Source: Candidatus Nitrospira inopinata (GTDB taxonomy: Bacteria > Nitrospirota > Nitrospiria > Nitrospirales > Nitrospiraceae). Taken from it: a stretch of 32,000 bases of DNA. This document shows, one piece after another, positions 1 to 32,000 of the stretch. Made by a program: the position numbers and the translations under genes. The stretch lies in assembly GCF_001458695.1 (NCBI RefSeq), contig NZ_LN885086.1, forward strand, positions 1,800,001 to 1,832,000. Direction: 5' to 3'. How positions within the stretch are numbered: the first letter of the stretch is position 1; every line of letters begins with the position of its first letter. The notes under the pieces are model-generated. The model was not told where the DNA came from and made no database searches. It saw only the letters and a list, made by a program, of their open reading frames with translations.

Positions 1-1171
1 CTCCTTCGATTGAGTAAATGGTGACGAAACGCTTGGCGAGGCCTCCCGACCTCTGGTCTTTGTCACCTGGCCGGAGAAGCATTTTCGTCACGGACATGAA
101 AGACCGCGCGGCCGCAACGGTAGACGTCTCAACTGGATGTCGGGGCATACAGCCAGGATCATCACCGGTGAGTTGAATGGGTTCGGAGGCTGAGCGGGAG
201 AAGAACTCTCGCTTCCCTTTCCCGACCCCAAGCTTGAAGCCGATCTTGCGGACGGTCGCGATGTGGCAGCGACTCTCAGGATGTTGAGCCAACAGTCTTC
301 GAATGACATGTACATGGGCGTCCAGAACCCTGGCGCCGATGGCAAAACCAGGTCCCCAGATGCGAGCGAGCAACTCATCTCTTCGGCACACGGCTGGATA
401 CGATTGCATCAAGGCCTTGAGGATGGCGAAGGGTTTGGCAGAAAGTCGAACCGGCTGGCCGGCGATTCGCACCTCGTGCTGGTCCCCGTCCAGCTCAATG
501 GCACCAATGCGGTGGATCCCGCGAGGGGGGATACGTCCTTTCAACCTCCGCAGGCAGGCGCCAACGGTGGCGGTTAAGAGCCGGGGACCGTCTTCCACAC
601 GATGAAAGCCGTCCACCCCACAGGCCACATCTTCCAGCAAGCGGTCTTCTGGATAGGAGCAGCCAGCGGGAACCACAGTGAGGAGCAGCACATGCCGGAG
701 CGTCGGCTCCGTGCGCATCATTGGCCAATCGTTGACTCGGCAATCCACGAGGACCAAAGAAGGGGCCAATTGCCTGCTGATCGAACATAGATGGCTGGTT
801 GTGACGGCGGAGCGAGTCACATATCCCGCGCGGCGCAGCACTACTTCGAGGTATCCGGCCAGGGTCTGGTCGGCCGAGAGCACGACCAACTCATTAGGTG
901 ATCTCCCATGAGCCGCGCTCTCTGGCCGGGGGAGCGGAACGCTCGGGGAGACAACCTCTTTATGCAAGGGAGCACTCAAGGACTTGATCGTGAATGGAAT
1001 GTCCAATCGTCCTTCCCCTTCCTTAAGCGACGCGGTGGCATGGTGGTCTGCTTGCTGGACAGTTCCTGGTTTCCGCTTGTGGGCGAGGAGACCTTGGAAT
1101 CGTGGAGAGTGGTTGTCCTTACCAGATTTGTTGGTCGATGGCTCCTTTCTGAGTGGTACGGCTCCCATCAT
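1..1171 (-). CDS. OmpR/PhoB-type winged-helix response-regulator-like protein with an atypical receiver. The 3' end runs off the left edge of the window.
   Basis: Absent from the ORF track because there is no stop inside the window. My hand translation of the minus strand (codons phased from 1171) is stop-free down to base 1. It reads NELVVLSADQTLAGYLEVVLRRAGY...SLVLVDCRVNDW...VLLLTVV (CheY-like receiver), then IGAIELDGDQHEVRIAGQPVRLSAKPFAILKALMQSYPAVCRRDELLARIWGPGFAIGARVLDAHVHVIRRLL...IATVRKIGFKL (winged helix). ATGATG at 1171-1166 is preceded by AGGAGA. An in-frame TTG at 889 sits next to the receiver and is an alternative start. At least 80 further codons follow the winged helix. Confidence 0.6.
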   Translation of the reverse strand, partial: MMGAVPLRKEPSTNKSGKDNHSPRFQGLLAHKRKPGTVQQADHHATASLKEGEGRLDIPFTIKSLSAPLHKEVVSPSVPLPRPESAAHGRSPNELVVLSADQTLAGYLEVVLRRAGYVTRSAVTTSHLCSISRQLAPSLVLVDCRVNDWPMMRTEPTLRHVLLLTVVPAGCSYPEDRLLEDVACGVDGFHRVEDGPRLLTATVGACLRRLKGRIPPRGIHRIGAIELDGDQHEVRIAGQPVRLSAKPFAILKALMQSYPAVCRRDELLARIWGPGFAIGARVLDAHVHVIRRLLAQHPESRCHIATVRKIGFKLGVGKGKREFFSRSASEPIQLTGDDPGCMPRHPVETSTVAAARSFMSVTKMLLRPGDKDQRSGGLAKRFVTIYSIEG

Positions 1172-1191
1172 CCGTCTCCTTGCGGCTCTTT

Positions 1192-1211
1192 CAAGACCTA
1201 ACAAGACCTAA
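1192..1211. repeat. Perfect tandem duplication of a 10-bp unit (caagacctaa x2) spanning the stop codon of the TonB-dependent receptor
   Basis: Read directly: 1192-1201 and 1202-1211 are identical. The receptor stop codon (TAG, 1210-1208 on the minus strand) lies inside the second copy. Confidence 0.9.
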
Positions 1212-3496
1212 TATGAGAGCGTCACAAAAAATCTGACGTTGTAGCCCGGCGCTTCTTGGCCAATCCCACCGCCGAAGCCGTTGTTCAAGAAATAGCGGGT
1301 GTTGGTCACGTTGTCGGCGGCGACGTTGAGGCTCAGCCAGTCATAAGGCTGATAGGAGGCGAACAGGTTGTGCACGACGTAACCGGCCTGCCGACCGATG
1401 ATCAGACCGGCCGCGCAGGGGGCCGTGACTTGAGCGGTCGAGCCGGTGATGACCAGCCGGCTGTCGACCGCTCGGATTCGATAGCCGTATTCCAGCCGGT
1501 GGCCGAGATCGCTCCGCCCTACGGTGAAGACGAGTGTATCGCCTGGAATGTCAAACAGATCTCGCTCGCCTTCGCACACCTGCTTGCCCCGCACGCCGGA
1601 GAGAGCCAGATTGCTGAACCAGTGGTCGGTCCGAAATCCCATCTCGATTTCCAGTCCCTGCCGATACTCTTCCCCGTCCTGCGTGAAGCTCGTGCAGATG
1701 CGGTTGGGCAGCGAAAAGTTGAACGGCTCGCATCGCGCGCCGGTGGCCGTGCGCGCCATGAGCGAATAGAGGGTATGGGCCACGTGAATGCGGTAGTACA
1801 CCACCTTGGCCGTCAGCAGGGTGCCGGGCGCAAACAATCCCGGATAAGACAGCGAAAGTCCGAACTCATGGTTGCGAGCGGTCTGGGGAACGTAGCGATC
1901 GCCGCAGACGCCGGAATCGGGAGCCAGTCGCCCGAAGAGAAAGCGATTGCAGCGGCTGAACGGACCTTGCGTGAAGTATTCGTCGACGAGCGGAGGGCGA
2001 AAGGCTTCGGCGTAATTGTAGAACGCCGTCAAGGGGCCGCCGAACATATTCCAGGCGATCCCGGCGGCCGGAGCGGTTTTCCCGAACTCGATGACGGGAC
2101 TTCGACCTTCCGCCCGCAAGAGATCACGGGTTTCCTGCGCGTCGACTTCGGTCTTATAGGTGTCATGCCGGAGACCGGCGGTGAGGCTCACGTGGCCGAC
2201 GTCAAGACGATTTTCAATCATGTACGCAAGAAAAGCTCTCGTGCCCGACGGCTGACTCAGATTGTCCACCGTTTCACGCCGGCGGGTGCCGGGGTTCAGT
2301 CGTTCGGTCGTCGTTTCGCGGGCGTTCCGGTTGTACTGGACGCCGTAGGTGACGGTATTGAGGATTGGCCCGACACGCAGCGCCGTCGTATTGGTGACAT
2401 TGAATGTGGCGATGCGGTAATCCCAAAAATTCGTCGGCGAATCGAGGATGGGGATACCCCTGGCGCTCTGCCGATCGGAATCCGTGACGCTTGTGCTGGT
2501 GTAACCCGCTGCTCCCTTGAGAGTGATCCAGCGGGAAAGCAGCGGCGAGGCCGGTGTATACTCTAGGTTCGCGGTGGAAGTGCTGTCCGCCACGGCGCGG
2601 CGCACAAAGCCGAAGACACCGGGGATGCCGATCGTCGCGTCGAACGGTTGTAACGTCTCCTCCTGAAGATAGGTCTCTCCCAGCGAGAGGCTTGTGCTGG
2701 GCCTCCATCGGTAGGTCGCTTTCGCCAATCCGCTCAACCGGTTCGACGTCGAGTTCGGCAATTCGTTGCCGCTTGCCGTTCTGATGTTGTCCGAATCCCG
2801 CCACGTCACGTTGGCAAGCAGATCGAGCGCGCCGAACGCCATCCCATAGGTGCTGCCCGAGACAAGCGTTTCCATGTTGTTACTGGAAAACCCCGACTTG
2901 GCGCGAGCCCCGAACCGCTCGCCGGGACGGAGAAGATCGGCGGCGTCTTTGGTCCGCATCTCCACCGCGCCGCCGATGGCGCCGGACCCTTGCAAGACCC
3001 CGGCGGGCCCGCGCGTGACTTCGATCTCTTTGAGCAGTTCCGGCTCGATGAAGACCCCGCTGCCGGAGCGGTATTTTTCGAAATTGCGGACGGCGCCGTC
3101 GAGTTTGAGCAGCACGTCCTCGGTGTCGTTGAATCCCCGAATGTTGAATTTCATGCCGCCCATGAGGGGCCCGCCGTCGGTCGCTACGCCGGGGGTGTCT
3201 TGGAGAACGGTGAAGACGTTGTCCGCCTGCCGCCGATTGAGCTCCCGACCGGTCACCGTCGTGCGTGAGCGCACCGGATCGACTTCAACGGCGTCTCGTT
3301 TTCCTTTCACTTCCACCTCCGCCAGCACCAGTGACGGATCCTGATCCGTATCCAGTTCGTCGTCCGGTTGCGGAGCTCCCTCGACGGCGTGATCCGCTGC
3401 GTGGCCCATCCCGCCGCCGATCGCGCCCGGTATCAGCAACACGATCGCGCTGAATGCCGCTCCACGGAGTATATGGTTCATGCCGCTGGGGGGCAT
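1208..3496 (-). CDS. TonB-dependent outer-membrane receptor
   Basis: 762-aa ORF. N-terminal signal-like segment (AAFSAIVLLIPGAIGG). Plug-domain motifs (DTPGVATDGG...NIRGF...LLKLDGAVRNF...IEVTRGPAGVLQGSGAIGGAVEM). Long beta-barrel region with an AFRPP(L) box and a C-terminal aromatic residue (FFVTLSY). An alternative ATG is at 3481. Confidence 0.9.
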   Translation of the reverse strand: MPPSGMNHILRGAAFSAIVLLIPGAIGGGMGHAADHAVEGAPQPDDELDTDQDPSLVLAEVEVKGKRDAVEVDPVRSRTTVTGRELNRRQADNVFTVLQDTPGVATDGGPLMGGMKFNIRGFNDTEDVLLKLDGAVRNFEKYRSGSGVFIEPELLKEIEVTRGPAGVLQGSGAIGGAVEMRTKDAADLLRPGERFGARAKSGFSSNNMETLVSGSTYGMAFGALDLLANVTWRDSDNIRTASGNELPNSTSNRLSGLAKATYRWRPSTSLSLGETYLQEETLQPFDATIGIPGVFGFVRRAVADSTSTANLEYTPASPLLSRWITLKGAAGYTSTSVTDSDRQSARGIPILDSPTNFWDYRIATFNVTNTTALRVGPILNTVTYGVQYNRNARETTTERLNPGTRRRETVDNLSQPSGTRAFLAYMIENRLDVGHVSLTAGLRHDTYKTEVDAQETRDLLRAEGRSPVIEFGKTAPAAGIAWNMFGGPLTAFYNYAEAFRPPLVDEYFTQGPFSRCNRFLFGRLAPDSGVCGDRYVPQTARNHEFGLSLSYPGLFAPGTLLTAKVVYYRIHVAHTLYSLMARTATGARCEPFNFSLPNRICTSFTQDGEEYRQGLEIEMGFRTDHWFSNLALSGVRGKQVCEGERDLFDIPGDTLVFTVGRSDLGHRLEYGYRIRAVDSRLVITGSTAQVTAPCAAGLIIGRQAGYVVHNLFASYQPYDWLSLNVAADNVTNTRYFLNNGFGGGIGQEAPGYNVRFFVTLSY

Positions 3497-3497
3497 T

Positions 3498-3527
3498 GGC
3501 GTGGCCCCTGTTTGAGGCGGCCACGCC
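3498..3527. other. 9-bp inverted repeat (ggcgtggcc / ggccacgcc, 12-nt loop) between the PEP-CTERM gene and the receptor gene
   Basis: Read directly at 3498-3506 and 3519-3527. No U-tract follows on the minus strand, so it is not a canonical intrinsic terminator. It could be an mRNA processing, stability or attenuation element. Confidence 0.3.
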
Positions 3528-3550
3528 GCCGCGGACGCGCGCTGAAATCC

Positions 3551-4279
3551 TTAGGCTGCTTGTCTCTTGCGTCGAGCCATCGTCGCGAGGCCGATGATGC
3601 CGGAGCCGAACAGATACACCGCGCCGGGCACCGGGATAGGCGCCGGCGATCGTCCAGGACCGATGTCGATCGAGAGCTGGTCCAAGCTGACGCTGGACCC
3701 TACGGCGTTCCACGTGATTCGGAACGACGAGGCGTTCGGCACTCCCAGCCATGACACGAGCGCTTCCACCTCGTTCCCACCGAAACCGCCTACGACGGCC
3801 TCGTTGTACAGCAGCGAATAGGTGCCGCCGATACCGTTCAAGAGGAAGTTCGTGAAGCTGCGATTCAGCGAGACGTTGAATTCACCCACCGACCCTAGAC
3901 GCAAATAGACGTCACGGGTGTCGGATGGCGCCCCGCCCATGTTGCCGATGGTGAATTCGAAGGCGATTGGCGCGACGGGGCTGTAGATATTGCCTCCGCT
4001 GGTAAGGAACGCGGCGCCGGTGAGTTCTTCCAGCCTGTAGGTGCCGCCTCCGAAGTTGGCGACTTCCGGCGTGGTGTCTTGAATGTTTCCACCGGGAATA
4101 TTGTCGTTAAAGACGTTCCATTCGGCGTAGAGGCTGCCGGGTGTGACGCCTCGTGTCCACCCTGCGGGGGTGAAGTTGACATCCCACACGGCCTGTGTCG
4201 CCTGGGCCGTCTGACCGGAGGCGAAACAGAGCCCTAAACCGAGAATGCCGCTCGTCAACAATGACTTCATACTGTTCAT
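3551..4279 (-). CDS. Secreted protein of unknown function with a C-terminal PEP-CTERM-type sorting signal
   Basis: Start chosen at ATG 4279 (AGGAG 8 nt upstream), giving MNSMKSLLTSGILGLGLCFASGQTAQA as a signal peptide. The C-terminus PVPGAVYLFGSGIIGLATMARRKRQAA has the P-x-P motif, a hydrophobic helix and a basic cluster typical of PEP-CTERM/exosortase substrates. Confidence 0.75.
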   Translation of the reverse strand: MNSMKSLLTSGILGLGLCFASGQTAQATQAVWDVNFTPAGWTRGVTPGSLYAEWNVFNDNIPGGNIQDTTPEVANFGGGTYRLEELTGAAFLTSGGNIYSPVAPIAFEFTIGNMGGAPSDTRDVYLRLGSVGEFNVSLNRSFTNFLLNGIGGTYSLLYNEAVVGGFGGNEVEALVSWLGVPNASSFRITWNAVGSSVSLDQLSIDIGPGRSPAPIPVPGAVYLFGSGIIGLATMARRKRQAA

Positions 4280-4407
4280 GTCTCTGACTCCTTTCAGTAC
4301 GTGATGATCGATCTTCACGTCTCATCCTCAGAGGCCGTGCGATCAATGGTGTTCACTGTGTGCCAACGGGCAACGGGCCCGCCCCGTCTGCCACCGTCGA
4401 ACGGTTT

Positions 4408-4641
4408 TTACGAGAGCGTTCCGTACACTCGTGCATCCTCCTTTCTCTTCCCGTTCGCCAGATCCGGATAGTCCACGACAAATCGATATTGCCGCCCACA
4501 ATGCAGGATGACTTCCTTCTGCCCTCGCTTAAGGAGGCGAATTTCCACCCGCAGCTCCGCGAACCCGTCGTGCGCGAACAGGTCGTCATAGATGGCGGAA
4601 AGACGGGATTTGACCTCCTCGTTCCTGACATGCGCGGACAT
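4408..4641 (-). CDS. Small (77 aa) cytoplasmic-looking hypothetical protein
   Basis: ORF with GGAGAG upstream of the ATG. Balanced, non-Arg-biased composition (…IYDDLFAHDGFAELRVEIRLLKRGQKEVILHCGRQYRFVVDYPD…). No signal peptide and no family recognised. Confidence 0.55.
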   Translation of the reverse strand: MSAHVRNEEVKSRLSAIYDDLFAHDGFAELRVEIRLLKRGQKEVILHCGRQYRFVVDYPDLANGKRKEDARVYGTLS

Positions 4642-4753
4642 GGTGCTCTCCGGTTGTTCAGACGACGAAAGCTGGCTGGCGACTGGACGAGACGGCTCTG
4701 GTGCCGAGGCTGGTCCCCTCTTGTGAACCGCTCACCTTCCTTTTGCCCCCGGT

Positions 4754-6442
4754 CTATGGCCGAACCTGCGCGGCCTGCTCATCCCGCGACGTCAGCTCAG
4801 CCGTGAGCCTCGTCAGCCCATCCTCAATCCAGCGGGTCAACGCCGGATCGACCAGTCCTCTATCATTCAGCTCAAAATTCAACCCTGCCAGCATGTGTCT
4901 GTACGGCCCTGCTCCATACAGCCGATGGGCGATGACCAACACGCGGCCCTCTCGGCTGGCCTCCTCGATGGTGGCCCGGACGGTGGCGACGGCTTTCTCG
5001 CGTTTGTCCGGCCAGTCTTCCCGCACGGTGAGCGCCCTGATGTCTTTGAGCTTGGCGCAGTGGGGCTCTTGGCGGAGGCGCGCGATGTGTTCGTTCATGA
5101 CGGCGATCCACCGGTTGTCCCCTTCGTCGGTCCCATCGCCGTGGGCCAGCAGCAGGACTGTCTCTTCCGTCGGGTCCTGGCTCAGTTCGGCGATCCGTTT
5201 GTGAAGCACCGTGGCGATGTCGGGATTCTGCTCATAGCCGCCGAAGGTCGAAAAGGTAACGGCGGTGCGAACCTGGGGTGGCGCGCCGGCCGATCCGTGC
5301 CCGCCGTCGTGATCGTCGGCAGGTGGATGATCGCTCAAGCCGAGAATGTAATCGGTGAGCGACTTCATGTGATGATCCAAGGCGTACAGCCGGACAAAGA
5401 CCACATGTCTGATGCCGCGTTGTTCCAGACGGGAGACCGCATCCTGAATGATGAACGGGTCTCCCATGCCATAGGCCATCTCAATAGGGTACTTGGCCAT
5501 GAGCGGCCGGATCGTCGCTTCGACCGCGTCGTTCCACGGTTGGGTCGATCCGTGGGGCATCACGACAACGCCGATCTGCTCTGCGGCCAGGGGCATTTCG
5601 CGGTTGGCGGTTTTCTTGAGCCACAGCAGCGCGTTCGGATGGGGAAGCAATTCCTCCGGTCTGTAGGCGACGCGGGTGTTGCCGAATTGAGTCCCCAGCC
5701 AGGCCGACAGCGACATGGATGAATCCAGTTTTGGGCCGATGAAGGCGGGAATCACGAGGGTTCGGCCCGCTTTCGCCGCATGGGACATGATGCGAGCCAA
5801 AGCCGCGTCGTTTTTTTGCCGCGCTCGGTCTGCGTCTCGCTCATAGAGAATGACGGCTTCGGTCTCGCGAAAGGCGCGATAGCGGTTCACGTAGGCCAAC
5901 AGACGATGCAGATCCGTTTTTATGGCCTGTTCACTGGCTTCGTCGACCGCTCCGGTTCCGACGAGGATCACCCGCTCCGTTTCAGGATGCTCGCTGAGAG
6001 CGGTGATGCGATCCAGCACGATTTGAGCGATCAGGTAATCGTGCGCCATGGGGGGAGCCCATCGCACGGGGAGTTCGTCGGCGTAAGCCGGTAACAGCGG
6101 CTTGATGCGCGCGAGCAACGGGTCAGACTCCGACACAAACAGGGGAATCGCCACGATTTCCGTGACGCCGGCTTCTTTCAATGACCGAGCGGCCCTCGTC
6201 AGATAGGAAGCATAGTCTCCCTTGACTCCCGTCTCGTCTCGCCCGACGAAGCCAAGCGCCACCGGATAGGTTTGCTTGAATTCATCGACCAGGGATGAGA
6301 TTTCCTTGTTGCCGAGATATCCCCGATCGGGAGCGAGCACCAGGAATCCTACTTTGGAGGGAGCGGCCTCGGCCGCCGCGGCCTGAACACCGAGCGCAAA
6401 CAGGAGGGTCGTTGCGTATCTCGTGATGGTCTGTCGGGACAT
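4754..6442 (-). CDS. Secreted multi-domain CbiX/SirB-like (class II chelatase fold) protein with four tandem half-domains
   Basis: Start chosen at ATG 6442 (AAGGA 8 nt upstream), giving MSRQTITRYATTLLFALGVQAAAAEAA as a Sec-type signal. There are four repeats of the CbiX half-domain pattern: VGFLVLAPDRG…EIVAIPLFVSESD; RVILVGTGAVDE…TLVIPAFIGPKLD; IGVVVMPHGSTQPWNDAV…HVVFVRLYALDHHM; TVLLLAHGDGTDEGDNRW…RVLVIAHRLYGAGPY. Only the last two keep the HG(S/D) histidine motif. Confidence 0.75.
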   Translation of the reverse strand: MSRQTITRYATTLLFALGVQAAAAEAAPSKVGFLVLAPDRGYLGNKEISSLVDEFKQTYPVALGFVGRDETGVKGDYASYLTRAARSLKEAGVTEIVAIPLFVSESDPLLARIKPLLPAYADELPVRWAPPMAHDYLIAQIVLDRITALSEHPETERVILVGTGAVDEASEQAIKTDLHRLLAYVNRYRAFRETEAVILYERDADRARQKNDAALARIMSHAAKAGRTLVIPAFIGPKLDSSMSLSAWLGTQFGNTRVAYRPEELLPHPNALLWLKKTANREMPLAAEQIGVVVMPHGSTQPWNDAVEATIRPLMAKYPIEMAYGMGDPFIIQDAVSRLEQRGIRHVVFVRLYALDHHMKSLTDYILGLSDHPPADDHDGGHGSAGAPPQVRTAVTFSTFGGYEQNPDIATVLHKRIAELSQDPTEETVLLLAHGDGTDEGDNRWIAVMNEHIARLRQEPHCAKLKDIRALTVREDWPDKREKAVATVRATIEEASREGRVLVIAHRLYGAGPYRHMLAGLNFELNDRGLVDPALTRWIEDGLTRLTAELTSRDEQAAQVRP

Positions 6443-6459
6443 GGCGTTCATCCTTGGCC

Positions 6460-7542
6460 TCATCGATCGAATTCGTTGAGTCGGTAGCGAATGGGGACCA
6501 CGACCGTGATCTTGGGCTTGTTGAGAGCTTGCGTGAGAGGGAGAGGGCAAGCCCTCCGCATCAGTCCCAGCGCGTCGTCATCCAGCACTCCGTAACCCGA
6601 GCTTTTCGTCACTGCCGCGTTGATCAGATGGCCGTCCTTGTCGATCGTCGCCTTGACGACCACGATTCCTTCCCATCCGCGCTGGCGAGCCAGAGGGGGG
6701 TAGGCTTGGAGGCGCACGATCCGGTTTCTCAACAGCTCCATCAGCCATCCATAGTTCGGTTTGGAAAGAGCCGTCCGTGTGACGGACGGTGTGAGAGGAG
6801 AATGGCTGAGCGTGTCCAGGTCCGTTTGACCCTCCGCGTCAAACGAGTCCGAGACGGTTGGCGAACGGGGAGGGGAAGAATCGGACGGTCGCTCGTCGCG
6901 TCGAGTTTGATCCGATGAGGCAACGTCTTGCCGATCCGACGGAAGCGGGTCGGCAGGCGATGGATCGGCAACGACGGGTTCCAGGCGACTCGGTTCTTGA
7001 ACGAGGGAATGAGTCAGGGCATGAACCGGTTCGATCGATGGAACCGGCTGAGTCTCGACGGGGCCGTTATCTGTCCGATGAAATGGTTCAGTCGGCGCAA
7101 CATCGGCCCGCCGCGCGACGTCGTGCGTAGGGACTGCGTCGGTTGACCGAAGCGGTGGCGCGGTCGCGTGAGAAGGCGGGGTGGACCGGCGTCCTTGGTC
7201 CATAGCGCGAGTCGGGAGCGGAGGCTCCGCCGGAAGATCCGGCGGAGCCTCCCGCGTCGGCCGGTTGAGAGGAGGAGAGGAGACCGGCTGACTGCCTGAT
7301 GGAGCAGTGTCACTGTCCGAGTGATCGGGACCTGGCTGTGCCTCTGAAGGTGACAAGAGCACCAGCTCCAGGTGGAAGTCTTGAGGCGGGGGAGGAGGCA
7401 TCTGAGTCAAGAGGCCGGCTGCCGCAATGATGAGGGCCGCATGGACCGTGACGGACGTTGCCCAGCCGGACAGTCGCCCGCGGCGGCGGATCATCGTGAA
7501 GGATGCTCGGCATAAGGGGACCATTGCAGACGCAGTGGACAT
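6460..7542 (-). CDS. tonB: TonB family energy-transducer paralogue with no adjacent exbBD
   Basis: N-terminal TM segment with an S-x3-H motif (SVTVHAALIIAAAGLL). Very long Pro/Ser/Asp-rich linker. C-terminal TonB domain (YPPLARQRGWEGIVVVKATIDKDGHLINAAVTKSSGYGVLDDDALGLMRRACPLP…VVVPIRYRL). Confidence 0.85.
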   Translation of the reverse strand: MSTASAMVPLCRASFTMIRRRGRLSGWATSVTVHAALIIAAAGLLTQMPPPPPQDFHLELVLLSPSEAQPGPDHSDSDTAPSGSQPVSSPPLNRPTREAPPDLPAEPPLPTRAMDQGRRSTPPSHATAPPLRSTDAVPTHDVARRADVAPTEPFHRTDNGPVETQPVPSIEPVHALTHSLVQEPSRLEPVVADPSPADPLPSDRQDVASSDQTRRDERPSDSSPPRSPTVSDSFDAEGQTDLDTLSHSPLTPSVTRTALSKPNYGWLMELLRNRIVRLQAYPPLARQRGWEGIVVVKATIDKDGHLINAAVTKSSGYGVLDDDALGLMRRACPLPLTQALNKPKITVVVPIRYRLNEFDR

Positions 7543-7569
7543 GATCTAATCGTTTATGGAATTGAGTCT

Positions 7570-7588
7570 AATTCTCATAATCATGTTC
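7570..7588. promoter_or_regulatory. Fur-box-like operator upstream of the tonB paralogue
   Basis: aattctcataatcatgttc matches GATAATGATAATCATTATC at 13/19 positions. It lies in an AT-rich island 28 nt upstream of ATG 7542. A fur gene is present in the window. Confidence 0.5.
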
Positions 7589-7622
7589 TAGAGCTTATAC
7601 TGGGGCATCAGGTCGAAGAGCC

Positions 7623-7646
7623 ATGTTCGATCACCGGATTGATATG
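7623..7646. promoter_or_regulatory. Copy A of a conserved 24-nt motif ATGTTCGATCACCGGATTGATATG
   Basis: 21/24 identical to 9298-9321. It lies 80 nt upstream of the tonB-paralogue start codon; copy B lies 81 nt upstream of the cupredoxin-lipoprotein start codon. Confidence 0.4.
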
Positions 7647-7659
7647 TTCAGTTTCTATC

Positions 7660-8334
7660 TCACGGGCAAGAACACAGAGAGGAGCACGGAGGCGTGCGTT
7701 GATCCCGCCGGATCATGGACGAGCGTGAGGACGAGGTCAGGCGCTTGCTCGCCATTGTTCCAAGTGTTCTAAGGAAGGTCAGTCCGGAGAGCAACAAAGT
7801 CAGTGCGCCGGGCAGGGGCACGGCGGAGACCCGATAGTTGAACCTGTAGGTCGTATCACCTTCGGTTTCCTGGTGCCAAAAACTGTAGGCGCCTGGTCCG
7901 AGAGGGCCGCCGGCGAGAAAGGCGAGAAGATCGTCGCCGACCGAAAGGCCGGGCAGCGCGCCGATCAAGGCCCACCCGCTGACGTCGGTAAATCCCATGC
8001 CGCGAAAATGGTCGCCCCTCGTCCAACCGAAAAACGATTGGTCGTCGGTGTTGGTGTAGGCGGCGAGGACGATTGCGTCCAGCGAGTGGCCGCCGGGAAT
8101 CGTGATGGTGAAAAAATCTCGATCCAGCGTCGGCAGGTGCGTGGTCGATCCCAGGATCAGGTTGTCGCCAACGGCAAGCGAGATGGTTGTCGGTCTCGCA
8201 TGATCATCTGAGAAGTCTCCATGAACAGCTTCATTATGAACAATGGCCGCTTCGGCGTTGAACGAGAGCAGGCTCACGCCGGCAATGACCAGGCTACCAA
8301 CCGCGCCGAACATTCCGTATGTCCTGTTTCTCAT
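7660..8334 (-). CDS. Secreted protein with a PEP-CTERM-like anchor and an unusually long basic tail
   Basis: Start at ATG 8334 (AGGAGGA upstream), giving MRNRTYGMFGAVGSLVIAGVSLLSFNAEA as a signal peptide. The body contains a DRDFFTITIPGGHSLDAIVL-type beta-sandwich-like segment. The C-terminal VPLPGALTLLLSGLTFL helix is followed by a 36-aa Ser/Arg-rich tail rather than an immediate stop. Confidence 0.7.
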   Translation of the reverse strand: MRNRTYGMFGAVGSLVIAGVSLLSFNAEAAIVHNEAVHGDFSDDHARPTTISLAVGDNLILGSTTHLPTLDRDFFTITIPGGHSLDAIVLAAYTNTDDQSFFGWTRGDHFRGMGFTDVSGWALIGALPGLSVGDDLLAFLAGGPLGPGAYSFWHQETEGDTTYRFNYRVSAVPLPGALTLLLSGLTFLRTLGTMASKRLTSSSRSSMIRRDQRTPPCSSLCSCP

Positions 8335-8712
8335 GACCGGTTCCTCCTGTTGAATGGTTGACCAAGACCGGCACAGGGCATCGAGACTCCTTACGCTAAA
8401 GCACCAGCGCGGGTCACCTGCGGATCGTCGCCAGTTGTTTACGTGAGGGGCAGGGGCTGAGGCCATGTTCTCACGCCGGAATCCCATGCGCTGTTTCCAG
8501 ACTCGAGTCCTGCCGGTTCCTAGAGGTGATGAGTCAGGTCCCGCAACGTGTAGCGTGGCCCTGGTGGGAACTGGTGGTCCAACCAGCCTGAGAAATGAAA
8601 TGGAGCCCAGGGCGTCTCGGTTATGAACGTTTCCGATGCGATTGAAGGCTCGCCGCCGCGATCACCGTTGAACGTAAGCCGGCGGAGCTGGAAGAGACCA
8701 GTCCGCTTTGTC

Positions 8713-9216
8713 TTATAAGACCGTGAGTGTGGCGACCATGCCGAGTTGGTAATGGCTCACTTTGGTTGTGTTGATTTCGGTTTCGGGCGCCTGGTCGTTG
8801 TTCTCGACGACCGCGCAGAACAGCGCGTACTTGCCTGGTGTCAACGTCACCGACTTCGATTGTGTGGCATGGGGAGGCAGATCGGTCTCTTCGATTTCGT
8901 CGATGACGGTGCCGGAGGCGCTCTCATCCACGACCCCGTCTTTTAGAGGCATGGTACCTGGAGTCACCCCGGCATTGAGCTTCAGAATGACGAGTTCGTG
9001 AGGGAGAGTGCCGGTATTGGTCACCCGAAAGGTGACCGACCCGGATGACACCATGGTGTTATCCGTCACGACCGCCCACTCCCTGAGCGTGACGTTGACG
9101 GTCGTGCCTACCGGGGCTTGCTGAGCCGGTACCGGGGGCTTGTCGCTTTGGCCGCAGCCGGTCAAGCCGGCGAGCAAGGTGAGCCACAGCGGGGCGGAGA
9201 ACAACTTCTTATTCAT
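8713..9216 (-). CDS. Cupredoxin-like lipoprotein
   Basis: Lipobox LLAGLTG-C. Strong SD (GAAGGAGG). Cupredoxin_1-like pattern: VTFRVTNTGTLPHELVI…TLTPGKYALFCAVV…SHYQLGMVATLTVL. The candidate His/Cys/His/Met ligands are present, but 20 residues separate Cys from the second His. Confidence 0.75.
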   Translation of the reverse strand: MNKKLFSAPLWLTLLAGLTGCGQSDKPPVPAQQAPVGTTVNVTLREWAVVTDNTMVSSGSVTFRVTNTGTLPHELVILKLNAGVTPGTMPLKDGVVDESASGTVIDEIEETDLPPHATQSKSVTLTPGKYALFCAVVENNDQAPETEINTTKVSHYQLGMVATLTVL

Positions 9217-9297
9217 GTGGAAACCTCCTTCTGTCGATCAAGGGAACGATGCCGTCGATTGCCCCATCGGTATAGCGCATTTGCGACGGGATGGGCG

Positions 9298-9321
9298 ATG
9301 TTCGATGGCCGGATTGACATG
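9298..9321. promoter_or_regulatory. Copy B of the conserved 24-nt motif ATGTTCGATGGCCGGATTGACATG
   Basis: See copy A at 7623-7646. A weaker third copy (16/24) lies at 8465-8488, upstream of the 8334 start. Confidence 0.4.
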
Positions 9322-9386
9322 GTTCTTTTTCACATACGATCCAGTTGCGGTCTTGCCAGAGGGCATAGAGGCAAGGAGCGGTTGGG

Positions 9387-10559
9387 CTACCGCCCCGGCG
9401 CTTGCAAGGCGGTTACCAGCGGAACGCGGGCGGCCCGTATCGCCGGCGGGAGGCCGCCCAACAGGCTGATGAGCAAGGAAAAGCTCAGGGTCGCGGCGGC
9501 CGATGGCGGTGTCAGGGTGAGGCGGAACGCCACTTCGGCAAAGGTGCTGAAGTTCATCGTCGAGAGGGTGACGAATTGCAGAGCGGCCCCGCCGGCCAGG
9601 GCCAAGGCTCCCGCTGTCGCACCGATAATGAGGGATTCAATAAGAAAGACAAAGCAAATGGAGGTGGGGACAAAACCCAGGGCGCGCAACGTCCCGATTT
9701 CTCTCGTGCGCGCCGCGACTGCTCCGTACATGGTCATGGTGCCGCCCAACAGGGCGCCGATCGAAAAGATCGTCGTGAAGGTGAATCCCAGGACCCGAAT
9801 GAACGTGGCCAGGGTCACGGATTTTTCTCGATAGTAGTCCCGTTCCCGCTTCACCTGGAGCATGAGGCGCGGATCGTCCGCAATGAGTCGATTGAGCGGT
9901 TCAAACGCGGCCTCGTCCGAGAGGCGAAGCGTCAGCGAGGAGTAGGATTCTCGTCCATAGGCCGCCATCAGGAGGTCCACGTCTCCCCAGATTTCCGATT
10001 CGAACGCGGTGCCGTCAGCGGTCATGATGCCAACGACCTGCCAGTCGCGTTTGCCGACGCGCAAAGCGGAGCCGATGCCGTGAGGCAGAAAACGGGAGGC
10101 GATTTGAGAGCCCACGACGATCTCCGCCGTTCCCGGCTGCCATGGGCGTCCCTCGACCAGACGGACTTGCGGCCGCAACGTAAACGCCATGGGATGCGTG
10201 CCTCGGACCGTGACGTTGACCGGCGCCTCCCCTCCGGTTTTCGTCAGGCTGACTAAGACGACCAACTCGGCGAGCGCCACGGGGTTGCCGTCCGTATCGG
10301 ACGCGATGCCCGGAAGCGAGCGGATGATGTGAGTTTGATTTCGATAGAGGCCGCTTGCGATTTCCGTCGTGGCTCCCTGGCGGAGCAACAGGACGTTGGT
10401 CGGTGATCCGCTATCAACCAACGCGCGCGTCAGGCCGTCCCCGATCATCAACACGCTCAAGAAAATAAGGCTGACCAGCCCCATGCCTATGACGGTGAGC
10501 ATGGTCGTTCGACCGCGCGACCAGGCGTTTCGGACGCTATAGGCCAACAAGAGTTTCAT
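9387..10559 (-). CDS. ABC transporter permease, FtsX/MacB type
   Basis: Start at ATG 10559 (MKLLLAYSVRNAWSRGRTTMLTVIGMGLVSLIF). N-terminal TM helix, large periplasmic domain and a C-terminal three-TM FtsX module (…REIGTLRALGF…). Confidence 0.85.
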   Translation of the reverse strand: MKLLLAYSVRNAWSRGRTTMLTVIGMGLVSLIFLSVLMIGDGLTRALVDSGSPTNVLLLRQGATTEIASGLYRNQTHIIRSLPGIASDTDGNPVALAELVVLVSLTKTGGEAPVNVTVRGTHPMAFTLRPQVRLVEGRPWQPGTAEIVVGSQIASRFLPHGIGSALRVGKRDWQVVGIMTADGTAFESEIWGDVDLLMAAYGRESYSSLTLRLSDEAAFEPLNRLIADDPRLMLQVKRERDYYREKSVTLATFIRVLGFTFTTIFSIGALLGGTMTMYGAVAARTREIGTLRALGFVPTSICFVFLIESLIIGATAGALALAGGAALQFVTLSTMNFSTFAEVAFRLTLTPPSAAATLSFSLLISLLGGLPPAIRAARVPLVTALQAPGR

Positions 10560-10569
10560 GGCGAACGCC

Positions 10570-11739
10570 CTATCCGATGTGCCGGAGATCGTCGGCGACA
10601 TTGCTCCGGAGCGCGGTGACAAGCGGAATCGCGGCCGCGCAGCAGGCCGTGATCAGGGTGGCCAAAGCGCCGAGCACCAACGTGCTTGGATAGACGACAA
10701 GCTGCTGAAAGAAATTGCCCAACTTGGTCGAGACTAAGGTGGCATACAGATCGATAGCCGGGATGGTCATGGCGATTCCCATAATCGATCCGAGGGCGGC
10801 GATCAGCAACGCCTCGCCGGTAATCAGAGCCGCCAGATGGCGACGTTCAAAGCCGAGGGTTCGAAGGACCGCCCATTCCCTTGTCCGTTCGCGCACGGCC
10901 ATGACCAGGGTATTGGCCAACACCAGCAGGGTGACACCGTTCAGCACGACCGCGAGCAGCTCCAAGGCGCGCACGATCGATCCCGACATGGCCACGAAGC
11001 CGGCCTGAAAGGCCTGCTCGGTCTCGGTCCTTGTTTCGGCGACCGAATTGGCGAAGGTGTCATCGACCGCGCGCGACAGGGCTCCGGCCGTGGAGGAGTC
11101 CGCGATCCGCAACACGTACCAGCCGACGGTGTCGGCGCGATCGGGATCAAATTGCCGGCGGCGTTCATTGACAGAGTCCCAACGGATCAGCATCCAGTTT
11201 TCATCGGTGGAGGGCTCGGTTCCCCGGTAGATGCCTCGGACGATGAATTCCCAGTCGCCTGGATACAGGGTGCCTTTGAGGGGAATCACGTCGCCGACGC
11301 GCCAGCCGTACAGATCGGCCAGACGTCGGCCGATGAGACAGCCCCGGCGGTCGCTCAAGAAGTCCCGTCGCTCGCCGGGATCGAGCATCAACTCGGGGTG
11401 CAGGTCGAGGAACGACTCCGGATCGACGGCGAACTGGGGAAAGAATCCCTTGGCGTCCCGATAGACTCCCCCGAACCAATTGGCGAACGTCACGCCGGTG
11501 ATACCATCGATGGCGGCCAGACGGTCCCGGTACGAAAGCGGCAGGTGAATCGACAGCGATGCCGCGTGGCGTGTGATCAACCGGTTCGGGGCGGCTGCCT
11601 CCACACCGGCATACCAGGCTCGAACCGTGGTGATGATCAGGTTGAACGCCAGAATGATCGTGGCGATCCCCAAAACGGTGAGAGTCACCCGCAGGACCTG
11701 CCGATGCGCGTTGCGAATGATGAGGGTTACCAGCGTCAT
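10570..11739 (-). CDS. ABC transporter permease, FtsX/MacB type (second copy)
   Basis: [32 protein letters not shown]… followed by a periplasmic domain and an FtsX module (RTREWAVLRTLGFERRHL). The start overlaps the ATPase stop as ATGA. Confidence 0.85.
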   Translation of the reverse strand: MTLVTLIIRNAHRQVLRVTLTVLGIATIILAFNLIITTVRAWYAGVEAAAPNRLITRHAASLSIHLPLSYRDRLAAIDGITGVTFANWFGGVYRDAKGFFPQFAVDPESFLDLHPELMLDPGERRDFLSDRRGCLIGRRLADLYGWRVGDVIPLKGTLYPGDWEFIVRGIYRGTEPSTDENWMLIRWDSVNERRRQFDPDRADTVGWYVLRIADSSTAGALSRAVDDTFANSVAETRTETEQAFQAGFVAMSGSIVRALELLAVVLNGVTLLVLANTLVMAVRERTREWAVLRTLGFERRHLAALITGEALLIAALGSIMGIAMTIPAIDLYATLVSTKLGNFFQQLVVYPSTLVLGALATLITACCAAAIPLVTALRSNVADDLRHIG

Positions 11740-12422
11740 CGGCTCGACCCCTTTCCCTTGTCGACATGAAGGACGGTCTCCGCGTACTCCGCCACAAACG
11801 GATCGTGGGTCACCATGACGATGGTTTTGCCAAGTTCCCGGTGCAGGCGACGGAGCAAGGTCATGACGGCCTCGGCCGCTTCCCGGTCAAGGTTGCCGGT
11901 GGGCTCGTCCGCCAGAAGGATGGTCGGGTCGCCGACGATCGCCCGGGCGATGCCGACGCGCTGCTCTTGTCCTCCCGACAACTGGCGTGGGTAATGGTCG
12001 AGTCGATCGCCCAGCCCGACCAGCTCCAGCGCCGCGCGAACGCGTTTGGCCCGTTCAGATTTGGAGAGAGAACTGAGCAGCAGGGGCAGTTCGACGTTTT
12101 CAGCGGCCGTAAGGACCGGGATGAGATTATAAAACTGAAACACAAATCCGATGTGTCGGGCCCGCCAGCGGGCAAGCTCGGTCTCCCGCTGTCGAGAGAC
12201 CTCCATGCCGGCGACGCGAATGGTTCCATTAACGGGGCGGTCCAGTCCGGCGATGAGATTCAGGATCGTGGTCTTGCCTGATCCGGAAGGACCCATGACG
12301 GAGAGAAATTGTCCGTTGGGAACCGACAAGTTGAAGTTTCGGAGCACGGGAATCTCCTGGTCCCCACGGACGTAGGATTTCGTGACGTGGCAACATTCGA
12401 TCACCGGTTGGATTATCACCAT
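11736..12422 (-). CDS. ABC transporter ATP-binding protein (MacB/LolD-like)
   Basis: Walker [10 protein letters not shown], signature [14 protein letters not shown], Walker [13 protein letters not shown] and an H-loop (VTHD). Start chosen at ATG 12422, preceded by AGGAG. Confidence 0.9.
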
Positions 12423-12438
12423 CCACTCCTTTCGTGTG

Positions 12439-13677
12439 TTAACGGACTGAGCCGGCACGGACACGGGTGCCGTTTGTGAGTGAAGAAGGGGGCATGAGAA
12501 TCACTCGCGCGGTTGATGACAAATTCCCCCGCACCTCACTGTCTGAGTTTTGCCGCAAGACTTCTTCGACGGCGACTTCCCGTGCGACGTCATGGTCCAG
12601 CACATAGAGGACGGTTCGGTTTTCTTTTGTAATGAGAGAAACGGCCGGGACCAAAAACCGAGGCGATTCCCCGGAGCCTGATTGAGCCGAAGGCAAAAAA
12701 GACACCTTGGCGCTCATCTCCGGCAGCACGCGATCGTCCAGGTCGAGGAACCGGATCTTCGCCGACACGGTGCCTTTCGATCGATCGGCCGTAGGCACGA
12801 TCTGTTCGATCGTGCCTTGGTATCGGACGCCGGGCAGGGCGTCCAGCGTGATCTCGGCCGGACGGCCCGGCGCGACCTTGGTAATGGCGGATTCGGAGAT
12901 ATCCACTTCCACGGCGAGCGTCGCCATGTCTCCGATGAGCGCGACCGCCCCCCGCGCGTTGGTGGCGCCGGCCATCGGGGCCACGATTTCACCGACCTCG
13001 GCGAACTTTTTGAGCACGATGCCATCGAACGGCGCCCGGATCTTGGTGTTTTCCATCATGACGTCGGCCGTGAGCACGTCCGCTTCCGCGGCGGCAATGG
13101 CCGCGGAAGCGGATCGCACTGAGGCTTCGGCCTTTCTGAGGCGATTGGCTGCGACGTCGAACTCGGATTGAGAAATGAACTGATCTGGCAACAGGGCCTT
13201 GGCTCGGTCATAGGCCAATCGGGCGTCTTGCAACTCAGCCCGGGCATTTTCCAGTGTCGCGTGCGCCACTTCGAGCCTGGCGCGGGCTTGCCGTTGCAAA
13301 GCCAGCATGTCAGCCTGTTCGATGCGGGCGATGACCTCCCCCGCTTTCACGCGGCTTCCGATGGCGATGCCGAGATATTCAAGGCGGCCGGTTCCCTTGG
13401 ATGCGACCGAAGCCTGGCGCTGGGCGACGACGTAGCCGCTGGCCGTCAGAGGAGCTTCAGCGGATGTTCCCCCGATCAATCGCACGGGCGCCGTGTCCAC
13501 TTCGAGAATCGGCTCCGAGAGAGGAAGCAACCGAACCAGCGCCGGCACGATCAGGCCCACGGCCACTGCTCCCGCGAGCCGTTTCCTCCACGACCCTGGT
13601 CGGCCGGAGGGAGGCGGCTCTTCCCGAGGCATCCGCAGAATCGAAAGATCGACGTCACCTGAAGGAGGAGGAGTCAT
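12439..13677 (-). CDS. HlyD/MacA-family periplasmic adaptor
   Basis: Start at ATG 13677, which overlaps the AraC stop (ATGA). TM anchor (LAGAVAVGLIVPALV). Lipoyl-like and coiled-coil segments (GEVIARIEQADMLALQRQARARLEVAHATLENARAEL…IRAPFDGIVL). The longer 571-aa track ORF is an artefactual 5' extension across the AraC gene. Confidence 0.85.
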   Translation of the reverse strand: MTPPPSGDVDLSILRMPREEPPPSGRPGSWRKRLAGAVAVGLIVPALVRLLPLSEPILEVDTAPVRLIGGTSAEAPLTASGYVVAQRQASVASKGTGRLEYLGIAIGSRVKAGEVIARIEQADMLALQRQARARLEVAHATLENARAELQDARLAYDRAKALLPDQFISQSEFDVAANRLRKAEASVRSASAAIAAAEADVLTADVMMENTKIRAPFDGIVLKKFAEVGEIVAPMAGATNARGAVALIGDMATLAVEVDISESAITKVAPGRPAEITLDALPGVRYQGTIEQIVPTADRSKGTVSAKIRFLDLDDRVLPEMSAKVSFLPSAQSGSGESPRFLVPAVSLITKENRTVLYVLDHDVAREVAVEEVLRQNSDSEVRGNLSSTARVILMPPSSLTNGTRVRAGSVR

Positions 13678-14243
13678 TGAGAAAGGCTCTGTTGAGGCTT
13701 TGTGGTTGAAGACGGTTGGCGCCGGGCGTGCGTCGCGCGAAAGGCCCGCGGCGAGAACCCCGTCGCCCGCTTGAAGAAATGACTGAACGAAAATTGATCG
13801 CTGAACCCAACCGATGCGGCGATGTCCCCGATTGATTTGTCGGTGGTCAGAAGCAAATCGGACGCGATTTCCGCCCGCCGCCGCGCGAGATAGCGAGAGA
13901 ATGGTTCTCCCATCACGGAACGAAACAGCTCGGAGCAGTATTTTTCGGAATATCCCAACCACTCGGCCAAGGTTTTGAGCGTGGGACCCTGATGGAGGCT
14001 GGAGGAAAGAAACGTCGCGATCCGGGTCGCAAGATCGTTGGAGGCCTGGGCCTCCTCGCGAAGCGGCCGGTCGACGGAGGACAGGTCGAAGAGCTTGCAG
14101 AGCACGTCCAAAAATTCCCGATCGGTCGTCGCGCTGGACAGGCGATCGGCCCACCGGGGCGCATGGCGTCGAAGTTGCGTGATGAGCGTTTGCAACTGAT
14201 CAAATCGCGCGTCGGCTCTTTTCTGTCTTTCCATGATGACCAC
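13674..14243 (-). CDS. AraC-family transcriptional regulator (short, about 186-189 aa)
   Basis: C-terminal double HTH (LKTLAEWLGYSEKYCSELFRSVMGEPFSRYLARRRAEIASDLLLTTDKSIGDIAASVGFSDQFSFSHFFKRATGFSPRAFR). The track start at 14243 is a GTG; an ATG follows at 14234. Confidence 0.85.
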   Translation of the reverse strand: MVIMERQKRADARFDQLQTLITQLRRHAPRWADRLSSATTDREFLDVLCKLFDLSSVDRPLREEAQASNDLATRIATFLSSSLHQGPTLKTLAEWLGYSEKYCSELFRSVMGEPFSRYLARRRAEIASDLLLTTDKSIGDIAASVGFSDQFSFSHFFKRATGFSPRAFRATHARRQPSSTTKPQQSLSQ

Positions 14244-14707
14244 GTGATGGGTGCGTCCTCTATCGGGTTTCGTACCTTGGAACGGATGGGCTCCAGGGCA
14301 CCACGGCGAACGGTCAAGCGGCGAACGGTCGCCTTCTCCTTCCCGTTGTGCAGCCGGGTTGCCAATCGTGTTTCAGTCTGGCTTGAAGACGGCGCGTCCA
14401 GATTGAATTCAGAAGCCCCCGCGTTTTGCCGCGTCGATGTCGGCCCCTCCATCGGCACCGCCGGCACCACGGAGTGCGGCTCGGACGGGGTTTGAGTCTG
14501 TGACACAGACGACAGACGTCTGATCGTTCATGCCGGTTATGACGGGCGGTTCCTTGGGATGGCGGCGTCATTTTTTCACTCCTTCATCGCTTCTGCACAG
14601 GATCATGACGGTCCCTCGGTGTTTGAGACCGTGTTGAGTCATAGGCCACGCTGATCAATCGATCCTTGTTTCGCCCCGAGCTTGTTCGTCACCTAGTCGG
14701 AGAAGAG

Positions 14708-14750
14708 GGCGGGGCCGGTGACCTCTTAGAACGGTCGGAACGGCCCCGCC
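14708..14750 (-). terminator. GC-rich 10-bp stem-loop downstream of the HD-GYP gene; weak terminator candidate
   Basis: ggcggggccg (14708-14717) pairs with cggccccgcc (14741-14750) across a 23-nt loop. On the minus strand only a C/U-mixed tract (CUCUUCUCC) follows. Confidence 0.35.
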
Positions 14751-14829
14751 GGCGAAGTGGGGGGAGGCAGCGTCCCACTCCGTTTCCAAATCTTTTGTCA
14801 AGCGGCCGGTCGTATGATCGAACGGCATG

Positions 14830-15531
14830 TTATCGTCTACCTCCATGGGGCGGACTTGCCGAAGCGCTGTGCAAGCCCCTTTCCGACGCCACCCAGAGCT
14901 TTGCCACCACCATCGGGTCGAATTGCGTTCCCGCCGCGACGCGCAGAATTTTGAGCGCGATGCGGTCACGAAGGGAGCGGTCTTGCACGCCGGGGACGTG
15001 AATCGCTTCAAAGGCGTCGGCCACGGCCAGAATTCTCGCGCCGAGGGGAATGAACTCTCCGCGGACGCCGTAGGGATAGCCGCATCCATCCCACCATTCG
15101 TGGTGATGGGCGATCAGAATCGCCGCTTGCCTCAAGAAGACGAACGGTTCAAGCAAATTGGCGCCAAGCCGGGAATGGTGCTGAAGGGCGACGTACGATG
15201 AGGGATCAAGTGGTTCACATCCCTGTCTGAGCGGCTCCGGCACCATGAGGAGGCCGATGTCGTGCAGCAGGGCGGCGAGCTTCAGATCATGGAGCGCGGT
15301 CGCGTCAAGTTCGAACGCTTCTCCGATCAGGCAGGCGACGACGGCGGTCCGTTCGGCGTGACCGGCCTGCCAGGGCAGGGCGCGGTCGAGCTCTTTGCTG
15401 ACCTGCCGGACCAGAATGCTTTCGACGTCTCGGCGCGAAGCCGCCGGCAGGCGGAGACGATCGATCTTGCCCAGCAGCCGTTGAATCTTCAACACGGCCG
15501 GCTCGACGTGTGCGACAGAATCAGTGCGCAT
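14830..15531 (-). CDS. HD-GYP domain protein (predicted c-di-GMP phosphodiesterase)
   Basis: Start at ATG 15531 with AGGAGGA upstream. Motifs LHDIGLLMVPE, HHSRLGANLLEP and IAHHHEWWDGCGYPYGVRGEFIPLGARILAVADAFEAI. Confidence 0.85.
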   Translation of the reverse strand: MRTDSVAHVEPAVLKIQRLLGKIDRLRLPAASRRDVESILVRQVSKELDRALPWQAGHAERTAVVACLIGEAFELDATALHDLKLAALLHDIGLLMVPEPLRQGCEPLDPSSYVALQHHSRLGANLLEPFVFLRQAAILIAHHHEWWDGCGYPYGVRGEFIPLGARILAVADAFEAIHVPGVQDRSLRDRIALKILRVAAGTQFDPMVVAKLWVASERGLHSASASPPHGGRR

Positions 15532-15544
15532 GGCAGTCCTCCTG

Positions 15545-15583
15545 AAAAACGGAGCCCAGGACCACGGTTGTGATCCTGGGCTC
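15545..15583 (-). terminator. Intrinsic-terminator-like hairpin abutting the HD-GYP ribosome-binding site
   Basis: Perfect 10-bp stem gagcccagga (15552-15561) / tcctgggctc (15574-15583) with a 12-nt loop. On the minus strand it is followed by CGUUUUUC and then directly by AGGAGGA. Confidence 0.55.
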
Positions 15584-15638
15584 TGGGTGTGAACCTCTGG
15601 CCGCTGAAACGCGAGCGAAACCAATCAACTCACGACGG

Positions 15639-15839
15639 TCATCTCGGCATGCCTCTGATGCGGGACAAGGGAATCGTCACCAGCCGCCGGCATCGCTTAC
15701 ATTTGAGCTCGACGCCGTTTTCCACCAGACGCGCCAGGAGTTGTCCGCACAGGCAGCGAACGTCATCCGGCGCACAGGCCGATCCGGAGGTCGCCGCCGG
15801 TTTGGGACTCGACGTGCCGGGTTTCATCAGAACGTCCAT
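15639..15839 (-). CDS. Small zinc-ribbon protein resembling phage Mu Com family
   Basis: 66 aa. The core RCLCGQLLARLVENGVELKCKRCRRLV is a CxC-x15-CxxC ribbon with the Com-like LLxR context. ATG 15839 has GGAG 5 nt upstream and overlaps the receptor 3' end by 13 nt. A second ATG at 15827 overlaps the receptor stop (TGATG). Confidence 0.5.
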   Translation of the reverse strand: MDVLMKPGTSSPKPAATSGSACAPDDVRCLCGQLLARLVENGVELKCKRCRRLVTIPLSRIRGMPR

Positions 15840-18199
15840 TTCGCTCCGGCTTGCCAGAGGGCCGGCAGGCTGGGATAGATGCCGCGCGATCGGTCCACGA
15901 TGGCGTCATGGTCCAGCATGTTCTTGCCCGTGAAGAAGAAGGTCGTGTTGATTTTCTTCACGTGTTGGTTGACCGAGGCGTTGAGCATGCACCAGCCCCT
16001 CACGATGCCGCGCTGTCCGTTGGGCGTCGGGATGACCGTGTTCCGGTCATCGGCGAACTGGTCGCTGACACATTGCGTTTCCAAACGGGCGTTAAACGGA
16101 CCGACCCAGAAAGCCCGGTTGGCGTAGCCGATGCCCGCCGTAATCAAATGCTCCGGCGTGTAGGGCAGACGGTTTCCACTGACGCTGAGCGTCGTCGGTT
16201 CCCCCGGCAAGAGCGCTGCGGCGCCGAGTGAACTATTGCGCGTTCCCTTGAAATTCGCCTGGGCGACCCAGGTGTAGTTGAAATCGAACGTGACGTCTTG
16301 GTTGTCGTCTCGGCCGGTCACGGCGTCCCAGAGATCGATCTGGGTTGCCACCTCGGCGCCGCGGTGTTGCGTTCTTCCAGCACTCGTCAAGGTGGAGCCG
16401 ACCCCTCCGGCCACCGATTGGGTAATGATCTGGTTGTCGAAGTCCATCTGATAGCCGGTGATGGAGTACGCGGCCCAGTGGGTCAGATTTCCTCGCACCC
16501 CCAACTCGTAGGTCCAGCTCAACTCCGGGCCCAAATCGACGGGCCGTGCCGTGGCGAGAGCGACCGCATCGGAGATCTGAGGCGGCGCCATACCGCGGTG
16601 GGCGCCGAAGAAGAAGGTGGTGTTCTTAAACGGCGAATAGGTGATGCCGGCGCCAGGCAGCACCTCGGTAAAATTGGTCTTGCCGTAGTTGCCGTTCCCG
16701 TTGTTCGCCAGTCGGTTGGTTTGATCGTAACTGATGTGCTCGACCCGGAATCCCGGCGTCAAGGTAAAGGGGCCCAGAATCAACCGCTCTTGAGCGAAGA
16801 AGGCATAGGCATTGGTGGTGCGTTTGTTGTTTTCACCCAAACAGGTGGGCTGTCCAGGGTTGATACAGCTTGATGGCACTCCCGTTCCTGAGACCGTATT
16901 AAGCAACTGTTTACGGTCCGACTGCTCGTACATGTACCGAGCGCCGAAGTCCGCTTCGCCCTTGAGCCCGAAGAACGGAAAGGCATGAGAATAGTGGAAG
17001 CGGGGCTCGACTCCCCAAACCCAATACTCTCGTTCGTTGGTGAATCGCCGGTTGGCTGGTACGACGCCGTATGCGGTTGCCGGAATGCTGTTGCCGTTTT
17101 GGATGCCGCCGACCGGACTGCCGGTGATGTCCACTCCCTGTTGAGACTGGCGGCTCCAGTCCCGCTCCATATAATGGCCGAAGAAGTTCGTGGTTGAGGT
17201 CAAGTTGGCGGTGAACAGGTGGTTGACCGCCACGTGGTAGCCGAGCCGCATGAAGTCGAAGTGATCGTTGGTAAACGGGGTTTGCCGGTCTTCGCCACGG
17301 GTGGCCCACTCCGCTTGGGTCAGCCCTTGGTAGCCGATCGCTGAGTTTTCACGGTAGTAATTGAACTTGGCCAGGATCTGGGTCCGGTCGCTTAATTCCT
17401 GGACGGTCTTAAATGTCAAGTCATCGATCTTCGCGCGGATATTGGTGAACCGCGGTGTGTCGGTTTGCGAATGGGTGTAATCGACCAGATAGCCGCTTTT
17501 GCCCCACGTTCCGCCGTAATCGAAATGGGTGTTCAGGTAATTCAAATTGCCGCCCCACACCTGAAAATGGCCTTCCGGTTTGGCCGAAGGCATGCGCGTG
17601 ATGAGGTTGATGACGCCGCCGATGGTCTGGGGCCCGTAGAGGAGTTGCCCGCTGCCCTTCAACACCTCGATCCGATCAAAGCGGAAAATCGGAGGAAAGT
17701 AATAGGAAGAGGGATCGGCGTAAGGCATCAGCATGATGGGCACGCCGTCTTCCATGATGTGCACTTTCCGGCTGCGCGTCGGGTCCAGGCCTCGAATGCC
17801 GATATTAGGCCGGATGCCAAGACCTTCTTCGTCTCGGACATGAACACCAGGAACCTCGCGCAACGCCTCGTTGATGGTGAACCGGTGGTTCTGTTCGATG
17901 CTTTCGCTGGTCACGACTTTTCCAGAGCCTGGAATATGATCCAGTGCGGTCGGCGCCGTCCCGATGATTTCCGTCAAAGGCGCTCTGATCGGCTTTTGGT
18001 CTGACGGTGACTGCTCCCGATCTTGTGTCCCCGTGCCTTCAGACGAAGAATCGAGCGAAGCCTGCGCAACCGTCGCTTTTTGAGGCGGTAGTTCCTCGGC
18101 GGCCGTCGCAGAGGAGTCCGACAGCGCGAACGCGGCGGCAAAAAGACAGAATATAAAGATAGTTCTTATTCTCATTCTCAATAAGAAACAAAACGCCAT
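15827..18199 (-). CDS. TonB-dependent outer-membrane receptor (siderophore-receptor-like)
   Basis: Start chosen at ATG 18199 (GGAGAAGGAAG upstream), giving MAFCFLLRMRIRTIFIFCLFAAAFALS as a signal peptide. Plug motifs (NEALREVPGVHVRDEEGLGIRPNIGIRGL…VHIMEDGVPI…IEVLKGSGQLLYGPQTIGGVINLIT). Barrel ends in the terminal AKWTF. Confidence 0.9.
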   Translation of the reverse strand: MAFCFLLRMRIRTIFIFCLFAAAFALSDSSATAAEELPPQKATVAQASLDSSSEGTGTQDREQSPSDQKPIRAPLTEIIGTAPTALDHIPGSGKVVTSESIEQNHRFTINEALREVPGVHVRDEEGLGIRPNIGIRGLDPTRSRKVHIMEDGVPIMLMPYADPSSYYFPPIFRFDRIEVLKGSGQLLYGPQTIGGVINLITRMPSAKPEGHFQVWGGNLNYLNTHFDYGGTWGKSGYLVDYTHSQTDTPRFTNIRAKIDDLTFKTVQELSDRTQILAKFNYYRENSAIGYQGLTQAEWATRGEDRQTPFTNDHFDFMRLGYHVAVNHLFTANLTSTTNFFGHYMERDWSRQSQQGVDITGSPVGGIQNGNSIPATAYGVVPANRRFTNEREYWVWGVEPRFHYSHAFPFFGLKGEADFGARYMYEQSDRKQLLNTVSGTGVPSSCINPGQPTCLGENNKRTTNAYAFFAQERLILGPFTLTPGFRVEHISYDQTNRLANNGNGNYGKTNFTEVLPGAGITYSPFKNTTFFFGAHRGMAPPQISDAVALATARPVDLGPELSWTYELGVRGNLTHWAAYSITGYQMDFDNQIITQSVAGGVGSTLTSAGRTQHRGAEVATQIDLWDAVTGRDDNQDVTFDFNYTWVAQANFKGTRNSSLGAAALLPGEPTTLSVSGNRLPYTPEHLITAGIGYANRAFWVGPFNARLETQCVSDQFADDRNTVIPTPNGQRGIVRGWCMLNASVNQHVKKINTTFFFTGKNMLDHDAIVDRSRGIYPSLPALWQAGAKWTF
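18161..18179. promoter_or_regulatory. Fur-box-like sequence inside the AT-rich 5' end of the receptor gene
   Basis: The minus strand GAGAATGAGAATAAGAACT matches the Fur consensus at 12/19, including two consecutive GAgAAT hexamers. It lies within an AT-rich island at 18141-18194 that encodes the signal peptide. Confidence 0.4.
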
Positions 18200-18244
18200 C
18201 TTCCTTCTCCTTCTGCGTGGGCTCACCGGCCTCTATGGGTTAGG

Positions 18245-18276
18245 GTAAAAAAAGAAGCCTCCTCGAAGGGAGGCTG
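18245..18276 (-). terminator. Rho-independent terminator after tonB
   Basis: Stem agcctcc (18256-18262) / ggaggct (18269-18275). On the minus strand it is followed by UCUUUUUUUACCC (the plus-strand A-run at 18247-18253). Confidence 0.7.
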
Positions 18277-18334
18277 CCAGACGAATCTGGGATGAGACTG
18301 TGAACTGAGCGACCGACGACATCTTCATGGACCT

Positions 18335-19213
18335 CTATCGGAGCGAATAACTGATCGGCATGAGAATGGCCACCTGAGGCTTTCCCAGAGGCTGTTCGAG
18401 TTTCAAAGGCGATGCTTTTCGCAAAGTCTCCATCGCGTCGTTGTCGAGGATGGACCGCCCCGAGCTTTCTTGCACGTCGACCATAATGACCTGTCCGTCG
18501 TCTCTGATCACGGCCCGGAGCACGACCTTGCCTTCCCAATGGTTGATGCGGGCCAAATGAGGGTAGCTCTTCAGTTCGTTGATCCGCCCCAACAGCGCCT
18601 TCATGAGCCACGCATAATCGGCCTTGGCTGCAACGGGTGCATGTGAGGGGGCCTTCGCGACAGCGGCCTCGACGGGCTTGGTCTCCTGAGCAACAGAGGC
18701 GACGGCAGGGTGGGGTTCCGTCACAACCTGCCGTGGGGGCTCCGGTGTTATGCCCGGCGCCGTCTGAATCGGCGGCTCTTCTTGAACGGCCGTGTCTTGC
18801 ACCGGCGTCGGCTCAACGGTCTCGTGGATCTCCTCCTGGGGCGGGACCGTCTTCTCAAAAACCATCGAAGCCGTCTGCGAGACCGTCTGATCGACGGGCA
18901 TGATCTCGGGAACAGGCCGAACCGTTCGAACTTCTTGGCGGTGGAGAACTTCACGTTGAACCGGTTTGGCGACCGGCTCCGGTGGTTGAGGCGGAGGCGT
19001 GGTTTCCGGGAGAGGGTCCGACAAGGGGGAAATTTCCGGCGATTCCACCATCGCAACATTCCATTGAAACGGTTCCGCCTCCATGGACGGAGACAAGCCC
19101 GACATCAAGGCCATCGCGCCCGCGCCGAAAATGCCGTGGACGAGTAGAGACCAGGCCCAACCCCGTTGGTGCATGCGCGCGTGGTCTTGTGAAGCGGCCG
19201 CGAGCAGGGTCAT
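18335..19213 (-). CDS. tonB: TonB energy transducer
   Basis: TM segment with S-x3-H (WSLLVHGIFGAGAMAL). Pro/Glu-rich linker. C-terminal domain YPHLARINHWEGKVVLRAVIRDDGQVIMVDVQESSGRSILDNDAMETLRKASPL. The start overlaps the exbD stop by 4 bp. Confidence 0.85.
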   Translation of the reverse strand: MTLLAAASQDHARMHQRGWAWSLLVHGIFGAGAMALMSGLSPSMEAEPFQWNVAMVESPEISPLSDPLPETTPPPQPPEPVAKPVQREVLHRQEVRTVRPVPEIMPVDQTVSQTASMVFEKTVPPQEEIHETVEPTPVQDTAVQEEPPIQTAPGITPEPPRQVVTEPHPAVASVAQETKPVEAAVAKAPSHAPVAAKADYAWLMKALLGRINELKSYPHLARINHWEGKVVLRAVIRDDGQVIMVDVQESSGRSILDNDAMETLRKASPLKLEQPLGKPQVAILMPISYSLR

Positions 19214-19584
19214 GACCGCACCACCTCCAGACTCACCTGAGAAAATCCCAAGCCGCGCACTTCGTCAACGACCTGAACGAACCGCTCCAGCATCGTTACT
19301 TTGTCGGCGCGGACGACCACGATCGATTCCCGCGGCTGCGAGGCGAGCACGGCGCGGAGCCCGTTCTCGGGGACGGCCGAATCATTGAGATAAAGCTGCC
19401 CCTCCGCCGTCAGGGTGATGACGACCGGGACGTCCTTGCGATCGCTGGCTTCGGATGCCTTGGCCAAGTCGACCGGAATCTGTCCCGTGGTGATGAAGGT
19501 CGCCGTCGTCAACACGATGACCAACAGCACCAGCATTACGTCAACCAGGGGAATGACGTTGATTTGATTCAGTTCATGATTCAT
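19210..19584 (-). CDS. exbD: ExbD/TolR biopolymer transport protein
   Basis: 124 aa. INVIPLVDVMLVLLVIVL TM segment followed by a periplasmic domain (VITLTAEGQLYLND…VVVRADK). Overlaps the exbB 3' end. Confidence 0.9.
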   Translation of the reverse strand: MNHELNQINVIPLVDVMLVLLVIVLTTATFITTGQIPVDLAKASEASDRKDVPVVITLTAEGQLYLNDSAVPENGLRAVLASQPRESIVVVRADKVTMLERFVQVVDEVRGLGFSQVSLEVVRS

Positions 19585-20005
19585 GGGGATGACGGATTTT
19601 GTATTCGGTCACCAGTTCGGCGACACGTCGTCGGAGGGCGTTATTCAGGACGACGCAGGGGATTGCCACCAAGAGTCCGACCGCCGTCGCTTTGAGGGCC
19701 AAACTTAATCCCACCATAATGGAACTGACGGCGATCGTCTTGGAGGTTCCCATGGTATGGAACGTCAACATAATGCCCAAGACCGTCCCCAACAGGCCGA
19801 TATAGGGCGCGTTGGCCGCCACGGTCCCGATGATCACCAACCGTTTGGTCAAGGCGATTTCAAACAATTGTTGGTTCGGATAGAGCGAGGGATCGATCCG
19901 CCGGTAAAACTGCCACCGCTCGATGGCCACGGCCACGGCCCACACGCTGAGCGCCAGCAACAGGCCGATGATGCCGTAGTCGATGATGTCTTTTAACGCT
20001 TCCAT
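19574..20005 (-). CDS. exbB: ExbB/MotA/TolQ proton-channel protein (short form)
   Basis: 143 aa with three TM segments and the conserved APYIGLLGTVLGIMLTF and LALKATAVGLLVAIP motifs. Confidence 0.9.
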   Translation of the reverse strand: MEALKDIIDYGIIGLLLALSVWAVAVAIERWQFYRRIDPSLYPNQQLFEIALTKRLVIIGTVAANAPYIGLLGTVLGIMLTFHTMGTSKTIAVSSIMVGLSLALKATAVGLLVAIPCVVLNNALRRRVAELVTEYKIRHPHES

Positions 20006-20046
20006 GCTGAATCCCGCGGCTGAGTCGTCGCACCTGATACGTTATT

Positions 20047-20065
20047 GATAATGCTTCTCAATACC
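20047..20065. promoter_or_regulatory. Fur-box-like operator upstream of exbB
   Basis: gataatgcttctcaatacc matches GATAATGATAATCATTATC at 14/19, with the first 7 positions perfect. It lies 42 nt upstream of ATG 20005. Confidence 0.55.
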
Positions 20066-20096
20066 ACCCGTTGTCCGACTCTGTCAATGGAAAAAT

Positions 20097-21268
<1,172 letters not shown>

Positions 21269-21272
<4 letters not shown>

Positions 21273-22861
21273 CGAACCTCTGCCGCCCGCCAATCGCGCG
21301 AAAGCAGAAGCGCGAGCGCCGGCAAGCCCACGACGACAATGAGCAAAGCGGACGGGGCCGCGAGTTGGTAGTATTCTTCGCTGGCCTCCAGCCACACGCG
21401 GACGGCGAGCGTGTCGAACCCGACCGGTCGCAACAGCAGCGTGGCCGGCAGTTCCTTGATCGCTTGGAGGAACATCAACACCCACGCGGCGATGAATCCG
21501 TTCCGCATGAGCGGAAGCGTCACGCGGCGCCAGGTCTCTTGAACGCCGAGCCCCAGTGTGCGCGCCGCTTCTTCAAGGTTGGGCGTGATTTGCTGGAGCG
21601 ACGGCTCCAGCGACTGAAGCCCGGCCGGGAGAAAGTGCAACACGTAAGCGGCGACCAAAACGACCGCCGTGCCGTAAAGAAACGGCGTCACGTGAAGAAA
21701 CAACACCAAGACGGCAAGGGCGGCGACGGGGCCCGGCAGGACATAGCCCGCATAGGCGGCCTGAAGGCAACCGAGCGAAAGCCAACTCGGCCGTCGGCTT
21801 GCCAGATAAGCCAGCGGAAGCCCCATCAAGACTCCGGCCGTCGCGGCGAGCCCCGATAAGAACGCGCTGTTCCAGATAAAGCCCAAAAAGCGGCCGTCCA
21901 GGGTCGCCAAGGCATCGGGAGAGAGGCTCCAGAGAACAAGCAGCGAGGCGGGAAGGGCGAACGAGGCTCCTACGACGGCGGCGAGATAGGTCGTGAGGAC
22001 GAGAGCCTTGGGCCCGGCGCAAGGGATTCGGTCGGGCGTGCGATAGCGTCCCGCCGTTTGATAAAAACGGCTTCGGTGGCGGAACCACCGTTCGGTCAGC
22101 AAGAAGATCAACGCGAGCGCCACCAGAAGAACGCTGAGAATGCTGGCGGCCGTATTGTCGGATCGTCCGGTCATCTGCTGAAACACGGCATAGGTCAGTG
22201 TCTGGTAACGCAAGAGCGAGACGGCGCCGAAATCAGAGATCACGTACAGAATCACCAGGGCGACACCGGCCGCGATCGAGGGACGTATCAAGGGCAGGGT
22301 GACGGAGAACAACGTGCGCGGTCTGGACATTCCGCAGGTGCGGGCCGCTTCCTCGAACGACACGTTGACGTTCAGAAGGGCGCCGCGGGTAAGGAGATAG
22401 ACGAACGGAAAGGTATCGAGGGTCATGACCAGCGAGGCTCCCCAGAAACTTTGAGGCGAGAAGATTCGCGCCTCAAGACCGGCAACGGTTTGCCAAAGCT
22501 GTTCCACGGGCCCGCCGAAACCCAAGAGATAATTGTACACGTAGGCCAAGACGTAGGTGGGCATCGCGAGAGGCAGCACGAGCGCGATCTCCCACAACCG
22601 CCGCCCGGGAAAATCGAACCTCGTGACGACCCAGGCGGTTGAGACTCCCAGGACCAGCGTCAGCGCCGCCACCGCGCCGGCCAAAGAAACCGTGTTGGCC
22701 AGCAATTCGGGGATCCGCGTGGCCCAGAGGCGTCGCCACACGGCAAGATCGGCGGACAGGGCCGACGCGGCCACATAGAGCAGCGGCGCGAGAACGAGAG
22801 CGGCGCCGGCCAGTGCGATCGCCTGGAGGGGAAACGCGGCATGGCCTCGTGCGGCGGTCAC
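21269..22861 (-). CDS. Fused two-domain ABC importer permease (FbpB-like iron(III) permease)
   Basis: 530 aa with about 12 predicted TM helices. It has two BPD-transporter EAA-type loops (FEEAARTCGMSRPRTLFSVTLPLIRP and LEEAARTLGLGVQETWRRVTLPLM). Confidence 0.9.
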
Positions 22862-22876
22862 TGCCCGACTCGCGCG

Positions 22877-23938
22877 TTACCGGAGACCGACTTGTTCGAT
22901 GAGCTGCAACGTCGGTTCACGCAACTCGGCGAGTTTCGCGAGAGGGACCGCGGCGGGACGAAAACTGTTGCGGTCGACCAGAGAGGGATCGGCCTTGACC
23001 CCGGGATGAAGCGGGTATTCTTTGTCAAGGTCGGCGAACATCTTTTGCCCCGTTTCACCCACCAAAAATTTGATCAACTGCGTTGCCTGCTCCAAACGGG
23101 GCGTGTGCTTGAGTATGCCGACACCCGCGACGTTCATGACGGCGCCCAATCCGCCTTCCTGTTGGTCCGGCATCACGACGGCCAATGGAGCCGACGGGTG
23201 TACGGCCACATGTCGGTACACATAATAGTGATTCACGATGCCCATCGCAACCTGTCCCTTCGCGACCGCCTCCACGATTTGGGAGCTTTTTTGATAGACC
23301 TGCGTGCCGGCGTTGTCACGCAGGCCGATGAGGAATTGTTTCGTGCGCTCATCCCCGACGCCGGCCCGCAAGACCGACACGCCGGCCTGCAAGTATTCGC
23401 TCCCCGCATTGGGGATGGCGATCTTGCCTTTCCACTGAGGATCGGCCAGATCGAATAACGACGTGACCTGGCCGGGCCGCACCATCGTCGTGTTGTACAC
23501 GATGATCCAGAACCGTCCCGACAATCCGATCCAACTGTTGTCGGGTGCCCGGAATTGGGATGGAATGACGCGGTTGACTTCCTCGAGGTCGACCGGGCGC
23601 AGAAGTCCGGCCGTGCGGGCCAGTTCGAGGCTGCCGGCGTCGTTGGTGATCAAGAGATCCGCCGGACTCCGGTCTCCTTCGGCCTTGAGACGGTTGAGCA
23701 ATTCGGTGGTTCCGGATGAAAGCAGGTCGATGTGAACGCCGGTCTTCGCGGTGAAGGCGTCCAACACCGGTTTGATGAGCCGCTCGGCTCGTCCCGAATA
23801 AACGGTCAATTTCTCCGCCGCTGCGGAGGGGGGAGGAGCCATCCCTGTCAGGCATCCAAGAGCCAGGGAGAACCAGACAACCCAGAAGCGAGGGCGCAGT
23901 CGTCGGCGCGCGGCCGAATATCCGGAGCAATACCACAT
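22877..23938 (-). CDS. Periplasmic Fe(III)-type ABC substrate-binding protein (FbpA/AfuA-like)
   Basis: Signal peptide (FWVVWFSLALGCLTGMAPPPSAAA). Then LTVYSGRAERLIKPVLDAFTAKTGVHIDLLSSGTTELLNRL…DLLITNDAGSLE…WIGLSGRFWIIVYN, typical of the iron-binding SBP family. Confidence 0.88.
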   Translation of the reverse strand: MWYCSGYSAARRRLRPRFWVVWFSLALGCLTGMAPPPSAAAEKLTVYSGRAERLIKPVLDAFTAKTGVHIDLLSSGTTELLNRLKAEGDRSPADLLITNDAGSLELARTAGLLRPVDLEEVNRVIPSQFRAPDNSWIGLSGRFWIIVYNTTMVRPGQVTSLFDLADPQWKGKIAIPNAGSEYLQAGVSVLRAGVGDERTKQFLIGLRDNAGTQVYQKSSQIVEAVAKGQVAMGIVNHYYVYRHVAVHPSAPLAVVMPDQQEGGLGAVMNVAGVGILKHTPRLEQATQLIKFLVGETGQKMFADLDKEYPLHPGVKADPSLVDRNSFRPAAVPLAKLAELREPTLQLIEQVGLR

Positions 23939-23964
23939 GGGGCGAACCTCTTTTTGTCACTGTT

Positions 23965-23983
23965 GAAATTGATAACCCATTTC
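23965..23983. promoter_or_regulatory. Fur-box-like operator upstream of the iron ABC operon
   Basis: gaaattgataacccatttc matches the consensus at 13/19. It is embedded in a 7-bp inverted repeat (ttgaaat…atttcaa), 27 nt upstream of ATG 23938. Confidence 0.45.
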
Positions 23984-24022
23984 AATTAGCGCGCTTAGCG
24001 TAACAGATCAAGCGAGAAGGGG

Positions 24023-24454
24023 TCAATGCTGGCAGCGGGAGCAAAGGCCGTAGAGTTCGAGGCGGTGAGTTTTAATGACGAAACCGTTCCGGGCCGCGAC
24101 TTCTTCCTGGAGTCGTTCAATGTCGCAGTTTTCAAACTCCACGATCTTCCCGCATTCCGTGCAGATCAAATGATCGTGATGGCCCTTGTGAGAGACGTTG
24201 TCGTACTGGGTTTGCGTCCCGAAGTGTCGAGCCTGCGCCAAGCCTGCCTCACAGAAGAGGTTGAGCGTCCGGTAAATGGTCGCCAGGCCCAAGTGAGGAT
24301 CTTTGCGTGCGAGCTGGTGGTACAGTTCTTCCGCCGTGATGTGCTCCTGCTTGAGGAACGCATCCAGGATCAGTTCCCGCTGGCGGGTGTACTTGAGCTG
24401 GTGTTTCCCCAAATGCTCTTTCAGCAGCGCCATTTCTTTTTGATGTTTGGACAT
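24023..24454 (-). CDS. fur: Ferric uptake regulator family protein
   Basis: LKYTRQRELILDAFLKQEHITAEELYHQL…LGLATIYRTLNLFCEAGL…HHDHLICTECGKIVEF…LELYGLCSRC. This shows the winged helix, the HHDH regulatory site and the CxxC…CxxC structural Zn site. ATG 24454 is preferred over the upstream GTG 24475. Confidence 0.9.
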   Translation of the reverse strand: MSKHQKEMALLKEHLGKHQLKYTRQRELILDAFLKQEHITAEELYHQLARKDPHLGLATIYRTLNLFCEAGLAQARHFGTQTQYDNVSHKGHHDHLICTECGKIVEFENCDIERLQEEVAARNGFVIKTHRLELYGLCSRCQH

Positions 24455-24606
24455 ATGCCGGCCCCTTGTCGTCACCCGCGCCGGGCGCCATTAAAGACGA
24501 AAACAGGTGTGGGGTCAAGAGCATGGGGCGAAGGAAATGGCCGGGAACGGCCGGTTTGACGATCCGCCGTCGCAGGTCTATATTCGGCCGGGCGAGAGGG
24601 GGGCTT

Positions 24607-25203
24607 ATGCGGACACCGAGCCAAATCAGCATCGATCGCGCGCTCCTTTTATACGTCTTGCATGTGGCCGAGTCATACGGCCTCCTGAGCGACGTCAAGT
24701 TGCAACAGTTGTGTTTCCTCTGCGAATTGCAAACGTTCGGCAAGGGGTATCGAGCGTTTCATTTTGAGTTTTTTCGGTTCGCCTACGGCGCGTTCAGCAA
24801 AGACTTGGACAACGATCTCCTGTCGCTCAGGCGGAAAGGGAGGGTCGAAAACTTCACTCTGTCCGATCAGGCTAAAGAAGAAGTGATCCCGCTCGTGCTC
24901 AAGGCGATCCACGGTGTGGAGGTCAATGAGCGGATCAAGGAGATCATCGACGCGGTGGTGGCGACCTACGGGCCGCAGGAGACCGGCGCGATCACCGCCT
25001 CCGTCGAGGCCGTGGAGTTGAGCACGCCGCAGCGGCCGGAATTCAAGATTCCGATCCGCGACATCGTGTTTCACACCACGCTGCTGGTGCCCGAGCGGAT
25101 CGAAGTTCAAGCGGAATTCACCATCCAGCCCTCCCTGGCGGCCAGGCTCAACGTGGCGATGGGATACGATGGCAAGACGCCCGCCGTCATTCAGAGCTGG
25201 TAG
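24607..25203 (+). CDS. DUF4065/Panacea (SocA-like antitoxin-type) domain protein with a C-terminal region of about 90 aa of unknown function
   Basis: Start at ATG 24607 (GAGAGGGGGG upstream). SDVKLQQLCFLCELQTFGKGYRAFHFEFFRFAYGAFSKDLDNDLLSL follows the KLQKLLY…F.AW.YGP.S..L pattern of Panacea domains. Recognised by eye only. Confidence 0.5.
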   Translation: MRTPSQISIDRALLLYVLHVAESYGLLSDVKLQQLCFLCELQTFGKGYRAFHFEFFRFAYGAFSKDLDNDLLSLRRKGRVENFTLSDQAKEEVIPLVLKAIHGVEVNERIKEIIDAVVATYGPQETGAITASVEAVELSTPQRPEFKIPIRDIVFHTTLLVPERIEVQAEFTIQPSLAARLNVAMGYDGKTPAVIQSW

Positions 25204-26723
25204 AGCTCGCCGTACTTCTTTTCCAGATAAGACAAAAAGGGTTCAGGGCTGATGGAAGAGCCGGTGACGCGGCGCGCCAGGTGATCCGGCGTGAACATCC
25301 GGCCCCAGCGGTGAATTTTTTGCTCCAGCCAGTGGCGGAGCGGGAGGAGCTGCCCCTGCGCGATGTCATCCTCCAGGCGCGGAATTTCGAGCTTGGCCTG
25401 CTCATAAAACTGAACGGCGTAAAGGTTTCCCAACGTATAGGTCGGGAAGTAGCCGAAGGAGCCCAGCGACCAATGGATGTCCTGTAAGACTCCTTCCGCA
25501 TCGGTTGAGGGAACGATGCCGAGGTACTGCTGCATCTTCTGGTTCCAAATGCCCGGCAGATCTTCGGGGCGGGTCTTGCCTTCAATGAGATCGCGCTCGA
25601 TCTCGAAGCGCACCATGATGTGGAGGTTGTAGGTCAGCTCATCCGCCTCGACTCGGATGAAGGAGGGGCGCACGCGATTGATCGCGGCATAGAAGCGATC
25701 GAGTTCCATGTCCTTGAGTTGGTCGGGGAACGTCTGTTGCAAAATCGGATAAAAGAACCGCCAAAAGGGACGAGACCGTCCCACGCAGTTTTCCCAGAGG
25801 CGCGATTGGCTTTCATGAATGCCGAGCGAGACCGAATCGCCGAGCGGCGTCCCGTAGTAGCGGGGATCGAGCCCCTGGTCGTAAAGCCCATGGCCTCCTT
25901 CGTGGATACAGCTAAACAGACAGGAGGGGAGGTCACGTTCATAGACACGAGTCGTGAGCCGGACATCGGAGGGGTGAAACGAGGTGGTAAAGGGATGGGC
26001 CGAGAGATCAAGCCGTCCCCGTTCGAAATCAAAGCCCATGGCCGTGAGGACCAATTTGCCGAACTCAAGCTGTCGCGTCTGGTCGTAAGACTGCCGCAAG
26101 AACCCGTCGTCGATGCGGATCGGGCTGTGCACGATGCGTTTCAACAGGGGAACCAGCCGTTCTTTTAATCGGGCGAACAGCGGCTGAAGCGTGGCAATGG
26201 TCGAGCCCGGCTCATAGACATCCAGGAGCGCGTCATAGGGAGAATCTTTATAGCCGAGATACCCCGCCTCTTCCCGTTTGAGGGAAAGAACCCGGCGGAG
26301 ATGAGGAAGAAATTGCGAGAACGTATTTTGCGCTCTCGCCTGGGCCCAGACCTGTTGGGCCAGCGAACATTCGCGGGCCAAGGTCACGACGAATTCGTGC
26401 GGCAGTTTCTTGGCTCGGCTAAAGTCCCGCCAGACCTCCCGCAAGAGTGAACGGGACGGTTCATCCCATGAATCGCCTGGCTGATCGAGAGCCTGGCCCG
26501 TTGACGGGTCGATCCATTGCATGAGCAGCCGTTCGACGTCCGGAGACACCAGCTTTTGATGGGCCAAGCCCTGAAGCGCCGCGATCTGTTCCGCCCGCGC
26601 CTGCCCTCCGCCGGCCGGCATGTAGGTTTCTTGATCCCACGAGAGCACGGACGCCGCGCTGTTGATGCGCTGAATGTCCAGCAATGTGGTCGTCAACGGT
26701 TCCAAAGTCGCCAATGTTTTCAC
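25191..26723 (-). CDS. M32 family metallocarboxypeptidase (Taq-type)
   Basis: All family motifs are present: HPF (SAHPFTTSF), DVRLTTR, HEGGHGLYDQG (HExxH), GIHESQSRLWEN, IRVEADELTYNLH, GVLQDIHWSLGSFGYFPTYTLGN. Start set to GTG 26723 (AGGAGG 6 nt upstream), giving about 510 aa, which is typical. The longer track ORF is rejected. Confidence 0.9.
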   Translation of the reverse strand: MKTLATLEPLTTTLLDIQRINSAASVLSWDQETYMPAGGGQARAEQIAALQGLAHQKLVSPDVERLLMQWIDPSTGQALDQPGDSWDEPSRSLLREVWRDFSRAKKLPHEFVVTLARECSLAQQVWAQARAQNTFSQFLPHLRRVLSLKREEAGYLGYKDSPYDALLDVYEPGSTIATLQPLFARLKERLVPLLKRIVHSPIRIDDGFLRQSYDQTRQLEFGKLVLTAMGFDFERGRLDLSAHPFTTSFHPSDVRLTTRVYERDLPSCLFSCIHEGGHGLYDQGLDPRYYGTPLGDSVSLGIHESQSRLWENCVGRSRPFWRFFYPILQQTFPDQLKDMELDRFYAAINRVRPSFIRVEADELTYNLHIMVRFEIERDLIEGKTRPEDLPGIWNQKMQQYLGIVPSTDAEGVLQDIHWSLGSFGYFPTYTLGNLYAVQFYEQAKLEIPRLEDDIAQGQLLPLRHWLEQKIHRWGRMFTPDHLARRVTGSSISPEPFLSYLEKKYGELYQL

Positions 26724-26833
26724 GGTCGGCCTCCTGTGAGATCCCGTTCCTTTCTGGAACGAAGCGGAATGAAGTAAGATGCCGCTCCAAGTGTACGGAA
26801 CCGCTACGACCTTTTTCAAACCGCCGAGGACGT

Positions 26834-27478
26834 ATGAAACCATTGATCGCTCCGGAAATCGAAGCCTATGCCCAGGCCCATTCACAACCGGAATCGCCCA
26901 TCCGTCGGGCATTGCGCGAGGAAACGGAACGGACAAGAGAGGACGCCGTCATGGTGGTCGGCCCTCTGGAGGGGGCCTTTCTCCAGATGGTGACGCTGAT
27001 GGCGGGAGCCAAGCGTGTCCTGGAAATCGGGACGTTCACCGGCTACAGCGCCCTCTGCTTCGCCGAAGCCGTGCCGGAAGATGGCACGGTCATCACCTGT
27101 GATGTCGATGAAGAAGCGGCGGCCGTGGCACGTCGCTATTTCGCCCGGTCGCCGGTCGGAAGAAAAATCGACATTCGGCTGGGGCCGGCCTTGGACACCA
27201 TGCGCGCACTCAGCGGGCCGTTTGATCTGATCTTTATCGATGCCGACAAGATTAACTATCCGAACTACTACCGGCGCGCCCTGGATCTGCTCGCGCCCCA
27301 TGGGGTGATCCTGATCGACAATGTCCTCTGGAGCGGCGAGGTCCTCAAACACCCGCCGCCGGACGAGCGGACCAAGGCCATTCAAGAGCTGAATCGAACC
27401 GTGGCCGGCGACCCGCGCGTGACGGCGGTGTTGGTCACGATCCGCGACGGCGTATTGGTGGTGAGACGAAAGACGTGA
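26834..27478 (+). CDS. Class I SAM-dependent O-methyltransferase (caffeoyl-CoA OMT-like, family 3)
   Basis: Start at ATG 26834 (GAGGA upstream). Motifs VLEIGTFTGYSALCFA, GTVITCDVD, FDLIFIDADKINYPNYY, GVILIDNVLWSGEV. Confidence 0.88.
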   Translation: MKPLIAPEIEAYAQAHSQPESPIRRALREETERTREDAVMVVGPLEGAFLQMVTLMAGAKRVLEIGTFTGYSALCFAEAVPEDGTVITCDVDEEAAAVARRYFARSPVGRKIDIRLGPALDTMRALSGPFDLIFIDADKINYPNYYRRALDLLAPHGVILIDNVLWSGEVLKHPPPDERTKAIQELNRTVAGDPRVTAVLVTIRDGVLVVRRKT

Positions 27479-27610
27479 CACGTGCCCGGTGACGGGCAAA
27501 TAGGGTTCGTGGTTTCCCCTTTCAAATCCAACCAGGAGAAGGTCAAGCTCCGCTGCTTTCTGCGGGGAAGGCGAGTTGACCAAGGTGCGGCGAGGGATAC
27601 ACGGTTTCTA

Positions 27611-29599
27611 TTATTTCGCGAACAGCACAATGCTGTTCGCTGGGATGACGATCGTCGCCGAGGTCGGCAGGCCATGGAGGGGGCGGCCGTCGGCAAGGAT
27701 GCCGCCGCCGTTTCCGGCCACCCACGGATTCACCCAGCCGTCGTAGACATCGCTGTTGAAGATCTCCCGCCAGTAGCCGGGGAGCGGAAATCCAAGATCG
27801 TAGGCCCAATAAGTCCGTTCGTTCAGGCTGGCCACGACCACGACGTCCTGGCCCTTGCCTGCCAGCCACCGATGGAACGCGAGCACGCGATTGCCGTTGT
27901 GCACATGGAAGACGTTCAGGTCCGTTCCGGTGAGGGCCGGAAGTTGGCGCCGAACGCCGAGCAGTTCGCGGGTGAAGCGCAGGAAATCCAGCATGACCTT
28001 GTCGGACTCCAGCCCTTCCCACCAAATCTGATAAGGGCTTCCCGGTTCATCGTGCCAGGGCTTGTCTTCGAGGATCTCCTGCCCCATGAACAGGTGCGGA
28101 ATGCCCACCGCCGTCAGCATGAGCCCCTGGGCCACCCGCGATCGGCTTCGGGCATACCAGGAACGGGTGTTGGTACGGTCGGCAAGACGGGGTATGCGGT
28201 CGTCGCGTCCCTTGTAGACGAGGTCATGATTTTCGATGCACTGGACCGCCCGCCAGGGATCGGCCAACAGCGGCGACGCCAGTTCCTTGGCGATTCGGTC
28301 CATATCGACGAAGGCGGCGGCACCGGCCGAGGCCTGCCCGATTGCGCTGCGGATGGCCTCCCGGAGCCCATCGGTCTGCAGGGCGTCGAACCCGGCGCCG
28401 CCTTGGCCGGTGGGGGTGACCACGGCTTGCTCCGGCGGCCAATGTTCGGCGATATGGATGGCTTCGGGCTTGAGGTATCGGCCGGTGTCCGTCACGTGCT
28501 GACAAAAACGCCAGCCATGCTCGCCGCCCTCCTGTTTGATCACGCTGACTTCATCGTAGCGGAAGCCGTCGGCATGACACTCTTGCAGATAGAACAGCGC
28601 GTTGTCGATCAGGAATTGCCTGACGTCCCGGTTCCAATAGGCGAAAACCAGACCCCCGGCCCACCCACGATCGGTGAAGTAGAGGCTGTCGTTCAAGTTT
28701 CCGTAAGGTTTCCGGTCGAAGAAGTAGAGGCAGCGGTCGCCGAAGTCGCCTCCCGCATGGTTGTAGACGACATCCAGGATCACCGCCAGCCCGTACACGT
28801 GACACAGATCCACCATCATCCGAAACTGGCTGGCGCCGCCGACGATGTCGGCCGGGTCGTAGGGCTTCAGTCTGGGATCCGCCTGATGCAGGAGGGTATT
28901 GACGCGTTCGAGGTACCGTGGCAGATGCGGGTCGTCCGCCGTGACGGCGTAATCGGTTTCCGGTGAGAAATAGTCCACTCCGTTGTAACCCAAGCTGAAC
29001 ATGGTGGGAAACTCGACGATGGGGAGGGGCTGGATGGCGTTGATCCCCAACGATTTCAGGTACGGCAGCCGATCGATGACGTCGAGGAAGGTGCCGTTGT
29101 TTCGTCCAACGGGGATGTACCAGGTTCCGATGTGCAATTGATAAATGACCAGCTCATGGAACAGCGGAGGCTTCCAGTGGGCATCGTGCCAGGGGAAGGC
29201 AGCCGGGTCGTACAGGAGACAGTGGCAGTTGGGCCACATCGGATCGTCGGTCAGGTCGCGAGCGAAGGGGTCACGTTTCGGCCCCTCGGTGCCACCGACC
29301 GGTCCCAGGACATGGAACAGGTAACGGTCGCCATGCTTGAGACCGGGGACGAAGCCGGCCCATCGTCCGTCCTCCATCTTCGTGAGCTGTCCGGTCCGGC
29401 GTGGTGTCCAGGTACCGTCCGGCGTCTTGGTGTAATCCCACAGCACGTGGACTTCGCGGGCTGCCGGGGCCCAGACACGGAATGTCGCCCCGACGCCTGA
29501 CGGGAGCAGGGTTCCGCCCATCGGCGTTCGGTCGGTGATGTGCTCCAATGAAAGCCGTTGGACCGTCAGAGGGGGCTCGGTTTCTGATCGACCGATCAT
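27611..29599 (-). CDS. GH13 alpha-amylase-family enzyme with an N-terminal E-set/CBM48-like domain (branching-enzyme/trehalohydrolase-like)
   Basis: GATFRVWAPAAREVHVL (N-domain). GH13 regions GINAIQPLPIVEFP, LAVILDVVYNHAG, ADGFRYDEVSVI (nucleophile Asp), IAEHWP (acid/base Glu), VQCIENHDLV. GGAGGA SD. Confidence 0.88.
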   Translation of the reverse strand: MIGRSETEPPLTVQRLSLEHITDRTPMGGTLLPSGVGATFRVWAPAAREVHVLWDYTKTPDGTWTPRRTGQLTKMEDGRWAGFVPGLKHGDRYLFHVLGPVGGTEGPKRDPFARDLTDDPMWPNCHCLLYDPAAFPWHDAHWKPPLFHELVIYQLHIGTWYIPVGRNNGTFLDVIDRLPYLKSLGINAIQPLPIVEFPTMFSLGYNGVDYFSPETDYAVTADDPHLPRYLERVNTLLHQADPRLKPYDPADIVGGASQFRMMVDLCHVYGLAVILDVVYNHAGGDFGDRCLYFFDRKPYGNLNDSLYFTDRGWAGGLVFAYWNRDVRQFLIDNALFYLQECHADGFRYDEVSVIKQEGGEHGWRFCQHVTDTGRYLKPEAIHIAEHWPPEQAVVTPTGQGGAGFDALQTDGLREAIRSAIGQASAGAAAFVDMDRIAKELASPLLADPWRAVQCIENHDLVYKGRDDRIPRLADRTNTRSWYARSRSRVAQGLMLTAVGIPHLFMGQEILEDKPWHDEPGSPYQIWWEGLESDKVMLDFLRFTRELLGVRRQLPALTGTDLNVFHVHNGNRVLAFHRWLAGKGQDVVVVASLNERTYWAYDLGFPLPGYWREIFNSDVYDGWVNPWVAGNGGGILADGRPLHGLPTSATIVIPANSIVLFAK

Positions 29600-29623
29600 G
29601 GTGTCCTCCGATCAAGCCGACTC

Positions 29624-30013
29624 TTACGAGGTCACGTCCGCTTCCCAGGAAATCCGAGCCGGACACCATTGCCAGATGCCGAGGGTGATGATCCTTGTGA
29701 GGCCGGCGGGGATGCAGGCGGTGCGGTTGATCGTCACCTGCCGGTTGATGAGTTTGCTCGGCTCCCCGCAGCGCCGCAGATAGTCGTCGGCCTTGATCTC
29801 ATGCAGGTCGGCGTGCGGGACGAAGAACGCCACGAGCGGCACGGGCAGCACGGCGATCGAGGAATCATCCACCCCTTCCGAGCCCGAGCAGTGGGCGTCG
29901 GTTTTCGGACGTTTGACGTCGTCGCGCACCAAATCCTTGACACAGCCGGTCAGCAGCAACAGCGCGATCGACAGGAAAGCCGTCCATCTTCCAAACACTA
30001 TTCGTTGAGGCAT
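29624..30013 (-). CDS. Cys-containing lipoprotein of unknown function, co-oriented 24 bp upstream of the GH13 gene
   Basis: Start at ATG 30013 (AGGAGGG upstream). MPQRIVFGRWTAFLSIALLLLTG-C lipobox. Four further Cys residues. Confidence 0.6.
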   Translation of the reverse strand: MPQRIVFGRWTAFLSIALLLLTGCVKDLVRDDVKRPKTDAHCSGSEGVDDSSIAVLPVPLVAFFVPHADLHEIKADDYLRRCGEPSKLINRQVTINRTACIPAGLTRIITLGIWQWCPARISWEADVTS

Positions 30014-30134
30014 AAGAAGCCCTCCTTGTTGAGGTCGTCTTGCTCTCCTTAGACGGAGATTCTTCGGGATGGTAAACGTCCTTGAGGGATAAGGTGCGTC
30101 AATATAGTCCTTGACGACGGCCGGAAACAAGGGT

Positions 30135-31043
30135 ATGTCCCTCGCCATGCCGCCGTCCACCACGCTGGCCTATGGATCGGTCGTGCTCGCCGCCGTGTTA
30201 TGGGGCGGGTCGATTGTCGCCCAAAAGATGGCGCTGGGGTCCTTTTCGCCGGTCGAAGCCTCGGTGTTTCGCGACGTCGGCGGCTTGGCGATTCTGCTGG
30301 TGACTTGGTGGGTTCAGGAACGGGGAACCTTGGCCATCGCTCGCTCGGACCTCTCTTTGTTGGGGCTGTTGGGGCTCGGCGTATTGGGCAATCACCTCTT
30401 GATCCTGATGGGGCTCAACTACGTGAGCGGAGCGGTGGGCGGCGTCATTATCGGATCAAGCCCGGTGGTGACCTCTTTGCTTTCGGCTCTGTTGATCCGG
30501 GACGTGCCGTTGCGCACCGTCTGGTTGGGGGCGGTGCTCTCGTTTGCCGGTGTCGGCCTGGTGTCCGTGGCGGGCTTTCAGGCGGCCGGAGAACAGCCTC
30601 TCTTGGGTGGAACCTTGGTGTTTCTGGGCGTCGTGAGTTGGGCGCTTTACAGTATTGGAAGCCGCGCCATTATGGACCGGCTGTCCGCCTTGACCGTCAA
30701 TTGGACGACCCTGCTTGTGGCGACGGTCTTGCAGATTCCGCTCCTGTGGACCGACCGAAAAGTGACGGACGCAGGTGTCTCGTCGGTGACGACCTCCGAT
30801 TGGCTGGCCCTTGCGTATCTGATCGTCTTTGCCACGGCCGTAGCCCAGCAGGCCTGGCTGTTCGGCGTGAAGGGGATCGGTCCCTCGCGGGCGTCGGTGC
30901 TGGGGAACCTCACGCCGGTCGCGGCGATCGGCTTATCGGCGCTGATTTTGAAAGAATCGGTCGGGCCGGTTGAAATGACCGGCATTGGCTTGATCCTGGC
31001 CGGCGTGTGGAGCGTGAACCGTCAAACGGCTAAACAGCCCTAG
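30135..31043 (+). CDS. DMT-superfamily transporter (two EamA domains)
   Basis: About 10 TM helices. Typical AAVLWGGSIVAQKMAL and AVAQQAWLFGVKGIGPSRASVLGNLTPV segments. The track start at 30111 is TTG; ATGs are at 30135 and 30147. Confidence 0.85.
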   Translation: MSLAMPPSTTLAYGSVVLAAVLWGGSIVAQKMALGSFSPVEASVFRDVGGLAILLVTWWVQERGTLAIARSDLSLLGLLGLGVLGNHLLILMGLNYVSGAVGGVIIGSSPVVTSLLSALLIRDVPLRTVWLGAVLSFAGVGLVSVAGFQAAGEQPLLGGTLVFLGVVSWALYSIGSRAIMDRLSALTVNWTTLLVATVLQIPLLWTDRKVTDAGVSSVTTSDWLALAYLIVFATAVAQQAWLFGVKGIGPSRASVLGNLTPVAAIGLSALILKESVGPVEMTGIGLILAGVWSVNRQTAKQP

Positions 31044-31219
31044 GCGCCCTTTCTTTAGTTGCCAGATGGAAAGTTCCCAGATAGAAGGCCGGCGAAGCGG
31101 GTGCCGCCGCGCTCCGGGAATCAAAAAAGAAGAGAGCGGACAGTCCGAGGGGAGATTCCATCGTCGGGTAGGTCGCACGCGGTCTCCTGTTCTTTTCATC
31201 TGCATGGAGGGCTGGTGCC

Positions 31220-31612
31220 ATGCTTCAACAACGGATCAAGGAAGTGACTGTCGTCAATCAAAAGTTTTACGAGGCGTTCGAAAGCCTCGATATCGCCCGG
31301 ATGGACGATGTCTGGGCCCATCAGGACTATGTGACCTGCATCCACCCCGGTTGGACGATTCGCTCCGGCTGGCCCGCCGTCCGCGACTCCTGGGTCCTGA
31401 TCTTCAACAACACCTTCTCCATGAAGTTCGAGCTCACCGACGTGATGGTGCAGGTGGCGGGGGACATCGCCTGGGTGATCTGCGTCGAAAACCTGACCAC
31501 TCAACAGTCCGACGAACCGCAGCAGGCCAGGGTGCTGGCGACGAACCTCTACGAACGAATCGGCGATAAATGGCTGATGATCCACCATCACGGCTCGCCG
31601 GTGATGGGGTAA
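31220..31612 (+). CDS. SnoaL-like / NTF2-fold protein
   Basis: 130 aa. VNQKFYEAFESLDIARMDDVWAHQDYVTCIHPGW…IAWVICVE…ATNLYERIGDKWLMIHHHGSP is the typical SnoaL_3/DUF4440 pattern. GGAGGG SD. Confidence 0.8.
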   Translation: MLQQRIKEVTVVNQKFYEAFESLDIARMDDVWAHQDYVTCIHPGWTIRSGWPAVRDSWVLIFNNTFSMKFELTDVMVQVAGDIAWVICVENLTTQQSDEPQQARVLATNLYERIGDKWLMIHHHGSPVMG

Positions 31613-31637
31613 GAGGAAAGAAGCAAGGCCACGCCTT

Positions 31638-31667
31638 GATGTGCAAGCAAGAGATGTGCAAGCAAGA
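31638..31667. repeat. Perfect tandem direct repeat, 15 bp x2 (gatgtgcaagcaaga)
   Basis: Read directly: 31638-31652 and 31653-31667 are identical. The repeat is intergenic, between the SnoaL-like gene and the acyltransferase gene. Confidence 0.9.
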
Positions 31668-31849
31668 AAGGGGACGGAACGGCGTGGATCGATCGCGATT
31701 TGCGCGCGGGTCAACCAATGGTCGGCGGAGGCCGATTGACAAGCGACGGAGGGCGCGCAACAATCGAAGCCCTTTTCAAGCCGATCAAGCCGAAGAGCCC
31801 GTTTCCCGGTGACGGGTTGGTCATTGTTCGGTTGCGGAGAGCTCAGTCC

Positions 31850-32000
31850 ATGGGGACTCAGCCCATGACAAGCGCCAGGGTATACGAAATCGACCTGCTC
31901 CGCTTCCTCGCCGCCCTGGCGATCGTGCTCTTTCACTACTCTTATAGAGGGCATGCGGCGGACGATTTGACGGTGATGTCGTATCCGGCGCTCGCTCCGG
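31850..32000 (+). CDS. Acyltransferase family 3 membrane protein; N-terminal fragment continuing past the right edge
   Basis: Hand translation from ATG 31850 (GGAGAG upstream): MGTQPMTSARVYEIDLLRFLAALAIVLFHYSYRGH…. This is the characteristic first TM segment of Acyl_transf_3 proteins. No stop before base 32000. Confidence 0.5.
   Translation, partial: MGTQPMTSARVYEIDLLRFLAALAIVLFHYSYRGHAADDLTVMSYPALAP

Follow-up and report, generated by a model that had tools for sequence, protein, structure and literature searches.

An exported tandem chelatase-fold protein in a candidate haem-iron acquisition locus of Nitrospira

The closest described precedents for the locus reported here are haem systems of the Bacteroidota. 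HmuS, encoded in the hmuY-hmuR-hmuS set, is a chelatase homologue that converts haem to protoporphyrin IX (PPIX) and Fe(II) (PMC12583661), and IhtB (FetB) of Porphyromonas gingivalis, with its receptor IhtA, is a lipoprotein that resembles CbiK and binds haem, for which reverse ferrochelatase activity has been proposed but is itself unproven (PMC12094164). PPIX is known to be exported by MacAB-TolC (PMC4263509).

An earlier note on 32,000 nt of Candidatus Nitrospira inopinata DNA (the window) had proposed, with CbiK of Desulfovibrio vulgaris as precedent, that six genes at one end of it form a system for tetrapyrrole or metal capture. CbiK was indeed a top structural match of the central protein, here designated CBX4, but the IhtA/IhtB and HmuY-HmuR-HmuS systems are closer. 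The proposed tetrapyrrole or metal substrate is narrowed to haem by the comparative context, namely haem-type receptors, HmuY, HemP and Fur boxes. The gene combination had not been recognised as a described system, and no description of a CBX4-receptor system was found in the literature searched. CBX4, an uncharacterised exported "double chelatase", is the hallmark of the locus and may extract haem iron in the periplasm.

Gene arrangement and Fur-like sites

The six minus-strand ORFs were found at the coordinates given before, all co-directional and behind a Fur-like box. They encode a TonB, CBX4 (exported), a 77-aa protein (S77), a VPLPA/PEP-CTERM protein (PEPC), a TonB-dependent receptor and an OmpR-type regulator with a pseudo-receiver (Table 1). 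The gaps of 17 nt (tonB-CBX4), 54 nt (PEPC-receptor) and 36 nt (receptor-regulator) were correct as first described, and the two in the middle are larger, 112 nt between CBX4 and S77 and 128 nt between S77 and PEPC (89 nt from the GTG start). The profile searches that had been suggested returned TonB_C, Plug and barrel, Trans_reg_C and CbiX, with VPLPA-CTERM under its cut-off. The six genes do not, as had been supposed, make a natural unit: only CBX4 and the receptor form the cross-phylum core, and the Nitrospira cluster overruns both ends of 1-7590. Upstream it includes the genes for an AraC-family regulator, a MacB-type pump, a cupredoxin lipoprotein and a second sorted protein (PEP2), co-directional with the six, and downstream, past window position 1, it extends to a canonical-looking exported CbiX and a PepSY_TM protein. 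The single operon behind one Fur box that had been described is thus a putative one, with two of its gaps longer than 100 nt and further genes reading the same way upstream.

Table 1 Features of the locus and Fur-like sites in the window.
Feature	Position	Strand	Features and matches
Orphan OmpR/PhoB-type regulator	1-1171, runs to window edge	-	Trans_reg_C (E 3.8e-17), degenerate receiver
TonB-dependent receptor, haem/haemoglobin type	1208-3496	-	Plug + barrel, TIGR01785 best family
PEPC (PEP-CTERM protein)	3551-4279/4318	-	beta-jelly-roll, C-terminal VPLPA/PEP-CTERM signal
S77 (77-aa ORF)	4408-4641	-	HemP/HmuP-like core
CBX4 (chelatase-fold protein, 562 aa)	4754-6442, ATG at 6442	-	tandem SirB/CbiX-like class II chelatase units
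tonB (dedicated TonB)	6460-7542	-	membrane anchor, Pro-rich spacer, TonB_C (PF03544 E 1.7e-15; TIGR01352 E 6.5e-18)
Fur-like operator, upstream of tonB	7558-7588	-	overlapping 19-mers, 6-nt register
PEP2 (second exported VPLPA-CTERM-type protein)	7660-8334	-	sorting tail shared with PEPC
Cupredoxin lipoprotein	8713-9216	-	PF13473 E 2.6e-6; EfeO N-terminal region E 1e-6; lipobox LTGC
MacB-type tripartite pump	9387-13677 (end approximate)	-	Pfam
Pump: FtsX/MacB_PCD permeases	9387-10622, 10570-11739
Pump: ABC ATPase	11736-12464
Pump: membrane-fusion protein	12439-~13677
AraC-family regulator, heads pump genes	13674-14243	-	HTH_18 E 2.8e-22
Fur-like site, next to second receptor	18152-18179
Fur-like site, upstream of exbB	20041-20065
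Fur-like site, upstream of fbpA	23965-23983
fur gene	24023-24475

The Fur-like box claimed ahead of tonB is real. The 19-mers at 7558, 7564 and 7570 match GATAATGATAATCATTATC at 12-13 of 19 positions, on both strands, and the operator site lies just 3' of a -10-like hexamer (TATAAG), with the tonB ATG 16 nt further downstream. Ten matches of at least 13/19 occur in the window, against 1.4 in local shuffles; eight fall at the four sites beside iron genes listed in Table 1, and the remaining two lie within coding sequence (1105-1123 and 26234-26252). The same box upstream of tonB is carried by locus L005, while a search of L001 and L003 for one upstream of tonB found none.

The cupredoxin has the conserved type-1 copper ligand set His/Cys/His/Met. 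The pump lies directly upstream of tonB-CBX4 in L001, L003, L004, L005, L007, L008, L009 and L049, and partly so in L048 and L058; the AraC-pump gene order is the same in L001, L003, L004, L005 and L008.

CBX4 and its partners across genomes

Within CBX4 an entire SirB/CbiX-like class II chelatase unit is duplicated. The two units align with one another (hhalign 99.6 %, E 5e-25), and either one matches a complete CbiX with its two lobes, in agreement with the four half-domains read before. The PF01903 match is just past threshold (24.3 bits, cut-off 22), and the weak NCBIfam matches are to the nickel chelatase CfbA. Foldseek with the AF2 model (pLDDT 80) retrieved SirB (5zt7), periplasmic CbiK (2xvz) and haem-binding FetB (9b86), and the family profile found SirB (6jv6) at E 5e-10 and FetB at E 9e-4. 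Invariant residues are D39/R40/G41, M243, H297, H434 and REDW 474-477. The second SirB metal ligand (His76, equivalent to H357/H358 in CBX4) is not conserved in the family, being mostly Ser, so that CBX4 does not have the full active site of a canonical chelatase; of the SirB His pair, unit 2 keeps only part and unit 1 neither residue. Half-domains 3 and 4 are separated by a His-rich loop, and a His/Met-rich loop occurs in most of the family. The N-terminus, MSRQTITRYATTLLFALGVQAAAAEA followed by AP, reads as a signal peptide, so that the export claimed earlier is predicted here as well; since the signal is a plain Sec one, CBX4 is presumably periplasmic. A signal peptide or, in some members, a lipobox in its place is found throughout the family.

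Relatives of CBX4 numbered 303 among GTDB species genomes. A TonB-dependent receptor is encoded no further than 7 kb from CBX4, usually adjacent and on the same strand, in 43 of the 49 loci with at least 5 kb of flanking DNA on each side; the six without a nearby receptor are Nitrospina loci, Methyloversatilis and one Nitrosospira. The neighbourhood does recur in other genomes, but the unit conserved across phyla, found in nitrifiers and many other bacteria, is CBX4 with a receptor only. The partner receptors score far higher with the haem model than with the B12, copper or siderophore models, and NE1540 (551 bits) and the L010 receptor (406 bits) are above the TIGR01785 cut-off of 317. HmuY-domain lipoproteins (PF14064, E 1e-13 to 1e-19) lie beside CBX4 in 14 loci, mostly between receptor and CBX4, from Gammaproteobacteria, Nitrospirota, Bacteroidota, Balneolaceae, Spirochaetia and Dadabacteria. 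They are often fused to a cupredoxin domain homologous (E 1e-23 to 1e-10) to the window cupredoxin. HemP genes occur in 12 CBX4 loci, all proteobacterial.

The best NCBIfam match of the window receptor is TIGR01785 (273.9 bits, under the cut-off of 316.85; siderophore family, 116.9), and its best PDB relatives are ShuA, PhuR and HasR. A TonB gene is directly upstream of CBX4 in L001, L003, L004, L005, L007, L008, L009, L032, L049 and L053. PEPC matches TIGR03370 (VPLPA-CTERM) at 18.6 bits, under the cut-off of 25.35; its homologues are named VPLPA-CTERM or bear PF07589, and its AF2 model (pLDDT 86) gave weak jelly-roll matches only. In Nitrosovibrio (L078) and a JGI contig (L086) a homologue immediately precedes the gene for a haem-type receptor, which makes PEPC a candidate surface partner of the receptor. 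PEP2, with a weak FxDxF PEP-CTERM match and an orthologue in the same place in L003 and L005, has only the C-terminal sorting region in common with PEPC (hhalign 93.8 %, 29 columns). S77, earlier described as of unknown fold, has no Pfam or NCBIfam match but is not wholly an orphan, as its core (KEVILHCGRQYRFVV) aligns with the HemP profile (hhalign 82.6 %, E 9.7e-6, 22 columns); it reads as a small cytoplasmic protein and is kept at the same position in L001, L003, L005-L008 and L053. The regulator is atypical, as had been noted. It lacks a Response_reg match and, aligned to PhoB, has lost the equivalents of E9, D10, T83 and K105 and kept only D53. Its stop lies two codons past window position 1, judging from the near-identical contig L005, and a regulator likewise follows the receptor in L001, L003, L005, L007 and L053.

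In Nitrosomonas europaea a 15/19 Fur-like box upstream of NE1538 is followed by NE1539, a true CBX4 homologue (~32 % identity over full length), the haem-type receptor NE1540, hemP (NE1541), a DUF2325 protein and a multicopper oxidase (NE1543). Unlike the window, NE1538-NE1543 includes no TonB, PEP-CTERM protein, OmpR-type regulator or MacB pump. The literature goes no further for these genes than hypothetical and 'possibly iron homeostasis' (PMC10781756), so nothing on function can be carried over from them. In one N. europaea transcriptome, where NE1538-NE1543 is taken to be an operon, NE1538, NE1539 and NE1540 were jointly down-regulated; in another NE1540 fell together with other iron-uptake genes.

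Proposed haem-iron acquisition and its alternatives

The locus probably serves haem acquisition, with CBX4 handling haem in the periplasm, and we lean towards the fuller explanation that in Nitrospira it obtains haem iron by a TonB-dependent route repressed by Fur, haem being most likely the actual ligand there. Iron limitation would free the operator, and tonB and the downstream genes would be expressed. PEPC, anchored at the surface by its sorting signal, would aid the receptor in haem capture, and the dedicated TonB would power import into the periplasm, where the substrate would meet CBX4. CBX4 would bind haem, and the most likely step to follow would be a reverse chelatase reaction giving Fe(II) and PPIX. 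By analogy, the cupredoxin may supply a redox step, preferably reduction of ferric haem (compare the ferrous-haem reaction of HmuS) or alternatively oxidation of released Fe(II) for FbpABC-type import, and the MacB-type pump could expel the porphyrin. S77 and the regulator would tune expression. Counted against this explanation, the window receptor is under its family cut-off, and neither HmuY nor a clear HemP was found in the window. The incomplete chelatase active site, the six well-flanked loci with no receptor near by and the missing Fur-like box ahead of tonB in L001 and L003 count against it too.

That CBX4 is specifically a haem de-chelatase is a tentative proposal. It is suggested by the precedents of HmuS and IhtB/FetB and the export of PPIX by MacAB-TolC, by the invariant H297 and H434, by the His/Met-rich loop, by the conserved redox partners and by gene content: the earlier note had reported neither haem ABC importer nor haem-degrading enzyme in the block, and no haem ABC permease/ATPase, haem oxygenase or HemS-type gene was found in the cluster or the other loci examined. 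This same absence speaks against the rather unlikely case that CBX4 is a non-catalytic haem-binding protein (shuttle, buffer or store) that hands haem on unaltered, either to an inner-membrane importer encoded elsewhere or to the maturation of periplasmic haemoproteins. The depleted SirB His pair would fit such a protein, as would the structural matches to periplasmic CbiK and FetB and a resemblance to class III periplasmic binding proteins, which have a chelatase-like fold; pairing with haem-type receptors, HmuY and HemP suits it equally. Neither the His/Met-rich metal-binding loop nor the redox partners conserved near CBX4 (the cupredoxin, the multicopper oxidase NE1543, PepSY_TM) would be expected for a simple shuttle, and the second, canonical-looking exported CbiX added in the Nitrospira cluster also speaks against it.

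Import of something other than haem (a corrinoid, another metallated tetrapyrrole or a Cu/Ni/Co metallophore), with CBX4 as a periplasmic metal or corrinoid chaperone, appears improbable. It would accord with the demand of nitrifiers for copper and with the chemistry of CbiX/CfbA on cobalt and nickel, and the CfbA matches, the His-rich loop, the nearby cupredoxin and multicopper oxidase and the sub-threshold window receptor could all be read that way. However, there is neither a cobalamin riboswitch nor any further Rfam element, control elements take the form of Fur-like boxes with a fur gene alongside, and both the receptor scores and the HmuY and HemP partners in other phyla favour haem. The database names of the homologues, 'sirohydrochlorin ferrochelatase' or 'cobalamin biosynthesis protein CbiX', together with the marginal PF01903 match, would make CBX4 a sirohydrochlorin ferro- or cobalto-chelatase of sirohaem/B12 biosynthesis, its transport neighbours being incidental. 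That annotation is close to refuted, a signal peptide or lipobox being present in all of the family, its active-site His pair not conserved and its neighbours across phyla being receptors, TonB, HmuY and HemP rather than tetrapyrrole-biosynthesis genes.

Comparison with described systems

Extracytoplasmic removal of haem iron with the porphyrin left intact, as proposed here, resembles that of Escherichia coli EfeUOB/EfeB and YfeX with MacAB-TolC (PMC3577903, PMC4263509). The N-terminal domain of EfeO resembles the window cupredoxin, and a MacB-type pump could likewise dispose of PPIX. EfeB, however, is a DyP peroxidase and not a chelatase-fold protein, no EfeU permease is encoded in the Nitrospira cluster, and the pump is linked to the locus by conserved adjacency only.

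CbiK(P) of D. vulgaris (PDB 2xvx, 2xvz) is, like CBX4, an exported class II chelatase-fold protein, and it binds haem. It differs in being a single unit that retains the cobaltochelatase residues, with ~14 % sequence identity to CBX4. We know of no pairing of CbiK(P) with a TonB-dependent receptor, HmuY or HemP.

The Iht system (PDB 9b86) shares with the present locus an extracytoplasmic class II chelatase-fold protein whose gene accompanies that of a TonB-dependent receptor, and CBX4 matches FetB in structure as well as by profile. IhtB is a single-unit, surface-exposed outer-membrane lipoprotein, whereas in CBX4 two units lie in tandem behind a plain Sec signal, and the iht operon has its own ABC importer, IhtCDE, which the CBX4 cluster lacks.

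From the Bacteroidota hmuY-hmuR-hmuS-TUV system the locus differs in its chelatase: HmuS is large, membrane-bound, NADH-dependent and of class I (CobN/ChlH-like), and CBX4, a soluble exported class II protein, has no sequence relation to it. HmuY, HmuT, HmuU and HmuV are absent from the window, and the nitrifiers with CBX4 are aerobic and make their own haem, unlike anaerobic haem auxotrophs. Both nevertheless encode a TonB-dependent haem receptor with a chelatase-superfamily accessory protein, the HmuY-bearing CBX4 loci mostly have the order receptor, HmuY, chelatase-fold protein, and in neither is there a haem oxygenase, so that the same logic is proposed for the two: iron would be extracted and PPIX left.

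Gene cluster of the window and its Fur-like boxes

The gene for CBX4, an exported chelatase-fold protein whose nearest relative (98 % identity) belongs to a Nitrospira MAG, is followed by genes for a 77-aa product (S77), a VPLPA/PEP-CTERM-type protein (PEPC), a TonB-dependent receptor and a regulator. The junctions of 17 nt (tonB to CBX4), 54 nt (PEPC to receptor) and 36 nt (receptor to regulator) recorded in an earlier note on this sequence are correct, and S77 is flanked by gaps of 112 and 128 nt. The limits set there for the cluster (1-7590) cut it at both ends. L005, a contig near-identical to the window, shows two further genes past position 1: the first encodes a CbiX of canonical appearance that carries a signal peptide and the motifs VNHGSR and PVFLAVSPH, and the second a PepSY_TM-like membrane protein. 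The same note had called the regulator atypical, which was justified, its receiver-like domain being degenerate, with the equivalents of E9, D10, T83 and K105 lost, and no kinase gene being found nearby. As only the D53 equivalent is kept and no Response_reg domain was detected in a Pfam search, the protein is a pseudo-receiver regulator with a winged helix of the OmpR/PhoB type. Its orthologues in L001 (16763-18163), L003 (15325-16950) and L007 (10910-12322) are extended at the N-terminus by 100-250 aa that include hydrophobic segments, an extension absent from the window regulator, and may be membrane-anchored sensors.

Features of the window and their positions
Feature	Position	Strand	Remark
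OmpR/PhoB-type regulator	start 1171, runs to window edge	-	winged helix E 3.8e-17
TonB-dependent receptor, 762 aa	1208-3496	-	Plug + barrel domains
PEPC, exported, 242 aa	3551-4279	-	VPLPA/PEP-CTERM-like tail
S77, 77 aa	4408-4641	-	no Pfam match
CBX4, 562 aa	4754-6442	-	Pfam CbiX
tonB	6460-7542	-	TonB_C E 1.7e-15
Fur-like site	7558-7588		upstream of tonB
PEP2, second VPLPA/PEP-CTERM-type protein	7660-8334		sorting tail like that of PEPC
Cupredoxin lipoprotein, stand-alone	8713-9216		His/Cys/His/Met type-1 copper ligand set
HD_5 (HD-domain) protein	14830-15624		recurs near CBX4 elsewhere
Second receptor, FecA/siderophore-type	15827-18226	-	
Fur-like site	18152-79		adjoins FecA-like second receptor
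Second tonB (tonB2)	18335-19213	-	
exbD	19210-19584	-	
exbB	19574-20005	-	
Fur-like site	20041-65		upstream of exbB-exbD-tonB2
fbpA/B/C-like ABC importer	20097-23938	-	
Fur-like site	23965-83		upstream of fbpA-like gene
fur	24023-24475	-	Fur-family gene

The whole window was scanned against GATAATGATAATCATTATC at a threshold of at least 13/19, with locally shuffled sequence as the control. Ten matches were obtained against 1.4 in the local shuffles, an enrichment of about 7-fold, and eight of them fall at four sites adjoining iron genes; the remaining two (1105-1123 and 26234-26252) are within coding sequence. Upstream of tonB, overlapping Fur-box-like 19-mers in a 6-nt register (best 13/19) make up an AT-rich array with a TATAAG hexamer directly upstream, here considered a candidate Fur operator. 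As the window holds a fur gene together with iron genes carrying Fur-like boxes, one long iron-acquisition island takes up the minus strand between 24475 and 1. Among orthologous loci, a Fur-like box upstream of tonB is kept in L005, L009 and L049, L004 has a match inside the called tonB gene and L008 a 13/19 match at the ORF start; nothing above 12/19, and hence no convincing box, was found upstream of tonB in L001, L003, L007 and L032, and the box is not universal. In Nitrosomonas europaea a 15/19 box precedes the first gene of the counterpart operon.

Beyond the cluster, the minus strand of the window is occupied by iron genes (14830-24475). HD_5 proteins also occur near CBX4, arranged differently, in ten marine Nitrospirales loci (L011, L013, L015-L017, L019, L020, L024-L026). 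The only sub-threshold Rfam matches, to the sRNA models Pyrobac-1 (29.4 bits) and ar14 (26.9 bits), lie inside the tonB coding region at 7218-7318; both fall well short of the gathering score, and chance is their most likely cause.

Distribution of CBX4 and its conserved neighbourhood

The CBX4 family comprises 823 representatives at 50 % clustering (E up to 1e-3), with full-length homologues down to about 25 % identity, and 303 relatives were found among GTDB species genomes. The 80 loci closest to a Nitrospira query were retained; because they were chosen by that similarity, enrichment of CBX4 in nitrifiers cannot be claimed from them. They represent Nitrospira/Nitrospirales, Ca. Manganitrophaceae, Nitrospina, Nitrosomonas (N. 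europaea among them), Nitrosospira and Nitrosovibrio, as well as gammaproteobacterial MAGs, Methyloversatilis, Balneolaceae, Bacteroidota, Spirochaetia, KSB1, Latescibacterota and Opitutaceae. Of the 49 loci flanked by 5 kb or more on each side, 43 have a TonB-dependent receptor no more than 7 kb from CBX4, as a rule next to it and in the same orientation; thus, the core conserved across phyla is CBX4 plus receptor. The tonB/CbiX-like/PEP-CTERM/receptor order pointed out in the earlier note recurs in close Nitrospira relatives, whereas the wider phyla keep CBX4 and the receptor. The full layout was seen only in L001, L003, L005, L007, L008 and L053, all close Nitrospira relatives, and runs AraC, membrane-fusion protein, ABC ATPase, two FtsX permeases, (cupredoxin), (PEP2), TonB, CBX4, S77, PEPC, receptor, regulator, a 312-aa CbiX and PepSY_TM.

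In P0165 (828 aa) a full-length CBX4 homologue runs in frame into the plug domain of a TonB-dependent receptor. The fusion may be real or may come from a gene call that reads through; in both cases it is independent evidence for CBX4-receptor adjacency. In eleven marine Nitrospirales loci (L010-L014, L016, L017, L019, L024-L026), the haem-type receptor and CBX4 are separated by a membrane protein (about 1000 aa) that combines a spermine/spermidine-synthase-like domain with TPR repeats at its C-terminus (e.g. L014 6709-9789). DUF2325 proteins flank CBX4-receptor-hemP in Nitrosomonas and some related loci (a cluster in 10 loci; in L085, 6602-7921, NE1538, and 12418-13161, NE1542), and none is present in the window.

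Chelatase fold, receptor and substrate

CBX4 matches the Pfam family CbiX (PF01903) marginally, with 24.3 bits against a cut-off of 22, and a single-sequence search against PDB sequences gave no match, chelatases being detected only by family profile and fold search. Foldseek with the AlphaFold2 model (24 homologues, pLDDT 80, pTM 0.78) retrieved Bacillus subtilis SirB (5zt7, TM 0.65 normalised to the target), along with the periplasmic CbiK of Desulfovibrio vulgaris (2xvz), Porphyromonas gingivalis FetB/IhtB (9b86), Salmonella CbiK (1qgo) and HemH, while a profile of 37 diverse family members gave SirB 6jv6 (E 5e-10), CbiX(S) 6m25 (E 1.5e-6) and FetB (E 9e-4). Residues 28-285 and 286-548 are homologous (hhalign 99.6 %, E 5e-25, 237 columns) and each of these units is homologous to a complete two-lobed CbiX, so that the earlier description of four CbiX half-domains holds: CBX4 is a tandem of two SirB-like units, and the two-lobed Rossmann-like alpha/beta fold of class II chelatases is present in it twice. 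Its proposed export was likewise borne out, as the N-terminus, MSRQTITRYATTLLFALGVQAAAAEA followed by AP, reads as a Sec signal peptide, and comparable signals or lipoboxes are found throughout the family.

Invariant positions across the family are D39-R40-G41, M243, H297-G298, H434-G435, R474-E-D-W477 and R507. The first of these stands in place of the HGS motif of unit 1 (APDRG there), and H297-G298 is the HGS motif of unit 2. H297 is the equivalent of SirB His10, but at the position of His76 (H357/H358 in CBX4) most family members have Ser or Asp, so that the metal-binding His pair of class II chelatases is not conserved. H434 is placed in the lobe of unit 2 opposite to H297. Nor is CBX4 a cytoplasmic biosynthetic enzyme encoded among tetrapyrrole-biosynthesis genes, since it is exported and its neighbours are transport genes. 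Residues ~376-388, between half-domains 3 and 4, form a disordered loop (pLDDT <50), which is His-rich in most of the family and Met-rich in some members (e.g. GHGHGHH and GMMHGMG runs). In this it is like the metal-binding tails that long CbiX proteins have, and like an insertion rich in Met that has been reported for HmuS.

The window receptor scored 273.9 bits against TIGR01785, below the cut-off of 316.85 yet far above every other family, and among solved structures it is closest to ShuA, PhuR and HasR. Other CBX4-paired receptors pass the cut-off, namely N. europaea NE1540 (550.8 bits) and that of the marine Nitrospirales locus L010 (406.2 bits), and as judged from their sequences the paired receptors are of the haem type. 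Beside CBX4, mostly between it and the receptor, 14 loci from at least six phyla encode an HmuY-domain lipoprotein (PF14064, E 1e-13 to 1e-19); in Aliifodinibius salipaludis, a cultured species, the genes for receptor, HmuY lipoprotein and CBX4 are contiguous. In many of the HmuY lipoproteins the HmuY part is joined to a cupredoxin domain homologous to the stand-alone cupredoxin of the window (E 1e-23 to 1e-10), the type-1 copper ligand set being kept in both. Such fusions (L018 14949-16481, L028, L029, L031, L034, L038, L042) have the cupredoxin first in Nitrospirota and HmuY first in Gammaproteobacteria, and to our knowledge this is not a described architecture. Neither HmuY nor the CobN-like HmuS of the Hmu system was found in the window.

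A HemP gene is present in each of 12 proteobacterial loci, NE1541 being one of these genes. With the HemP/HmuP (PF10636) core taken as EV.I.H.G..Y.LR.T...KLILTK, the S77 core KEVILHCGRQYRFVV aligned to a HemP profile from 11 loci (hhalign 82.6 %, E 9.7e-6) over only 22 columns; the KLILTK tail is absent from S77 and a Pfam search of it gave no match, and the relationship to HemP is suggestive but not conclusive. On the basis of the receptors, HmuY, the cupredoxin, HemP and the absence of cobalamin riboswitch and Rfam elements, the substrate is most likely haem. A corrinoid substrate was judged unlikely, the Rfam scan of the window having given no cobalamin riboswitch and no family at gathering score. 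A signalling receptor of the FecIR type was rejected, the window receptor having no N-terminal signalling extension in its sequence.

Exosortase substrates of the PEP-CTERM/VPLPA-CTERM class are marked at the C-terminus by a VP(L/E)P motif, a hydrophobic helix and a basic tail. In PEPC the motif IPVPGAVYLFGSGIIGLATMARRKRQAA is visible, the C-terminal tail consisting of IPVPGA, a hydrophobic stretch and RRKR. It scored 18.6 bits against TIGR03370, below the cut-off of 25.35; its homologues are named VPLPA-CTERM or carry PF07589. Its model is a beta-jelly-roll (pLDDT 86), for which Foldseek gave weak generic jelly-roll matches only (Eph ligand-binding domain, TNF-like, CBM; E >1e-3). As a homologue immediately precedes a haem-type receptor both in Nitrosovibrio (L078) and on an unrelated JGI contig (L086), PEPC is probably a receptor accessory. 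PEP2 has the sorting tail alone in common with it. That either is a disguised HmuY hemophore was rejected (hhalign 0.9 % for PEPC and 0.4 % for PEP2, with no Foldseek support for PEPC).

Proposed periplasmic iron extraction and its precedents

The locus is best explained as a system for TonB-dependent acquisition of haem in which a chelatase-fold protein is the accessory. Databases name the CBX4 family 'sirohydrochlorin ferrochelatase' or 'CbiX', which is almost certainly wrong in view of the export signal and the gene context. Extraction of iron in the periplasm is the most economical explanation in view of five observations taken together: the lack of a haem ABC importer or haem oxygenase at the CBX4 locus, the invariance of H297 and H434 in opposite lobes of unit 2, the His/Met-rich loop of most family members, the redox partners recurring near CBX4 (cupredoxin, the multicopper oxidase NE1543 and PepSY_TM) and the MacB-type pump conserved beside the cluster in Nitrospirota, MacAB-TolC of E. 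coli being an exporter of PPIX (PMC4263509). CBX4 would then extract iron from haem, the cupredoxin with its type-1 copper would provide the redox step, the MacB-type pump would expel protoporphyrin, and the FbpABC importer of the same iron island could take up the freed iron. A purely haem-binding, non-catalytic CBX4 is a serious rival, because the His pair of SirB is incomplete in it. As for iron extraction, we propose only tentatively that CBX4 is the founder of a widespread group of periplasmic class II 'reverse ferrochelatases' that would take the iron out of imported haem in aerobic chemolithoautotrophs, with the aid of a cupredoxin and a MacB-type pump; the group would span the ammonia oxidisers Nitrosomonas and Nitrosospira, the nitrite oxidisers Nitrospira and Nitrospina, Ca. 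Manganitrophaceae and many other phyla. There is a realistic chance that a new enzyme class could emerge from CBX4.

Nitrifiers are rich in haem and iron, most of them do not make siderophores, and iron is often limiting in wastewater and in the ocean. If true, the proposal would amount to haem piracy without haem oxygenase or inner-membrane haem transport, and could explain how siderophore-less nitrifiers cover their very high iron demand. The module of receptor and double chelatase was found in Nitrospira, Nitrospina, Nitrosomonas, Nitrosospira and at least ten other lineages; a conserved Fur-controlled haem receptor with an exported double chelatase would be a new route of haem-iron harvesting, and would give a function to a family of more than 800 representatives (50 % clustering) now mis-annotated as belonging to sirohaem/B12 biosynthesis. 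The hypothesis is directly testable in N. europaea, which can be grown in culture and manipulated genetically and which has the minimal version of the module (CBX4 homologue NE1539 and receptor NE1540).

No description of the CBX4 family or of its pairing with haem receptors was found in the open-access literature. NE1539 belongs to the N. europaea operon NE1538-NE1543, whose products appear in a 2024 transcriptome paper as hypothetical proteins 'possibly' of iron homeostasis (PMC10781756), and NE1540 is entered as 'fecA' in another N. europaea transcriptome paper. In the hmuY-hmuR-hmuS system of Bacteroidota, a hemophore and a receptor are combined with HmuS, which is homologous to class I chelatases and has been shown to yield PPIX and Fe(II) from haem (PMC12583661). 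The receptor IhtA of P. gingivalis has as its partner IhtB/FetB, a CbiK-like haem-binding lipoprotein and proposed reverse ferrochelatase (PMC12094164). If CBX4 is catalytic, haem de-chelatases, a concept established recently for class I (HmuS) and for anaerobic gut bacteria, would extend to class II folds and to aerobic environmental autotrophs. The CBX4 loci follow the logic of the Hmu and Iht systems, with a receptor, then often HmuY and then a chelatase-fold protein, but the chelatase-fold protein itself is a different one.

Follow-up and report, generated by a model that had tools for sequence, protein, structure and literature searches.

Analysis of a 32,000-nucleotide stretch of the Candidatus Nitrospira inopinata genome (contig NZ_LN885086.1, positions 1,800,001 to 1,832,000; hereafter the window) revealed a small gene coding for a Com-like Cys4 zinc-ribbon protein and, between this gene and a gene coding for an HD-GYP phosphodiesterase, a conserved RNA element built around a terminator-like stem. 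The small protein probably binds this element and relieves a termination or translational block in iron-uptake clusters that are fronted by Fur-box-like operators. The arrangement points to a putative, hitherto undescribed protein-RNA switch joining iron starvation to c-di-GMP signalling, of which we infer the binding, its activating direction and the iron control each from comparative sequence data.

All genes of the locus lie on the minus strand. Upstream of an exbB-like gene a TTGACA promoter-like hexamer is overlapped by a near-palindromic Fur-box-like operator, ATTGAGAAGCATTATCAAT (20041-20086). The exbB-like gene (19574-20005), exbD (19210-19584) and tonB (18335-19213) together occupy 18335-20005 and were assigned from a Pfam TonB_C match and from synteny, the ExbB and ExbD Pfam names being recorded for an orthologous locus. 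A terminator scan placed an intrinsic terminator-like hairpin, AGCCUCC...GGAGGCU followed by U7, after tonB (18256-18275). Directly 5' of the Shine-Dalgarno sequence of the next gene stands a Com-box-like hairpin, AGAGGCC-GGU-GAGCCC (18219-18234), with a GGC/GCC stem and CC(N)3GAG across its loop; the receptor leaders of relatives keep AGAGGCC(A/G)UUAGAGCCC. Taken alone in one genome this hairpin is not statistically distinctive, and folding of the receptor leader gave no significant structure (z -0.49). The gene that follows codes for a TonB-dependent receptor (15827-18199; Pfam Plug and TonB_dep_Rec_b-barrel, NCBIfam siderophore/FecA-like) and is likely to start at the ATG at 18199, after GGAGAAGGAAG, its longest ORF opening at 18226. 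The preliminary description of this DNA had placed the receptor and the small gene on a Fur-controlled transcript. A Fur-box-like operator is indeed found upstream of exbB, but since tonB and the receptor gene have a terminator between them, Fur control of the receptor/small-gene transcript is something that we can only infer.

The small gene occupies 15639-15827 of the minus strand. Its longest frame, 15839 to 15639, codes for 66 amino acids, as had been described, and overlaps the receptor ORF by 13 nt. The likelier start, however, is the second in-frame ATG at 15827, which is also the end of the receptor ORF, so that stop and start overlap as UGAUG. Close relatives keep the ATG equivalent to 15827, their first start being GTG, and the 62-amino-acid form is the most likely product. 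The small ORF is kept in 29 of 41 related genomes. Most nucleotide changes fall on third codon positions, and the core of the gene in one relative differs at 19 nucleotides but only 4 amino acids. The small ORF is a genuine gene and is conserved. GTDB genomes contain members of its family in 483 stretches, and at least 2123 protein clusters have such members. A contig labelled 'Petrachloros', probably mis-binned, has a locus typical of Nitrospira. A Myxococcota homologue (L092) lies beside RsmB and a large Ig-repeat protein, a context that is unrelated and lacks the element, and the iron link is therefore restricted to Nitrospirota in the data seen.

Alignments of 35 and 46 sequences of the small-protein family gave the pattern R-C-x-C-G-x-L-x-A ... 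K-C-x-R-C-x-R with all four cysteines invariant, the invariant residues being R24, C25, C27, G28, L30, A32, K42, C43, R45 and C46; the C-x-C-x15-C-x-x-C spacing reported earlier is present as stated. All 35 members matched the PHROG Com families phrog_6417 and phrog_13819 (best E 7e-6). Comparison with hhalign gave a probability of 92.3% for the family against Mu Com and of 97.2% (E 3.2e-11) against an alignment of 17 Com proteins, all four cysteines being aligned, and pairing with Cys6, Cys9, Cys26 and Cys29 of Com. In the first knuckle CxC stands in place of the CxxC of Com, a loss of one residue. Scans of the N. inopinata protein against Pfam and NCBIfam gave no Com match. None of the 35 members reached the gathering score of Pfam PF10122 (22.9 bits; best relative 21.7 bits, with Mu Com itself at 36.8 bits), and 10 of the 35 matched this family at E up to 10; the relation to Com is visible only by family-wide and profile-profile searches. 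An AF2 model of the small protein has a confident core of a three-strand ribbon; Foldseek with this model against BFVD returned nothing under E 0.49, and a profile search of PDB sequences returned nothing relevant. On sequence evidence the small protein is a divergent cellular Com-family Cys4 zinc ribbon, and the likeness to Mu Com that had been remarked upon is homology rather than mere resemblance.

Downstream of the small gene lies a conserved 60-nt element composed of a 5' box, a covarying hairpin of 3-4 bp (P1), CAGAG, a terminator stem (P2) and a U-tract. In N. inopinata the 5' box GGCCAGAGG (15594-15602), which contains CC-A-GAG, has columns that are invariant or nearly so in alignment A2, and P1, assigned from covariation, is GGU-ucac-ACC (15586-15595). 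The junction CC-CA-GAG (15581-15587), invariant in the same alignment, is of the Com type CC(N)2GAG (motif defined in PMC6483171) and covers the 3' side of P1 together with the first three pairs of P2. The terminator-like stem-loop P2 (15583-15552), followed by CG and U5 (15549-15545; whole feature 15545-15583), was identified by the terminator scan and by covariation. It begins 55 nt past the stop codon of the small ORF, in agreement with the preliminary description, which had also reported a perfect 10-bp hairpin: the 10 basal pairs are perfect, but one U-G pair and 3 more pairs extend the stem to 14 bp, 9 of them G-C, with the loop AACC. The order 3' of P2 is as it had been described, CG-UUUUU-C being followed by the Shine-Dalgarno sequence AGGAGGA (15543-15537), 5 nt and the ATG (15531) of a stand-alone HD-GYP phosphodiesterase gene. 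This last feature (14830-15543 with the Shine-Dalgarno sequence) matched Pfam HD_5 at E 4.9e-33, and the HHExxDGxGYP motif reads HHHEWWDGCGYPYG in the translation. No sigma-70-like promoter was found between the receptor and HD-GYP genes (scan of 15300-18400), and a search by eye for a conserved antiterminator helix competing with P2 gave no convincing candidate.

The RNA target of Mu Com, determined by SELEX and footprinting, is GAG(N)2CC, in bipartite form GAGNNCC(N)2-3GAGNNCC, or CC(N)2-3GAG placed in a C-G-closed loop of six residues on a hairpin of 3-4 bp, and this hairpin adjoins a translation-inhibition structure (PMC6483171). Among 110 regions 3' of small genes the strict bipartite motif was found in 12 (shuffle mean 0.04) and a relaxed form in 43 (shuffle mean 0.3). 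Many P1 hairpins, including those of sister elements located directly 3' of a small gene, fit the published target. The N. inopinata element matches the Mu Com site only partly, since its P1 loop, UCAC, lacks GAG and the 5' copy of the motif has N1 spacing; its one fitting segment is CC-CA-GAG, where P1 meets P2. The short Com motif is low in information and not enriched over the whole genome (147 matches, against 112 in the reversed control), nor was the P1 core enriched over a reversed-sequence control in a genome-wide regular-expression scan; short Com-motif sites carry meaning only with conserved position.

Analysis of alignment A2 showed that the base of P2, GAGCCC/GGGCUC, is invariant and that P2 is 95% paired. 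Covariation in the stem, proposed earlier as a check, was found: double changes occur in 8 of its 14 pairs in alignment A2 and in 9 of 14 in alignment A4, counts that overstate independence, as do those of co-occurrence given below, because of the kinship among the compared genomes. None of 500 shuffles reached the observed P2 value. P1 covaries as GGU/ACC, GGC/GCC, GGA/UCC, GGAC/GUCC and GGAU/AUCC, and its loops vary freely in sequence. All 93 copies have a canonical stem and a U-tract (4 or more U among the 9 nt that follow), with a median P2 energy of -24.5 kcal/mol, and the scan calls the N. inopinata stem a terminator. The stem with its U-tract and the terminator call also favour a simpler explanation, in which the hairpin is a plain terminator of the receptor/small-gene unit or an mRNA 3'-end stabiliser, HD-GYP is expressed by leaky, unregulated read-through, and the Com-like protein acts elsewhere, for instance by regulating only the porin operon of other species or by binding DNA. 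The P1 loop without GAG in N. inopinata would suit this explanation, and relatives carry the NCBI name 'Com family DNA-binding transcriptional regulator'. We consider it unlikely, since a plain terminator needs no invariant stem base, no 5' box and no covarying upstream hairpin across a whole order, and only a few nucleotides, too few to hold a promoter, part the stem from the Shine-Dalgarno sequence of the next, co-oriented gene.

Comparison with the porin-type loci of relatives argues further against a plain terminator. The usual place of the small gene, in most genomes, is the head of a porin operon, where a Fur-box-like box, GATATTAATAATCGTTCTCAATTTC, stands after TTGACA upstream of the small gene. 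In these loci the strands of P2 pair over a long range and enclose the ribosome-binding site and AUG of the porin gene; RNAalifold recovered this helix de novo and found 2 compensatory pairs in it. The porin-type P1 is GAC-CAUCGA-GUC, with a six-residue, C-G-closed loop and CC(N)3GAG. The cores of the elements are common to the copies before HD-GYP genes and to those that enclose the porin start. Conservation of the arrangement, raised in the preliminary description, was found for the element directly before HD-GYP.

A covariance-model search of the 3.3-Mb N. inopinata genome returned exactly one site, at 72.6 bits, which is the element of the 15545-15602 region, and the genome contains one small gene; repeated motifs at 7623 and 9298 of the window are unrelated to the element. 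A search of Rfam 15 gave no family match, the only matches being at chance level (E 3-6) and far under gathering scores. The 41 genomes contain 58 copies of the element (1-6 per genome), of which 44 have a Com-like gene within 10 kb and the remainder lie in other iron clusters. Gene and element occur together in 25 genomes, the gene only in 4, the element only in 2 and neither in 10. Nitrospira clusters that hold the element comprise ExbBD-TonB, TonB-dependent receptors, FecIR, PepSY_TM reductases and the porin/FMN-binding operon. Among 113 type-A core sites found by regular expression, the element lies between SMALL or F8 and HD-GYP in 49. Throughout Nitrospira the element precedes HD-GYP genes, also where 3.4 kb separate them from the small gene; it is a part of the HD-GYP leader, whatever the position of the small gene.

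As the element precedes HD-GYP wherever the small gene lies, another factor could act on it. This might be an sRNA, a protein other than the small one, or a small ligand sensed by a compact riboswitch, e.g. c-di-GMP or an iron species; the small Cys4 protein would then serve TonB-dependent uptake as a metal-binding accessory, for example as a rubredoxin- or Bfd-like carrier of electrons or metal. The two genomes with an element and no detected small gene are G014, which is cut at a contig edge, and G034, which is complete and lends this possibility some weight. Cys4 knuckles can bind iron, and a motif that opens with CxC is reminiscent of Bfd, which would suit such a carrier. Neither Fer2_BFD (Bfd) nor hemP was among the Pfam matches of the N. 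inopinata protein and its 35 relatives at E up to 10, homology being to Com instead. A ligand pocket fits poorly with a conserved unpaired part of only about 25 nt and variable P1 loops, and such readings are further disfavoured by the location of the element also upstream of receptor, exbB and FecI-type genes and by the lack of an Rfam riboswitch match. With many copies of the element fitting the experimentally defined target of Com, sensing by another factor seems distinctly unlikely.

Action of the small protein on the element, which had been modelled as control of HD-GYP readthrough or translation, is supported computationally by the co-occurrence of protein and element across genomes and within loci. 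Under iron starvation the cluster would be derepressed via the Fur-box-like operators, and the small protein would be made by translational coupling to the receptor. It would then bind the 5' box, P1 and the junction, and so prevent or weaken P2, which is predicted to act as a strong intrinsic terminator between the small gene and the HD-GYP Shine-Dalgarno sequence, allowing transcription to read through into the gene for the c-di-GMP phosphodiesterase. In porin-type loci, since P2 encloses the porin Shine-Dalgarno sequence and AUG, binding would activate translation, as Com does for mom. Binding with the opposite sign, in which the protein stabilises P1/P2, enforces termination or start occlusion and serves as an autoregulatory brake on the iron-starvation response, is very improbable: geometry alone leaves the sign of the effect unfixed and a small gene upstream of its own target on one transcript is also a layout of autoregulatory repressors, but the conserved CC(N)2GAG reaches into the foot of P2, and were it occupied as a single strand the terminator stem could not form in full, and Com, the only characterised relative, activates by melting an adjacent inhibitory helix (PMC6483171).

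A more far-reaching and quite doubtful extension of antitermination by the small protein is that its Cys4 site with the unusual CxC knuckle may itself be a metal sensor and not a structural zinc site, RNA binding being set by Fe (or Zn) occupancy, with a multi-site regulon as a second layer beneath Fur. Such a regulon would include the porin, receptor, ExbB, FecI and HD-GYP leaders, and the protein, responding to metal, would act post-transcriptionally both in antitermination and in activating translation, and through it iron status would gate c-di-GMP degradation in nitrifiers.

In soils, waters and treatment plants, members of the genus Nitrospira have a key place as nitrite oxidisers and comammox organisms, and iron is a main limiting cofactor for them. 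The proposed switch predicts a post-transcriptional layer in their iron-starvation response and a wired connection by which iron uptake would reach c-di-GMP turnover, and through it biofilm behaviour, via a conserved stand-alone HD-GYP enzyme. Com has so far been a one-gene curiosity of phage Mu; our data suggest that one zinc-ribbon/RNA module may drive two different expression platforms, one a terminator and the other the occlusion of a start site.

Cellular com-like genes of Pseudomonas precede genes for the llpA bacteriocin, for tailocin cargo or lysis and for levansucrase, and their role 'remains to be explored' (PMC6240691). Like the Nitrospira gene they are short PF10122-type genes outside a Mu prophage and directly before one gene; unlike it they are canonical PF10122 members in phage-derived or secreted-enzyme contexts, for which a conserved RNA element, a terminator platform and a link to metal uptake are not described (PMC6240691). 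Given the size of the family and a recognisable cis-element, the role of cellular com-like genes becomes directly testable. The resemblance to Com/mom of phage Mu itself extends to a protein of about 60 amino acids with an N-terminal Cys4 zinc ribbon, to a gene immediately 5' of its presumed target, to a candidate target made of a GAG/CC-rich hairpin of 3-4 bp abutting an inhibitory helix and, in porin-type loci, to a helix that holds the start region of the next gene. In contrast to Com, the Nitrospirales gene is chromosomal and located in iron-uptake clusters, the protein has the CxC first knuckle and an inter-knuckle loop one residue shorter, and up to several target copies are found per Nitrospira genome. 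Before all HD-GYP genes, moreover, the helix is a terminator of the intrinsic kind, and antitermination is the action predicted at these sites, unlike the translational activation by Com.

The small regulator HemP/HmuP of haem/iron uptake loci is likewise a protein of about 60 amino acids; its gene neighbours that of a TonB-dependent receptor, and uptake genes depend on it for their expression. It differs in lacking a Cys4 ribbon, and no sequence relation to the small protein was found (no Pfam hemP match). Parallels in mechanism are the protein-dependent attenuators BglG/SacY-RAT, ANTAR/EutV, HutP, PyrR and TRAP, in which an RNA-binding protein decides read-through by recognising, as the Nitrospira protein would, a short motif, structured or repeated, that extends into the 5' arm of an intrinsic terminator within the operon. 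The folds of these proteins are unrelated to the zinc ribbon, and we know of no zinc-ribbon antiterminator of this kind; unlike the motifs of these attenuators, that of Nitrospira would serve a translational platform as well.

The genes of the locus lie on the minus strand in the order exbB-like gene (19574-20005), exbD (19210-19584), tonB (18335-19213), TonB-dependent receptor gene (15827-18199/18226), small ORF (15639-15827), hairpin (15583-15552), stand-alone HD-GYP gene (14830-15531) and AraC gene. Upstream of the exbB-like gene, TTGACA followed by 17 nt and a near-palindromic Fur-like operator (20041-20086, minus strand) shares its design with the promoter and operator that precede the small gene at porin-type loci in other Nitrospira. 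Since this operator lies upstream of exbB and a terminator (18256-18275, minus strand) follows tonB, Fur control of the receptor/small-gene message is putative. An AT-rich Fur-box-like sequence, UUAUUGAGAAUGAGAAUAAGAAC, is located at 18160-18182 of the minus strand inside the first ~15 receptor codons and is conserved at the DNA level among receptor orthologues despite diverged flanks.

Two starts can be assigned to the small ORF. The first, at 15839, gives 66 aa and a 13-nt overlap with the receptor gene, which bears out the preliminary description in that the ORF begins within the last receptor codons; the second, an ATG at 15827 that is kept as ATG in close relatives, gives 62 aa and has one base in common with the receptor UGA (UGAUG). 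The CxC-x15-CxxC pattern ascribed to the ribbon core was found in the translation. A translated search of 41 related genomes revealed the ORF in 29, frequently with 2 or 3 copies, and it was detected in 483 stretches of GTDB species genomes; 79 of the best 80 of these 483 stretches carry Nitrospira or other Nitrospirota labels or belong to uncultured or mislabelled assemblies, the clear outlier being one Myxococcota MAG. At least 2123 protein clusters matched the small-protein profile, and ten residues (R24, C25, C27, G28, L30, A32, K42, C43, R45 and C46) were invariant. Changes relative to close relatives concentrated at third codon positions, with 19 nucleotide changes in the core of the ORF and just 4 residue changes in one relative. 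An AlphaFold model based on 46 sequences predicted a confident three-strand core (pLDDT about 90, residues 30-55), as would be expected for a zinc ribbon. Together, the sequence comparisons mark the small ORF as a genuine gene.

The two best profile hits, P0010 and P0011, are 127-129 aa long, double the usual length, and may represent tandem Com-like domains or fused ORF calls. The homologue of the Myxococcota MAG (locus L092) showed 75% identity across the ribbon core and is neighboured by an RsmB-like gene and a gene for a 1215-aa Ig-repeat protein, iron genes and the RNA element both being absent nearby. Locus L132, from an assembly labelled Petrachloros mirabilis, is a typical Nitrospira-type iron locus including the small gene, and its contig probably entered this cyanobacterial assembly through contamination or mis-binning.

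The small protein of the window alone had no Pfam or NCBIfam match and only marginal PHROG matches, and structure searches were uninformative. All 35 family members matched two PHROG Com families (best E 7e-6), while 10 of the 35 matched PF10122, the best with 21.7 bits versus a cut-off of 22.9; Mu Com itself scored 36.8 bits. The family profile matched Mu Com with a probability of 92.3% and an alignment of 17 Com proteins with 97.2% (E 3.2e-11). The aligned positions include all four cysteines and the Arg before them as well as two stretches, L-L/I-A/F-K/R and I-E-I/L-K-C-x-R-C-K/R-R, and a gap of one residue is needed both within the first knuckle and within the loop. In some public records, relatives are already named 'FluMu protein Com'. 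These profile comparisons raise the resemblance to Com proposed earlier to homology, and identify the small protein as a divergent Com homologue below Pfam's own threshold. Cellular com-like genes of Pseudomonas precede single genes and their role is unexplored (PMC6240691); our literature search retrieved no publication dealing with Com-like proteins of Nitrospira or connecting such proteins to iron uptake.

The small gene almost always adjoins ExbB/ExbD/TonB genes. In the commonest layout, genes for a ferric-type ABC transporter, ExbB, ExbD and TonB are accompanied by a divergently oriented ApbE gene. Next come a TTGACA promoter bearing a Fur-box-like operator, the small gene, genes for a porin O/P-like protein, a lipoprotein, an FMN-binding protein and the membrane protein F8, then the HD-GYP gene and, last, a gene whose product has two CxxCH motifs. 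Other copies of the small gene head PepSY_TM/receptor operons beside FecI/FecR genes, and the order in the window's clade is receptor, small gene, HD-GYP. The operon running from the porin to the two-CxxCH gene, beside the divergent ApbE flavin-transferase gene, occurs in L016, L025, L132 and many other loci and has the appearance of an uptake system of the outer membrane and periplasm that works by flavin-based ferric reduction; the block is absent from this locus in the window's genome.

The hairpin starts 55 nt past the small-ORF stop and is followed by CG-U5-C, AGGAGGA, 5 nt and the HD-GYP ATG. Its position and the sequences following it were thus correctly described, while the stem is longer than the 10 bp reported, with 14 pairs, one of them U-G. 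Downstream of small genes, whatever gene comes next, a consensus recurs in which GGCCAG(A/C)GG precedes the short hairpin P1, followed by (C)AGAG and by a helix, P2, starting from GAGCCC or GAGUCC; no similar family was found in Rfam, and the literature search returned nothing on it. By this comparison the hairpin is the P2 of one copy of a conserved RNA element. In type A, the form present in the window, P2 is a closed stem with a U-tract; over 38 sequences it was 95% paired with double changes in 8 of 14 pairs, values reached by 0 of 500 shuffles. Almost no variation was seen in the six foot pairs, of which four are constant and the outermost alternates between G-C and G-U. Aligning 138 distinct sequences to a model left this picture unchanged and showed covariation in P1 (UA to CG in 19, GC to AU in 8), whose variants are GGU/ACC, GGC/GCC, GGA/UCC, GGAC/GUCC and GGAU/AUCC. 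In each of the 93 distinct copies whose P2 is closed, 4 or more of the next nine bases are U, and the median P2 energy is -24.5 kcal/mol. In types B and C, which have a porin gene downstream, the P2 3' arm sits in porin codons 8-11, so that the helix encloses the porin Shine-Dalgarno and AUG; this helix was recovered unaided by RNAalifold, with two compensatory pairs (GAG/CUC versus AAC/GUU). In the subfamily IRC(A/T)CGQLIARWT... (loci L021, L085, L102, L113 and L116) the core GGCCAGAGGAC-AUKA-GUCCAGAGCCC lies 3' of the small gene without closed P2 or U-tract, and a further complete copy of the element is found immediately 5' of that gene.

The covariance model of the element, R1, whose E-values come from a shortened calibration and are rough, found one copy only in the 3.3-Mb genome, the hairpin described here, and one to six copies per genome in the relatives. 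The element lies directly 5' of HD-GYP even with the small gene 3.4 kb away in the upstream direction. Its start there lies 22-42 nt past the F8 ORF that comes before it, and in 35 of 43 cases a Shine-Dalgarno-like sequence occurs at most 25 nt past the stem. At 113 type-A core sites located by regular expression, the upstream gene was the small gene (56) or F8 (35) and the downstream gene HD-GYP (49) or a receptor gene (10). Since the element precedes HD-GYP irrespective of the distance to the small gene, the window hairpin is the orthologue of a conserved HD-GYP leader, which the small gene, judging from these layouts, came to adjoin in the window's clade.

Among the 41 genomes, 25 carry both gene and element, 4 the gene only, 2 the element only and 10 neither, counts that are descriptive rather than a test as the genomes are kin. 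The 4 gene-only genomes are from more distant genera and at least three (G028, G029 and G032) carry type C, a form that R1 does not score; in one of the 2 element-only genomes the contig ends inside the operon. Forty-four of 58 elements lie at most 10 kb from a small gene, and the remainder belong to additional iron clusters that contain FecI/FecR, PepSY_TM, receptors or ExbBD-TonB.

Comparative analysis thus establishes homology to an RNA-binding activator, a structured and conserved RNA element that has either of two inhibitory platforms, and their co-occurrence. We propose that the small protein would bind the element at its 5' box, at P1 and at the P1/P2 junction. Binding in type A would remove the terminator foot pairs by the U-tract and transcription would run on into HD-GYP; in types B and C it would open the helix covering the start site, as Com does at mom. 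From the receptor gene to HD-GYP, a simple scan detected nothing promoter-like, so HD-GYP expression in the window is predicted to require passage through the terminator P2. P2 ends 21 nt from the HD-GYP AUG, beyond the usual ribosome footprint, which argues for action on termination, not initiation, in the window. Together with the Fur-like operators before the clusters, the small protein and element may form a feed-forward step in the iron-starvation response, and the suggested link between iron uptake and c-di-GMP turnover gains support from the fact that the cluster consistently includes HD-GYP. The literature search found nothing on a terminator-type platform for a Com protein.

The Com target was defined by SELEX with a Com zinc finger, EMSA and SHAPE footprinting; its core is GAG(N)2CC, the bipartite motif is GAGNNCC(N)2-3GAGNNCC, and Com recognises CC(N)2-3GAG when this lies in the six-residue loop of a C-G closed hairpin whose stem has 3-4 bp, the site adjoining the translation-inhibition structure (PMC6483171). 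The exact motif occurs at several loci, e.g. GAGGACC-CC-GAGUCCC. Of 110 distinct regions 3' of small genes, 12 contained the strict motif (shuffle mean 0.04, maximum 1) and 43 a relaxed form (mean 0.3, maximum 4). A second Com-box-like hairpin, AGAGGCC-GGU-GAGCCC (18219-18234, minus strand), lies between the tonB terminator and the receptor Shine-Dalgarno, is conserved in relatives as AGAGGCC(A/G)UUAGAGCCC and is a possible second target site in the window. Within a single genome, short motifs of this kind were no commoner than in a control. The window's element has CC-A-GAG in the 5' box and the Com-type sequence CC-CA-GAG where P1 meets P2, its GAG taking part in the first three terminator-stem pairs. 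With its UCAC loop in P1 it fits the Com target less well, whereas porin-type P1, GAC-CAUCGA-GUC inside GAG-A-CC-AUC-GAG-U-CC, presents CC(N)3GAG in a C-G closed six-residue loop.
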